DNA from: Octopus bimaculoides
Taxonomy: Eukaryota
Assembly: GCF_001194135.2 (NCBI RefSeq)
Contig: NC_068981.1
Span: forward strand, 98,669,776-98,731,789
Length of the DNA: 62,014 nt
Direction of reading: 5' to 3'
Part shown: piece after piece, positions 1-62,014 of the stretch
How the letters are laid out: the number at the start of each line of letters is the position of its first letter
Numbering within the stretch: position 1 is the first letter of the stretch
Notes under the pieces: model-generated
Seen by the model: only the letters and a program-made list of their open reading frames with translations
Told to the model about the DNA's origin: nothing
Database searches by the model: none
Made by a program: the position numbers and the translations under genes

Positions 1-2100
1 ATTCACTTCTACTTCGACTACTCCTCCAACGTGTTCGCACGTTGTTTTTTTTTTCTATTTGGTGGAGGCAACATCAACTCCCGCTTCTAGTTGCCATCCT
101 GCCACCACATTTGTTAACATTGCACCAACTGCCACTCGTTTATTCGGCAATCTGGAGCGGTCCTTATTACTTCTGCAAGTTGCATGCCAAACTAAATTCT
201 TCCGATTCATCATCTTATTCTTTATCCGGTAGGTTATTTAGTAACTCATTCTGCATAAAATTTTTGTTGGTCTCCCCCCCCCCACCGCGCTTTTATGTAT
301 TCCACTGTGGTTGCCTCTTATTATTGTTATATCAATTCAATTCACATGACGCCACTTGATCGAATTATATATAAATATCTAAAAATTAGGGAATGGAGTA
401 GATCCAGGGGAAAAATTCACCTTCTGCACTGAATATTATTGTATCTCAAAATATGCAGTATTATATAGATCCATTTTCTGACTTACGGATTCTTAGACGA
501 TTATATATAGGCGGTCAGTCTCGGAGGTGGGGGGGACTGTGCCAGGTCCGCCTATATATATATATATATATATATTTGTGTGTGTGTCTAAGAAACTATA
601 AGTCAGAAAAAATATGCACTCGTATATTTGTCACTTGAGTGTGTATATTAATCGAAGTACACAATATCGGCTGTAATGGCTCTATAATACTGTGTACTTC
701 GATATATATAATCAACGGTACGCAATAATGAATATTTAAAGAAGAGAGATGATACAATGAAAGAGAAAAATTGAAATTAAGTTAGTACATTTAGCATATA
801 AAAGAAATGTCTCTTTATATTTTCCCTTGTTCGTTGTCATAAAATCAAGAATTCTTGTGTACGAGGAGTCGAATCGTTGTGGAGTCAGGTAAAAAAAAGT
901 TGAAGCGAAAAAGTGGAGCATTGCAAAGTCTACTTAAAATTAAGGGAATTTGAATGGAGATGGCATAAAGATACCTTTATAATCAGCTGGTGAAAAGGCT
1001 TTTGTGATAATTGTATTAGTAATTAACAATATAATGTAACAAATTGACTTTCCATCCTATCCTGTTTTTGCTCCATTCGTGCGGTTCTTTTAATTGGTTT
1101 TCTCCTTAAGAAAAATTAACTTGTATGCAAGAAAAGTGAAAAATCGGTAAAAGGAAAAAAAAATACTGGTGGGGGTGGGGTGGGGGGTGAAAGGGAATAT
1201 TTGCTTACAATCGCCATAAATTTGATGAATAAATGTTTCAAACATTTTACTAGTGTAACCCTTATAAATATATCTTAAACCGTTTGGTCCGCAATCCTTT
1301 TAACCCATGAAGAGTGACGGTTCTTAAATTGACATTGTTGAATTAAACAAGAAAACTATGCTATATCTTTGGTCCAGCTCATGTGAATCTTCTAGATTAT
1401 GCTAATTGTCAACATTCTCTCAAGTACTTTTTTTTTACCTATTCAAATATGTATGTGTGTGTATATATATGTATATAATTTTTTTCTATTTTTCTATATT
1501 CTCCATTCACATTTTCAATAACTGCATCGATCTATTTTTATCGATCTTTATCATTATGTAGACCTTCTTGTTTCGTCATTTACCACGATTATGTTATGGA
1601 CAAAGTAACGCTTCTACAAAAATTCATTAATGAAGAACGACCATTTTTCCCTCACTGGCTTGTGTTTTAGTCAAGATCGCATTTATTAATTAACGTAGGC
1701 CGTGTCTTCCATCAGAAGGTAATGTTGGTCAAGAAGCGATTGTCTTTAGATTAGTATTTAAAGAAAATATTTAATAATGAAAGTGAAATCGATGGCACAC
1801 TCGCGTCGTGGTAGTGAGTGGTGCCTTCGTTTTTGTAATACTTCATAATGTATTCCATTATTTCCTTTTATTTCTATTTTCTTTACCTTTATCACATCAT
1901 GTCTTTCATGCAAACAAATTATAATATTAATTAGGTTCCTTGACCGATTAACATAATTTAACGATTAATTTACCTGTAATTTTTTTCATTTTTATGAGTA
2001 AAATTTTTTTTTAAATCATGGGGAAAAAATGATACGTTATATTTTTGAAAAGAGATGTTGGCGGGATATCGGAATAAGCACCCCCACACTCGGACTATTT
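1..2100. promoter_or_regulatory. CpG-richer region, possible promoter/first exon(s) of DGCR8
   Basis: CG dinucleotides are visibly more frequent than in downstream introns (e.g. tcgcgtcg at 1801). Donor-like sites at 229 (GTAGGT), 1719 (AAG|GTAATG) and 1814 (GTGAGT). Confidence 0.3.
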
Positions 2101-2104
2101 GTTT

Positions 2105-2259
2105 AATATATATATATGTGTGTGTACATGTATGTATATATATGTGTGTGTGTATGTATGTATACATATGTATGTGTGTATGTATATATATATATATATA
2201 TATATCTTAGGCATATATATATATATATATCTTAGACACACATATATATATATATATCT

Positions 2260-2290
<31 letters not shown>

Positions 2291-2903
2291 CTTAGACANN
2301 NNNNNNNNNNNNNNNNNNNNNNNNNNNNNNNNNNNNNNNNNNNNNNNNNNNNNNNNNNNNNNNNNNNNNNNNNNNNNNNNNNNNNNNNNNNNNNNNNNNN
2401 NNNNNNNNNNNNNNNNNNNNNNNNNNNNNNNNNNNNNNNNNNNNNNNNNNNNNNNNNNNNNNNNNNNNNNNNNNNNNNNNNNNNNNNNNNNNNNNNNNNN
2501 NNNNNNNNNNNNNNNNNNNNNNNNNNNNNNNNNNNNNNNNNNNNNNNNNNNNNNNNNNNNNNNNNNNNNNNNNNNNNNNNNNNNNNNNNNNNNNNNNNNN
2601 NNNNNNNNNNNNNNNNNNNNNNNNNNNNNNNNNNNNNNNNNNNNNNNNNNNNNNNNNNNNNNNNNNNNNNNNNNNNNNNNNNNNNNNNNNNNNNNNNNNN
2701 NNNNNNNNNNNNNNNNNNNNNNNNNNNNNNNNNNNNNNNNNNNNNNNNNNNNNNNNNNNNNNNNNNNNNNNNNNNNNNNNNNNNNNNNNNNNNNNNNNNN
2801 NNNNNNNNNNNNNNNNNNNNNNNNNNNNNNNNNNNNNNNNNNNNNNNNNNNNNNNNNNNNNNNNNNNNNNNNNNNNNNNNNNNNNNNNNNNNNNNNNNNN
2901 NNN

Positions 2904-2932
<29 letters not shown>
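2105..2932. repeat. (TA/TG)n microsatellite with repeated (TA)n-CTTAG unit, around an N-gap (2299-2903)
   Basis: Seen directly. Confidence 0.9.
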
Positions 2933-2937
<5 letters not shown>

Positions 2938-5900
2938 TATAAATTTATATTTATGTGTTATTTTCTTTGTGTCAGAATAAATCTTATTTTCAACTCCTTG
3001 TTGCATATATTTTTTTTTAAATGAAATCATATAAATTAGTTAAGAATAGTTTGAAATTAGAGCAAATTCGCTGGAGCTAATTAAGAATTGAAACTCTTCT
3101 CACTGTCAATTGTAGCTCTCTCTAAGCACTGTGGTGAGTAGATCAATGTTTCGAATTTTAATTAAGCTAGTTGCTTTGATATGCAAAGCCATTATATTTT
3201 GCCCTCAACTGTCTGCTGCCTACCATTATCCAATATCGATTATTTATGACATCGAGTTGTCTTCCGTACTTCTTGTTGAATAAAATGTCAGCTATCCGAT
3301 TATATTATTTTTGTATTGGGTACCTTTTTTTATTATATTTTTTAAAAACTCTTCCAACTCAGACCTATAATCAGACATTGAGGCCTTCGTGCCTGTAATA
3401 AAGATTTACCTATAATCAGACATTCTAGTCACGAATTGTTCGTCTTCTATATGCAGGATTATATCATACAATGTTTCCGTTTTAAAATGGTGGAGTGTTG
3501 TGTGAAGGAGATTTGGCTTCTATTTCTAGCATTTTGATCTACTGCTTAGGGATTCTCATAGTTCCGTGATGGTACCTTCAGTTTCTCAGGTGTTAGGAAG
3601 GCTTTTTAGCGCCATTAAATATGTATACTATTCTTAGTGCCATTGAATATTTAATATTTTTCTTATAATTTTTACATTTTTTTAAAAATAGTTTTTTCTT
3701 AAGCCATTTATTTCATTGAGGAAAAATGTCGAGTTGAAAATTTCATTTAAAATTATGTCATTCTTTTTGATTGATTTAATATAGAACTACCATTATTTAG
3801 AAATACATTTGGGTTAGCATATTTTAGAAAATATTAAAAAAATAAACATTTAAGTTGGTAAATTTTGTTGGAAGTGTACAGTTTGTAAGAAAGCAATTCA
3901 AAATGTTTTCGATCTATGATAAAAGTACCTCCATGTAGTTTGTGAAGACTAGTTTTTGGCTAGACCTTCAAGTCTGAAATTAGTACTTTTCACTGTTTTT
4001 TTATCTATTTATTTTTACAATCAGATGTTGAGTTCCAGGTCATCTTATATTTAGGTTCAATGTCAGAATATCAATCAGACATCCTGGTTATGATAATCCA
4101 ATCTATTTCTTTTACTTACTTTTATATGCAGAAGTGGGCACCTTTAATCCGTTAATCGAAAAGTTAACTTCGTTAATCCGTTAATTCTATGAAAATGTAA
4201 CGGAAATTAACGTTAATCCGTTAACTTTTATTGAAAAAAGGCATAACTACAGTTTAATGCCCCACCGACTTTGTTGCTTCATAACTGTCAGAAATATGGA
4301 TACTTTTAAACGAAACTTTCACCAAAAAAAAAATCGCTTATATCCTGTAAATTGAGTATATGTAAAGATTTGTTGGAAAAAAAAAAAATTTGCGAGGGGT
4401 TGAGGAGAGGAATTTCGGAAAATTCACAGGACCCGACATTTTCTCCCTCGTGACTTTCTGGAAAATAGGTATTTTTTAATGAAATTTTATACAAAACCTT
4501 TCNNNNNNNNNNNNNNNNNNNNNNNNNNNNNNNNNNNNATGATGGAAGGCATCTTTTCACAAAAGAAAAAAAGAAAATATTTTGAAAATTTTTTTCACTC
4601 CCGCCACTCCTCACCACTTAAGTCCGAAACGATTTTGGACATTGTTTTTTTCACTACGCACTTAAAACCCGTGAGAGAAACATTTTCTGTTTAAAAAACA
4701 AATTTTAATAATAATTTCAGAGGAAAATTTGTGATTTAAAGGAGATCTGGCTGTTTCTAGCACATCTCCAAATCTCCCTCCTCATTTCTTCCTCACTTAC
4801 ACATCTATTGATATTTTTCATTATTCTTCTCCCCATAAACAAATTTTATGGAATGATGATGTCAAAGTAACACACGGGTAGTCCCAACCGAGTGAGGCCG
4901 TGTTATGTGTGTGTAGGAAAAAAAAACACCTAAAAACATCTACAGTGTTCATACTAACCTGTCAAATGTAATGCTAATTTGTTCACCTTATTTTGAATTA
5001 TTCAGGTTCAAGAGGGGTGTCCACCATATTTGCTTGTAACTTTGTAAATTTTTACATACAGATTTGAAATTTTGTCAGTGGGTGCTTTATATACCACTGG
5101 TTTATAGTTATGTGATTTTAGCTGATCTTATGGGCAGATAAATTTAATTAACGGGCGTAAGAGCAATAACATTATGGATAAACACTAAAATTGAAATTCT
5201 TAATGCATCTTACCTGTTTGACAAAACTTTTGTCACTTTTCAAGATGAGGTACATTAATTTGAATTAATTAAAATACAGGTATAATTGGTACAAGATTTT
5301 ATTCTTTTGGTAAATATTTTGTACCTTGGTGTGGAATCATTTTTTCCACAGTTTTTTTCCGGTGTATTTAACCTCCAAACCTGCTGCAAGCCACTTTTTT
5401 CCAGAAAGGAAAGGTGGGAGGGGTGGTGCAGACTTTCCTCTTGACAGGACAAAGGAATTTCCCTGCTGTCTTTGCAAGCAACAAGCGGGTGGATTTGGTT
5501 TCAAATCCAGGCAGGGCCAAACGAGGTCCTACAAGTTATTTATAATAATAAGTAGCATTATATCAGGGTTGAAAGAATGACACATACGATACTAAATACA
5601 CTAAGGCAATCTGAAAACAATAGAAACTTTTAAACGTATACTGGTTTTTATGAAATTTTTGGATTAACGGACTTGAGTTGGAAGCTAAATGTAACGGAAG
5701 TTAATTAGTCCGATAATGATTTTCAAAGTTAACTTTGGATACACATTTAATGTGTTGTTTTTGTTACTTATAAAGACGAGTCCCAATTGAGATTTGACTG
5801 CCATTCCCAGCAGGTCGAATGACCATGCAAAGACTCCTTTGTTGTGGCATGCAGACATTTTTTTACATGTTTTTCTTTTACTTTTTATCTTTGCTTTACA

Positions 5901-6563
5901 AATGAATTCGATATATAATTTTAGAGGCTTGAAAATACACAAGCAAATTACAGTGCGCCCGCGCATGTATATATATATATTTCCTGTGAAATTCAAAGCT
6001 GGTACCTATTGTTACCTCAGTTAACCTAATCGGTTAACAAACGTTGGATAAAACTAATATTTTAGATAACATTTCTGGTTAAATATACATGCGAAACTCC
6101 TACAATTACACCCTCTTTTCCAAACTAAGTTTTGATTTTTTAATTACAATTAACCTGTGTGTGTGTGTGTGGTAAAATACATATTCTAGGTTTTCATTAA
6201 AATTTTTGTTTTCAAAACAAACCTGCAAACACTTTGTATGATTTCCACTCTAAGACCTTACACTAGTGTTTGTTTTCTCCCTTCTCATACATATACCATT
6301 CTAAGAGTACTGGAGGGTAGCATTACTGTTGCAGTCGTTTTATTTATTTATTTATTTATTTATTTTTATTTTGGGAAAGTAATGTTTCGGTATTAGTACA
6401 TTATATCAGTCATGAGTGACTGTACTAGTGTATGTTTGACTCGAGCGCTATCGAACAGATGAAAGACAATGTCACACTCAGTCATGATGTCATAGACTTT
6501 GATCGAAAGATTGCCAAAAATATTCGGAGTGTAATCTATCTCAAGTGCTTTTGTCATCCTTTA

Positions 6564-6608
<45 letters not shown>

Positions 6609-8307
6609 NNNNNNNNNNNNNNNNNNNNNNNNNNNNNNNNNNNNNNNNNNNNNNNNNNNNNNNNNNNNNNNNNNNNNNNNNNNNNNNNNNNNNNNNNNNN
6701 NNNNNNNNNNNNNNNNNNNNNNNNNNNNNNNNNNNNNNNNNNNNNNNNNNNNNNNNNNNNNNNNNNNNNNNNNNNNNNNNNNNNNNNNNNNNNNNNNNNN
6801 NNNNNNNNNNNNNNNNNNNNNNNNNNNNNNNNNNNNNNNNNNNNNNNNNNNNNNNNNNNNNNNNNNNNNNNNNNNNNNNNNNNNNNNNNNNNNNNNNNNN
6901 NNNNNNNNNNNNNNNNNNNNNNNNNNNNNNNNNNNNNNNNNNNNNNNNNNNNNNNNNNNNNNNNNNNNNNNNNNNNNNNNNNNNNNNNNNNNNNNNNNNN
7001 NNNNNNNNNNNNNNNNNNNNNNNNNNNNNNNNNNNNNNNNNNNNNNNNNNNNNNNNNNNNNNNNNNNNNNNNNNNNNNNNNNNNNNNNNNNNNNNNNNNN
7101 NNNNNNNNNNNNNNNNNNNNNNNNNNNNNNNNNNNNNNNNNNNNNNNNNNNNNNNNNNNNNNNNNNNNNNNNNNNNNNNNNNNNNNNNNNNNNNNNNNNN
7201 NNNNNNNNNNNNNNNNNNNNNNNNNNNNNNNNNNNNNNNNNNNNNNNNNNNNNNNNNNNNNNNNNNNNNNNNNNNNNNNNNNNNNNNNNNNNNNNNNNNN
7301 NNNNNNNNNNNNNNNNNNNNNNNNNNNNNNNNNNNNNNNNNNNNNNNNNNNNNNNNNNNNNNNNNNNNNNNNNNNNNNNNNNNNNNNNNNNNNNNNNNNN
7401 NNNNNNNNNNNNNNNNNNNNNNNNNNNNNNNNNNNNNNNNNNNNNNNNNNNNNNNNNNNNNNNNNNNNNNNNNNNNNNNNNNATATATATATATATATAT
7501 ACATAATGTGTATGTGTATTGGTGACAAATTTTCACCTTCTCAAAATGTTTCTAAATCATAAATTTGCTTTTGTTCATATTTTTATGAATAAATTTTATA
7601 AGACAGCTAATTGAACTAAAAATGGTGATGCCTCAAACATTTTACAAATATGGTAACATGACTCCGCTTCTGCTTATGCTATTACAGGTCTGTCATCATC
7701 TTACTTAAGTTTTGTTGAGTTATCTTTAATTTAAAAAAGAAACTCTCCCCCACTTTTTTTTTTTTTGAGATATGACTGCACAAACTACTCAAGGCTCTGC
7801 AGTGCTATTATACTATAAATATATTTTAGTTATTTCATGTTGTCTGATTTGGTTTGCAGATAAAATTGTGTTGGAATTGATTCTGCTTTAAATTTTGAAG
7901 TGAATAAGTCATAGGATTGATTTAATTGACTTTTCTTCAATTAAATGTGCCTTAACGCTTATTAGTCAAAAGAAAATAAATTGCTAATATTTGATTAAGT
8001 AGGAGAGATGCTCCCAAAGCCTTGTATTCTAACATTGAAAATGTTATTGCTTATCTATTTTTCAGGTAGTGCCAATCTCTTTGTTAGCTGAATATGTTGA
8101 AAAGTTTAATTTCAAGTTGTTAGTTGTTTACTTTTTCAAAATGGAGGCAAATGTTATATCTAGAAAGAAATGAAGCTGCAATGTACCTAATTAGTTGAAT
8201 ATATTATTCTTAATTTTTTTTTATATTCAAATGAATTAAAAGTTTCTCACTGAGACATACATTTGAGCCTTCATTTATGCTGTTTACCTTTAGTCCACTA
8301 TTTTCCA

Positions 8308-8454
8308 TGTTTGTCTCCCCAACATCACTTGACAACCGATGCAAAAGAGACTGATAGAATAAGTACTAGGCTTACAAAGAATAAGTCCTGGGGTCGATTT
8401 GCTCGACTAAAGGCGGTGCTCCAGCATGGCCACAGTCAAATGACTGAAACAAGT
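8308..8454 (+). mobile_element. SINE 3' tail fragment with internal deletion
   Basis: Matches the tail of the copies at 26481-26887 and 58453-58843 (gatagaataagtactaggcttacaaagaataagtcctggggtcg...aaatgactgaaacaagt). Confidence 0.75.
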
Positions 8455-9190
8455 TAAACAGTTAAACCCATTCTATGTCAAAGAAAAACCATATCTATAA
8501 TCTAGTACCTTTGGATTAACTTTGGCAACTTGAACACTTTGGATTTATTCTTAGTTGCAAACATGAACAATACAGCAACTGTCTGCTTAGCAAATTGTCA
8601 ATGTTATGAAAACCTAGTCACATTTGAAATTAGAACTGATTGACTACATATTGAATTTAATATTACCAAAATGTAACATGCACCATAAGGAGTACATATA
8701 TGAGAGAACCCGGTAGGACTAGAATTTGTGGACTCATCATAAATAAATCTATTGATCCTAATAAATCATATAATTAACTACAAATAGATTTCTTTTCAAA
8801 TGGTCTGACAGAATTGTATGACCTGTCTCTACTATCAGCTTTATATTAGGAAAATAATTCAGGATCTAATCAAGTGGAAGTCAAATCAAAACACATCAGT
8901 GAAATATAAATTGTGCTGAGATAATAAATGGGTGGCCTTTCAGAATAGCTATCAGTACCTCATGAGGATGGAAAAAGACATGGAAGGGAAATGGGAAATA
9001 GAAAATTGAAACGCTTTGGGGATAAAATCCTTTCAAAATTGCAATTTTTAGTGCATGGAACACAAAATAAACAAAAACAAAAAAGTAGCCTCCCAATTCT
9101 TTGCCCTTTTCCTCCCCCATAATGTTATAGCCATTCCAAAAGTCTGCCACAAAATGTTGAATGTAGATGTTTTATTCTCTCTCATATATG

Positions 9191-9312
<122 letters not shown>

Positions 9313-9755
9313 NNNNNNNNNNNNNNNNNNNNNNNNNNNNNNNNNNNNNNNNNNNNNNNNNNNNNNNNNNNNNNNNNNNNNNNNNNNNNNNNNNNNNNNN
9401 NNNNNNNNNNNNNNNNNNNNNNNNNNNNNNNNNNNNNNNNNNNNNNNNNNNNNNNNNNNNNNNNNNNNNNNNNNNNNNNNNNNNNNNNNNNNNNNNNNNN
9501 NNNNNNNNNNNNNNNNNNNNNNNNNNNNNNNNNNNNNNNNNNNNNNNNNNNNNNNNNNNNNNNNNNNNNNNNNNNNNNNNNNNNNNNNNNNNNNNNNNNN
9601 NNNNNNNNNNNNNNNNNNNNNNNNNNNNNNNNNNNNNNNNNNNNNNNNNNNNNNNNNNNNNNNNNNNNNNNNNNNNNNNNNNNNNNNNNNNNNNNNNNNN
9701 NNNNNNNNNNNNNNNNNNNNNNNNNNNNNNNNNNNNNNNNNNNNNNNNNNNNNNN

Positions 9756-9793
<38 letters not shown>

Positions 9794-11748
9794 AGCAAGT
9801 CTTTATATTTTGATTTGTTTTCAGTAATTCCAAATTGAAATCTCTTTGAACATTGTTTTCTGTTTGCCTTTCTAAAGATTATTTGAAGCATCTTAGAATA
9901 CTGTAATTATTTTTATAGCTGTTTTTAAGCCTTGAGATGTGATTAGACAATATTTCTGCTTGAATCCACATTAATTTTGCAGTACATAATCAAATGTCAT
10001 ATTTATAGCAGTTAGTGCCTAAATCTTAAATAATGTTTTTATACGTTAGATTTTCATGAACAGTAAGAAGTTTGAATTGTTATAAGTATTTTAAAACTTT
10101 ATACATATGACTTTAACTACTGTGGATGTATCGAAGTTTAAACTCAAGCTCTTGTTTTTTAAATCCCAAAATGTTAATTATCTTTTATTGCTTTATTTGT
10201 AAACCAAAAAGACACTTTTATATCTTATTCTATGAAATTTCTGGTTATTTTCAATGGAAAGTTTTCAAAGTTCTGTTTACTATTTTTTAATCAGGAAGTG
10301 TCAATGTATAGCTTAATGGCCATTTTAGTACTTAATTTGATTTCAGTTATCCTTTGTGTAGAAAGTTATTTCTTCATAACATTTTTTTCTTTATGTGGTT
10401 TAAGAGTTGTTGCTAAGTCTTTGGTTTTGTCTTTATAAATCAATTTCTTGCCTGTTTAAAGCATACTGAGAAGAATTTTCATATCTGATGTGGTTTAGTA
10501 TTCATGTGAATCAGTGACTGTGGTTAAGGTACTGGGCTTTGAGCCCAGAATGTTCTGTTGCTTAGACCTCATTGCATTTGCTTCTGTAAACCTAGCTGAA
10601 AATATGTACCATGTCCACTTCATAGTTGGATATTAACGTATTCAGTCGGTGCCAATATTTTAATTCGTAGAAACATCTGTTAGCATGGTAAAAGGTTTTC
10701 TATTGAATTTGAAGGAAAACAACAGCATGAACATGAATTAGATTTTATAAAAATAGAACGTGTAGTATTAACTATTATAAAGTGTTTTTAAAGGTTTGTT
10801 TTCTTTTATGTCAGTTATCTAAATTAAAACTCATTACTAAGTAGAAATTTAATCATTCACCACTCTCTATTTAATCTTTATACTTTTCTTTCTCCTTACT
10901 CTCAAATTTTTGATATTACTAAAAGCATAACAACTATATGTTTGTTCAATTTTCTATTGTGCTGTTTGAAAATTTGGTTTGAAGTAGAAATTTCTATGTA
11001 ATAAAATTCTTAAATAAGTTAATTAGGGATGCTGATAGTTTGAAAATGTAACACCAACTTTTTCATGTTTCTTAATAAAAAAAAAATTATTTTGCAAGTT
11101 TATGAATTATATTTAAACTGATTTCAATGTTTCTAAGATATGTATGATTGTTACTATTATGTATTCCACTCAATATATATTCAGAAGTATTATTTCTTTG
11201 AAGTTTCACATGGATGAAGATGCACAAATTATCTATTTTATGGTTTCTTGATGAAAATAGTTCAGCCGCATGTGCAAACTTGTTTATCTACATCAGGTTA
11301 AATTGGATCGTTATCAATGAAGAAGTCTCATTTTTTTTTTATTATTCACTGAAACTCTAATATATATTTATATATACATATATATATATATACATGTATG
11401 TATATATATATATATACATATGTGTATATAAATACATAATGTAAATCTCAAAAAATTTTGCATTCCAGTTTCTGTTATTTGCACATGTTGATATAAATGC
11501 ATGCAAACACTATTTTGTTAAACTAGTTATTGAGATTAAGATGAGCCATGCCAAATCAGTTTGATCTTAGTGATTTGTGATATTTGCCTTCTTACAGAAG
11601 TCTTACCCTATTAGCTATAGTCACTGTTAATTCCACTAACTATTAATGTAACTCTTAATTCATTGATGATCATGTAGCACCATGCTTATTTACTGATTAT
11701 CATTGTTATTCAGGGTTGTACTTCGGCATCTGACGACCAGGGTACTCT

Positions 11749-11847
11749 ATGCTTGAAGTGCATAGCGAAGTATGCTAGTAAGACTGATGACTTTTTGTCT
11801 CTGCTCTCAGACTTACTGGCGTGCGTATCGCCATTCACTGTTGTCAT
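11749..11847 (+). ncRNA. pri-miRNA-like hairpin HP1 (candidate Drosha substrate)
   Basis: Manual pairing of arms 11757-11787 and 11807-11839, including 13 contiguous pairs (11770-11782 with 11812-11824, G:U allowed) and a 19-nt apical loop. Confidence 0.5.
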
Positions 11848-11878
11848 CTGGTCCGGCAGAGGCGAGGGCTGTCACACA

Positions 11879-11964
11879 TTGCACTCTCCTCTTGACCATG
11901 GTCGAGCCGGGTAGATTCTGTTATAACCCACCCCTTGACTTTCTGGTCATGTAGGAGGTCGCAA
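11879..11964 (+). ncRNA. pri-miRNA-like hairpin HP2 (candidate Drosha substrate)
   Basis: Manual pairing gives about 29 bp: TTGC/GCAA, TCTCCT/AGGAGG, TGACCA/TGGTCA, GGTCGAG/CTTGACT, GGGT/ACCC. Confidence 0.42.
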
Positions 11965-14900
11965 CACCTCAATTCTTGGACCTGGTGGCATCTCTGACTA
12001 CATACTTGTTGTGGCCTTGTGTTTCTGTCTACTGCTAACATTTACTGCTGAGTGTCTGCCTTGGTTTAGTGAACATCTACATTGTGTATGATCATCAGAA
12101 TCAGCATTTTTCATGGAATACTTCAAGTATTTTGATGCACTGCTTGTGATCCTGTACTGGAGTAAGTATAAATGCTTTGTGAGTCAATGTTTAGTTAGAG
12201 CAGATGTCATGGGGTCTATCATGTTTATATAATGTTAACAGATTTAATATTCTCGACCCCACTGTATCTGTAAAAATCTTTGTAAACATTTTTATTTATT
12301 TTTACTTCAGTTTTTTTTTTTTCATTTTAAGTCATTTTAATGTTTTATTTTAATTTCTTCAAAATTTAGTTTGAGTTGTCATTGAATATTCTTAGAGAAA
12401 ATTAATTTTATAATGAGTAAAACATGAAAGCATTTTTATATACTTCTCTTCCAAATTATGAGAAAAATCATAGAGATAGTAGCTGAACTGGTTAGTTTAG
12501 TGAATTGTGTTACCTAATGAAGTTAACTAAAATTTACATACTAACTTAATGTCAATGTTTACGATCAGTATTTGAAAGGATTAATTTTCAGGGATTCTAA
12601 TCTCAGATTAACCATTTTGATTCCAAGCTGCCTCTGGTTCACTAATATGAACCTTCCATCATAATTTTATTTAAGAAAATTTCCTAAGTTAAGTTTTAAG
12701 TATCTTAATAATGAAATTAGATATTTTACTAAACTCATTCAAAATTTTTCTATTTGTTTTCAAAATTAATTGAAACACATGAACAGTGTATTTCATTAGA
12801 AATATTATAACAAAACATTGGAATGATCTATTTGAGAACAGGAGATCTGATTGCAACAAAATGATTGACGTCTCTTTTGAGGAAAAAAAGTAATTTTGGT
12901 AATTTGAGGTGTTCTAAACATGTCAGAATTGTTTAATTGCTACTAAAGACAAACCAACACTGGCTAATACAATGAAATAGCTATTAAGTATTAAGAATTA
13001 GTATAATCAAAAGTGCATGAGCATACACGCATACTCATTTAAATATTTGTCTTTTGAAATAGTCAAGACTTTATAAAAACTTTACCTTTTCTTATAAAAT
13101 CATAGGTAAAGCTAATCATTATATATAAATGCTTCTACATTGCATTATAAAGTTAAAGCAAGTTCAAGAAATATTGATATTGTTTATGTATTAGGATTAC
13201 ATAAGACTACTTTATATTCTGTCCTGGTAAACTGTGGGGTTTTGCTTAGATCATTTTCATCCTCAAAGTTGTTTTATAATTCTTTCCAAGAATTTGTAAA
13301 GTAGGAATTACAGTTGTTAGATCAGGAATGCATAAAAAGTCTTTCATTTTTATTTTTGCAGAAGTTCAGGAGTTATTTTAGCAAATTGACATAATTGGTT
13401 CACCACCAAAATTGGGTGATTTTTCAGTCAAACCAAGTGAGTTTGAATTTACACACTTTTAATATAGTCAATTTATTTAATTAGTTAATAATTTTTGAAA
13501 ACCCTCCTACTTTAAGATGTTCTTGCATAATGCAAAAAGGTTAAAAAGCACAAAAAAAAAAAATTTACAAAACTTTGCATTGGTATTTTTCAGAAAATGT
13601 AGTAGTTCCACTGTAAAATTTTTGCTTAACTTAAAATCTTGTCGAGCTACTCTTAAATTGGTTAATACATGTGTTAGAGACTGAACAAAAGCCTTGTAGC
13701 TGTTACAATTCTACATTTCTGCATATATTTTATATTTATGTCTTTTGGATTGAAATCGTTATTTGATCACATCCCACAAAATCAGAATGTTCTTACTCAT
13801 CTGAGGATGATCAAAGAATATTCTGATTTAACTATAAAATGAAAGATGAGAACGTTTAAATCATTAGTAGTCATGTGGTTTGTGAATTTTAGTGGACAGT
13901 TTGTCTAGAAAATTTTTTAGAATAAAATCAAAGCTAGAATCTTCTAAAAAGTAGTGTCAGTGATAACATCTCACATTTTTATAGAAGAATGATGGGCATA
14001 TGTTTTGGGTTAAGGTTAGCTATTGATTCTGCTATTGATCTATAAACTAAAGCTGTGAGCAAAAGATAAGTCATTGGTGAATGATGTAAGGACATAGTGG
14101 ATTAAAATGCAAGCAATAATGATGAAATATTTGCAGAATGGAGGTACTTTTTTTTTTGTAGAAGAAAAACAATTGTTTATTTGCCTTCTTGGGATAAGAA
14201 TATGTAACAAGTATTAATATCAAAAATCTGTAGTAGCTGTAAAGTTGTAATGAAATAATGTTAATGCATTAGTTTGAAATAATATGGTTAAAGAATCAAA
14301 TTACTGGTGGATTTTTGAGTTGGAATTTTAAAATGAAAATACAAAAGTTTGAGCAATATCTATGTAGGAGTTTATGTAAATGTTTAACATGTCGTATTTA
14401 AATACTTTGCTGGTGTTAAAGTTCATTTACTCTGTTTTCAGATGTTTTCTGCTAGTAGATATATTTCAAAATAACCAAATCCTGTTTTGGATATAAACTT
14501 TATTGGTATAACTTTATAAATACATCGACACTCCAAATTGTTTTATGTTTCCCTTGTCAATACTGCACCATACATTCTAGACCACAAATGTTTTACTGAC
14601 CCTACAGAAACAGCACATATAGCTACTCAGTATCTATATTATTGTATACCCTTTAATCTTTGTTGTCTCTTGTTCACAAGATATTATTTGGCAGGAGTAT
14701 ATTACCTTCAAATAGCTAAAAAAAAAAAATGTTATTTCTTTGGTAATTTGTATAACAAATTATTGGGTAAAATGAATATGCCTTAAGTAAAATTTGTTTA
14801 TTTGCAGAACTTGGTGAGCTAACATGTAATCAGATTGTTCTCCTCAGCTCTTTCAGTGATGTTAGCGAATAGATATTGAGTGAGATATGCTTGTATACAA

Positions 14901-15229
14901 TTCTAGTGTCTTTAATTGCACTTGTTATCTAAGAACTATATTCTCCACTTGTTCCTGCCTTATCCAAGCATTTTTCTTCATCGATATGTATCCATCAAGT
15001 TATTAGTATTTTCTAATTAATGATTTGTTTTCTATTTCTTTGTCTCCATAGTAATATTCACAATTATCAACCAACATTTCTTCAAATTCTTTGTTCTTTT
15101 GTAACTCCCAGAAAGGCTTCCATAGACTGAAAATCTAAATCAATGTTAGAGACAAATTTTTAAGAATATTTGTTAAAATCTAAATATCACTTTGCCAGTT
15201 ATTAGATATAACTATGGTGTAACATACCA

Positions 15230-15430
15230 TTTCAAAGCCCAGTAGTTTTAGAGAGAGGGTTAGTTGATTACATCAATCCCAGTACTTGATTGGTACCTTA
15301 TGTTATCGACTCTGAAAGAATGAGTGGCAGAGTTGACTTCGGTGGTATGAGAACTGATAATGTGAAGAGCTGGGAGAAATGCTGCTATTCATTTTGTCCA
15401 CTACGCTAGCAATTCTGCTCACTCACTGCA
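15230..15430 (-). mobile_element. Degenerate tRNA-derived SINE (second family)
   Basis: Reverse complement resembles the 23141-23326 copy (aagtaccaatcaagtactgggattgatg...). Confidence 0.5.
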
Positions 15431-17840
15431 TTATGGTGTAGCATATTAATAACTAAGGTTGGCCTTTAGTTGTCAGCAAAGCTTTTCTACCCTACTCAGA
15501 TGTTCCTCAAAATTCTCTATGGAGGCTATACCCACACTGTCTCTAATTTGTCTAAAGCTTCAGACTCTTCTTTTATCAGTGAAGACTTTTCAAGTAACTT
15601 CCTGTGGTTAAACATTCTAGTAATATCATGACACAGAAATAACTTCTCTAACGATTACATCATAAAATTACTTAGTATTTCACATTTTTAAGATCAATTA
15701 TTCCCAGTGACCCTTTCAGGAATATGTATTTGTGTAATTTTGACATGTAAGAAACATTGTTCATAGCAAAATATGAGTGACACCAATCTCTACAAGACCT
15801 ATTTTAGTTACAGATTAATTTTGCTTAAAATGCTCCCTCTTTTCTTTTCATTTTATGAGATAATAGCCATCTCATAAAACCCCCTTACACATACTATCCT
15901 AACTCTAGTTATAAATGTGCTTACCTTAACTCCAATTACTTTATTGCCTTAGTACCATCCTTTCTAATCCCATATCTATATTAACAAACACCTCTAAACT
16001 GCAGACACATTTTTAGGTCCCTTACACAGTTGTCTCAAAGATCACCTTGCTCATATCATGGATTGTATTCACCTCATCTTTTTACTTCATGCCACCTTTT
16101 GCATTACATTTAGGTATCATACTTCTAACACAACATAGTTGTTATATGGCAAGAATATCACTCTATTGTCAGTAAGTTTTTTAAAGTCCCCTCTATATCT
16201 TTATTATTTCTAGAAGCCAGCACAATAGAAGTCCTTCACTGCATTTAATTCCCCATCAACCCATAAAAAAAACATCACAACACGTAATTCATTCATTAGT
16301 TGCGGTGTTTGCATTGAATTAAATTCTAACATAATGAGTATTCTCCACCACTATTGTTGAACTGGTGTTGGTAGTGGAGCAATATTGCTTAGATGTCCAT
16401 CTTTGATTGAAGTTAATAAGCAAACTCTTCAATTCTTGGATTAATTCTTACAATAAACATCAAGTTAGTTAAAGTAGGTCAAGGAAGACTTAATACAAAA
16501 TAGATAAATGTTTTAGATAAAGGGTTTCCAGTTTTCTGCATGTTGAGGTAGGTGCATTGTTTTAATTACCTCAGTCTGCCCTTGCTGGATATTGTTGCCA
16601 CCCACTCCTTGTAATTAGGTGGTTAGCATGAAATACAGCATTCAACTCTAAATAAAAATATTTTAATTACCAAATTTTCCTGAACATAAAAAAGTAAAAT
16701 AAATTATTAAAAATGATTGATGGGCCATGTGAGTGTGTATAGTTCTCTTTTAACTTGTAACTTTTCTGCTTAGGTAGGTCTAATCACAAAGTAAATTTTG
16801 AAAAAGCAGGACTGCTTAAACATTTAATAGTGAAAGAGAAGTCTGAATTGATATGATGTTAGACTACCATTTGAAAGGGTCAGCAGTTCATCTGTCATCA
16901 GTGCCATGCAGCAATCATGGCTAAGATTCTTAACTCAGATCATATGACTATTGTAAACATCCACAGTAGGAACATTTAATCTTTGTAAGGAACGCTATAG
17001 ATGGGTTGTTTTGTATTAGGTTATGTCTGATTGAGCAGACCTATGATGAAGTGTTCCAGCTATGACCATCTTTTGTTTTTGTATATAAGGACTATATTGT
17101 CCACATTATCCTTTGAAGGAGATTTGGCTGCTGTAGCCAAGCAGTTCCCTTACTGGCTCAGCTGCTATTTCTAGCTGGTCATGTGACTTTGTAGAGGCTT
17201 GTGTCTCAGTAAAGTGGTTGGGAAACAGAAAATATTAATAAAATATCTGGATATTTGCTGATTTATTCTTAATGAAATATCAGGATTTTGTACCATAGTA
17301 TTAAAATTAACCTAATACACAGTGATAAACATTGAAAAATCTGTATTGATAATTTACAAAGAACTTAGGTCTTTGAACAGCTAAAATATTTGTAAAGTTA
17401 TTTCTTTAGTCTGAAGTTGTCAGAATAACATTTCATTCAAGGTTATTTAAACAAATAACATAAAAAATCTTTAATCTAGTTCTACATTTGTTATTAAGGA
17501 TAATATATCAAAGTTAAAGTAACATTAAACATATTGTTTGATGAATTCACAGGTTGATAATATTCAGTAGCATCTCCAATTTAGCAAAACTTAAATTACA
17601 GTAAAATAAAATTGGTAGTTTTTAAGAGATTACTTCAGTTACTCTTTTCATTGATATTATGTCTTTTTTTTAAAAAATTTTATTTAGTTTGTTTTTCATT
17701 TTCAAAATCTACAACTTTTTTTTTAAGTACTCACTACCCCACAGTTAAGTAGAATAAGGAAAACGTTTTAGGTATGTTTATATACGATGATGATGTCGAT
17801 GATAATGAAGTAGTTTATAGATTTTTATTTTATAGTTTTA

Positions 17841-17987
17841 AGGCAATCTTGTGCAACTTGTGGCCTGCAGGAGTTTCTGGATGGCATGCCTAATAAAAAT
17901 TCACCTTGAATTCTTTAGTAGTCTGGCCTACCAGATGATGAGCCATATTTCATGTGGCCTGCTTCTCGAAAAGGTTGCCCATGCCTG
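17841..17987. mobile_element. Degenerate hAT-type MITE
   Basis: Right end gttgcccatgcctg (reverse complement CAGGCATGGGCAAC) resembles hAT/Charlie termini; subterminal ggcc(t/c)gc motifs; left end is degraded. Confidence 0.4.
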
Positions 17988-19928
17988 TTTTAAGGGTTAA
18001 ATTATGTTGCTAGAATTGATTTTGTTAGATTACAAGAGAAGGGTTTTTTTGATACCTCAACTTTTGTGATCAACATACGGTAGTAGTCATTATAGTGAAA
18101 CATCACTGTCACACTGCTGTTTGAAATAGTCTGTTCATGCAACTTCGATTATTTTATTTTTTTTTTAGATAATAACATTTAGTAACATCATTTATTATTT
18201 CTGTACAATATTTGATCCACATTTTTATCAAAATTGCTGGTAGATTGTCAAAGTAACATTTTGCTATAGTAAGTGCTTTTCAATTTCATCATCTTTCATC
18301 TACTTGGATGAGTCTTCTTGAGGACTCATCCAATGAGTCTTCTTACAGCCAAATTTTCTTCCTGATGCCAGCCTTTTAGCTTACTTGTTTACAAATAAGG
18401 TACTTGATTCACATCTTCCCATGTTGAATCAGTGTTACTGGACTCTTAGTCCTGTGAGAGATAAATGTCATCTCTGTTGAAGTAGTGTCAATGCAAAGAT
18501 ACAGGTGGACAAATGCATGTATGCAGGCACACACACGCAATATATGTGACAGGTTTCCATATAGTTTGTCTGTCAAATTTCACTCACAAGGTTTTGGTCA
18601 ACCTGAACTCATGTGGTTGCGAAGCAATCTTCTAGGACCACAGAGTCATACCTGCATCTATTAATAGAGTTGAGAAAGCTGATTTATAGAAAAAAATTAC
18701 CCTAGTATTTGAGTTTAGCTATGGAGGGGACTGTTTTAATTTTTTATTTGGTGAATCAAGTTTACACAATCTCAACACCACACAATATCTAGGTATGCAG
18801 TTGGCTATAAGTTTTACCATTGTCTACTAGGGAAAAAAGGGCCTATAAACTTTATGAGTAAATGTTTACTCTATCCTCTGTCATGTTAATCATGGCACTG
18901 TAATTGAAGAATAGAAGTTTTTCTTCAATTTACAAACAAAATCATCTTAAGCATTACTCATTGGTTCATTGTTAATGTAGGGTTGTGATTAAAAAGGTAA
19001 AATCAGTACGTAAGCTAAAATTCCTTCAGTTTATTTTATTTAAGCATGGAGAAAGCTCTTATCTCACTGATCGAATTTAAGAAGTTTGTACTGTTTAACA
19101 TCTGTTTTTCATGCCTTAATCAGAAGAAAATTGAGGAAGAACTTTAATGGCTGGATGCTTTTCCTGTTGCCAACCTTTTATTCAAGAGGCATTTGAAAAC
19201 AGGGCTAGTGGACAATTTGTGGACAGAAAATGTCACTAGTTGTAACCCAACCAGAAATGATGTCACTGGTTGTTGCTGAGCCACAAATGGTGACATCACA
19301 AGTTATAACTCAGCATAGTTTTGTAAACGTTCATACACACACACACATGACAAGCTTCTTTCAGTTTCCATTTACCAAATTCCCTCACAAGGCATTGCTT
19401 GGCTTGCGGTTATAGTAGAATAAATACACTTGCTCAAGGTGTCATGTGGATTTTGCAATTGATGTGCAGTTTTGTTATTTACTTTCCAAAAAGGCAATGA
19501 TACTCAAAGATATATTGCTGTCATTTGGATTGGTGAAAGTCTTGAATATTGTGTAGATTTTACAGAATAATATATTTTCACTCTTTGATATGAAGTAGAT
19601 GCAATTTAAAGGTAGCTGAATGTTCTGGAAATTTAGTGGAAAACTGGGAAGTATATTAACTTTGAGGTTAGAGTATATTTGTTTAACTATTTGCTTTTGT
19701 AATATTCAGTAAGGTAATAGTATTTTTTAAGACTTATACCTGGTATTTTGGAGGAGCTATAGCTTGTTAGGTTGAAAATTGGTAATAAGTACCATCACTG
19801 TTGACTTCATTTCACAAACTAAATTTTGCTGTTATTACCCCCTTGCATTGCGGTTTCTACTTTTCCACATTCAATTTTACAGCATTTGAGGTGCTTCTAA
19901 TCCTACAGTGCTACTCTTTAATTTTTAG

Positions 19929-20274
19929 GCAGAAATTTCTCTAAACCGTTTTCTTCCTGTGGACCAGTAACATATGAACTCAGAGGAAAAGAAAAGCCAA
20001 TTAAGATATTTGCGAAATGATACCAACATTGCATGTAGCTTTCTCCTAGTTACCAGGACAAAGTGTGGAATAATAATTGCGGCTACTTTTAATAGTTGCC
20101 ATTTGTTAAAACCCCAGAGACTGGTGGCTTGGTTACATTTAACAAATGCCAAGCAATGGCTTCTTAGGTTTTAACAGTACTTTACAACTGCAGAACTGAA
20201 AGTATAATAGACTGCGAGTCACCTGCTATGAAGTCTCCCTATTCCAAAACTCCTGACCCTTGTTCCTGCTCAAG
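19929..20274 (+). other. Second candidate non-coding 5'UTR exon
   Basis: Acceptor ctttaatttttAG at 19927-19928 and consensus donor CAAG|GTAAGT at 20275. Unique sequence with an internal hairpin at 20096-20152. Confidence 0.35.
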
Positions 20275-21536
20275 GTAAGTATTGAGGTGGTCCTCAAGGA
20301 TGGATGGGTTGACTAACTGCTCCATCTTTCACAATATCTCTTTCTTACTCTGCTACTTATTAATTTCTTTCTTTTTGTCCGTATCTAACTAGTTGCTCCC
20401 TATTCCTTTTAAATGTATTCATGAAATAGGCAATGCTAATAGACTCATCACCTCAGATCTTGTTAGAATTGGAAAAGTAAGAAACCCCTTCCTTTCTCCT
20501 CAGTTTCAATATTTTTTCTTAACGGACCTTGACCTTCATCTTTACATTAAGGTAAAAACAAAGATATATAAGTACAGGATCACATGCAGCTTTATTGTTG
20601 TTGTTCTTGTTATACCTTTTTAAGGTTTGGCCTGTTTTTTTAGAATTACTTGATTTTAAAAACTAATGCTTCCTACATTTACTAGCATTTGCTGTTGTGT
20701 TTGTTTGTTTGTTTGTGTATGTGTGTGTATGTCATATATGTATATATGCATACGTACATAGATGATAGAGTTTACAATTTTTGTTAAATGAAGAGATGAG
20801 CAAAAAAGCCTTAAAGGTTCATTTTAGAAACCAATATTCATTTCTTTAAGAATTTTCTCAAATAAAGTCTTCAAAAGTGACTTAGGAAAAATATTCAAGG
20901 TAATCTCTCTCTTTCTTTCTCTCTCTCTTGTGCGTGTGTGTGTGCGTGGAAGTGGATTTGTGTGCACACACAAAACCATTCAATTTTTTTTATATATATC
21001 TTTTGATACACCTAATTCTCAAAAATACAAGAATTAAGCCTTTAAGTAGAAATATCAGATCCTGGTCGTGTTGAGTGACTTAACTTTCTCATTGCTTTGG
21101 AGTTTCCCATCATGTGTTCATCATTTATTGAATATTGGCTTCCATTGAATTCCAGTATTAATAATGTAAGATGTTGGTGTCATTTACTTAAAGAAGCCTG
21201 TTATTAGAAATGAAGTGTTAGTATGAAACTTGTTTTTCAAAACCTTTTTCATTTATTCATTTTTGTAAAAATGGTTTTTTGCTATTTATACAATAACTTT
21301 TAAGGCTGTCACATGAATTGCTGCTCAAAATTACAAATATCTACTGAATTTTTTATTTTGTCACCTAATTTTTAAAAACATTTGTATTTGTATTCAATAA
21401 AATTGTTTTTATTATCTTGATATAATTTTTTCTAAAAGAAATTTACAGTTTTATTTATTGTAATCAATCCTTCACATGCTTTCTGTAGGTAGTTTCATGT
21501 ATGGTAAGGCTAATGTAAGGGCATCTCTCTTTCCAG

Positions 21537-21713
21537 ATGAGGCTTAATTTCTTTGACTAGTTAGCAAGAGAGAGGTGGCTGAGCAGGTCTGTCCGGTTAA
21601 CAGTCCAGCTCTTTAGGAAAGAAGCTGATAGTCAAGCTTGGCTCTTTTATAGCACAGGTCCACAGCTCTGGCTTTAAGCTGTCTCATATCTACAACAAAA
21701 GTGATAAACTGCA
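21537..21713 (+). promoter_or_regulatory. 5'UTR portion of the ATG-bearing exon, with 7-codon uORF (MRLNFFD*, 21537-21560)
   Basis: Branch-point-like CTAAT at 21510-21514, pyrimidine tract tctctctttcc and AG at 21535-21536. The uORF is read directly from the sequence. Confidence 0.55.
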
Positions 21714-22272
21714 ATGGAAGTCCCTGGATCTCCATGCAATGCAGATGACGATGAAGCACAAAACAGCAATGATGAAAACTGTCAGAACCACATACTGCCA
21801 CCATCAACGCAAACGTCCAATCTAACTAATAATAAAAGGTTGTACTTTGACAGTGATGATGGTAGAAAAAACGACATAGACTATGGCTGCACTCCTGAAA
21901 AACGTCCACTAATTATGGCCCCTGTTTCTAGTGTTATTACCTGTGTTGAATCCTATTTAGACTGTGATCGAGAATCTAGACTTCCTAGTGGAGAACATTC
22001 TGCACAAACTTCTCATGTGTTTGAAATCATAGATGATATTGAACTGGATGATGATGGACTGGGTACTGATTTGAGTGCTCGGAGTTATATCTCAAACGGC
22101 CGGGAATCACTTGATCTTTCTAGCGACGATGATGATGAAGAATACTTGGATGATAACGAGGTCTATGCATGGTTGGAAGAGGGGGTTGACTCCCGCAAGT
22201 CTGGATCAGATGGAGAAACAAAAGATGACGGATCACAGGGGCCAATTGAAGTGCAAAAGATTGTTTTAAAAG
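21714..22272 (+). CDS. DGCR8: DGCR8/Pasha coding exon 1 (acidic, low-complexity N-terminus ending ...PIEVQKIVLK)
   Basis: ATG at 21714 (gcaATGG) follows an in-frame TAA at 21705-21707. Open frame to donor AG|GTAAAT at 22273 (phase 1), which splices in frame to the WW-domain exon. Confidence 0.9.
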
Positions 22273-22811
22273 GTAAATTATTATTTTTTTTTTTTTTTTT
22301 CACTTTGAAGTGCCTTTCATCCCCATAAGAAAATTTTATAATTTTTATTAATATTTCTTATCTATTATCTTGTAACTGCATTTCTTTTTAAATTACACAA
22401 CTTTCTTTCAACATCTGCTATGATATCAGATACATGAAAAACTTTGACAATTAATTTTATTCATCATTATTCCTAATTATGAGATCATTGAACTAATAAG
22501 GTTGCTTTTTATATGTATAAACCTATTTACTTTTTAAAGAACCTGCCCTGATTAAAAAAAAATTATGTAAAATTTCTTCTGATTAATACAGTCAGAATTT
22601 ACTAGCTACAACTATAGTTAATTATTTTAATCACAAATATCTTGTGAAATTAACATTAATATTATATTGTATTTAGAGCAAAATTTGGTTAATGATTTTA
22701 TACTGAATTTTAGAATCTATTCAGTTTATACCTGTATCAAACTGAACAGATTTATTTTAATAGTATTTAACAATACCTTTTCTTTTATATAAATAAAATA
22801 TATTGTTTCAG

Positions 22812-22954
22812 AGAGGGGCCATGATCCATTTGACATTCTACCAGAAGGCTGGATAATAGTAACTCATAATAGTGGCATGCCAGTTTATTTGCATAAAGAA
22901 TCAAGAGTATGTACTCTCTCCAAACCATACTTCTTGGGACCTGGTAGTGCCAGA
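22812..22954 (+). CDS. DGCR8: DGCR8/Pasha coding exon 2, WW motif ([48 protein letters not shown])
   Basis: Acceptor tgtttcAG, donor GTAAGT, 143 nt, phase 1 to 0. The translation closely matches the DGCR8 WW segment LPxGW...HNSGxPVYLHxESRV...SxPYFLGxGS. Confidence 0.97.
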
Positions 22955-23140
22955 GTAAGTATATATACATACATACATACATTTTATTTTTGCAGGCTTT
23001 TATGACTTATTACTTAATTTGGCTTCATACTATTCTGTGCTTTTTTTTTTTTTTTTTAATAAAAACAAAACTTTCCTGTGAGAGGCAAATAACATTACTT
23101 TTATATAAATTTTAATTTATTAATATTATACTCTTCGAAA

Positions 23141-23326
23141 GGTACTGAGCTGGCAGAATTGTAAGCGTGCCAAGCTAAATGCTTAGTGGCATTTTGTCTG
23201 TCTATACATTTCTGAGTTCAAATTCCTCTTGAGGTCAGTAAAATAGTACCAGTTGAGTACTGGGGTCGATGCATTTGGCTTACCCCCTGCCCTGAAGTTT
23301 CTAGCCTTGTGCCAAAATTTGAAACC
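23141..23326 (+). mobile_element. tRNA-derived SINE (second family)
   Basis: A-box-like gagctggcagaatt, B-box-like gagttcaaattcc, body agtaccagttgagtactggggtcgat. Confidence 0.65.
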
Positions 23327-24239
23327 AATACTGTACTCTTCTAAGTATGGTTAGTACAAGGGTTTTGACTTTTTATGTAGCAAGTTGTCTAAGACATAAG
23401 GCAATTACTGTTTACTTTTGGGGTTCTCTTGGAAAGAAAAGGTGTAGAGGAATTGTAAAGTGTTTTTATGTCTTTTATATGGATGAGGTGCTCTGGATAA
23501 AAAAAATCTAATGTAAGGTTTGATGCTAAAAAGATGTTATGCTGTATGGTAGGAATGGAATAATATTGGCTAGTATAATGACAAAAAAAAGTCATGAAGA
23601 GACAACACAGAATTGTTTTGACAGTGCTAAAATCTTAAGGCTTTCAAAATAGGTGTTAGTGTTGTAGCTATTCATGAGCAACTTTCAGCAAATAATTTTG
23701 TTTAGAGCACAAAGAGTTTGAACTCATGCACTTACTGCAATCTATCTATCTTTACATTTTTTGTGATAATTACACATTAAAAAAGATTACTTGTATATTT
23801 GAAAACATACTGCAGGACTTGGGTTTTGTTCTTGGTCAGAGTAGATGGTGCTCCTTGTTTCAATGTTTCCACCATGTCAGTGGGTTAGTATTTACAAATG
23901 ATGTTATTGTGAAATGATTCAATCATTTTGGTCACGTATCTGAATGGCTCCTATTTAATCCTTTAAAGTTTTATGATTTATTTAGCCTACCTTAGCAAAA
24001 CATATATCTACTTGTTTAAGCCCCTGGAACAGAAAAAAGGTTACATTGCTATTCAAGTGTTTAGAAACACATTAAATTATAAAAGCTTACACCGTTACAG
24101 TATGCAACAATATGCCAGATATATTGTTGCATACTGCAACAGCAAAAGCCTTGATACCCTATAGAAAATGAATCTTTAAAAGAAAACAGTACAATGATCC
24201 TAGAATAGTTGCTGGCAATCATTTCAGTTGATCGTTTAA

Positions 24240-24432
24240 CCCTTTAGCATTTAAACCATCCATAACTGACTCAAATATTCTACCTTTCTTTTGTTCAAAC
24301 CTGCCAATGTTATTCTAAAAATAAACAATCACATCATCAAAATCTCAAAGCTATGAGATAATGCATGAATAATGCAAAGTAATGTGAATAAATAACTATT
24401 AAATTTTACAGAGTAATCTGAATGCAAAAGGG
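24240..24432. mobile_element. piggyBac-type MITE copy 1
   Basis: TTAA|CCCTTTAGCATT ... AATGCAAAAGGG|TTAA: TTAA target duplication and CCCTTT terminal inverted repeats. Confidence 0.8.
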
Positions 24433-24817
24433 TTAAATTTTACAATGAGATGTTTTAGTAAAAAGTCTAATGTTTGTCTGAATGAGTTAAATACTAGTCT
24501 GTGTCATGAGTTGTAATCTAGTCATAGACAATGTATTGTGCATTTGACTGGGTCTTAATTAATATTCAACTGAATTTAAATAAGTAACACAATTGCTCTC
24601 TATTTAAGTTACGAAAGAGCAACAGATTCAGCCATTTTTGTCACATATCTGAACTGCTTCTCTTTAATCTTATAGAATTTTATGATTTATTTAGCCTACC
24701 CTAAATTGTGTCTTAAATTAACACTTAATAGTGTCTAATATTATTGCTTATGATGTCTAAGTTGAGAATATTAACAATTAATTTCTTTACTTTTGTATTT
24801 TGTTTCTATTTTGCTAG

Positions 24818-24986
24818 AAACATGACATTCCTGTAAGTGCAATTCCTTGTCTTCATTATTCCCGTGAATTGGAGAAAGAATGTCAGCGTGGTACTCTTAA
24901 AGATCTTGAACCCTTAACTATCACTGAAGAACTTGAATGTACAGATAACCAAAATTCTGAACAAGCTGAAAATAATGATGAATCAG
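24818..24986 (+). CDS. DGCR8: DGCR8/Pasha coding exon 3, heme-binding region (KHDIPVSAIPCLHYSRELEKE...NDES)
   Basis: Acceptor ttttgctAG, donor GTGAGC, 169 nt, phase 0 to 1. Contains the KHD...IPCLHY motif of DGCR8. Confidence 0.96.
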
Positions 24987-25479
24987 GTGAGCTTTTCTCT
25001 TCAATTCAGAACACTGGTTCAGTTGCGTATCCTACAAATATGACTTTTTTAAAAATCTTTTAGCTCCTACCACATTTTCTTTTCCAATTCCACAAACCCA
25101 GATAACAGAACAAGCAATCTTCAACTTCTCTGTCCACAGCAAATTAGGGCGTTCACATATAACACCTTCGTACACCTAATGAAAACTAAAATAGTGTGAA
25201 ATTTTTTCTTGAATATATTAATTTTTAAATGACTTTTTAGTAAAATGTTATGCAAACAAATAAAAAAGAAAATAAGTGCATTTGTCAAAAAGAAAAAATG
25301 CCTCAATGATAGAGGGGTATAGCATTTGTTGTTATCATCAGTGTTCTAGTTTCATACCACGTATATGAAGGGTAGGGTGGGTGAAGTATTGGGTCATACC
25401 ATAAATAATGCAGTTTTTTCTTACTTCTTTTATTATTTAAAATTAAGATAAGCAAAGTAGATCTCCCTTATTTGGTTTG

Positions 25480-26228
25480 AGTTTAAAAGTTCAAAGTGGA
25501 CTAAACCTTTCATATCCTACCAAACGGATAACAATACTTTGCATAGGTGAAGACCTTCTTTAGCATGGGGTGTCAGTGTTTCTTTCCCTACCCACTGTCT
25601 TTTGCGCTTGACATTTTTATAGAGAACCTATTTCTCATCACCAGTCATTATTTAGTCCAAAAAAAGGTTCATTTGTGAGATGTGACAGCAAAGAAGAGCA
25701 CACATTCACTCTCTGCATGCAATTAGACTTGGAAAGTTTGTGAGGAACCCATTGACCCAATTTGCTGACTTTTCCAATGGCACACAGGTGTCAATGAATG
25801 GTTGAATGACCAAATCCAAGCTTCTCTGCTTGTTCCTCAACAGTTACGATGGAATTTTGTGCCACCAGTGTTTGCAGGATGTCCTTTCTGAGTTCTACAG
25901 ATCTTCCAGGATGAGGTTCATCTTCTAGGCTGTAGTTTCTGGCTCGGAATTTCTGGAACCACCATTGACACTGGCTTATGCTTATTGTCCAATCTCCATA
26001 TATTACATTAATATTCCTTGCACATTCCGTTGCATTTTTACCTTTATTGAACTCTTATGAGTAAAATATGCTGAATATGCTCCTTTGTCACTTCCATTTT
26101 AGCTTTGAAAAAATAACTGTTAAAATCGAACTGCACTCTTCAAAATCTGCACAAAGAATAAGTACAAGGTAAAATGACTACCTGCTTTTATAGCAAGTTG
26201 ATGCAGGTAGTTTATCCCATCTCCTGAC
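25480..26228 (-). mobile_element. Mariner transposase fossil (5' half)
   Basis: Minus-strand frames give MEVTKEHIQHIL..EFNKGKNATECARNI...WFQKFR, a frameshifted WVPHxL region and VLLSVWxDMKGLVHFELL, with many stops. Confidence 0.75.
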
Positions 26229-26480
26229 TGAGGCCCAATGCCCAAAAGGTGCTTTTTACATGCCACTGGCATGGGTGCCAGTTACATGATGCCAACAACG
26301 GCCACGACCATGATTTCTCAAGCATGGCATATTGCACAGCATATATTTATCGTTTTCGAAATTTGAATAAATTTTGTCACTTTTCTGACACACAATGGAA
26401 AGAGCCAAGCAGAAAAAAAAATGAGCAAATTTATTTGAAAACCCAAAATCTAAACTAACAACACACAGATAGGTGATATA

Positions 26481-26887
26481 CTCTTTACTCTTTTACTCTT
26501 TTAGTTGTTTCAGTCATTTGACTGTGGCCATGCTGGAGCACCACCTTTAGTCGAGCAAATCGAACCCAAGACTTATTCTTTAGAAGCCTAGTACTTATTC
26601 TATCGGTCTCTTTTGCCGAGCCGCTAAGTTACGGGGACGTAAACACACCAGCATCGGTTGTCAAGCGATGTTGGGGGGACACGCAAACATATACACACAC
26701 ATACATACATATATATACATATATACGACAGGCTTCTTTCAATTTCCGTCTACCAAATCCACTCACAAGGCTTTGGTCGGCCCGAGGCTATAGTAGAAGA
26801 CACTTGCCCAAGGTGCCACGCAGTGGGACTGAACCCAAACCATGTGGTTGGTAAGCAAGCTACTTACGACACAGCCACTCCTACGCC
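26481..26887 (-). mobile_element. Full-length tRNA-derived SINE (head, core, (TA/CA)n, tail, (AAGAGTA)n-like end)
   Basis: Head ggcgtaggagtggctgtgtcgtaagtagc...gggttcagtcccactgcg with A/B-box-like motifs; same family as 35701-36069 and 58453-58843. Confidence 0.85.
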
Positions 26888-27315
26888 TATATGTATAACA
26901 AATCAACATTTTTTGATATGATGTTGGTAGAAAAATAGGATTCACATATTAAAGGTTAGTCATGGCTATATAGTTAAGGAATTCAATTCACAATCTGTGG
27001 TTCTGGATTTTATCCCACTCCAGGTAGCTTTAGGCAAGCATCCTCTACACAACCTTGGGCTGATCAATGCTTTGTGAATGCAGTTTGGTAGATGGGAACT
27101 GTGCAGAAGCTTATCATATATCATCAGAATCATTTAACATCTGTCTTCCATGCTGGTATGGGTTGGACAGTTTCACAGGAGCTGACAAACCTGAGGAGTT
27201 CGCCAAGCTTTACTGTCTGATTTGGTATGGTTTCTACAGCTGAATGCCCTTCCTAGTGCCAGCTACTTCACAGAATGTATTGGGTGCTTTTTACGTGGCA
27301 CCAGCACTATATGTA

Positions 27316-29838
27316 CACTGAACTGCAAAAGAAATGCGAGACGTGTGTGACTGCGAAATATGTTTTAATTTCATTATGTCAGAGATAAATTTTGATAAAT
27401 CTGATAAAGTCAATTTCTTGGATGCACTTGACCACAGTCTATGGGTTGTTGTCATGTGTTCCGGTAGTGGGCGGATCCAGCACATCAAGATTGTAGGGCG
27501 TGACATGTTCAGTACTGTGTATGCCCTCCCTGAGTGTTCAAAACGGCCATACACTGTTGGTACATGGAGTGCATGAGTTGGTTCACAAAAGCCTTTGGTA
27601 CCTATGCCCACACCCTGAGGAAAGCTGCCTCCAGTTCCACACGAGTTGTTGGCCTTGAGACCACCTGGTTCAGCTGTCTCTGAATTTCATCCCACAGGTG
27701 TTGAATTGGCAGGCTGAGAGCCGGCCACAGCATGGTTCTGATGTGCTGATGTAGGAAGTCCATGGCGACCCTGGCCATGTGGGAAGGAGTATTGTCCTGC
27801 TGGAACACATGGCTTTGGTGATGTGTGAAGAAGGGCATGATGTGAGGTCTTAGGATCTGGTCAATGTAGCGCTGTGCTGTGATGCCACTCCCTCTGCCTG
27901 CACCAATATTTCGGAAAATATAGGATCCAGTTCTCTGATTCAGGCCTATAGCACCCAAAACCATGATGCTTTGGCCACCCCACCTGTCTCTCTCCATGAC
28001 AAATGCATCTGTAACGACCGTGCGACCAGGAGATGGTGACGAGGAATGGCTCCTTTAGCGCATCGCATGGTCGATACAAATAAAAAACGCGAAAAGAGGT
28101 TAAATGAGTATAAGTGCCAAAAAGGAAAAAAGAGAGATACAACCGGTAGAAGGTTTAAGAGAAGGTTTTATTGATATGTCAACTTGTGTGTGTGTGAGTG
28201 TGACATATAAACATAATAATAGACAGGCCATCATGCAAACAAAGTGTATGTGTATACAAACTTGGATGTATGTGTGTGAGAGAAATACAGAGCATAGAAA
28301 AGGACGTTAGAAGAAACTCCAGGCACAAGGATGGTAAATACCAGTTCGTATTGAAGGTACACAGTAGTTGAGGTGCTGTAAGAAGTTGTGGCTGCAAGGC
28401 AGAGCCGGGGAGACACATGTCGTGTAAGAAGTTGAGGCCTCAATGCTGCGGACGGTTACTTGGTACAGGAGTTCTTGCTCGTTGTACTCGCTGTTAACCA
28501 TGGTGAAGCATTTCACAAACAGCGTGGGGAAAAGCTATGCAAGTGCTGCTGGTGGTGTGTATGTAGAGAAGTTGATGTAGACGCTAAGAAGCTGGCGGTG
28601 GCGACAAAGGAGTTTGCAGTAAGCTGTTGAACGAAGTGATGGATCTCCATGAAGCTGTGTCGTGTTGTCGCTGGAACTGGCTGTGTGCTCTGTGGCCAGC
28701 GGCTAGACCTCAGAAGGTCTAAAGCCGACTTACAATCATATGCAGAAAAGCTAGCTATTTATAAGGTACTATCGGCTCAAACAGGGGTTCAGAAAAACTG
28801 TCCCACACGACCTTATTTGAAGGCTGCAATTGGTAGGGTTGCACCCTGGTGTGAAATAGAACAAGAGACAAAAATGCACCAATACCAACCAATCAGAGTG
28901 GTGGACACAACAGGGTCCAAAAGTGCGGCCGAAGGCTAGCTGTTAACCACTACGTCCGCACTCATGTATATATAACAGAGAGAGAGAGAAGTACACTACA
29001 CATCTCTGTATCGTTCACCCCTCTTACGCCACACCCGCACTCTGCCATTCGAGGTGGAAACGCAGTACCAGCTCTCGTCAGAGAAGACTATCAACCTCCA
29101 TTGCTGGTGCTGCCAATGTCAGTGCTGTGTAACCCACTGTAGTCGTGCCTGATGGTGGCAGGCAGTGAGGACAGGCCTTCAAACAGGATAATGGCAACAC
29201 AGGTTGTTGGCAGCCAGTCAACATCTTTCTGTGCTGTCGCTGATGTGTCGCTATCCAGTGGTAATGGTCTCACGAGCTGTCATGCTGATCAGTCTGAAGT
29301 GATCACAGAGGTGTTGCAGGTGGATGAAACAGTCCTGCCTGGGCGTGGTCACCCAGGGGCGCCCTCTGCGGGCAAAGTCTGCAGTGCTGTTGGTGTTGTT
29401 GTATCGCTGTTGCAGGCGATAGATGGTGCTAACATGGACATTGTAAGCTTTCACAACAACCAGGGCATGTTGTCTTGCTTGTAATTGGCCAATAGCTTGT
29501 TCTCTCTGCACTGCTGACAATCTGGTCATACCTGATGCATCCAAATTACGAATGCCAGGAACGTGGTTCAAGTTGATTTTTATACTCATAACCTCCATGA
29601 GATGCACATGCATTTTGGTTTTCATGACAATTGTTTGCAACTGCCACCCATGGCATTCAGTGCAGCTGCGTTTTGGTGTGTCATTTCAGGGAAAGTTGAA
29701 AGGTTACCTGCGATTTGGGTTTCAGTCATAAACCAGCATGTCTTGGAATATTTACGCTTAGATCCCCGAAATAAATTTTCAGAATTTACCATATAAAAAT
29801 GACATTTGAAAAAATCGCATTTCCTTTGCGATTCAGTG
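27316..29838 (-). mobile_element. Tc1-family DNA transposon, decayed transposase (29529 to 27509), interrupted by a solo LTR
   Basis: 24-bp TIRs match at 21/24 (cactgaactgcaaaagaaatgcga vs cactgaatcgcaaaggaaatgcga), left flank TA. Motifs GRPxVTTPRQD, VFSDES, FQQDN, IQHLWD, GGHTQY*. Confidence 0.92.
28010..29000. mobile_element. 991-bp solo LTR (probably Ty3/Gypsy) nested in the Tc1 transposase
   Basis: TGTA...TACA ends and 4-bp TSD CATC (28006-28009 and 29001-29004). Removing it restores the Tc1 frame ...RKRGERYRDAFVMERD. Confidence 0.85.
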
Positions 29839-30094
29839 AATTTCTATATATATGTATGTGTATACCTTTTGCCAATATATAAGACCAAAAGTTGTATATA
29901 TTGGGGAGAAAAGCAATAAAACTGGTGTATGCATACAGTGATACCTTGTGGTATTTCTTCTGCCCAAATTACACAGACAGTCCCTTGTCATTCTCATCAC
30001 TGGAAAAGCAGTAAATCATTGGCTAGTTGGGAATCTATATTATAGCAATGCTTTTCCACAAAGTGCATGACAATGACGATGACTGCAACCACCA

Positions 30095-31480
30095 CCACTA
30101 CTACCATCATCATTTAATGTCTGTTCTTTATTCTGGCAAGGGTTGGATGGTTCGACAATAGAAGGCCAGCTGAAGAGCTGCCCAGGCTCCATTTGTTTGT
30201 TTTTGATTGGTTTCTGTGGCTGGATGCCCTTCCCAGCACTGGCCACTTTACAGAGTGTACTGGGTGCTTTTAACATGGCACCAACCATGGTGCTTTTAAG
30301 TGGAGCTGGCACAGGTACTTTTACATGGCACTGGCACAGGTGCTTTTACATTGCACCAGCACCCATGAGTCTGCAAAACTAGGATCTCACAGCTGAGAGA
30401 GGGACATAGAGAACAAGCCTGTATGCATTGATGGCCACAATTTCACTTAGCTTGATGCGTCTTCTTGTTTATTATTATGTAGCTGATTTCATATTCCGCT
30501 ACTATTTGCATTATAGATGGATGACACACACACACACACACACATAACATAGATGGGCTATATGTGTGTGTAAGTAGATGCATAAGCACATGCCCCCCCC
30601 CCCCNNNNNNNNNNNNNNNNNNNNNNNNNNNNNCCTCACACACACACAAGGTGAAAGTTGATCTCAGGAAAGTGATAGTAACTGCACCGATTGGTAACAT
30701 GCTGTACTGGAGAAAACCAGCTCTTGGACAAATGTGGTGAAGAAAATGCTAACAAGTTGAGTGTTGATTGCGGGGATTCTTTTACTGCCTTCACCTTCTA
30801 GTCTTCCTCCTCCTCTCACTCTCCTCTATCTCCTTGTCTTGGATACTCTCACTGCATTTTTCCTCTGCCTCTGTATTAGCCTCCAACTCTTTTCCTCTCA
30901 CTTCTCTTACTGCATTCACTTACTGCTACACCACCCTCTACTTGTTTCTCTCACTGTCCTCTCTATAACTTCTCTTCCTACCCCAGCACTCTCATCTCTT
31001 TCTTCTCTGGTTCACTCCCATCACCTTCCCTTATATTTCGATTTCTTCCTATAGCCCTCTCTAGATTCTTGCCATCATTTTATTCTACCTTTCACCTTCC
31101 CTATTTCCAACTCATCATTATCATATGTCTTCCTTTCATGCTGGCATGGGTTGGACGGTTTAACAGGAGCTGGCCATGCAGAAGACTGCACCAGACTTCT
31201 GTGTCCCTTTTGGCATGGTTTTAACACCAAACACCCTGCAGAGTGGACTGAGTGCTTTTTATGTGGCACCTGCACAAGCGAGGTCATTTTTGGCATGGAA
31301 ATGGCACCAGCATTGGCCGGGTCACCAAATAATTTTGCAAGACAAGGAATCTTTTAGAGGGGAGGGGGACATTGGAAGAGGTGATTTTGTGTCAGATGAT
31401 GAAAGGTTAGTGTATCAGAGATAGAAATAGATGTCTTGCTGTAGAGGAGGTACATAGTTACCCAGCCAGAGAGAGAGAGA
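30095..31480 (-). mobile_element. Two degenerate RTE-related 3'-end fragments (about 30095-30460 and 31095-31480) around a CT-rich stretch
   Basis: catcatcatttaatgtctg...atgggttggacggtt...ggatgccctt motifs shared with the younger RTE 3' ends. Confidence 0.55.
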
Positions 31481-32074
31481 GAATTCCATTCATATTTGTC
31501 CTTACAATGTGGGTTAGATCATTGCTACAAAGTCCTCCCCATTATTCTTACTGCTCTATCCATCTCTCTCTCATTAACCCTTGATACAAATCCCTTCCAT
31601 ATTCCCTCCCTCAACAGTGCCTACACTTCCTTTATCATTCTCCTACAACAATAAATCTGTTCTTCTCATCATACTCTACCCTCTTTCATTACTGTACCTA
31701 TAATCATTCTTTCTCCTATTCTCCTTATACTTGTAGGGACTCTTTAGGCTTGCTAGTACTGGTGCAATGGCACTCTGTAGGGGTGGTTGGCATTAAGAAG
31801 GGTATCCAGCTATAGAACCCATGCATAAATGGAAACATTGGAACATGAGGTGATCTTCTAACTCACCAGATTCTGTCAAGTTGTCCACACGAATGTGGAA
31901 AGCAGGTGTAAAATAATTATACACGCACACACACACACTCTTTTGTTTCTCACACGACAGAAGCAATTGACATATATTTTTATTTTTCTGGAAGATGATA
32001 TTTCACCACATCTTTGTATAGAATTACTATATGGATAGTTTATTTCTACTGGTTTTTTTATGTTAAAAGTGAAA

Positions 32075-33097
32075 ATGGAGAAAAATCACATACACTTTTT
32101 TCATTTGATGCTCTTTTATTTCTGGAATGGCAAATATGCTGTACCATCAGCAAAAAAGATATGTGCTGTTTATGGAGATGTTGCCATAGCTGTGAGGACT
32201 GTTTGTAAGCAGTACACTAGGTTTTAGGGGTAAAATTTTTTTTATTTTCAAGACCATGAATGTTCTGGCTGGCTTACAGTTCTTGCTGATGACCAAATCA
32301 AAACACTCATCAAAAATAATTTAGGTTACATACTGAGATACTCTACGTATGTCATACGGTTTTTAAAAACATTTGGGTATGTGAATTGCTATGATGTTTG
32401 GGTGCCTAATAATTTAATGGACTGCATTTCCATCTGCAAATCTCTGCTCAAATGCAACGAAAACAATCCATTTTTGAAAAATGCTCATAGCTGATAAAAA
32501 ATAGATTGTACAACAATGTAGAGTGAAAATGATTCTGGGGAAAACAAAATGAAGTGTCTTTAATCTCTTCAGAAGCTGGTCAGTATCTGAAGAAGGTGAT
32601 GCTCTGTATATGGTGGGATTGGAAGGGCATTGTATATTATAAGGTCCTTCCACAAAATCAGATGATGAATTCAAATAATTATTGTTCCCAATTAGATAGA
32701 TTAAAGGAGGCAGTTGATGAAAAACATCCATAATTGACTATTTGAAAGTGTGTTGTCTTCCTTCTGGGTACAGCTTGGCTGGGATGTCCTACTACAACCA
32801 ATGTTACTCACTTGGCTTTGCACCTTCAGATTACCATTTGTTTTGATCCCTACAAAATTCTCTTAATGGAAAGAACTTCAATTCTTTGAAGACTGTAAAA
32901 ACCACTTAGATCAGTCCATGAACCAGAAAGGCACCAAGTTCTGGGAAAATGCAATCATGAAGCTGCCTCAAAGACAGCAAAAGATAGTGAAACAAAATGG
33001 GACATATTTGGTTGAATAAAGGTACATAGAAATATCTAAATACAGTTTTTTAATTTTATTTAAAAAATAGTGTGCACTTTTGTTCAAAAATCCAATA
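32075..33097 (+). mobile_element. Mariner transposase pseudogene (near full length)
   Basis: MEKNHIHFFHLMLFYF...KKICAVYG, WVPNNL (WVPxxL), frameshifted QLGWDVL/APSDYHLF region and ending KIVKQNGTYLVE* at 33019. Only the right TIR-like end is visible. Confidence 0.85.
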
Positions 33098-33757
33098 TAT
33101 GGAAGAATATTTGGTTTCCTCACCTTGTCACTGGATGTAAAATGATGATGATAAATTTGAAAAAAGTTTGCACAGTGTAATTGTATGAACCAAGTAGAAA
33201 TGCAAACCTATCTACACATGTAATTACACCAATTTTTAAAAAAATTACCACTATGATCATTGAAAAACTATTAAGTTATACATAGAATAAGCATGTTTTG
33301 AACAATGTTCTGTTCTGTTATTAAAATTGGTTCTGTGGTACAATCACTATTACTATCAAAATCAACCACAAGGATAATATGTCTTAAGTTTTTCATTTGT
33401 TGCATCAAATTATTCTCTTGAAATTTTTTCAAACTAAGAGTCATAGCTACTAAAATTAAAGCTACTTTCTGTCTTAAGTGAGTGGAATATTGTAAAAATG
33501 CTTTGATTAGCACTGGATCAATTATCGAATATAGAAGCCTATGATCAAAAGCATTCCACTCATGACCATCCTGTCTTGTATATCTAAGAGTACATTATGT
33601 AGTATGTAAAGACAAAGGGTGTAATTAAAGGTAGATTTGGTTGCTATTTCCAGCAGGTTGAGCGACCATGTTGAGGCTTTTTGCATTAGCTAATGTAGAA
33701 ATAAGTGGAATATAGATGTGGAGAAATAGTGAACAAAGCATGTTAAAGAACACAAAG

Positions 33758-34307
33758 CATCATCATCATCATCATCATCGTTGTTTAACGTCCGCTTTCC
33801 ATGCTAGCATGGGTTGGACGATTTGACTGAGGACTGGTGAAACCAGATGGCTACACCAGTCTCCAATCCGATTTGGCAGAGTTTCTACAGCTGGATGCCC
33901 TTCCTAACGCCAACCACTCAGAGAGTGTAGTGGGTGCTTTTACGTGTCACCCACACGAAGGCCAGTCAGGCGGTACTGGCAACGGCCACGCTCAAAATGG
34001 TGTATTTTGTGTGCCACCCGCACAAGAGCCAGTCCAGGGGCACTGGCAATGATCTCGCTTGAAAGTCCTTAGACATGCCGTGGGCACAAGTGCCAGAAAG
34101 GCGATGCTGGGCACAGGTGCCATCACAATTTCGCTTTCGCTTGCCCCAATAAGTCTTCGCAAGCTGAGTTTCATGTCCAATGAAGGAGACGACGTTGCCA
34201 TGGGTGCCACTCGTCGAATTTAATTTGATTTCGATTTCACTTGTCTCAACAGGTCTTCGCAAGTGGAGTTTAGTGTCCAATTTAACTCGATTTCGATTTC
34301 ACTTGCC
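33758..34307 (-). mobile_element. RTE LINE 3'UTR fragment with (GAT)n tail
   Basis: High identity to 36354-37270, 42328-42642 and 45191-45485; internal tandem subrepeats (gatttcgatttcacttg). Confidence 0.85.
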
Positions 34308-34593
34308 TAATATTGGTAAATTGTATACAATAAATGTTTATCTATTAAAATCTCATGTTAACAGTAATGTTATAGCATAACTTTTGATGTTTAAACAAGA
34401 CGACATTAAACAGTCAGTTTTGGGAAATTTGATAACATGTGACAAAGGTGAGTCTGTGGCAGATTGATTATAAAAAGGTTGCATTCTTCTTTCATTCTGT
34501 ATAATACTTATATTGAGTCTTTTTTTAAAAAAATTTATGTAAAAATGTGGAGTAATAAGTGTGTTCCACAGGATTGGTTAACCACTTGAGTAA

Positions 34594-34803
34594 CCCTTTA
34601 GCACTTAATCCAGCCCAAATATTCTACCCATTTTATGTTCAAACTGGCCGGATCTGTTCCCTCTCACCTACCCTACAATGTCATTCAAAAAATAAACAAT
34701 CACATCATTTAAATCTCAAAGCTACAAGATAATGCATGATTAATTCAAAACAATGTGAATAAATAAGCATAACATTTGACAGAATAATCTGAAGGCTAAA
34801 GAG
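34594..34803. mobile_element. piggyBac-type MITE copy 2
   Basis: gTAA|CCCTTTAGCA ... GGCTAAAGAG|TTAA; body matches copy 1 (tctaaaaataaacaatcacatcat...aaatctcaaagcta). Confidence 0.78.
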
Positions 34804-35043
34804 TTAATAATGACCCACAAATTAGACATGTTTAATATATTGTGCCTAATATTTAGTTAAACCTCTAGTAGGATCAGCTGTTTTTTAACACTGTTGGTTT
34901 TAAACACTAACATGAGTTAAGAAATAGTTTGAATGATTTTGTTTAGCTCTTTTAATGTAGGTTTTCTTATTATTGCTATTGTTACTGTTTCTGATACTCA
35001 AGCAATATTTATCGTTGAATTATTATTATTTTTTTTTTTTCAG

Positions 35044-35193
35044 AATTCCCAGCCATTAGTGAGAATGACACTGATCAATTGAACAGCAACCTGGAATGTA
35101 ATACTTGCCCTATGGTAGATGTTGATGGCAGTTCAAAAACTCCAGCAGTTAAGATTGAGTGTGCTGAAGAAAGAAAAAAGGAAAATTCACTTG
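35044..35193 (+). CDS. DGCR8: DGCR8/Pasha coding exon 4 (EFPAISENDTDQLNSNLECNTCPMVDVDGSSKTPAVKIECAEERKKENSL)
   Basis: Long poly-T tract + cAG acceptor, donor GTAATT, 150 nt, phase 1 to 1. Open frame; AVKIE...ERKKENSL resembles the invertebrate Pasha linker. Confidence 0.88.
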
Positions 35194-35384
35194 GTAATTA
35201 TTATTAGTAATGTGTATAAACAAATTTGAATCGACAAATTAGATTTCATTTCAGTGGGTGTCACAAATATAACACTTTCATAGTTGCTGTTAACAAAATC
35301 TGAGTTTATAGGTGCTCTTCAAAACCTTCATAAAGTTCACTTATTTTTATCTTGTTATACTTCTGTTCTGATCTACATAAAAAG

Positions 35385-35548
35385 CACCCAGCACACTTTG
35401 TAAAGTGGTTGGCATTAGGAAGGGCATCCAGCCATAGAAATCAAGGTCAAATTGGGCTAGAACCTGATACAGTTCTCCAGCTTGCTAGCTGTGGTCAAGC
35501 CATCCAACTCATGCCAGCATTGAAAACCGATGATGATGATGATGATGT
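35385..35548 (+). mobile_element. RTE-related 3'-end fragment, sense orientation
   Basis: gtggttggcattaggaagggcatccagc...gatgatgatgatg. Confidence 0.6.
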
Positions 35549-35700
35549 GTACATAAATAATGCAATATGGTTTGAAGATGGGAAACCACTCACAGAAATA
35601 TGCAAATTTAGATAAATATATGTATTCACATAAATGCATAGTGAACTGACATATAACTATTCATACACATACAAAATACATACAAATTTATGTTAAACAT

Positions 35701-36069
35701 ATGACTGCAGCCATGTTAGGGCATCACCTTGAATGGTTTTAGTAGAACCAATCAACCTCAAGACTTTTTGTTATTAAGCTTAGTACTTATTCTATCAGTC
35801 ACTTTTGCTGAACTGCTAGATTATGGGGATGTAAATGCACCAACACCAGTTGTCAAGCAGTGATGGGAGACAAACATAGACACAAAGACACACACACACA
35901 CACACACAACAGGCTTCTTTCAGTTTCCGTCTATCAAATCCACTCACAATGCTTTGGTCGGCCTGTGGCTATAGTAGAAGACACTTGCCCAGTGTGCCAT
36001 GCAGTGAGACTGAACCCAGAACCATGTGGTTGGAAAGCAAACTTCTTACCACACAGCCACACCTGCACC
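35701..36069 (-). mobile_element. tRNA-derived SINE, near full length
   Basis: Same head, core and tail as 26481-26887. Confidence 0.8.
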
Positions 36070-36353
36070 TGGACATTTGTGCAATGATAAAAATCCAAAC
36101 AAAATATAAGCCTATAGAGGCAGATGAACTAACAGACACATATAGAATACAGAGAAAGTATCTAATTCTCGTGAAAATGTTATTTTCTACTTTTGATGTG
36201 ATGGCTTTATATGCAGGTAAGGATAAAACTTTGATGGAAATTAGGGAAAAACAAAACAGCCTATGCCATGAGATATGTTCAGATGTGATGGAGGTCATAA
36301 AATTGTTGACAGCTCCCTCCTTGTTGATTCACACACACATTCACATGCATAGA

Positions 36354-37270
36354 TCATCATCATCATCATCATCATCATCGTTTAACGTCCGCTTTCCATG
36401 CTAGCATGGGTTGGACAATTTGACTGAGGACTGGCGAACCGGATGGCTGTACTAGGCTCCAATCTGATCTGGCAGAGTTTCTACAGCTGGATGCCCTTCC
36501 TAACGCCAACCACTCCGAGAGTGTAGTGGGTGCTTTTACGTGCCACCGGCACAAGGGCCAATCTGGCGGTACTGGCAACAGCCACACTCAGATGGTGTTT
36601 TTTACGTGCCACCTGCACAGGAGTCAGTTCAGCAGCACTGGCAACGACCTCGCTCAAATGCTTTTTTAAGTGCCAGTAAGGCGATGCTGGTAATGATCAC
36701 GCTCAAATGGTGCTTTTTATGTGCCACCAGCACGGAAGCCAGACAGCTGCTCTGGCAGTGATCCCGCTTGGATGGTGCTGTTAGCGCTCCACTGGCACAG
36801 GTGCCAGTCATTGAATTTGGTTCAGTTTCGATTTTGATTTCACTTGCTCCAACAGGTCTTCGCAAGCAGAGTTTAGTGACCAATGAAGGAAGGTTGGCAT
36901 GGGTGCCAGTCATTGAATTTGGTTCAGTTTTAATTTCGATTTCACTTGCTTCAACAGGTCTTCACAAGCAGGGTTTTGTGTCCAAAGAAGGAAACATACG
37001 CATAAGTCGGCTGGCTACACCCCTGGTAAAGGCCACGGGTTATGGTCTCACTTGTCTTGCTGGGTCTTCTTACGCGCAGCATATTTCCAAAGGTCTCAGT
37101 CACTAGTCATTGCCTCTGTGAGGCCTAATGTTCGAAGGTCGTGCCTCACCACCTCATCCCAGGTCTTCCTGGGTCTACCTCTTCCACAGGTACCCTCAAC
37201 CGCTAGGCTGTGGCACTTTTCCACACAGCTATCCTCATCCAGTTTTGCCAAATGACCATACCAGCGCAAT
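36354..37270 (-). mobile_element. 5'-truncated RTE LINE: ORF2 C-terminus, 3'UTR and (GAT)n tail
   Basis: Minus strand gives LRWYGHLAK.DEDSCV...GTCGRGRPRKTWDEVVRHDLRTLGLTEAMTS, the RTE ORF2 C-terminal signature (RWxGH...RGRP...TW). Confidence 0.88.
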
Positions 37271-37547
37271 TGTATCTAATATATCATTTCACATTAACTT
37301 TTTCATGCTTGCATGGGTCAGATGGTAAGGTAATAATTTCTCCATGAACATATTTGCATGGTAGATTGGAAACAAAGGTCAACCACTAGTATGATGGTTT
37401 ACAAGTCATATGAAGTCAAAGCAAGAAGACATAGCACATACATATATACTCAAGTTGTTACAGAGTGGGACTAAACTAGAGACCATGTGTTGGGAAGCAA
37501 ACTTCTTACAACACAGCAACACCTGCACCTACTACATATACACACAC

Positions 37548-37589
37548 CATCATCATCATCATCATCACCATCATCATCACCATCATCAC

Positions 37590-37623
<34 letters not shown>
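37548..37623. repeat. (CAT/CAC)n trinucleotide repeat, tail of a degenerate RTE 3' end
   Basis: Seen directly; it explains the poly-His, poly-Ser and poly-Asp ORFs in the track. Confidence 0.9.
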
Positions 37624-37626
<3 letters not shown>

Positions 37627-38699
37627 TGTCTGTTTTTCTATGCTGGCATGTGTTGGACAGTTTGACAAGATCAAGCTGCTGCAGGGCTGCATTGAGCTCC
37701 AATGGCAGCTTTGGCATGATGTCCTTCCTAGCACAAACCACTCTACAGAGTGTACTGGGTGCTTGTTTCATGCCACCTCTACCTATGATGTTGCCAAGTA
37801 ATTGCATGAATGGAAAATGAAAAAGCTCCCCCAACTAGTGGGGGGGGGGTCNNNNNNNNNNGGGGGGGGGGGGGGTCAGTATTTGAGAGAGGGTGGTGGC
37901 TTAATGCTAGGCATTGAAGAGGACATGTGCACATATGTTGCTATAGAGAAGCTACATGACAGCCCTCCATTAAATAAGGGTGGGTGTTGCTAGGAAGACA
38001 AAATGGTAGTGATGGGGTGCCAGAGCAAGCCCTCAAGATTTATAATAAGGTGAGCATAAGAAGATATGAACAGTGGATCAGTGAGGGCGGTTAGGGTGGA
38101 TAGTTTCATAACAATGTGAGTGGAGAGCAATAGTTGGTTGGAGATGGGGGTAAAGGCGAATGTATTGAGTAATGAACAAGTGTGAAGGTGAAGTTGGTGG
38201 GAAATGCCAGTACAGAGAGGGGTAAGGGGAGAGAGATAGAAGTGGTTCAAGGAAGATAGATTAAGAAATAAGGGCATGATGTGTGAGGTGTTGGCGTGGT
38301 GTGGAAGAAGATGTAGAGGTACATAAGGATGGCTATAGTGAGTGGGGTATGCTGGCAGATATGAGAGATGTTAAGATGAAGTATGAAGAGAGAGAGAGAG
38401 AGAGATAATTGGAGGCACAAAAAAGAGATGACTGTTGAAAATAGTGTGAGAAGAGATGATAATGAGAATGCTGGATAAAGTGGTTCTGTGGAGTGGGGGG
38501 GAAAACGGTAACTGGCAGTGCAAAAATGGTGGGAATGTAATATGTGCTAATTCTGCTCTCCAGTGACTACAGTAGCTGAATAGTGCCATAGGTAGAGAAA
38601 TGATGGAAATTAGATGGGCATGAGATGTGGGGAGTGCTTAACAGGTCAGCATGGGCATGGGGGTAGAACCTGGCATATACAAGGATAAATAACATTTTT

Positions 38700-40820
38700 A
38701 TGACCTCGTTTTTGCTGTGATGGATGGGTCCTTTTGAGCACATTGAATCACAAATTGTTTGTCCTTTATTAACTCTTCTGTGAAGCTCATCATCTTGAGA
38801 TCAGCCTTCACTACTTCATCATACATCTTCCTAGGTCTCCCTCTTCCACAAATCCCATTCACTTAAGCAACCAGCACTTCTTTGTGCAGCTGTCCTCTTT
38901 CATGCACATCACATGACCAAACCAGTGCAGTCTTCTGCCTTGTACATTACATCTGATTCCTCTTATGTTTAATCCTTATCTCAATACATTAGCACTTTGT
39001 TGTACATGCACACTGACATTGCATATCACAATGGAGCATATTAGCTTCAAACCTCTCTAGTCCTCACATCTCTTCTGCATTCAGAGCCTATGTCTCACTA
39101 TCAATTGGCATTGCTGTTTGTATACAAGCATCATACAATCTGTCTTTCTGTCTGTCAGAGAGACCTTTGGTTGCCAAGGCAAATAACAGCTCTCTGAACT
39201 TTCGCCATCCTATTTTTATTCTCGTAACTATATTTTCAGAATATTCCCTTTCATTGCTAATTAGCTCACCTAGCTCTACTACTTCTTGGGAGTCTTGAAG
39301 GCATTTGAGAAAATATAGGTCTTGTGTATTCTTAGTGTTTATTTCTCCTGTGTACCTTCTACATATGAACACTGCTTTCTCTGTTAACCTTCCTGTGATC
39401 CCACTGCCCCTCTTGTATGTCCATAGTTTGCACTAGGTAGACTGTAAGGAATTCTTGCTTTTATGTTGAGTAGGGCCATTTACTTGAAAGAGTAGCGTCT
39501 TGTCTATTTTCTTACTAGAACTTTGGTCTTTGCTAAATTAACTTTAAGCCCCTTTGATTCCAGGTTTTGCTTCCACACTTGGAATTTTTTTGTAATGCTA
39601 TTGCAGATTCTGCTATAAGAACAAGATCATCAGCATATAGTAGTTCCCTAGGGTGGCTGGTCTAATTTCTTTTGTAAAAGCTTAAAGGACAATGATGAAT
39701 AGGAGGGGACTGAGAACTGAGTCCTGGTAAACTCCTACTTTTAACTGTAAATTCATTGCTATACCTATGGCTAACTCTCACCTTACTGGCAGTGCCCCTG
39801 TATATGGCTTGTATGGCTTTCACAAGCTGTTCATTTACCCCTAGCTTCCTCAGAGACCATCAGATCACAGAACGAGGAACTCTGTTGAAGGCTTTCTCCA
39901 GGTCAGTGAATGCCAAGTACAATGGTTTACTTTCAGCTAAATACTTCTCCTGCCATTGTCTTTCTAAGATGTGCCAAATTGCATCTTATTTTAATCAAAT
40001 TCTGTTCCCAATCAATTGGGCTATAACTTTCTCTCTCTCTAACTTTGTGACTTAAATCAGCAGTTTAATACCTATGTAATTACTCCTTTCTATGCTTCTC
40101 CTGTACCCTTGTAACAGTTGATTGTGATGCTGCTACACTAGTCAATTGATATAACACCTTCCTATACAACCTGATTAACTATATGAGTAGGCTGTATCCT
40201 TCTCTGCCAGATATTTTAAGCATCTCAGCAGTAATTCCTGATGGATCAGGGGATTTCCTTGTCTTCATGTCCTTAATTGCTTTATCTATCATATTGTGTC
40301 AACTGGGATAGTTAGTCCCTCTGTAAGGTTCATGTTTGGAAGGCTCTCCTCCTATGCATTTTCCACATTTTAATAACCTTTCATAGTAGCAGTTTCATGT
40401 CTATTTCTTTTCAGGATCACTAAGTGCAAGCATACTGTTGTCTATCCATACATCTTGACTCCCTTTGCTATACTGTCTTGCCATCTGGAGCATGCCATAA
40501 CATTGGCAAAGCTTCCTTCCTTCTGCTTCTGCCCTTGTTAAATAAACATGTTGCCTAACTGATATAGTTCTTTACTGCTTCCATTTTTCTGGTTTTTCCA
40601 AGCCTGTCTGTACTTTTATGGCCCTGTCTACCTCACAGTTCCACAACCATATTACCCTTAGTTTGGCTGAAAATTTTGTCCCAACCACAGATTTGATCTG
40701 TAGCCCTCAGTAGTTTGTGGCTCAGGAATTTTCAGCTGTCATCTTTGCTATATGACTCTATTTCCTCTTCTTTTTCTTCCAATGCCTCAACTAGTGTGTA
40801 TTTAAATGTCTGATTGTTTA
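38700..40820 (-). mobile_element. Old, decayed RTE LINE ORF2 (reverse transcriptase region)
   Basis: Minus frames give LYLAFTDLEKAFNRVPR, ELLYADDLVLIAES, GLKVNLAKTK, GWRKFRELL and LHWFGHV, with stops and frameshifts. Confidence 0.88.
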
Positions 40821-41367
40821 ATTGATCTTTAAGTTTTTATGTCATCCTTTTCAAAACTGGTTTGTGTTTCTGAGTCTGAAGTTATTAACCACCAACCTTT
40901 GTTGTGCATTCTTCACCAGGGAAGGGTTTCATAATCATAAGCACCCACCTATCCCTTGTGGCTGGCTGGTTTTTATATATGTATGTATATATATATATAT
41001 GTGATGTATGTGTGTGTATACATGTGTATTTATATGTATGTGTATACATGTATGTATATATGTGTGTGTGTGTATATATATATATATACACAAACGTGTG
41101 TGTGTATATGTATATCTTAGCAGTAATACCCATTGTTGATCGAGTTATTACTTTTACTCTTTCTCGGGAGCCACAATCAACATGTTATATATATATAATT
41201 TACTCCTCCTATATGTGTGTATTTTATAAGAGAAAAATATGTAATAACTGAAGTAGAAAAAAGATCAATTTCATACATGAACTTTTGTTTGTTTATTATA
41301 TGACAATGATAAGTGAGTTGTATGTGTTATTTTATATATCAATACAGTAATGGCAATTATATAATAC

Positions 41368-41488
41368 ACAAGGCTTTGGTTGGCATTGGAGCTGTAATGA
41401 AAGAGAATTGCCCAACGTTCTACACAGTGGGACTGAACCCAAAGCAACATGGTTGGAAAGCGAGCTTCTCAACCACACAGCCATGCCT
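41368..41488 (-). mobile_element. SINE head fragment
   Basis: aaccacacagccatgcct / gggactgaaccc match the SINE head. Confidence 0.6.
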
Positions 41489-42066
41489 ATAAAGGAGAGA
41501 TACATTTTGGATAATATACTCCTTGATACAATATGCTTAACAAAAAGATGGGACGTTTACGGCAAGAAGACCTTTGATTTTAATATTTACTTGACCAAAG
41601 AAACAACTAACAACACTATATCATTTGTTTCAATGAAATTGAGCAAATTTTAAAAAAAACTGACAGAATTTTATGTTTATTACTTAATTATGATACCAAA
41701 ACAAATAGATTTATAAATCTTATGTCAAACTTTTATTGAAAACTTTCAACATGTCTGTATCCCTGCATACTTCAAATCTCTCCTTAGTGTTGTGAAACAC
41801 ATTCAGTTAGCATTTCAGGAGTTAGCTCCTGCACTGCTAACTGAATGTGTTCTTTAAGCTCAGCTAAATGGTCGCTTCATCTTAGAAATGGAGGTAAAGA
41901 AAATGATTGCTGCCAAAAGTGAGTTTAAAAAAATTATACATTAATCTCTATTTTTGTAAGCTGTCTTAATTTTTGTATGCAGTGTAAATGAACCAAATAG
42001 AAGCACATGTACATACTGCTAATTTAACAGTAAATGCCACAATAATTATTATAGATAAATTTCTTA

Positions 42067-42109
<43 letters not shown>

Positions 42110-42327
42110 TAAGCACATATATTAAATGCTAATTTAAGGGTTAATATGTAACTGTAAATATCTTGCAACTGCTGCGATAATTATCAACTGGTAATTGAAC
42201 GGTAAATGTGTATTTTTATCTACCTTGGACCTGTCACCTCATTGTTTTTGTCAAGAGTTTCACCTCCAGCTGTTCATTACATCAGTCAACACACATATAT
42301 ACTGACACACCATTCCGCTGTCGTGGC

Positions 42328-43832
42328 CATCATCATCATCATCATCATCATCGTATAACGTCCGCTTTCCATGCTAGCATGGGTTGGACGATTTGACTGA
42401 GGACTGGTGCAACCGGATGGCTACACCAGGCTCCAATCTAATTTGGCAGAGTTTCTACAGCTGGATGCCCTTCCTAACGCCAACCACTCAGAGAGTGTAG
42501 TGGGTGCTTTTACGTGTCACCCGCTCGAAAACGGCCACACTCGAAATGGTGTCTTTTATGTGCCACCCACACAAGAGCCAGTCCAGGGGCACTGGCAAAG
42601 ATCTCGCTCGAAAACCCTACAAGGCCAGTCAGGCGGTACTGGNNNNNNNNNNNNNNNNNNNNNNNNNNNNNNNNNNNNNNNNNNNNNNNNNNNNNNNNNN
42701 NNNNNNNNNNNNNNNNNNNNNNNNNNNNNNNNNNNNNNNNNNNNNNNNNNNNNNNNNNNNNNNNNNNNNNNNNNNNNNNNNNNNNNNNNNNNNNNNNNNN
42801 NNNNNNNNNNNNNNNNNNNNNNNNNNNNNNNNNNNNNNNNNNNNNNNNNNNNNNNNNNNNNNNNNNNNNNNNNNNNNNNNNNNNNNNNNNNNNNNNNNNN
42901 NNNNNNNNNNNNNNNNNNNNNNNNNNNNNNNNNNNNNNNNNNNNNNNNNNNNNNNNNNNNNNNNNNNNNNNNNNNNNNNNNNNNNNNNNNNNNNNNNNNN
43001 NNNNNNNNNNNNNNNNNNNNNNNNNNNNNNNNNNNNNNNNNNNNNNNNNNNNNNNNNNNNNNNNNNNNNNNNNNNNNNNNNNNNNNNNNNNNNNNNNNNN
43101 NNNNNNNNNNNNNNNNNNNNNNNNNNNNNNNNNNNNNNNNNNNNNNNNNNNNNNNNNNNNNNNNNNNNNNNNNNNNNNNNNNNNNNNNNNNNNNNNNNNN
43201 NNNNNNNNNNNNNNNNNNNNNNNNNNNNNNNNNNNNNNNNNNNNNNNNNNNNNNNNNNNNNNNNNNNNNNNNNNNNNNNNNNNNNNNNNNNNNNNNNNNN
43301 NNNNNNNNNNNNNNNNNNNNNNNNNNNNNNNNNNNNNNNNNNNNNNNNNNNNNNNNNNNNNNNNNNNNNNNNNNNNNNNNNNNNNNNNNNNNNNNNNNNN
43401 NNNNNNNNNNNNNNNNNNNNNNNNNNNNNNNNNNNNNNNNNNNNNNNNNNNNNNNNNNNNCCCACTACTAACTTGGTCACCCAGATAGCGGAAGCTATCA
43501 ACTACCTCTAGTTTTTCTCCCTGGAATGAGATAGAAGTTGTTTCCTGTTTGTTTACAGTGTTTATTGCACCTGAACATCTGCCACATACAAAAACTAACT
43601 TTGTAGTTAATCTGCCTTTGATATTGCTGCACCTCTTATGTGTCCATAGCTTGCACTGGGTACATCTTATAGAGTTACTACCTACTCCTTTACTGCATAC
43701 TGAGCAGGGCCATCTACCTGAAGGGGTTTGTGTTTTATCTACCTTCCTACTTATTAGGATTTTGGTTTTTGCTAGGTTGACTCCGAGGCCCTTCGATTCT
43801 AGTCCTTGCTTCCACACCTTAAACTTCTCCTC
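42328..43832 (-). mobile_element. Young 5'-truncated RTE LINE spanning an assembly gap; ORF2 piece with PHD-type finger
   Basis: Open frame EEKFKVWKQGLESKGLGVNLAKTK...CSVC...CTQC...H..C...CGRC...LEVVDSFRYLG; 3' end identical in kind to other copies. Confidence 0.9.
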
Positions 43833-44237
43833 GGCCATAAAGATGGAAACTTGCCTATGCGTAACGTTGTTCGCATTAGGATATAATTCAAATATAATAG
43901 AAATAAGATAATCTTGGTGTTATCACATTGGAATTAAAAGTGAAACAATATTATAGTCTTATCACATTAGAATTAAAAATGAAAGAATAAAAGTGAAATA
44001 ATATTATATCATTACAATATAGATCTTATTTTCTCACGTTTGACATGTAATACTGAACCAGTCTAAAAGATTGCTCCAGGCTTGCATTAGGCAAGAAGTT
44101 GAAAATTTTTTTGGCCCATGACACTCCATGGAACCCAAGTAATGTATGTGTAAAATTTGAATGAAATCTGTTGGGTACTTCTCGAGTTTTAGGGATTCAC
44201 ACAGACAGACAGACACACATTCTCAGTTTTATATATA

Positions 44238-44277
<40 letters not shown>

Positions 44278-44279
<2 letters not shown>

Positions 44280-45109
44280 CTGAATTTTATAGCATCAAGT
44301 ATCCATCACGGCTGGTCTTACCAGTCGGTTTCACACAAAATACAGTGGAGTGTTAGGTAACAATCCAATTATATAATTACACTCATCAGAGATAGTCAAT
44401 ATGGAAGGGAATATGGTGACTACTCTCTATTGTCTATTAGCTCAACTGGTCAGCGGCTGCTGCGAAAAATGTGGTGGAACAAAAATGGGCCAGGGGATTC
44501 AGCTAGGAGTTATGTCCCTTGGTTAGATATGTTGTGAAGCCGGCAAGAGTTATCTTGAAGTGGGGAAAGTGTGTATTAATAATGTGGTGTCCCTGTGGGG
44601 ATGGGATGTGTGGTATGTGTATCAGTGTCATATGTATAATTTTTTCTGTGGGTGTAGGTATGTATAGTGCTGTGTTTGTTGGTCTATTTTTTCTGTAAAG
44701 AGTAAAGTTGTGGGGTTCTTATATTAGTGTGAGGTGTGTAATGTATAATGGTGTGTGTGTGTGAGGGGGTTTGGGCTGGGGGTAGTGGGGGATAGTTATA
44801 TGCAGGATGTTTGCTTTATAGAGGTGTGCGTATGTGTACATAGGTGCATTGGTGTGTGTCTAGGTCAAACTCTAGCCAAATCCCTTGGCCCATTTTTTTG
44901 TTCCACCACTTTTTTCGCAGCAGCCACTGACCGGTTGTGCTAATCCATCTCTGACAATAGAGAGCAGACACCATAATCCCTTCCATACTTGCTACCTCTG
45001 ATGAATGTAATTATATAATTGGATTGTTACCTAACACTCCATTGTATTTTGCACAAAACCGATTGGTAAGACCAGTCGTGATGGATACTTAATGCTATAA
45101 AATTCAGAT
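44278..45109. mobile_element. Foldback element: ~235-240-bp inverted arms around a ~355-bp GT-rich spacer, next to (TA)n
   Basis: 44278-44511 is the reverse complement of 44868-45109, with scattered mismatches. Confidence 0.85.
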
Positions 45110-45190
45110 AATATACCCACCCTACTAACAGTTATATGAGTGCATTTTCTCCCTCACTTGTGGTTTCTTAGACGACTCACGCACGTATAT

Positions 45191-45485
45191 CATCATCATC
45201 ATCATCATCATCATCGTTTAACGTCCGCTTTCCATGCTAGCATGGGTTGGACGATTTGACTGAGGACTGGTGAAACCTGATGGCAACACCAGGCTCCAAT
45301 CTAATTTGGCAGAGTTTCTACAGCTGGATGCCCTTCCTAACGCCAACCACTCAGAGAGTGTAGTGGGTACTTTTACGTGTCACCCGCACAAAAACGGCCA
45401 CGCTCGAAATGGTGTCTTTTATGTGCCACCCGCACAAGCCAGTCCAGGGGCACTGGCAACGATCTCACTCGAAAATCCTACGGGA
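45191..45485 (-). mobile_element. RTE LINE 3' end running into a gap
   Basis: Nearly identical to 42328-42642. Confidence 0.88.
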
Positions 45486-46213
45486 NNNNNNNNNNNNNNN
45501 NNNNNNNNNNNNNNNNNNNNNNNNNNNNNNNNNNNNNNNNNNNNNNNNNNNNNNNNNNNNNNNNNNNNNNNNNNNNNNNNNNNNNNNNNNNNNNNNNNNN
45601 NNNNNNNNNNNNNNNNNNNNNNNNNNNNNNNNNNNNNNNNNNNNNNNNNNNNNNNNNNNNNNNNNNNNNNNNNNNNNNNNNNNNNNNNNNNNNNNNNNNN
45701 NNNNNNNNNNNNNNNNNNNNNNNNNNNNNNNNNNNNNNNNNNNNNNNNNNNNNNNNNNNNNNNNNNNNNNNNNNNNNNNNNNNNNNNNNNNNNNNNNNNN
45801 NNNNNNNNNNNNNNNNNNNNNNNNNNNNNNNNNNNNNNNNNNNNNNNNNNNNNNNNNNNNNNNNNNNNNNNNNNNNNNNNNNNNNNNNNNNNNNNNNNNN
45901 NNNNNNNNNNNNNNNNNNNNNNNNNNNNNNNNNNNNNNNNNNNNNNNNNNNNNNNNNNNNNNNNNNNNNNNNNNNNNNNNNNNNNNNNNNNNNNNNNNNN
46001 NNNNNNNNNNNNNNNNNNNNNNNNNNNNNNNNNNNNNNNNNNNNNNNNNNNNNNNNNNNNNNNNNNNNNNNNNNNNNNNNNNNNNNNNNNNNNNNNNNNN
46101 NNNNNNNNNNNNNNNNNNNNNNNNNNNNNNNNNNNNNNNNNNNNNNNNNNNNNNNNNNNNNNNNNNNNNNNNNNNNNNNNNNNNNNNNNNNNNNNNNNNN
46201 NNNNNNNNNNNNN

Positions 46214-46258
<45 letters not shown>

Positions 46259-47328
46259 CATGTATTTTCACATTGTCATCATTTAAGTAAAAATAGTGAT
46301 GCATGTTTGTCACCTGTAGCTATGTCCCACAGTTTGGCACTTTTGTTTTAGATATGCAAAGACAAGTGGAATCCAAATACCTCACTTGAGCTACAAGTAC
46401 AGAATGGTGGTAGGGAGGGTATGCATTCATAAAAAAACTATCTAAATATGTCTTGCTCAAATCATGCTAGTATGGATAAAGTGGATATAAAGATGACACT
46501 GATGATTGTTTGTGTGTGTGTGTGTGTGTGTGTAGACATGGCTGTGTGATTAAGAAATTTGCTTTCCAACCATGTGGTTTTGGGCAAGTGTCTTCTACTT
46601 TAACCCTGGGTTAACTAAAGCCTTGCTGATGGAAACTGAAGAAGCCCATTCTCTGTGTGTTTGTGTTTCCTTATCTGGACATCATGTGATAGTTATGAGC
46701 ATCACTGTCTTCCATGAAAACATGTCCAGCCATGGGGGAAAATTACCTTAAAAACATGAGAATTGGCACTAGGAAGGGTGTCTGGCCATAGAAAGTTTGC
46801 CTCAGTGAATTCCAGTAACATATAGAAAAGTGGATGTTAAAAAAATGATGATAGAAAACATATAGTTATTAGCAACCAGTGAAAATTCTTTTTCAGTTAT
46901 TTGATGTGCTGGAAATTGTGATAATTTTCACCTTAACTAGCTCATACAGTGGCTCATAAAGAAGACAAAAAAAAATGACTGATGTCATAAAATACCATAA
47001 ATGTAGACTGACAACTTTTAGAAGAATTAGCTGCAGAGAGAACTGTATGAGGTTCCACGATTTTATTCTCAGTTAGATCTGAACTGTTGCAACAAGTATC
47101 AGTGGAACTTTAGCGAAAACTAGTCAAGTGGTTATTAGTAGTCTAGTACTTGATTAATAAACTCTTTTAATAAAAACTCTTGCTTGTTTTATAAATTTCC
47201 TGTTATTACTCTGTTTCAATGAATTCAGGGTTCTTGTTCAATGAATTCTGTTTTTCTTTCAAACTTTGGTTAATAATTTATTTTCCTAACTTGAATATTT
47301 AGGTATCCTGTGATGTAATTAAAATTAA

Positions 47329-47538
47329 TGCTTTAGTATTTAAACCAGCCACATCTGGCTCAAATATTGCATGTTTTGTTCAAACCAGCCAAATCTGGCC
47401 TCTCACAACTATCCTACAATGTCATTCTAAAAATGATCACACTGAAATCTCAAAGCTACAAGATAATATGTGATTAATTCAAAACAATGTTAAAAGGATA
47501 TGCTTTGTATTTGGTAGAGTAATCTGAATGCTAAAGGA
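47329..47538. mobile_element. piggyBac-type MITE copy 3
   Basis: TTAA|tgCTTTAGTATT ... AATGCTAAAGGA|TTAA; body matches copies 1-2. Confidence 0.75.
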
Positions 47539-47605
47539 TTAAGGGATCATAATTTTGTACTTTGGTATGTTATAATTTAAAATGATTAAATATTTTTGTT
47601 TTCAG

Positions 47606-47675
47606 ATCCATTAGAATTGAGGAAGTATTGTGAGAAGAGATTTGAATTCAAAAAAATTACAGTTAAAAAATTTAA
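47606..47675 (+). CDS. DGCR8: DGCR8/Pasha coding exon 5 (DPLELRKYCEKRFEFKKITVKKF)
   Basis: Acceptor tttttgttttcAG, donor GTAAGT, 70 nt, phase 1 to 2. Resembles the conserved Y..KRFxFxxxTVKxF stretch of the C-terminal Rhed region. Confidence 0.93.
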
Positions 47676-47789
47676 GTAAGTATTACAAACTCTTTAAAAT
47701 CTCAGTGAGTGTTGGAAGTAGAAGTGTGTATAATATTAGGATTTTTAAGGCAATTATTCAGAGGGTCTAGTTCAAAACTGCTTTAAGGT

Positions 47790-49720
47790 CAGCATTTTAT
47801 TAATTAGTTTGACAGGTGGAAGGAGCTGTGTTAATGTCCAGAGAATTGGTGGGGTTAATGTTTTTGAATATTAACCACTGGGTACAGAAAGATATGGTAG
47901 GGAGGGAATTCCAGAGGAATGATATTTTGGGAGAAAATGTCTGGACAAACTGCTTAGCATGGGACCTGAGGGGAAAAGAGTGGACACAATATGGGTGATG
48001 AAAACAGGAGAGATGAATGAGTTGGGAGGACCTCAGTAAAAGTGACACAGATCCAGCTAGTTTCAAGTAGTAATGGTTGTAAAGGCAGAATGAAGGGAAA
48101 GCACATCTGTTAGCCTAGAGCAGGGGTCACCAAACTACAGCCCACAGGCCGGATCTGGCCTGCCGCTGCATTGTACCTTTTGTGTAAGTACCTGCAATGA
48201 GAGTTAATTCCTGCAGCGATCATGTTTTAACTTGCATTGTTGTGTTAAAACTGGTTTGAAGAGTGCCATATATAAAAGGGAATGACTTCAGTGAATTATG
48301 TCATATATTTTGCATATTTGACTGTTGAAAGAACTCACAAGAGAGAAGCATCTAATAGTTTCAAACTTTGATATTCATTCAAGTCCTATATAAGCGCCCT
48401 GTTTATACACTGCATTATTCATCAGTAAAGCACTCTGTTGGAAAAACTTAGATATTTCTTCTGTACTGAGACCTGTCATTTCTGTGGTGAATTTCATTCG
48501 GGGTCATGCAATTAATCACTGCCAGTTCCAGGCTTTTCTTGAAGAAATTGATTCTGAATTCTGTGATATGCCTTATAACACAGCAGTGAGATGGCTTAGC
48601 TGCTGTAAAGTCCTGTTTCGTTTTTATAAGCTCCAAAGAGAAATAGATATTCTCACCGAAAAGGATAGAGCTGATCTCCTTCTGTCAGATCCTACTTGGC
48701 TGTCAAAGTTGTCATTTTTGGTTGATATCACATCCCTCATGAATGAATTGAACTTGAAACTTCAAGAAAAGGATAACCTTATCTGTGATCTTTACAGAAT
48801 CATCAAGGATTTCAGAGAAAGCTATCATTGGAAGGAGGAAACTTCTTTCATTTTCAATGTTTCAAAGAGTTTTAAGCTGGAATTGCAGATGTCAACTTTG
48901 AGTTTCCAAAAGAAGATTATTTGTGACTTAAATAAGCATTTTTTGGAGAGATTTTCAAATCTCAACAAAATTGTGAGTGACATTCTGTTCCAGAATCTGT
49001 TTGATTATAACCTTGATGATATGCCAGTCAAACTACAGTTGAAGTTCATTAATTTGCAAGCAAATGACTTGTTGAAAGAGAAGCACAGAGAAGGAAAACT
49101 TGTTGAATTTTGTTGCTGCTTACTTGATAATGACCTTTCAGAGTTGAAGAAATTTGCCTCTAGTATGGCATCAATGTTTGGAACAACTTATGTATGTGAG
49201 CAAGTATTTTCAAAAATGAAGTATGTGAAGTGAGCACATCGAACAAGGTTGACTGATGAACATTTGAAAGCAATTCTCTTGGTTGGTTGCAACAATTCCA
49301 AAGCAAATGTTGATGATATCTTAAAAGCTAAATACCAGTTTCACAAATCACACTAATCTTTTTTGCTGCTTAGTTTGTGAGATTCGGATATGTGCACACT
49401 GGGTGTGATATAACTTATTGCTAATGTCACCTTTTTTGATAACCTTTTGGTAAATAGATATGTTGGTTGTTTTTATTTTTTGTGTATTTGTTGTATTGCA
49501 TTGAATGAGATGGTTAAGCGGCTCACGCGCATCACTCTCTCAGTTATCCAACCCACTGTGTTTGGTGACCTCTGGCCTAGAGGCTGGTGTGTTTTGCTGA
49601 GCAACTTCATGCTAATCAGTTCAGTTGCTTTTTTTCTTTTTTTTTTGTCATCATATCCAAGTTTAGGAGAAGAATTAAGTTGTACTGTTACAAAAAGGAT
49701 ATTACATTTTTGTGCCTCTT
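47790..49720 (-). mobile_element. Decayed CR1/L2/Jockey-group LINE 3' fragment, split by the hAT element
   Basis: Minus frames give ...QPL(A)NRCAFPSFCLYNHYY (PLxHRR-like) and HPYCVH...FSPKISFLWNSLP. The frame continues across the hAT insertion site. Confidence 0.6.
48121..49574 (+). mobile_element. hAT (Charlie/Buster/SPIN-GTF2IRD2-like) DNA transposon, internally deleted
   Basis: TIRs CAGGGGTCACCAAAC / CAGAGGTCACCAAAC (14/15) and perfect 8-bp TSD GCCTAGAG (48113-48120 and 49575-49582). Transposase C-terminal part 48484-49356 has VRWLS and MFGTTYVCEQVFSKMK motifs, with a stop at 49231-49233. Confidence 0.95.
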
Positions 49721-49723
49721 TGG

Positions 49724-51529
49724 GAACATACGAGTAGGGGTAACAACATCAACTGTAATCTTGTAGAGATGGAATCAACTGTGTGTCCCTCTTTATTTTG
49801 ATTGCAATGTATAGAAAAAAAAACAGACGAGTTCACATAAAATTTGTGCATGTGACTGGCAGTTTTTAATTATTTAAACAAATGCACAGCATTTGTTATA
49901 TATTGATTAAGAGTTCAGTACACAACACATGCCACCACAATCAGAAAGTCGATTCGGTGGGTTGCAGCTGGTATGTAATGATCTTCTGAATAACCTTTCC
50001 CCAGGAGAAGCAGCTTTCCCACCTGGTGAAGATCAGTGATTGAGTAGAACTTGCTGTAAATAGGGATACCAATCATCAGTGACAGGATTCCATGCAGATA
50101 AGGGACATTTGATGGTTTGGACAACTTGTTTAGCTTGCTCATTTGAATGTGGATGATAAGGAGGTATATATATGCTCTTTATGCCAAGAGTCGATAACCA
50201 ACCTTTCAATGTTGTAAATTCATGTGCGTTGTCTGATACAATAACTTTTGGCAGTCCAGACAGAGCGAAGAGACACGTCAAGCACTTTTTTATGTTTTAC
50301 TTTTTGCATGAGGCACAAAGGATGGCATCAATGTAGTTGGAATATGAATCGATGACAATAAGTAAATTGCTATTACAGATGAGGTAATGTTGCAGGGAGC
50401 ACCTATATCATGCATCATGTCTATCATGTGTCCATTAAATGGGGAAGATTCAAACTTGTGTTTTTCCAATGTGTGACTGATAAAAGTCCTGATTTCATCC
50501 TGATGACTCATCCTGCGATCATTGCTGGCACTTTAGCAAACTTTTGCATGGTGGCCTTTCTTGCCACAGTTTTTGCAGATAGCTTTTATTGCAGGGCATT
50601 TGTGGTGTGGGAACCAGAGTTTTCCACAGCAGTAACAGGATTTGTCTCTCAAAATTTTTCTTTTATTTTGTGCAGTCGTTTTGGAATAGGTAACGACTTC
50701 TCCTTTTGAATTGTTGTTGCAAAGAATGTTGTAAAAATTGTACTGTAGCTGCTAAACTGAGTTTGTTAACATCATTAGCTTGAAGAACTTTCTCTTTTTC
50801 CTTGCTGCTTCTTAGACTGACAACCAAGGCAGTATGAGTTTTTCACTCATTGGCATTTTAAACGTTTTCAGACTTTCAAAATCGCAGTATTCTCTGATAT
50901 GTTACAGATTTGAAAGAAATTGAGAAATTGATTCATTGGGTTGTTGAATAGTGGAGAAGAATTTTGTTCTTTTGGCTAGTATCAGTTTCTTTGAAGGAAC
51001 AATATTATACAGAATCAAATTTTTTAGGTCATTTTTGTAGTATTCTTCAAGATATTAATATCTCGGATAATTTTTAATGCTTGTATACCTACCAAAGAAA
51101 TGAATTTCATAGCCATAAGACTTTGGTCATTATCTTGTAGGTTATCCTTTAATTTGCCCGCATAAGCTTTTGCTTCAAATGCCATGAGCCGGGTTAAGAT
51201 GTCTTTGATTGACTGTAAGTTTATGTCATCAAGAGATTTTCCTTGCTCTGTCAGCGATAACATTGCCAAGTTTTGTTATTTGCGAATTCCTATCTATCTG
51301 TAGCGGAAGAACAACCAACAGCAGAACATATGAGAAGGGGTAACAACATCAATCGTAATCCTGTAGAAATGGAATCAACTATGTGTCCCTGTTTATTTTA
51401 ATTGCAATATATAGAAAGAAAACCCAGATAAGTTCACATAAGACTCATGCATGCCATGTGACTGGCAGTTTTTAATTATTTAAACAAATGTATAGCATTT
51501 TGTTAGATACTGATTAAGAGTTCAATACA
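49724..51529 (-). mobile_element. Ty3/Gypsy LTR retrotransposon, internally deleted (gag, protease trace, integrase core; no RT/RNase H)
   Basis: Direct ~200-bp repeats at 49724-49922 and 51324-51529. CCHC knuckle CKNCGKKGHHAKVC, DIGA protease-like motif, integrase VIVSDN...PPYHPHSN. Confidence 0.85.
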
Positions 51530-52290
51530 CGACGGACAGCTTCTGACCTATTGAAATTCAAGTAATAGTGTTGTGCTAGTCCTTTGTGTTTGTTTTGTTT
51601 CCAGCATTATGTTTTTAAAACTTGTGTTGCTTTGTGTTTTTATCAAAGAGAAATACATTCTTCTGCAAACAACCGATATGGATTTATAAACAAAACATTT
51701 AAGGAGTTGGTTGACTTGTCCACATAAAAGATGGTACTTGTCTTGTATTTGTGTTTGACTGAGAATTGCTTGTTGGTGTTTCAGGAGTCTCTATGTTGTT
51801 GCTCTACCTGCAACAAATAGCAACCTTCTTTAAATTGCATCCTATCATCTTAAAAAATAAAAAAAATAAAAACATTGGATAACATAGTCTTAGATATACA
51901 AAATGGTATGATAGTCATATATATGGTTTGATCATGGTTTACTTGAGGCTCAACAACAACAATCATTCCTCTGTGCTCATTTGTGAGTGATTTATGCAGG
52001 ATATCTTTTATACATAAACAGTGACCACATAAAAGACAGAACTGACACCTCACTTGTCATTTCATACCTTATCCATCTATCTAGTATCTTGGCAGGATTC
52101 AAGGAGGTTATTGTCAGTTAATTGAATCAGTATTTTTCCAAGCCACTAATTTCTTGCTACCTAAGTAGAATAATTAAAAACCGAGAACATCATAGGATGT
52201 AGGTTGAAAACTCATTGAGATGTGAACTGATTCTTTTAAATTTATTTCATTATTGCCACTCCTTTGTGTAATCATGATTATCTCTTGCAG

Positions 52291-52351
52291 AACATGGAAG
52301 GAAAGAAGACGTCACATGAGTTTAATGAAAAAGCAATCACGGCCAGCTTTA
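52291..52351 (+). CDS. DGCR8: DGCR8/Pasha coding exon 6 (KTWKERRRHMSLMKKQSRPAL)
   Basis: Acceptor tctcttgcAG, donor GTAAGT, 61 nt, phase 2 to 0. Resembles the DGCR8 TWxERR...RPxL stretch. Confidence 0.93.
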
Positions 52352-53836
52352 GTAAGTAAATTTATATTATGCCTTTTGTCATGGAAGTTTGCTTGTGGCA
52401 AACTTCATCATCAACATTACCATCATCATGCATCTGTTTTCCCATGGATTGAATTTGATGTATTTGATATTTCTCTCTATCAATTTTCACATTTGAGTAA
52501 CATTCTTTGCATTAATTGCAAAAAATTGCCTATGGAAGTAACTCAAGTGGAGCAATTGGATGATTTTAGATAATTCAAGTAGATAGTGATCTACTGAATA
52601 ACACAATTCATATTGTCATGCATTAATACAAAATTTTCCTCATTCTCTCATATAGCATATCAAAATTGTTTGAGATGATTCTGCAAATTTTAAAAGTTTG
52701 CAGCAAATTTACAACATAAATACTTTGCTATTTCTAAAATGTTGAAAAAAGGGATATCCTTTAACCCCAAAAAGTCAATTTTTCTTTATTTAAGTGTGTG
52801 TGCGTGTGCGCGCGCACACACACACACTTAAAATGAGTTTCTTTGGTTAGAGGATATTCCTATTAAATACAAATGCACTTTTCATCAGTGTGTTTATATA
52901 TATATGTGTGTATACACATGTATACATACCTAAGTTTATTTTTCTGTTAAAAGTATTTTCCCGAAAACAATTTATATGAATTAAAGTCCTTTTGAATTAA
53001 TAATGAAAAAAATTTGAAACAGCTTGAGAGGCAACAAAAAGAAGGTCCAGTAAAAGGAGATGAAAATTTGACATTTTCATTCCTATTTCATGCTGTCCTT
53101 TTTAATTGGTTTGTCAGAGAAGGGTATTGGCCATGGTCCTTTCCAAAATCTTTGAGAGTGGTGGTGGTGGTAGGAGGAAGTTATCTGAATTCTTGCAGTG
53201 TTGTGAATTCTGTTTCAGGTGGTCTTCCATACCATTTCCATCTACCATATAAGATTTTTGGGGTCCATGCAACAAAATAGTAAATTGGGGATCCACATTG
53301 TATTTCAAGAGCCCCTGAAAAAATTTTTGCTTTAGATCTATGTATCGATATGTATTGCAAGAAACAGCCAGATTTCTTTCTTTAAAGTTTTACATAGTTC
53401 AACCTACACAAGTTAATATGAAAAACAAAATAGAATTTTGAAAGAAATTTCTATAAAACTAGTTTTTAAATATTGAATGGCTATGGGAGTCCACCAGAAT
53501 AAAATAGTAATCAAAATGGTTGAGAACTCTTGCTTTAGTTGATCTGAGGTTATGGTACTGTGCAGTGGGATTGAACCCAAGCCTACATGGTTGCAAAGAA
53601 AACTTCATCACTACATAACCATACATGGATTAATTCTTATGAGTCTTTTTGAGAGGAAAAACATTCTTTTTATCAAGATTTTGAGTATTTGTTGTTTCTT
53701 TTTAAAGCTATGAAATGATTTAGCATAGAATTCTGTGGCACAATTATGACAAATAAAACTTCAGTGTTTATATCTACAAGTTTGTAACACAAAGTTCTGA
53801 TGAATACTGTTTTGGTATTCTTTTGTTTACTTACAG

Positions 53837-53909
53837 CCCTCAAATACCAAACTAATAACTTGCCCTGTTCCTTCAAGCAAAGGTGATGATAAAGTGAATC
53901 GACGGCGAG
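53837..53909 (+). CDS. DGCR8: DGCR8/Pasha coding exon 7 (PSNTKLITCPVPSSKGDDKVNRRR)
   Basis: Acceptor tttacttacAG, donor GTAATT, 73 nt, phase 0 to 1. PxNxKLIT motif. Confidence 0.92.
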
Positions 53910-54444
53910 GTAATTACTAGATATTAAAACATTAGGAATGTTCCAATGATGGATTGATTACATACCACAAATTCATGAGGTTAAAAGGTTAAACCTTACA
54001 ATATTTCTTCTAGTGTGACCCCTGAGTAATTTATTCTCTAAAATATGCCAATTAGTGTGTAATGAATTTTTTTTTAGTTAGTAACTATCTCATTACTATT
54101 TTGTTGTGCATGTATAGTGAAGTTTTGATTCACTCTGAGATCTAAGAAGAGTGAAGCGTGTCAGAAGTTATCTCCCATACATGCCAGAATAATTAAGATA
54201 ATGTTGAATGAATGAATGAATAGGCCCATCCTCACGGCTGGAAGTTGCGGGTCTTGAACACAGCTGTCACCCTTGCCACAGACTGCGGTCTTGTGTCATT
54301 GCCTAATATTGTCTTTTCTTCACTCCAGGAATATTTCTAATTAGACTTTTTAAAGCTAATTATATTAAATGCTAACACAAACTCATCTATTGTTTTTTAT
54401 GTGAATGGTATTCTTGAGGAAGTACTGCCACAGAGGTTTTCTTT

Positions 54445-54800
54445 AGTTTCATCATCATCATTGAATGTTCTTCTTCCATTACTGGGTTGGATTGGTCAGT
54501 TTGACAAGGTCTAATGAACTGGAGAACTGTTTTGGCATGATTTCTAAGGTTGGATGCCCTTCCTAGTGCCGACCTCTTTCATGAGTGTACTGGGGGCTTT
54601 TTTCCATGATACTGGCATTGGTGAGATTGCCAAGTAACTTGCAAGACAAAGAAAAAGAAACCCGTACACATAGTGAGGTTTTAGTATGGGAGGTGACTGT
54701 ATGCCACATGTTTAGAGGCTAAAGTATGACAAATTGGCACAGATGTCTTACTAAAAAGGAGATACAAGGCTGTCCTGCGTTATATAAGAGTTGGTAGGAG
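54445..54800 (-). mobile_element. Degenerate RTE-related 3'-end fragment
   Basis: catcatcatcattgaatg...ggatgcccttcctagtgcc...gagtgtactggg. Confidence 0.55.
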
Positions 54801-55434
54801 GAGCTGGAAAGAAGACAATATTGATGGTGATACAAGAAGGTGAGTGTATTAGAGAATATGGATATAAAATCGGGAAGGATGAGTGGATAAGTTCATTAGA
54901 GCGTGAGAGTAGAGTGACGGGTAGTCATGAGCAGGTTCAGAGGTGACTAGGAACTAGAACGAGGCATAAGTGTAGTTGATGGTAAATAACAGTATGAGAG
55001 GGAAGGTGAAAGAAATGGGTGTAGTTCAGAAAAGGTGATAAGTGGCAATACCAGAAGTATGGAGAATGGTAGTAGAATAAACTTGTAGTTAGATCAGATA
55101 ATGGGTAATCAGAAGGTGAAATGTAAATGAGGGCCACTACTTAAACTGGTCAGCCAAATAGTAAAATTAGTCCCACACTCATGCTTTACAGATAAATGGT
55201 TAGCAGTCCAAAGTTTATCTCTGAATTACTTGTTCCAACATCTATAAAATTGCATGAATTTGCAAGAAATAGTGTGATAGGGTGAGATTTAATGTCCTAT
55301 CATTAACTACACTTTTTTGGATGCTTCATAAATGTAGCATTAAGGTGGTTTATTCCCCAAATAAAGCTCATAGGTACTGTCAGTTCTACTCATATAGATT
55401 AGCTTGAGAGTTGATGTACAACTTTTTATTTCAG

Positions 55435-55536
55435 AATTTGTTCTAAACCCTAGTGGCAAGTCTTATGTGTGTATACTACATGAATACGTCCAGCATACAA
55501 TGCGGGTACAACCACGATATATTTTTAGAGAAGTCG
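55435..55536 (+). CDS. DGCR8: DGCR8/Pasha coding exon 8, dsRBD1 N-half (EFVLNPSGKSYVCILHEYVQHTMRVQPRYIFREV)
   Basis: Acceptor tttttatttcAG, donor GTAAGT, 102 nt, phase 1 to 1. NPxGKSxVCILHEYxQ is the DGCR8 dsRBD1 start. Confidence 0.97.
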
Positions 55537-55676
55537 GTAAGTTTCTTTGTTTTGTTTTTTCGTTCCTATTTTTCTTTGCGATTTTTAAAGCTGTGAAAAA
55601 AACATTGCTTAATTTATGTGATTTTCTGCTGTTTTAATTTTGAAAATCCATAAAAATATTTTCTTTAATTTTGTAG

Positions 55677-55775
55677 AAAATGCTCAAACTCCTTACAGTG
55701 CAACTATTGTGATAAATGATGTGGAATATGGTACGGGATTTGCTGGAAGCAAAAAAGCTGCCAAGATGGAAGCAG
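55677..55775 (+). CDS. DGCR8: DGCR8/Pasha coding exon 9, dsRBD1 C-half (ENAQTPYSATIVINDVEYGTGFAGSKKAAKMEA)
   Basis: Acceptor ttttgtAG, donor GTGAAT, 99 nt, phase 1 to 1. Contains the dsRBD signature YGxGxxxSKKxAKxxAA. Confidence 0.97.
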
Positions 55776-56523
55776 GTGAATTAATTTACATTTATTTATT
55801 TACCTTTCATTTAGATTTTTGCTTTAAAATGTATTTGATATTGGGAGCCTGGGCAGCTTTTCAGCTGGCCGCTCCTGCCAACTGTCCAGCCCATACCAAC
55901 ATGGAAAATGGATGTTAGATGATGATGATTGAGATAAATATTAAAGACAAGCTTATTTCTGCTTGAGTAATCCTTAGGCTTTTTGTTTCAGAGTACATTT
56001 AACTATCATTAAGCTGTAATGCTAATCCTTCTTTCTGAATCACAAAGATTTATAGAGGTGGTGCCACTCTCTGGTTTCTGGAGTGTTGAGTTGAGAGAAA
56101 AAAATATTCCCTTGTAAATAATGTTTGTTACAGCTTTTCTTGAAAAGTGCAACTGAACTCTGCTCTCTTCACTTACACAATGCTGCATCTGTTTACAACA
56201 AGGAATTATTAACATGTATGATACCTGTTTACTGTTAGGTGGACTTAACCATTAAAATTTACTTTAAACACAGATATAATACAACACTGGTGACTGGATA
56301 TACAGCGCAGTCCTCTCAGCTAGTTATCCAGTACCCTAGTGATTGAGTTATCTTGCATTTTCAAGCAGTGTTGAGTGTGTTCAAAATGTATTATTCAAGT
56401 AGCTTACTGAACTTTGCTATCTAGTCTTTATGATGTATCTTATTGTAGAGATTATGGTCTGAACACTTAGAAATTATATTTAGTTTATTAGTGTAAATTG
56501 GCTTATTAAGTAAATTTTATTAA

Positions 56524-56652
56524 CCCTTTAGATTTTAAGCTGGTCAGATCATATCATCAAAATTTCAAAGCTATGAGATAATTTATGATTAATTTGAAAC
56601 AATGTAAATAAATAAGCATCACGTTTGGCAGAATAATCTGAAAGCTAACGGG
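56524..56652. mobile_element. piggyBac-type MITE copy 4 (internally deleted)
   Basis: TTAA|CCCTTTAG ... GCTAACGGG|TTAA; body matches the other copies. Confidence 0.78.
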
Positions 56653-56848
56653 TTAAAGATTCTTCATTGACTTGTAATTGATATTTGTGTATGAAGATTA
56701 TAGCTTTATTACATCATGAAACAATGTTCAGTTAAATGTTTTTATATATATTGGTTTGAGTTGAACCAAACTGTGAAACATTGTTTCAATCTCTCTATTG
56801 TTTACATGAAAGCTCATTATTTTTGGCTTTTTTTATTTCTCATTTTAG

Positions 56849-56931
56849 CGAAAGCAACACTTAAAGTGTTAATTCCTGAAATGAATAAGATGACAGAAGA
56901 TAACAAGAGTTATGAATCTGAAGATCTGTCT
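56849..56931 (+). CDS. DGCR8: DGCR8/Pasha coding exon 10 (AKATLKVLIPEMNKMTEDNKSYESEDLS)
   Basis: Acceptor cattttAG, donor GTAAGT, 83 nt, phase 1 to 0. End of the dsRBD1 helix (AxxTLxxLIP). Confidence 0.95.
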
Positions 56932-57508
56932 GTAAGTAAATTTTATCATGTTATTATAATGGCTTAGTACAAGACTCTATATACTTAACTGAGAATAACT
57001 AAAACGATTGTGTAAGAAATTTAATAGACTGTTGTTGTTATTAACGACTTAGTCAGTCACTCTTTAATACGAGTAAAGTACAAATGATCTATTAATACAG
57101 ACAAGCTAAGTACATGTGATCAATAATCTGTGAATGTTGCTGGGATTTTAGTAGTACTGTTGGTGCATGTGAACAAAACAATTGTGTTGAAATGGAGATG
57201 GGAGGAAAATAACTGTTCTGGAAAAAATGGTAATTGAATATTATAGAATTGTAATTTCAGAAGTGCCTAAAGGAATGTTTTTTGTTTTTTCTTCTAAATC
57301 AAATTATTGATATGTCAGATCTAAATTTAAGTCTGTTTGAAATGTATTGAAGTTAGTGTTGTATCTATTGTAATCCTAAGTTTGTTTTCATTAAAGCATA
57401 TTCTTTTTCTTCAACTTGTGTATCCTAGAATCAGTTTATGCAGTTTGTCCTAATGTTAAACTTTCTGAAATCGTTTAACATCAACAGAATAATGCTCATT
57501 TGTTTCAG

Positions 57509-57609
57509 TTTTTTGATGAAATTAAAATAGAAGACCCCCGTGTCTATGAACTTTGTAATAAAGCTGGACAGCCAACACCCTATCAGATCTTATTAGAATG
57601 TCTCCGCAG
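57509..57609 (+). CDS. DGCR8: DGCR8/Pasha coding exon 11, linker/start of dsRBD2 ([33 protein letters not shown])
   Basis: Acceptor tgtttcAG, donor GTAAGT, 101 nt, phase 0 to 2. FxxIxIEDxRVYEL...PYQILxECLxR is conserved in DGCR8. No next exon was found in the window. Confidence 0.96.
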
Positions 57610-58285
57610 GTAAGTATTGGGTTTCAACAAGGAAACCCTTCTCATTTTTTGTTTTTATGTAAGTCATTCTTCTGAGGATGAGAGATATTTCTTTCATTAA
57701 GGATAATATTTCATTGAAGTTGTTGAAAAATTAGTAAATAGTGGAAATGATTAGCTGATATAGTTTTAGAAGGAACAATTCCCAGTCTCCCTAATTATAT
57801 TGCATACAAATTCAACAGTTTCCAGTGTTTTTCTATAAATCTAATATATGCAAGTTGCCTGGGTTGATATAAAGTAAGAATGATAACATTTAGGGCAACT
57901 GTGTACAAATTGGATTTTATGAATGGCATCATTGTGTTTTGTTTTTCTTATTTTTTTATTCAATAAATTTTCCTACTGTAATAGGTGTTGGTTGAGTTTG
58001 AAAATGTGAATATTTACCTGATAATATAAAATTACTTATTTTTGATATATTTCATTAATGTGGTTTCTCCATTAATGTCAGTAATATTTTGCCTAGGAAC
58101 TAAGTTTTGTTTTGTAGTTAACCATCTTAACCCGTTTCAAAGCATTCATATTTAAATTAAAATTGGCCATCATAATTTTAAGCACAGATGATTCGTTACT
58201 TACCAAATATCAGCTTAATGGTAAAAGTGATTTAAGAGTTAATTCTTCCAAATTCTTGATTATTTATAAAATTAATTGAAACATA

Positions 58286-58843
58286 GGCACAGGCGTGGCT
58301 GTGTGGTAAGAAGCTTGCTTCCCAACCACATGGTTCCTAGTTCAGTCCCATTGTATGGCATCTTGGGCAAGTGTCTTCTACTACAGCCTCAGGCCGACCA
58401 AAGCCTTGTGAGTGGATTTGGTAAATAGAAACTGAAAGAAGCCCGTCATATAGGTGCAGGAGTGGCTGTGTGGTAAGTAGCTTGCTTACCAACCACATGG
58501 TTCTGGGTTCATTCCTACTGCATGGCACCTTGGGCAAGTGTCTTCTACTATAGCCTCGGGCCGACCAAAGCCTTGTGAGTGGATTTGGTAGATGGAAACT
58601 GAAAGAAGCCTGTCGTATATATATATATATGGGTGTGTGTGTTTGTGTCTGTGTTTGTCCCCCCAACATCGCTTGACAACCGATGGTGGTGTGTTTACGT
58701 CCCCATAACTTAGCAGTTTGGCAAAAGAGACTGGTAAAATAAGTATTTGGCTTACAAAGAATAAGTTGTGTGGTGAGTTTCTTCGACTAAAAAACCCTTT
58801 AAGGCAGTGCTCCAGCCTGGCCATAGCCAAATGACTGAAACAA
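58286..58843 (+). mobile_element. Tandem SINE: truncated head copy (58286-58450) followed by a full copy (58453-58843)
   Basis: Two consecutive ggtggctgtgtggtaag...gaaactgaaagaagcc units; the second continues into the tail. Confidence 0.88.
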
Positions 58844-59305
58844 TCTATAATAATAAATGCAAAACTATGTCTGTCGGTCCCTCCAGGACCCCTGTATCTC
58901 TGTCTACATTTGCTCTGCATAGACATATCTCTTTTTGGAATCAGGATGATCCTAGGGTTGAAAATCTGCCCTTCGTTTGGTTCTTAAACATCCAGCATTG
59001 GGATCAGGTCAGGACGATGATTTGTTATATGCTAACAGTTGAAAATTCAAATTTAAAAAAAAAACTCCAAAAATTTGTGAACTTCCAAGTTTGTCATTTA
59101 AACTGAACTTATGGTAATACCATATTGGTTGGATGCCAATAAATGCTTTATTATTATTGCTCCTTTTAGTTTTGGGCTGCAGGCCCAATTAGCCCTCACA
59201 GGAGCTAGCTTAAAAGTCTGCATGGAGTGTGGTTTTTAAGCTAATAAAAGAATATAGGTCATTAGCATTATTAGATCTTACTCAGATCTCCTTGCCTGTT
59301 TGGAA

Positions 59306-59445
59306 TACTCTTTTACTCTTTCACTTGTTTCAGTCATTTGACTGTGGCCATGCTGGAGCACCACCTTTAGTCAAGAAAATCGACCCCAGGACTTTTTCTT
59401 TGTAAGCCTAGCACTTATTCTATCGGTCTCTTTTTGCTGAACCGC
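59306..59445 (-). mobile_element. SINE 3' tail running into a gap
   Basis: Nearly identical to 26481-26620. Confidence 0.8.
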
Positions 59446-60670
59446 NNNNNNNNNNNNNNNNNNNNNNNNNNNNNNNNNNNNNNNNNNNNNNNNNNNNNNN
59501 NNNNNNNNNNNNNNNNNNNNNNNNNNNNNNNNNNNNNNNNNNNNNNNNNNNNNNNNNNNNNNNNNNNNNNNNNNNNNNNNNNNNNNNNNNNNNNNNNNNN
59601 NNNNNNNNNNNNNNNNNNNNNNNNNNNNNNNNNNNNNNNNNNNNNNNNNNNNNNNNNNNNNNNNNNNNNNNNNNNNNNNNNNNNNNNNNNNNNNNNNNNN
59701 NNNNNNNNNNNNNNNNNNNNNNNNNNNNNNNNNNNNNNNNNNNNNNNNNNNNNNNNNNNNNNNNNNNNNNNNNNNNNNNNNNNNNNNNNNNNNNNNNNNN
59801 NNNNNNNNNNNNNNNNNNNNNNNNNNNNNNNNNNNNNNNNNNNNNNNNNNNNNNNNNNNNNNNNNNNNNNNNNNNNNNNNNNNNNNNNNNNNNNNNNNNN
59901 NNNNNNNNNNNNNNNNNNNNNNNNNNNNNNNNNNNNNNNNNNNNNNNNNNNNNNNNNNNNNNNNNNNNNNNNNNNNNNNNNNNNNNNNNNNNNNNNNNNN
60001 NNNNNNNNNNNNNNNNNNNNNNNNNNNNNNNNNNNNNNNNNNNNNNNNNNNNNNNNNNNNNNNNNNNNNNNNNNNNNNNNNNNNNNNNNNNNNNNNNNNN
60101 NNNNNNNNNNNNNNNNNNNNNNNNNNNNNNNNNNNNNNNNNNNNNNNNNNNNNNNNNNNNNNNNNNNCAGCATGGTCGCAGTCAAATGACTGAAACAAGT
60201 AAATGAGAAATGAGAATGAGAATATACATGTGTAAATTTAAATCTAATTTTTCTATAAGTTTCTGTAAGTGATATTTTGTTTGTCTTTTAATATAACTCA
60301 TACTCTGATTTGCTTGAGCTTGAGTAAATTAATTGTCTCAGTATAACTCTTCAAGTTTTAGTGATTTATTCACTCATCAAAATTTTGTGCCACTCCACAT
60401 TGCCATTCAGTTACCATGCACATATACAATGTACTCCTTCCTGAGCCAACAAAAGAGCCTCTGAGCCTCTATATGTCTGATTGACCTGCTAGGAATGACA
60501 CAAATTTCCCTTCAATCACAGTCTACTGTCTTAAGATGATATTTAAGACTGTGTTGGATAATGTAGTATTAGATACATGATGCCTTAAAGATGGGATGAT
60601 TAAGGCTGGGATGCTTTTGCTCATGTGTCTGCTTAATCAGTGTCAACCTGGGGCTAAACAACAACAACAA

Positions 60671-61923
60671 TGGATCTGTTCAGTTTGGCACACAGATTTT
60701 TTTAATTAATTTTTTTTAACTAAACAATTTGAAACTTTGTATACTGATGGAATTTCTCACCCAGAACACAGTTTACTTTGAACATTTTTGACAAAATTTC
60801 GTATTTTAGGAGTTATTTTGTGTTAAAGTTGTTGTATTTGAGTAATTTTAGCCAATCAACGATGCGTATTCAGTTGAAGAAAGCTATTGTTGTTTGCAAT
60901 AGTAATCGAAGAGGAACAACTTCCGGGTCATCTCAACTAAATGTCACCACTCTGTTCTATTTTATTTTTTGTTTACTGCCTGGGTTGCATATTACAATTT
61001 TTTTTTTTTTTCTTGTCAGAGTGACCAGTAAACATATTGAGCTACAGGTCCGCAGCTATCTTTGTTGTTGTTGACGTGTATGTAGTTTCAAAATGCCTTA
61101 TTTTACAACTTTGAGATATATTGTTATTGTTATGATTTCATCTTACTATAATCAACAACAAACACATTTTGTCACTATAGAAGTCTTTATTAGATTAAAA
61201 ATAACATTATCACAATATGAAGGTAAAACAAAACAAATATGCTTTGTTTTCTTCTGGGCACCAATGTACTGTAGCAGTAGTCTTTCATATTGTTCACCGA
61301 CCGACCTTTCCTCTGAAAAAAATCAGCGGAATCGGTCAATCTCCATACACAAATTATTTTCCTCCTGAAACTTATAAAAAAAGTACACATGTTAGGCGCA
61401 CTTTTCTATAAGCCTCACTAAATTTCCCAAGTAAAAAGTAGCAGTTTATACACTGGGAAATATGGTAATTGTAGTGACAGTGATTAGTTTGCTTGCTGGT
61501 TGCTAGTTGATAGTGTAGATGTGGCTGTCTGCCAGTAGGGAGGGAAAGAGTAAAGAATGCAGAGTCCCAACTAGAAAGGATAAAGGTGGCATTGTCTTCA
61601 CTCGACATACAAATAGAACAGAGTGGTGACATTTAGTAGAGATGACTCAGAAGTTGTTCCTCTTCGATTACTATCGCAAACAACAGTAGCTTTCTTCAAC
61701 TGAATACGTATTGTTGATTGGCTAAAATTACCCAAATATGACAACTTTAACATGAAATAACTTCTAAAATATGAAATTTTGTCAAAAATGTGCAAAGTAA
61801 ACCGTGTTCTGGGCGAGAAATTCCACCAGTATTCAAAGTTTCAAACTTTGAATACTGGTTAGTTAACTGTTTAGTTTTTAAAAAATTAATTAAAAAATCT
61901 GTGAGCCAAATTGAACAGATCCA
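60671..61923. mobile_element. Long-TIR non-autonomous DNA element, Mutator/MULE-like
   Basis: 60671-60963 is the reverse complement of 61609-61923. Flanking 9-mers CAACAACAA / CAACAATAA match at 8/9. Confidence 0.75.
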
Positions 61924-62014
61924 CAACAATAATGCTTTCCCTGCTTTTGAGATTGACTGCACCAAAGATTATGAGTTAAAAGTAAGATAGCTTTTAAACA
62001 CAAAATTTGCTCTT

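Follow-up and report, generated by a model that had tools for sequence, protein, structure and literature searches.

A conserved, hairpin-bearing probable leader exon upstream of octopus DGCR8/Pasha as a putative Microprocessor target

An island lying about 9.5 kb 5' of the DGCR8/Pasha start codon, collinear with the gene and on the same strand, was characterised in the window, the whole stretch of 62,014 nt of Octopus bimaculoides DNA that was analysed. Judged from its sequence, the island very probably serves to control the microRNA-processing machinery, with putative cutting by the Microprocessor, and is very probably an RNA-level cis-regulatory leader (5'UTR) exon of DGCR8, its inclusion in the transcript being presumed. 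Negative feedback by the Microprocessor, with predicted cleavage, is the most plausible mechanism for such an exon. The best explanation, to which we give a probability of about one half, is a structured DGCR8 leader exon that would be spliced into the mRNA to an extent or at a speed set by RNA duplexes, and would be cropped by Drosha-DGCR8.

The island and its donor have the following extent:
11714-12161, + strand: the island, a non-coding exon of 448 nt with 46.7% G+C
12162-12171, + strand: 5' splice site GTAAGTATAA, right behind which conservation with the comparison species stops

A preliminary description had taken the island to be bounded by splice sites, richer in G+C than its surroundings and free of repeats, and these claims hold. 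An AG at 11712-11713 precedes G11714 (acceptor boundary ttcag/G), and the island ends in CTGGA at 12161, followed by GTAAGT from 12162 (GGA/GTAAGT). Its 46.7% G+C compares with 25.0% and 25.5% in the flanking kilobases. It is single-copy in the window, where self-BLAST returned the self match, one 19-nt inverted match and nothing else, and where an island 20-mer occurred once with up to three mismatches allowed. No open reading frame crosses the island in any frame, and its indels against the orthologue (1, 4, 1 and 1 nt) are not multiples of three.

Conservation was assessed against the syntenic copy in one distant species (L003), giving two species in all. Lack of conservation had been named beforehand as a ground for discarding the idea; the island and L003:2724-3170 agree at 91.8% over 451 alignment columns, 30 of them mismatched and 7 gapped, with identical runs of up to 44 nt. 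The wider block (window 11647-12171 against L003:2657-3180, 90.9%) is the strongest of six colinear blocks, the remaining ones being an intronic hairpin (H4, 83%), a short intronic box, the ATG exon (70.7% nucleotide identity), the WW exon (82%) and the Rhed exon (82%). Neutral divergence was gauged on one of these:
22803-22954, + strand: WW-domain exon of DGCR8, the benchmark for neutral divergence

Here 48 of 49 amino acids are identical and third codon positions are 53% identical, and four-fold synonymous sites of DGCR8 agree between window and L003 at 7 of 23; neutral sites are therefore saturated. As read from this alignment, the conservation of the island is the decisive evidence and lifts it above chance, and its best explanation is very strong selection on the island's RNA rather than on its DNA. 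Conservation reaches 67 nt into the intron upstream of the acceptor, and loops and linkers are almost as conserved as stems, so that more than a generic Drosha substrate is needed to account for it.

Downstream of the island, the coding part of the gene begins with these features:
21494-21536, + strand: acceptor region of the ATG exon, with branch point CTAAT, polypyrimidine tract and acceptor
21537-22272, + strand: first coding exon of DGCR8, with the main ATG at 21714

The identity of the gene as DGCR8/Pasha, claimed earlier from the sequence, was borne out by a PDB match (E about 3e-26). The acceptor region of the ATG exon hardly differs among the window, L001, L003 and L004, and the exon opens with a conserved 7-codon uORF (21537-21560, MRLNFFD-stop), identical in four sequences. 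Since the ATG exon carries its own conserved acceptor, an upstream exon must exist, and the island has the sole conserved consensus donor detected 5' of the ATG exon in the window or L003; neither an upstream first exon nor a promoter was located. From the + strand splice signals, the ATG-exon acceptor and an exon-intron duplex set out below, we infer that the island is part of DGCR8 mRNA.

Within the island, three hairpins were delimited:
11757-11839, + strand: H1, a pri-miRNA-sized hairpin with arms of about 35 nt, about 30 bp and many G.U pairs
11843-11989, + strand: H2, a long imperfect hairpin with arms of about 65 nt, 3 nt 3' of H1
11993-12099, + strand: H3, a weak third hairpin

The whole island folds at -144.6 kcal/mol on the + strand (z -2.95, 1 of 100 shuffles equally good), and the - strand gives z -1.37. 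Two adjacent hairpins had been described, and both are present as H1 and H2. The core of H1 (11764-11832) reaches -28.4 kcal/mol (z -4.55, 0 of 200 shuffles as good) against -19.7 on the - strand; its extended form has z -3.17 in the window and -2.40 in L003, with arms of 35 nt and about 30 bp in both species. Its six differences from L003 leave the hairpin intact: three create a pair or are compatible with wobble pairing, two lie in the apical loop and one in an internal loop. Of the three in the core, two fall in the apical loop. The predicted 3' cut of H1 is followed, at about 17-19 nt, by a CNNC motif (CAUC, 11845-11848), and basal UG or apical UGUG motifs were not seen on reading the hairpin sequences. 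H2 is alike in architecture in both species; scored over 11841-11989 of the window it has z -2.27, and in L003 it reaches -3.51 (0 of 200 shuffles as good). Two of its ten differences break a pair. Comparison with shuffled controls, which the preliminary description had proposed, thus came out in favour of the single hairpins, H1 and H2 beating the shuffles in both species, but not of the exon as a whole, whose fold is weak in L003 (z -1.48) and gives a clear signal in the window only. H3 (z -1.94 in the window, -1.01 in L003, +0.85 on the - strand) carries a 4-nt deletion and pair-breaking changes in L003, and finds no support as a conserved structure.

Stability has to be read against the size of the region. 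In a 70-nt folding scan of both window strands, with energies adjusted for G+C, about 30 distinct loci fold at least as well as H1, among them microsatellites, TE-type inverted repeats and others, so that folding by itself is within chance for a 62-kb scan. Geometry also matters: H1 is of canonical size, but H2, roughly double the canonical length, begins 3 nt further on. The two hairpins therefore cannot both have the single-stranded flanks preferred by the Microprocessor, and the spacing is awkward for simultaneous recognition.

A further hairpin was found in the leader intron:
20103-20191, + strand: H4, a pri-miRNA-like hairpin with a conserved CAAC

H4 is paired over 20103-20177, with a lower stem of 11 bp below an upper one of about 22 nt, and its CNNC (CAAC, 20185-20188) is conserved and stands at +17. 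Six of its nine differences from L003 fall in the terminal loop, two in an internal loop, and one changes a stem U.G to U-A; the fold scores better in L003 (z -3.61) than in the window (z -1.91). With arms better conserved than the loop and a core the size of a pre-miRNA (about 60 nt), H4 has the form expected of a microRNA hairpin, and mollusc pre-miRNAs are under 80 nt (MirGeneDB 3.0). On the predicted folds, the clearest canonical pri-miRNA-like hairpin of the leader is H4, outside the island. This divides the original reading of the island as a Microprocessor cassette: that it is exon-like, non-coding, non-repetitive, structured and upstream of DGCR8 stands, and the hairpin closest to a canonical substrate lies elsewhere.

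These dimensions could also mean that H1, H2 and/or H4 are trans-acting cephalopod microRNA genes, their conservation coming from mature miRNAs and the island serving as a host exon, either shared with DGCR8 or belonging to a separate non-coding gene. The conserved arms and diverged loop of H4, its core within the mollusc range, the same pattern in H1 and the many lineage-specific miRNAs of coleoids (PMC9699675) agree with this. Nevertheless we consider it improbable, as the entire 448-nt exon is conserved, with linkers, splice sites and a long-range box, beyond any 22-nt arms; as a search of Rfam 15 at E values up to 10 gave no family, either within 11714-12161 or at H4; and as the arm sequences were not found in the supplements of the octopus miRNA paper other than its miRNA sequence file, nor by full-text searches. 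Mammalian DGCR8 hairpins also give small RNAs, so that a microRNA host would be compatible with feedback.

Both splice sites of the island lie in predicted RNA duplexes, formed by these elements:
11649-11719, + strand: H0, a pre-mRNA hairpin across the 3' splice site
12140-12158, + strand: exon-end box CTGCTTGTGATCCTGTACT, 3 nt 5' of the donor and complementary to 20571-20589
20571-20589, + strand: intronic box AGTACAGGATCACATGCAG, complementary to the exon end

In H0, UAACUCU (11649-11655) is the pairing partner of the acceptor AG (11712-11713) and of the bases that open the exon, and because H0 spans the acceptor, conservation sets in 67 nt 5' of it. Its z is -3.04 in the window, -1.30 in L003 and +0.07 on the - strand. 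A compensatory change affects pair 11652/11715, where the C-G of the window is replaced by U-A in L003; at 11653/11714 the window has U.G and L003 has C-G. An alignment for compensatory changes, suggested earlier and carried out with L003, thus yielded one in H0 and no double one across the exon's minimum-free-energy structure, where 22 differences fall in paired columns and seven are wobble-compatible; two species at very high identity give little power for covariation. At the other end, the exon-end box and the intronic box form an inverted match with 18 of 19 positions complementary (-32.3 kcal/mol in the window, -35.7 in L003). Among 932 intron tiles the intronic box is the best partner of the exon end (-32.7 against -27.7 kcal/mol for the runner-up). 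It recurs identically at L003:7909-7928, surrounded by otherwise unalignable intron, at 8.4 kb from the exon end in the window and 4.7 kb in L003, and lies about 950 nt before the ATG-exon acceptor. This conserved complementarity argues for a single + strand RNA that includes the island and extends to 20.6 kb or beyond, and the two duplexes together suggest that the mechanism involves, at least in part, splicing gated by structure.

The same duplexes would also suit a leader exon that works without Drosha cleavage. H0 and the pairing of exon end and box would then control inclusion, and the included exon, with the uORF at 21537-21560, would lower translation or recruit dsRNA-binding proteins (ADAR, Staufen); as a variant, the exon-intron duplex could be a classical editing-site complementary sequence. 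Conserved duplexes holding both splice sites, conservation running into the upstream intron as in regulated exons, a uORF identical in four sequences, and loops and linkers conserved like stems all suit it, as do the 18 + strand transitions, where 14 A<->G and 4 C<->U changes give the bias expected at A-to-I edited dsRNA, just nominally significant (binomial p about 0.03). The pri-miRNA dimensions and correctly spaced CNNC motifs of H1 and H4, as well as the location in a gene of the Microprocessor itself, would be left unexplained, and we regard this account as rather unlikely.

A DNA-level element, that is, an enhancer or promoter of DGCR8 or a neighbour in which hairpins and splice-like edges are incidental, was considered as well, since non-coding ultraconserved stretches close to regulatory genes often turn out to be enhancers. 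Four observations would be unexpected in protein-binding DNA and make such an element very improbable: conservation breaks off precisely at a consensus donor, G.U pairs make the structures specific to the + strand, a compensatory change keeps an RNA pair, and the complementary box is conserved at a distance of 8.4 kb.

Cropping of a DGCR8 leader has precedents. The mammalian DGCR8 hairpins overlap mir-3618 and mir-1306. In mammals, Drosha cleaves stem-loops at the 5' end of the Dgcr8 mRNA, reported in many species (PMC3814725); for the autoregulatory hairpins and for the Drosophila pasha 5'UTR target, this review points to Han et al. 2009 and Kadener et al. 2009, respectively. The octopus island shares with these systems the same gene, pri-miRNA-sized hairpins upstream of or at the coding start, two adjacent hairpins, interspecies conservation and, presumably, a complex acting on its own mRNA. 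Unlike their hairpins, which lie next to or within coding sequence, it is a separate exon 9.5 kb from the ATG, ultraconserved throughout and beyond the stems; both its splice sites lie in conserved duplexes, one of them a long-range exon-intron pairing, its leader intron adds the canonical-looking H4, and its cleavage is putative. The claim that its sequence resembles no known hairpin agrees with the Rfam search, so that the island is at most an analogue of the vertebrate and fly hairpins, or diverged beyond recognition.

Ultraconserved alternative ('poison') exons exist in RNA-binding-protein genes, for example those of SR proteins. The near-invariant non-coding octopus exon with its conserved flanking intron, in the gene of an RNA-binding regulator, has the same character and is probably autoregulatory, in line with auto-feedback of RNA-binding proteins as a general principle (PMC6884704). 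It differs in lying upstream of the start codon, which makes the usual route through a premature stop and NMD impossible, and its alternative inclusion is putative. Long-range complementary boxes in introns and exons also regulate splicing, and ADAR uses editing-site complementary sequences. Like these, the exon end (12140-12158) pairs over 19 nt and kilobases with a conserved complement (20571-20589) in an otherwise unconserved intron, but without mutually exclusive exons or a known editing site.

In an unrelated clade of invertebrates (L010-L012), the spliced DGCR8 transcripts have a conserved hairpin in the 5'UTR. It measures about 35 bp, scores z about -3 in each sequence, is nearly invariant, has indels in the loop only, and shows five compensatory pairs in the predicted consensus structure. 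It resembles the octopus island in being + strand-specific and in a DGCR8 leader, and differs in lying 225-350 nt from the ATG in spliced RNA; no sequence similarity between the two was detectable. A prior report of such a DGCR8 element in cephalopods was not found in the searchable literature.

In the feedback preferred here, H0 would occlude the acceptor of the hairpin exon, and the frequency or speed with which this exon is spliced in would depend on the two splice-site duplexes. When abundant, Drosha-DGCR8 would crop H1/H2 in the leader, together with H4 in the pre-mRNA, parting the cap from the coding region, and DGCR8 output would fall. More tentatively, and with considerable doubt, coleoids may have independently evolved a multi-part device in the DGCR8 5' pre-mRNA through which the cell would monitor Microprocessor activity during transcription and either splice the transcript productively or have it destroyed; its parts would be an ultraconserved hairpin exon, RNA-duplex-gated splice sites (one with an 8-kb pairing) and an intronic pri-miRNA-like hairpin. 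If this is true, the device and the analogous hairpin of L010-L012 would mean that Microprocessor self-cleavage was invented or re-invented repeatedly in animals, which bears on whether such autoregulation is ancestral to bilaterians or convergent.

The dosage of DGCR8 sets the output of the entire microRNA pathway. Coleoid cephalopods have undergone a large microRNA expansion tied to the nervous system (PMC9699675). A 448-nt exon that is 92% identical despite saturated synonymous sites would, if so, mean that control of the DGCR8 level is unusually strongly selected in these animals, and it would provide a concrete RNA element for this control, made up of hairpins, two splice-site duplexes and a long-range pairing.

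The open reading frame from 21714, together with the exons downstream, was identified as DGCR8/Pasha: the WW and Rhed exons matched the human DGCR8 structures 6V5B and 6LXD (E ~3e-26) and database proteins named 'microprocessor complex subunit DGCR8', and in spliced transcripts of other animals 22803-22949 was joined directly to 24812-24858, followed by the dsRBD exons at ~55.5 kb. The window is A+T-rich draft eukaryotic DNA in which N gaps, microsatellites and transposon fragments are frequent. ORFs in the large DGCR8 intron at 27602-27997 (-), 42510-43838 (-) and 48484-49233 (+) look, from their translations only, like transposon remnants (mariner/Tc1-like transposase, LINE ORF2 tail and hAT-like), and repeated blocks were seen at 33821/42391/45256 and 26491/8391.

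Homologues were searched for with the first-exon peptide as query, which retrieved a close relative (L001/L002), a 124-kb ENA contig of a distant species (L003) and a relative of the latter (L004-L009). The close relative was ~90% identical to the window across 2.5 kb of DNA (20702-23166). A third search for DGCR8 homologues returned fragments only, and the contigs of cephalopod-like DGCR8 matches, e.g. P0015, were too short to extend to the leader. Introns were unalignable between the window and L003, and six colinear blocks were left.

Blocks colinear between the window and L003 (window coordinates)
11647-12171, + strand: non-coding exon (the island) and flanks, 90.9% identity over 528 nt
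20103-20191, + strand: H4 hairpin, 83% identity
20571-20599, + strand: intronic box, 29-nt block common to both
From 21497, + strand: ATG exon, 70.7% identity
22806-22962, + strand: WW exon, 82% identity
24798-24879, + strand: Rhed exon, 82% identity

Neutral sites are saturated, since only 7/23 four-fold sites were identical; in the WW exon 48/49 residues were the same, yet third codon positions were 53% identical. Against this one distant species the island exon nevertheless retained 91.8% identity (451 columns with 30 mismatches and 7 gap columns; identical runs of up to 44 nt), so that its constraint is about as strong as that on WW-domain non-synonymous sites. Conservation started 67 nt upstream of the island acceptor and ended a few bases past the donor GTAAGTATAA. 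The indels measured 1, 4, 1 and 1 nt, which confirmed the island as non-coding. Judged from these alignments, conservation rather than folding is the decisive evidence for the island, which we consider real and functional with high confidence.

The island (11714-12161, + strand) had been described beforehand as bounded by splice sites, richer in G+C and free of repeats, and all three properties were recovered. It is preceded by ...ttgttattcAG (AG at 11712-11713, edge AG/G) and ends in ...CTGGA/GTAAGT (donor GT at 12162-12163); its G+C content is 46.7% vs 25% in the flanks, and a search within the window found one copy. No reading frame was open through its whole length and the indels were not multiples of three, ruling it out as a coding exon or uORF; the ATG of its 60-aa ORF was gone in L003 (A>G at 11772). 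A minus-strand exon was likewise rejected, as that strand lacked the splice signals and folded more weakly. No further copies or transcripts of the island came from a chimeric six-frame ORF query (among the 8000 candidates listed), exact look-ups of its 65-aa and 60-aa ORFs gave no match, and a metagenome DNA scan gave only an irrelevant chance 20-mer within a bacterial gene (L013).

The ATG exon was found to start at 21537, within a near-invariant block (21494-21585), after a near-invariant branch point (CTAAT), a pyrimidine tract and AG. At its 5' end stands a 7-codon uORF, MRLNFFD* (ATGAGGCTTAATTTCTTTGACTAG, 21537-21560), identical in 4/4 sequences (the window, L001, L003 and L004). Because this exon has its own conserved acceptor, DGCR8 requires a non-coding exon further upstream; in the window and in L003, the island donor was the sole upstream donor found to be conserved and to match the consensus. 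The island is probably a leader exon of DGCR8, with good but indirect support.

Both ends of the island take part in predicted duplexes. In H0 (11649-11719; z -3.04 on the + strand, +0.07 on the - strand) the upstream flank pairs with the first exon bases and buries the acceptor AG; the C-G pair 11652/11715 of the window corresponds to U-A in L003, a full compensatory change, and pair 11653/11714 goes from U.G in the window to C-G in L003. The exon end at 12140-12158 (CTGCTTGTGATCCTGTACT) is an 18/19 reverse complement of the intronic box at 20571-20589, 8.4 kb downstream, which is identical in L003 (7909-7928) amid unalignable intron. The duplex has an energy of -32.3 kcal/mol (-35.7 in L003), and of 932 intron tiles the box paired best with the exon end. 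If functional, this pairing would require one + strand RNA containing the island and the intron to ~950 nt before the ATG exon. Constraint on the island acts on + strand RNA. A DNA enhancer is the lowest-ranked alternative and unlikely, as the strand-specific evidence speaks against it.

The whole island folded as + strand RNA at -144.6 kcal/mol (z -2.95, with 1/100 dinucleotide shuffles equally good), and at z -1.37 as - strand.

Hairpins predicted within the island
11764-11832, + strand: H1 core, z -4.55 in the window (0/200 shuffles) and -2.89 in L003; - strand -2.55
11757-11839, + strand: H1 extended, z -3.17 in the window and -2.40 in L003
11841-11989, + strand: H2, z -2.27 in the window and -3.51 in L003 (0/200 shuffles)
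11993-12099, + strand: H3, z -1.94 in the window and -1.01 in L003; - strand +0.85

The two adjacent long hairpins of the preliminary description thus correspond to H1 and H2, both with z below -2 in the window and L003. H1 contains many G.U pairs and is 9 kcal/mol weaker on the - strand; none of the six differences from L003 in its extended form breaks a pair, two lie in the apical loop, and another two add or reinforce pairs at the base. H2 kept its architecture, with 2/10 differences pair-breaking, and the structure of H3 was not maintained in L003. Over the whole-exon minimum free energy fold, 22 changes fell in paired and 15 in unpaired columns, paired columns making up 67% of the total, so that changes were not enriched in unpaired columns; no double compensatory pairs were found, in a covariation test of little power with two near-identical sequences. 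Folding by itself would not set the island apart within the window, where a 70-nt scan of both strands gave ~30 distinct loci matching or beating H1 in G+C-adjusted folding energy.

The two strongest window hairpins, at 24081-24150 (-) and 41786-41855 (-), reach -39 and -38 kcal/mol and look like MITE/TE-type inverted repeats. The first is a near-perfect ~24-bp stem in the DGCR8 intron between the WW and Rhed exons, outside every L003 block; the second, an ~18-bp near-perfect stem with a further 6-bp stem inside it, is outside the region covered by L003.

Of the pri-miRNA-like elements in the DGCR8 leader, H4, in the leader intron (20103-20177; conserved block at L003:7342-7431), comes closest to the canonical form, with an 11-bp lower stem, a ~22-nt upper stem and a 14-17-nt loop. 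Its 9 differences from L003 fall in the terminal loop (6), the internal loop (2) and the stem (1, U.G to U-A). The predicted cuts lie at about 20113/20114 and 20168/20169 in H4, and at about 11768-11770 and 11826 in H1. A CAAC is conserved in both species 17 nt downstream of the 3' cut predicted for H4, and H1 carries a CAUC at a similar spacing; a basal UG and an apical UGUG were seen in neither hairpin. Because AG- and GT-like signals flank H4, it could alternatively be a small exon. A true miRNA host, to which this pri-miRNA-like shape would lend itself, was ranked second among the rivals to Microprocessor feedback.

Rfam was scanned at gathering threshold over the whole window and permissively over 11000-13000 and 19900-21800. 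No family matched the island or H4 in these scans, only microsatellite look-alikes; sub-threshold matches to mir-297, mir-466 and mir-1277 at 11362-11444, 20697-20773 and elsewhere were spurious hits to (TA)n/(TG)n microsatellites and not miRNA genes. There is therefore no evidence of homology to the vertebrate or fly DGCR8 hairpins: the octopus island may work alike, but membership by descent is unsupported. Mammalian DGCR8 carries a hairpin beside the ATG, whereas none was found at 21480-21600 (z -0.15 in the window, +0.32 in L003).

Stem-loops at the 5' end of Dgcr8 mRNA are recognised and cut by Drosha, which destabilises the transcript, as reported for many cell types and species (PMC3814725). 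No paper was found linking cephalopod DGCR8 to leader hairpins or describing such an element in cephalopods; an octopus miRNA paper mentions DGCR8 (LOC106876173 / LOC115208771) solely as a target, through conserved sites in its 3'UTR (PMC9699675). The Microprocessor cassette proposed in the preliminary description is partly supported: the DGCR8 gene and the structured, conserved exon held, and no Rfam homology was found. H1 and H2 are spaced by only 3 nt, H2 is ~2x the canonical length, and the loops and linkers of the island are conserved nearly like its stems, a pattern suggestive of additional ligands or alternative folding. Such features count against a simple version of feedback, and a switch of splicing or translation based on structure and the uORF, without cleavage, is the most plausible rival. 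Transitions between the island and L003 on the + strand were 14 A<->G vs 4 C<->U (p ~0.03, our calculation), a bias that may reflect A-to-I editing of leader duplexes or wobble tolerance.

Microprocessor feedback through the leader hairpins is the leading candidate mechanism, at a probability of about one half, and the most economical one, because right-sized hairpins sit in the exceptionally conserved leader of DGCR8 itself. Spliced DGCR8 transcripts of an unrelated, distant, non-octopod invertebrate clade have a ~35-bp 5'UTR hairpin that is nearly invariant and + strand-specific (L010:1261-1390, L011:608-735, L012:864-988; z ~-3 in each, +0.89 on the - strand). Indels in it occur only in the loop, and its predicted consensus structure contains 5 compensatory pairs. 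Further upstream, columns 42-71 of alignment A4 hold a second conserved hairpin, which is shorter. These leaders share no sequence similarity with the octopus island; that they bear a hairpin of their own speaks for conserved hairpins as a recurrent feature of DGCR8 leaders. In the octopus, H0 and the duplex of exon end and box would gate splicing of the hairpin exon, as we infer, and Microprocessor would crop the leader hairpins of DGCR8 RNA, giving negative feedback.

Follow-up and report, generated by a model that had tools for sequence, protein, structure and literature searches.

The octopus DGCR8/Pasha gene and its leader exon

The window (the whole stretch of 62,014 nucleotides of Octopus bimaculoides DNA analysed here) carries on its plus strand a gene that, by homology, is the octopus orthologue of DGCR8/Pasha, Drosha's partner, which recognises microRNA hairpins. 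Far upstream of the coding exons lies a conserved non-coding exon with two hairpins, HP1 and HP2. An ATG-initiated open reading frame at 21714–22328 has homologues, and its 90% cluster includes a 679-aa protein of Octopus sinensis (P0004) annotated as 'microprocessor complex subunit DGCR8-like'. The protein is present in O. vulgaris too, and two accessions exist for the same DGCR8-like protein in O. sinensis. When P0004 was searched against the plus strand of the window with tblastn, exons were placed from 21714 up to 57610, with amino acids 1–186 at 100% identity to the first coding segment (21714–22271). The protein matched the human DGCR8 chain 6lxd_B with a phmmer E-value of 8e-139, has a Pfam dsrm match (dsRBD) and retrieved DGCR8/Pasha across animals. 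The annotation of P0004, the mapping of its exons and the match to human DGCR8 therefore indicate that the window contains the 5′ two-thirds of octopus DGCR8. HP1 lies 9.9 kb upstream of the start codon (21714) on the same strand.

The hairpins are joined to the gene by an assembled mRNA contig of a distant cephalopod (L012; 3,418 nt), which has a full 709-aa DGCR8 ORF and comes from a species close to that of a 20.7-kb genomic locus (L001), not from the window's own species. In the 670-nt leader of this contig, 5′ of the ORF, window positions 11710–12161 (L012:16–466, 91% identity) are fused directly to window positions 21537–21615, and the junction reads CTGGA|ATGAGG. The block conserved in genomic DNA stops at CTGGA|GTAAGT; the splice donor GTAAGT occupies 12162–12167 (plus strand), and similarity collapses just beyond it. 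Both the donor and the acceptor motifs are conserved in the window. It follows from the mRNA junction that 11714–12161 is a 448-nt non-coding (5′UTR) exon of DGCR8/Pasha. On this transcript evidence from a related cephalopod, HP1 belongs to the sense-strand 5′ part of the mature DGCR8 mRNA.

Ahead of the exon, a conserved intron tail at 11660–11713 (plus strand) has an acceptor-like TTGTTATTCAG end, and it is from about 11660 onwards that the sequence is conserved with L001. The first ~18 nt of the mRNA contig depart from the genome right after CAG|, where the genome reads TTATTCAG|G, and these 18 terminal nucleotides have no match in the window or in L001. The divergence reflects either a further upstream exon or an artefact of the contig end. 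The TTGTTATTCAG|G end and the 18 unmatched nucleotides tentatively suggest that the hairpin exon is an internal, possibly alternative, 5′UTR exon. The 5′UTR portion of the ATG-bearing exon (21537–21713, plus strand) follows a CTCTCTTTCCAG acceptor and opens with a conserved 7-codon uORF (ATGAGGCTTAATTTCTTTGACTAG, 21537–21560, plus strand). About 66 nt around this acceptor (21497–21563, plus strand) are almost invariant across cephalopods; the island has a branch-point-like CTAAT and a pyrimidine tract, followed by CAG|ATGAGG.

A coding reading of the hairpin block was also considered and rejected, because the longest frame across it is broken by a 1-nt indel in the HP1 loop of the distant lineage. 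Exact look-up of the ORFs that overlap the block returned no record, and its six-frame translation, used as a protein query, scored nothing among the matches listed.

Fold and geometry of the hairpins

HP1 occupies 11757–11839 on the plus strand. The earlier note had paired it by hand, and each of the pairings listed there is present in the sequence: CUGA (11784–87) with UCAG (11807–10) at the top, an A11783–A11811 mismatch beneath, a core of 13 uninterrupted pairs (11770–82 with 11812–24) and a lower stem of GCGA/UCGC, AU/AU and AGUG/CACU reaching 11757/11839. RNAfold returned the same stem as its minimum-energy structure, with 27 bp, a 31-nt 5′ arm (11757–11787), a 33-nt 3′ arm (11807–11839) and a 19-nt apical loop (11788–11806), in agreement with the arm and loop lengths given by hand; the predicted 5p and 3p products lie at ~11768–11789 and ~11807–11828. 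The folding energy is −33.2 kcal/mol (z = −3.1), dinucleotide shuffles of equal stability were not obtained (0/200), and the stem is identical in the centroid structure. It is retained in genomic contexts of 150, 200 and 506 nt (11720–11870, 11700–11900 and 11660–12165), where RNAfold also recovered the longer lower pairing that had been proposed below it, and when the whole 448-nt exon is folded. The minus strand of the locus reaches −27.8 kcal/mol; it folds worse because 3 of the 13 core pairs are U·G wobbles.

The two CNNC-type motifs reported 3′ of the stem were found in place, with CATC at 11845–11848 (plus strand), which is conserved, and CGGC at 11854–57. The basal UG is present in Octopus and lost in the distant cephalopod lineage, and inspection of the sequence and alignment revealed no apical UGU at the canonical position in HP1. 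The HP1 duplex has at least 16 complementary nucleotides within a single hairpin, as in MirGeneDB-type criteria. Its 27 pairs within arms of 31 and 33 nt, its 19-nt loop and the CNNC accord with a pri-miRNA-like geometry, for which a stem of ~33–35 bp, a loop no shorter than 10 nt and single-stranded or weakly paired flanks are expected. A 100-nt sliding scan of both strands yielded ~33 non-overlapping stretches elsewhere in the window with folds at least as stable as HP1, a good number of which are TA microsatellites or come from repeats. The fold of HP1 alone is therefore weak evidence and unremarkable for this genome.

Rfam 15, searched at the gathering score over the entire window, gave no match anywhere in it, and a search of 11400–12300 at E ≤ 10 gave none on HP1 or HP2. 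Text searches of the literature with the HP1 arm sequences produced irrelevant matches only, and no match to the invariant arm turned up in the metagenome contigs scanned. A further copy of HP1 or of its exon was not found within the window. HP1 is therefore neither a repeat nor the inverted repeat of a transposon, and that reading was rejected.

The second pri-miRNA-like hairpin of the leader exon, HP2, lies at 11879–11961 on the plus strand, 40 nt downstream of HP1. Its energy is −35.5 kcal/mol (z = −2.6), a stability equalled by 4 of 200 shuffles, and in a consensus fold with the distant cephalopod three of its changes are wobble-compatible and one pair is broken. When the 3.4-kb L012 mRNA is ranked by the stability of its 100-nt windows, the top four all fall within the first 865 nt: HP1, HP2, the segment that separates these two, and a hairpin in the coding sequence that is lineage-specific. 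The last of these (L012:766–865), which starts ~100 nt past the coding start, ranks first in stability among these windows and is reminiscent of the mammalian Dgcr8 CDS hairpin; the stretch is of low complexity and poorly conserved, and no equivalent fold was seen near the octopus ATG.

Conservation of the leader exon among cephalopods

The L001 locus aligns to the window only as short islands. The strongest of these covers window positions 11647–12171 (528 nt) at 91% identity, against just 71% for the coding exon itself, and the intron that flanks the hairpin exon is unalignable between the two. The lineage of L012 lies outside the pair formed by Octopus and Argonauta. Its DGCR8 protein is 78% identical to that of Octopus and 76% identical to that of Argonauta (BLASTP), with differences at four-fold sites of 54 and 55%, respectively; Octopus and Argonauta are 89% identical in protein (BLASTP) and differ at 28.5% of four-fold sites. 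Over the whole leader exon, Octopus differs from L001 by 6.7% substitutions (7.1% from L012), so that this exon is 93% identical between cephalopod lineages in which the synonymous sites of the same gene are >50% diverged.

Within HP1, Octopus and L001 differ at 1 of 31 positions in the 5′ arm (11772, A>G), at 1 of 33 in the 3′ arm (11833, A>G) and by one substitution and a 1-nt indel in the 19-nt loop. The 43 nt that precede HP1 have diverged by 16%. The arms, with 3% divergence versus ~7% for the exon and 54% for the four-fold sites of DGCR8, are the least-diverged segments of the leader exon. The predicted 3p stretch (11807–11828) is invariant in all lineages compared, and O. sinensis and O. 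vulgaris have the window sequence throughout HP1. In O. vulgaris, HP1 falls at OX597814.1:84,517,949–84,518,031 (minus strand), as converted from locus L005. As judged from these divergences, HP1 and the leader exon are under strong purifying selection.

Both stem changes, at 11772 and 11833, convert A-U to G-U, and pairing therefore survives on the sense RNA only. HP1 is predicted in the spliced leaders of three lineages and in the consensus fold; by itself the L012 version reaches −32.3 kcal/mol (z = −2.6). The three distinct sequences provide two informative stem substitutions and 0 double compensatory changes. An exon-wide permutation test for an excess of pair-preserving substitutions was not significant (P = 0.09–0.5). 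Constraint on primary sequence must therefore act on the exon as well, and for the same reason its global minimum-energy fold is not claimed to be conserved. Folding of the 448-nt exon gave z = −2.95 on the plus strand and z = −1.37 on the minus strand, so that the sense strand outdoes its shuffles in stability and the antisense strand does not. In Argonauta hians, no hairpin exon was found in the 10 kb upstream of DGCR8 that the available sequence covers, and the UTR of the ATG exon matches at 84.5%. No comparable hairpin was found in the transcript of a non-cephalopod homologue (P0012, L014/L015), the leader of which is just ~190 nt long.

Proposed Microprocessor cleavage and rival readings of HP1

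The amount of DGCR8 sets a limit on miRNA output, and of the homeostats known for the Microprocessor the self-cleavage loop is the chief one. In mammals, Drosha-DGCR8 cleaves hairpins located within the 5′UTR and the coding sequence of the Dgcr8 mRNA, a case of autoregulation (Han et al., 2009, as cited in PMC3814725, PMC2736397 and PMC5749182). The human DGCR8 hairpins are the sources of mir-3618 and mir-1306 (PMC5749182), and the mammalian Dgcr8 hairpins yield small-RNA reads with uniform 5′ ends, a behaviour that is apparently Dgcr8-specific (PMC2736397). In Drosophila, hairpins in the 5′UTR of pasha are cut by Drosha (Smibert et al., 2011; Kadener et al., 2009, as cited in PMC5749182 and PMC3814725). 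Of the pasha foldbacks, Dmel_422 is deeply conserved and Dmel_474 belongs to the melanogaster group, and both are described as giving only low-abundance small RNAs (PMC5749182 and PMC3814725). A bacterial case is rncO of Escherichia coli, in the leader of the rnc operon, which RNase III cleaves (refs. 6 and 7 in PMC3814725).

The octopus arrangement resembles that of mammalian Dgcr8 in the orthologous host, the sense location near the 5′ end, the pri-miRNA-like geometry, the presence of two hairpins and the conservation. It differs in that sequence similarity to the octopus hairpins is undetectable, in that cleavage in the octopus is proposed by analogy, in that the octopus pair lies wholly in the UTR, with no member in the coding sequence, and in that this pair occupies an upstream non-coding exon of its own, 9.4 kb away from the one with the ATG. 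With Drosophila pasha it shares a protostome setting, the orthologous gene and two 5′UTR foldbacks, although Arthropoda and Mollusca are different phyla and the sequences are unrelated as far as compared; common ancestry and convergence are therefore not distinguishable. Canonical pri-miRNAs resemble HP1 in stem length (~33 bp-equivalents), in having a loop no shorter than 10 nt and in a CNNC that lies downstream of the 3p arm. Unlike them, HP1 is without a family match and forms part of an exon in a protein-coding host message, which cleavage would therefore destroy. The likeness to rncO is one of logic only, in that an mRNA for the machinery of an RNase III enzyme is destabilised when that enzyme cuts a stem-loop within its 5′ leader; the E. 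coli element is bacterial, involves another class of enzyme and is unrelated in structure, and it serves as an analogy only.

The features of a DGCR8 leader hairpin, namely an orthologous host, a sense 5′ location, the geometry and the conservation, are all found in HP1. Given the same host gene, place in the mRNA, strand, geometry, partner hairpin and conservation, HP1 is proposed as the cephalopod counterpart of the autoregulatory DGCR8/pasha hairpin that is cut by the Microprocessor itself, a reading that is held with moderate confidence. Since similarity to any Rfam family is undetectable, it cannot be shown that HP1 is homologous to the hairpins of vertebrates or flies. The fold of HP1, its sense 5′UTR location, the identity of its gene and the strong purifying selection are established here, and HP1 is probably a Microprocessor substrate; that Drosha cleaves it, and that cleavage affects the DGCR8 level, we infer by analogy with mammals and flies. 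A search of the available literature for a DGCR8 leader hairpin in molluscs found no report, and a survey of the bivalve miRNA machinery is without mention of one. Whether the octopus locus represents a self-cleavage loop in Lophotrochozoa, built on pri-miRNA-like hairpins in tandem within a leader exon of 448 nt that is near-ultraconserved, is judged an even call.

In the proposed mechanism, abundant Drosha-DGCR8 would bind HP1, and probably HP2 too, like a pri-miRNA. The cut positions were predicted by the rule of 11 bp from the basal junction: the Microprocessor would cut HP1 ~11 bp above that junction, near 11767/11768 and 11830/11831, which would place the conserved CATC ~17 nt 3′ of the predicted 3p cut (+17), within the usual CNNC window. 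Such a cut would part the capped leader from the coding body, the mRNA would be degraded and DGCR8 output would fall, with homeostatic negative feedback on the Microprocessor as the net effect. The excised hairpin of ~63 nt may give low-abundance small RNAs as a by-product, and a mature trans-acting miRNA from HP1 is possible in the same capacity.

The pri-miRNA reading of the earlier note thus stands as regards geometry and falls as regards an orphan miRNA gene, since HP1 sits in a 5′UTR exon of DGCR8/Pasha. A stand-alone gene for a trans-acting miRNA, to which the location in DGCR8 would be incidental, would account for the pri-miRNA-like geometry and for the invariance of the predicted 3p arm (11807–11828), and small RNAs are plausible because the human DGCR8 hairpins are themselves annotated as mir-3618 and mir-1306 (PMC5749182). 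It is nevertheless considered very unlikely. No Rfam miRNA family matched even at E ≤ 10, the 12-mers of the HP1 arms and the 8-mers of candidate seed sites are absent from an incomplete set of supplements to an octopus miRNA survey (PMC9699675), and with 3% divergence in the arms and ~7% in the exon the contrast of arm versus flank that is typical of miRNA genes is missing. In addition, the product of the hairpin in the mammalian 5′UTR is restricted to the nucleus (PMC2736397). Equally unlikely is a chance hairpin, in which the exon would be conserved for unrelated reasons and the stem would be an accident of a 448-nt, GC-richer sequence. Folds of similar quality do turn up in the window at a rate of about one per 2 kb, and the substitutions are too few to prove covariation, but none of 200 composition-matched shuffles folded as well, the stem persists through 54% neutral divergence with changes to wobble pairs only, folding favours the sense strand for both HP1 and the exon, and the arms are the least-diverged segments of that exon. 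A host gene such as DGCR8 would moreover be a striking coincidence.

A structured 5′UTR element that acts without Drosha, through translational control with uORFs, as a protein platform, as an ADAR substrate or in the control of exon inclusion, is regarded as unlikely, if less so than the two preceding readings. Constraint spans the entire 448-nt exon, beyond HP1, and the substitutions in the exon are not structure-preserving, which suggests a readout of primary sequence; the next exon opens with a conserved uORF, and the two O. sinensis accessions for one protein hint at alternative UTRs. Cephalopods have heavy RNA editing, and the two changes in the stem, each A↔G, bear the mark to be expected where an edited site becomes hard-wired. 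None of these roles, however, predicts a hairpin of Microprocessor length with a CNNC at +17 or a location in a gene that is self-cleaved in two other phyla, and all are compatible with Drosha cleavage rather than exclusive of it. The exon-wide constraint favours another UTR function in addition to cleavage by Drosha, rather than one that replaces it. On the preferred reading, that of a Microprocessor-cut leader hairpin, HP1 looks like a known type of DGCR8 hairpin that is new in cephalopods and not like a stand-alone miRNA gene.

Cephalopods have a greatly expanded miRNA repertoire, and if the proposed loop is real, they would gain a tightly constrained governor of their miRNA-processing capacity. 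The loop, shown experimentally in mammals and Drosophila, would then extend to a third major animal branch. With all three great bilaterian branches represented, it would be either ancestral to Bilateria or have at least three origins in the same gene, and ancestry versus convergence would become testable. The loop would account, too, for the place of a 448-nt non-coding exon among the slowest-evolving sequences at the DGCR8 locus. For annotation, the host transcript should be inspected before such a hairpin is named a 'novel miRNA gene'.

Other features of the window were noted in passing. It comes from a draft animal assembly and has nine N gaps and plentiful TA repeats. An ORF translation beginning MQPDGYTRLQSNLAEFLQLDALPNANHSE occurs twice in near-identical form beside N gaps (42407–42640 and 45270–45480, plus strand), as does another that reads GYSRRHLP.VPCS..EPRTMWL.SKLLTTQP (35949–36100, plus strand, and 58337–58600, minus strand). 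By their recurrence, these translations look like dispersed repeat families within the DGCR8 introns. Among the long intronic ORFs, that at 42510–43838 (minus strand) has a PHD-finger match (E = 3e-6) and an N gap that interrupts it, and those at 27602–27997 (minus strand) and 48484–49233 (plus strand) are transposase-like by eye, with no Pfam match at E ≤ 0.01. Four hairpins that are not microsatellites and exceed HP1 in stability lie at 24051–24150, 41791–41890 and 52761–52860 on the minus strand and at 53151–53250 on the plus strand. These four have energies of −36 to −44 kcal/mol and near-perfect stems of 18–24 bp, and may be inverted repeats of transposons or candidates of another kind.

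Follow-up and report, generated by a model that had tools for sequence, protein, structure and literature searches.

Two predicted pri-miRNA-like hairpins in a conserved putative leader exon of an octopus DGCR8/Pasha orthologue

The locus and its host gene

The stretch of DNA analysed here (the window) covers 62,014 nucleotides of the Octopus bimaculoides assembly GCF_001194135.2 (NCBI RefSeq; contig NC_068981.1, positions 98,669,776 to 98,731,789 of the forward strand) and is AT-rich eukaryotic sequence that contains microsatellites and assembly gaps. Judged by sequence homology, the window encodes an orthologue of DGCR8/Pasha on the + strand (Table 1). Besides the coding exons listed there, tblastn with a DGCR8 query found pieces of the Rhed region, likewise on the + strand, and a Pfam dsrm match was obtained at 1e-12. 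Relatives of the coding exons in the database carry the names "microprocessor complex subunit DGCR8" or "partner of drosha", and the best-named among them are molluscan (Littorina, 73%). A putative non-coding leader exon holds the two predicted hairpins HP1 and HP2, and 9.4 kb separate it from the first coding exon downstream.

Exon 2, in which the main reading frame begins, opens with a conserved upstream open reading frame (uORF), ATGAGGCTTAATTTCTTTGACTAG (MRLNFFD, then stop). Within 21480-21713, four sequences from three species are near-invariant across the ~50 nt that close intron 1 (GGTAAGGCTAATGTAAGGGCATCTCT and TTTCCAG) and the ~90 nt that open exon 2. A hairpin of the vertebrate kind at the start of the coding sequence was ruled out, with 21530-21760 folding at a z score of +0.85.

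Table 1. Features of the DGCR8/Pasha locus and blocks aligned with the orthologous locus L003 (window coordinates)
Feature	Position	Strand	Description
Conserved upstream flank	11655-11713	+	~86% identical from 11655, versus 53% further upstream
Conserved non-coding 5′UTR exon (putative)	11714-12161	+	448 nt; holds HP1 and HP2; 8 upstream ATGs
HP1, pri-miRNA-like hairpin	11757-11839	+	core 11765-11831; 19-nt loop 11788-11806
Full HP2 stem-loop	11842-11990	+	~149 nt; 21-pair lower stem, 7-nt asymmetric internal loop, HP2 core
Asymmetric one-sided internal loop	11873-11879	+	CACACAU; between lower stem and HP2 core
HP2 core	11879-11964	+	arms of 33 and 38 nt, 30 pairs
HP2 apical loop	11913-11925	+	13 nt; UGU at 11919-21 in the window only
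Two overlapping CNNC motifs	11965-11970	+	CACC, CCUC; 14-19 nt 3′ of the predicted 3p Drosha cut
5′ splice site	12162-12171	+	GTAAGTATAA; 100% identical in L003, identity then falls to 43%
Exon 2, 5′UTR part	21537-21713	+	after conserved 3′ splice site TTTCCAG/A at 21536/21537; main ATG 21714; four-way alignment
DGCR8/Pasha coding exons	21714-57610	+	N-terminal exon, WW exon 22793-22954, dsRBD exons ~55434-57610; tblastn
Aligned block, leader exon	11647-12171		91% identity over 528 nt
Aligned block, short hairpin	20103-20191		83% identity
Aligned block, coding exon 2 and leader	21497-22275		71% identity
Aligned block, WW exon	22806-22962		82% identity
Aligned block, next exon	24798-24879		82% identity

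A conserved putative leader exon

The contigs from close and distant relatives that carry the N-terminal exon (L001-L009 and L016-L019) are genomic and, L003 aside, too short to extend to the leader exon. The leader exon was aligned from L003 alone, the orthologous locus of a single, deeply diverged relative, making this a comparison of two species. Between 26 kb of the window and L003 only five blocks align, and the introns do not. The leader exon, a short hairpin block and exon 2 follow one another in the same order in both. Conservation at the leader starts ~60 nt before ttattcag/G (11713/11714) and stops 10 nt past GGA/GTAAGT (12161/12162). This confinement between splice consensus sequences, together with the shared order of the blocks, argues for exon status. 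The interval 11714-12161 would then be a 448-nt 5′UTR exon, presumably spliced to exon 2, and could be either the first exon or an internal, possibly alternative, one. The conserved flank just upstream could be a core promoter, or it could be the region of the exon's 3′ splice site.

Third codon positions are 53% identical to L003 in both coding exons tested, so that neutral sites are near saturation, and the leader block is conserved to about the same degree as first codon positions in the WW exon (92%). The hairpins account for only part of this constraint, since the part of the exon outside them (12001-12161) is equally conserved at 92% identity and 12013-12162 is without significant structure (z +0.7). 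Coding potential of the leader exon was ruled out, as indels break every ORF between the two species. Its six-frame translation gave no match in a protein search, an exhaustive representative search with a 65-aa antisense ORF returned only two repetitive, unrelated proteins, and exact-pattern scans for the exon in metagenome contigs yielded only five chance matches of 20-24 nt. An origin from a transposon or other repeat was likewise ruled out, the exon being single-copy in the window. The modelled spliced leader is 625 nt long and contains nine upstream ATGs (uATGs); most uATGs and uORF frames are not conserved, and the ATG at 11772 reads GTG in L003.

Folding of the two hairpins

HP2 was originally predicted as a hairpin of about 29 pairs over 86 nt (11879-11964), standing 31 nt downstream of HP1. 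RNAfold gives 30 pairs over the same 86 nt, with a dG of -33.2 kcal/mol and a z score of -3.85, and all five helices named in the original prediction are present at their coordinates. None of 200 dinucleotide shuffles folded as well as this core. Whether folded within the 506-nt exon context or as part of the modelled spliced 5′UTR, the HP2 pairs have a mean probability of 0.83, with the core above 0.9, and the L003 counterpart adopts the same fold (-34.1, z -3.6). When the reverse strand of the 86-mer is folded alone it reaches -35.4 (z -4.3), about equal to the + strand, and energy alone therefore assigns no strand to the isolated 86-mer.

The limits first set for HP2 proved too narrow, as the stem goes on downward by a further 21 pairs. 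The HP2 core is the apical two-thirds of a ~149-nt stem-loop with ~50 pairs in total, and the supposed 31-nt spacer between the hairpins is the 5′ strand of the HP2 lower stem and not single-stranded. The helices of this lower stem (11842-48/11984-90, 11850-55/11977-82, 11858-61/11973-76 and 11864-67/11967-70) have pair probabilities of 0.75-1.0, mostly at least 0.9, and a mean of 0.93 in the modelled spliced UTR. In the one-sided loop that separates the lower stem from the core, 11873-11875 are unpaired (pairing probability at most 0.02), 11876-11878 pair at ~0.2 and U11879 at ~0.5; this loop may act as a junction for the positioning of Microprocessor. Folded as a whole, the extended HP2 has a dG of -58.1 (z -2.9) on the + strand versus -52.1 on the - strand, and its L003 orthologue reaches -64.6 (z -3.7).

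Two nucleotides separate the base of HP1 (11839) from that of the extended HP2 (11842). With arms of 31 and 33 nt and three U-G pairs, HP1 folds with a dG of -33.1 (z -3.61) on the + strand versus -27.7 on the - strand, a difference of 5.4 kcal/mol; its core has a pair probability of ~0.99 in the exon as well as in the spliced UTR. Relative to L003, both substitutions in the HP1 stem change A-U to G-U, while an indel and one further substitution lie in the loop. Directly 3′ of HP2, a third, weaker stem-loop is found at 11993-12100 on the + strand (dG -27.7, z -2.2), with a 4-nt deletion in its upper part in L003.

A 90-nt sliding scan of the window returned ~20 loci at or below -33 kcal/mol, HP1 and HP2 among them. 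Most of the others are TA/CA microsatellite palindromes, near-perfect inverted repeats or G+C-rich repeat-like sequence, and HP1 and HP2 are each single-copy in the whole window.

Of the sequence motifs associated with the hairpins, a basal UG is found in the HP2 core at 11880-81, and that of HP1 is not conserved in L003. Two of the seven HP2 substitutions fall in the apical loop, and the UGU there is thereby absent from L003. The CNNC motifs are kept in L003 but are predicted to be paired within the lower stem.

Selection on pairing and strand

A substitution test was applied to HP1 and the extended HP2 together (239 nt, of which 168 are paired and 71 unpaired), where the window and L003 differ by 16 substitutions plus one indel in the HP1 loop. 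Nine of the substitutions are in unpaired positions and seven in paired ones, where the pair survives in five cases and is broken in two. Placed at random, the same substitution types would on average break 5.96 pairs (P = 0.011 for two or fewer). Read on the + strand, each of the five pair-keeping changes exchanges A-U and G-U; on the - strand a single one of them is valid. Further, the loops change faster than the arms, the arms being ~94% identical and HP1 and HP2 92-94% identical to L003, and the + strand is 5-6 kcal/mol more stable for both HP1 and the extended HP2.

The common structure given by RNAalifold for the two sequences has 82 pairs; five of them show a one-sided change, and double compensatory changes are absent. 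Collectively, the hairpins are under strong purifying selection on both sequence and pairing, and we conclude with high confidence that the DGCR8 leader contains a selected RNA structure on the sense strand.

Candidate Microprocessor substrates and a proposed feedback

By analogy with DGCR8 and pasha in other animals, we propose, with moderate confidence, that HP1 and HP2 are pri-miRNA-like Microprocessor substrates in the DGCR8/Pasha leader and serve in autoregulatory feedback. When Microprocessor (Drosha plus DGCR8) is abundant, it would cut HP1 and HP2 from the mRNA or pre-mRNA of its own subunit, and the cut would part the cap from the coding region and destabilise the message. DGCR8 synthesis would then drop, providing a homeostatic negative feedback.

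The stem length and loop of HP1 and of the HP2 core fit the dimensions of Drosha substrates. The cut register of Drosha can be derived from 13-bp and 22-bp rules, and the 3′ cut predicted in HP2 was placed by the 13-bp-from-base rule. One register would lie ~13 bp above the 11879/11964 junction and yield a ~58-nt pre-miRNA (11893-11950), and a second would lie ~13 bp above the 11842/11990 base. We infer both Drosha cleavage of HP2 and the position of the cut.

Several features count against the cleavage reading. Canonical Drosha substrates need single-stranded flanks. The flanks of HP2 are instead paired into the 21-pair lower stem, behind the 7-nt one-sided loop, so that by prediction the single-stranded flanks are lost and the CNNC motifs buried, which counts against a canonical substrate. 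Neither the UGU of HP2 nor the basal UG of HP1 is conserved, and it is the whole exon that is conserved.

A DGCR8 transcript contig (L015; Logan SRR10279846), which is 73% identical in the WW region, includes 386 nt of leader. Its positions 218-306 form an 89-nt 5′UTR hairpin ~80 nt upstream of the AUG (dG -33.7, z -4.8). No sequence similarity was found between the L015 leader and HP1 or HP2, and this hairpin fits a pattern in which the layout is conserved and the sequence is not.

A more elaborate version of the proposal is speculative, and we think it unlikely to hold. It treats the leader exon as an ultraconserved composite sensor, in which the double-length stem-loop 11842-11990, with a 2-nt linker to HP1, would give Drosha a choice of two registers. 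Functional clade-specific miRNAs, or cleavage that competes with exon inclusion or splicing, would have kept its sequence frozen from a deep cephalopod split onward. If this were true, Microprocessor feedback with non-homologous hairpins would be present in all three bilaterian superclades, independently acquired or retained.

Comparison with known systems

The vertebrate DGCR8 hairpins are mir-3618 in the 5′UTR and mir-1306 at the start of the coding sequence (Han 2009 and Triboulet 2009, cited through PMC2736397 and bioRxiv 10.1101/2025.09.09.675111), with clade-deep conservation and a role in a Microprocessor homeostasis loop. The octopus locus shares with them the host gene, the sense strand and two adjoining hairpins near the 5′ end, but HP1 and HP2 have no homology to them in sequence. 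Unlike in vertebrates, where the second hairpin is inside the coding region, both are non-coding here and the start of the coding sequence is without a stable hairpin. The likeness to the two-hairpin design of vertebrate DGCR8 that was originally drawn is therefore supported by the DGCR8/Pasha host on the + strand, the conserved upstream non-coding exon and the sense-strand pattern of substitution, but not by the placement of the hairpins. With both in the 5′UTR, Drosophila pasha is the better match. Assistance of a suboptimal hairpin by an optimal neighbour, which the original prediction also raised, finds no support in the sequence, and ERH/SAFB cluster assistance would likewise be conjectural here.

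The 5′UTR of Drosophila pasha contains two hairpins, Dmel_422 and Dmel_474. Drosha cuts them in vivo in a negative feedback, and they give few small RNAs (PMC5749182, through which Kadener 2009 and Smibert 2011 are cited). The octopus locus resembles it in having two pri-miRNA-like hairpins, here predicted, in the 5′UTR of a protostome DGCR8/Pasha mRNA. It differs in that there is no sequence similarity, that a separate exon, 9.4 kb upstream of the coding sequence, holds the hairpins, and that HP2 has a 21-pair basal extension; further, cleavage has been shown in the fly and is predicted here. Between mammals and flies, the layout of the DGCR8/pasha hairpins is conserved and their sequences are not, and cutting destabilises the mRNA (PMC2736397; PMC5749182; bioRxiv 10.1101/2025.09.09.675111).

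The length of the HP2 stem has a parallel elsewhere. In long invertebrate hairpins, internal unpaired regions position Pasha (PMC12553114). HP2 is like such "giant" hairpins, for example mir-989 (PMC12553114), in having a stem well over 35 bp with an internal unpaired region that could position Pasha/DGCR8. In the mir-989 type the stem is extended beyond the miRNA duplex towards the loop, whereas the extra helix is basal here, and the stem as a whole, with ~50 pairs, is modest.

Rfam gave no matches over the whole window at gathering thresholds and none overlapping 11700-12000 when 11000-12800 was searched at E up to 10, so that no miRNA precursor family was matched to HP1 or HP2. A full-text literature search found no paper describing DGCR8 leader hairpins in cephalopods, and neither DGCR8 nor Drosha is mentioned in a paper on octopus miRNAs (PMC9699675). 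Such hairpins have apparently not yet been described in molluscs. By analogy, the octopus leader is most likely a lophotrochozoan instance of the DGCR8/pasha leader hairpins, unusual in its whole-exon conservation and the double-length stem of HP2.

To our knowledge, experiments have demonstrated hairpin-based self-limitation of Microprocessor through DGCR8/pasha mRNA in vertebrates and Drosophila only. If it also operates here, the presence of non-homologous but equally placed hairpins would argue either that bilaterians inherited the circuit from their common ancestor while its hairpins turned over, or that it was repeatedly reinvented, and either reading would place the control of DGCR8 dosage under strong selection. 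As the leader exon is ~92% identical between the two species, it would offer a clean natural substrate for learning what, beyond the stem, Microprocessor reads. It is also of relevance to coleoid cephalopods, for which an expanded miRNA repertoire has been reported (PMC9699675).

Alternative explanations

HP1 and HP2 could be ordinary trans-acting miRNA genes that reside in the DGCR8 leader, with selection on the mature miRNAs or their targets and feedback as a by-product, a reading compatible with the proposed feedback. Conserved arms with a variable loop are the typical miRNA pattern. HP1 and HP2 display it, their sequence too being frozen, with arms ~94% identical against a near-saturated neutral background, and a third hairpin of the same pattern lies in intron 1; further, the vertebrate DGCR8 hairpins are annotated as mir-3618 and mir-1306 (bioRxiv 10.1101/2025.09.09.675111). 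However, there is no Rfam family match, conservation is just as high in the exon outside the hairpins, and small RNAs from the DGCR8/pasha hairpins are scarce in vertebrates and flies (PMC5749182), which leaves trans-acting miRNAs a possible but doubtful explanation of the conservation. It is less probable again that the leader controls translation or stability without Drosha cleavage, the hairpins serving with the uORFs as scanning barriers or protein platforms. The leader is, at 625 nt, highly structured and contains nine uATGs, and conservation spans the whole exon and continues into the exon-2 leader with its conserved uORF. Yet most uATGs and uORF frames are lost between the two species, through indels and changes such as that at 11772, and both hairpins are of Drosha-substrate size in the one gene with known substrates of this kind.

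Cephalopods edit RNA heavily, and editing constrains flanking sequence. The long imperfect duplex (~50 bp) could therefore be an ADAR substrate in which conservation keeps the editing structure, and all five pair-keeping differences between the species are indeed A/G. These differences are, however, genomic and not at the RNA level, each is opposite U as in wobble-neutral drift, and a site in the UTR would be without coding consequence; we give editing little credence. Conservation at the DNA level, by a promoter-proximal element or enhancer of DGCR8, deserves even less. On that account the hairpins would be incidental palindromes, with GACCATGGTC, for example, as a factor-binding site. The G+C content of the block exceeds that of the surrounding sequence, and the block stands at the 5′ end of the gene, where its 5′ limit could be a promoter, but it ends exactly at a 5′ splice-site consensus, and neither the avoidance of pair-breaking changes (P = 0.011) nor the confinement of tolerated changes to strand-specific wobble is predicted by DNA-level selection. 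Least probable of all is the suggestion, made in the original prediction, that HP2 is a structural switch, with an alternative AGAGG/CCUCU fold or palindrome dimers. Both alternative pairings exist in the sequence, the self-palindrome GACCATGGTC at 11894-11903 and AGAGG/CCTCT at 11858-62/11888-92. In partition-function folding of the exon, however, the competing helix has a pair probability of only ~0.06, against at least 0.9 for the HP2 core pairs that it would displace, so that a thermodynamic switch is unsupported. AGAG (11858-61) instead pairs with UUCU (11973-76) in the lower stem, with a probability of 0.75-0.91.

Other features of the window

Another conserved hairpin, the third in the DGCR8 gene, lies in intron 1 at 20103-20185 on the + strand and corresponds to L003 7342-7425. 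Its arms are near-identical in both species and its loop has diverged, the classic miRNA pattern; its dG is -25.8 (z -2.3) here and -31.9 (z -4.8) in L003, and it has no Rfam match. It is a candidate intronic miRNA or further Microprocessor substrate. Sub-threshold Rfam hits to mir-297, mir-466, mir-3149 and others at 11362-11440, on both strands, were dismissed as low-complexity artefacts of a TA/TG microsatellite.

The DGCR8 introns also contain near-perfect long inverted repeats at 24071-24160, 41791-41880 and 52761-52850, with energies down to -41.8 kcal/mol per 90 nt, which are probably transposon terminal or MITE-like repeats. Two dispersed repeat families recur as ORF fragments ('YQIHSQGFGRPEAIVEDTCPRCHAVG...' and 'MKPDGYTSLQSDLAEFLQLDALPNANHSESVVGAFTCHP...') at 26658-26921, 35860-36087 and 58337-58926, and also at 33837-34052, 42407-42640 and 45270-45480. 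Reverse-transcriptase and transposase-like fragments are found around 27600-29640 and 48484-50511.
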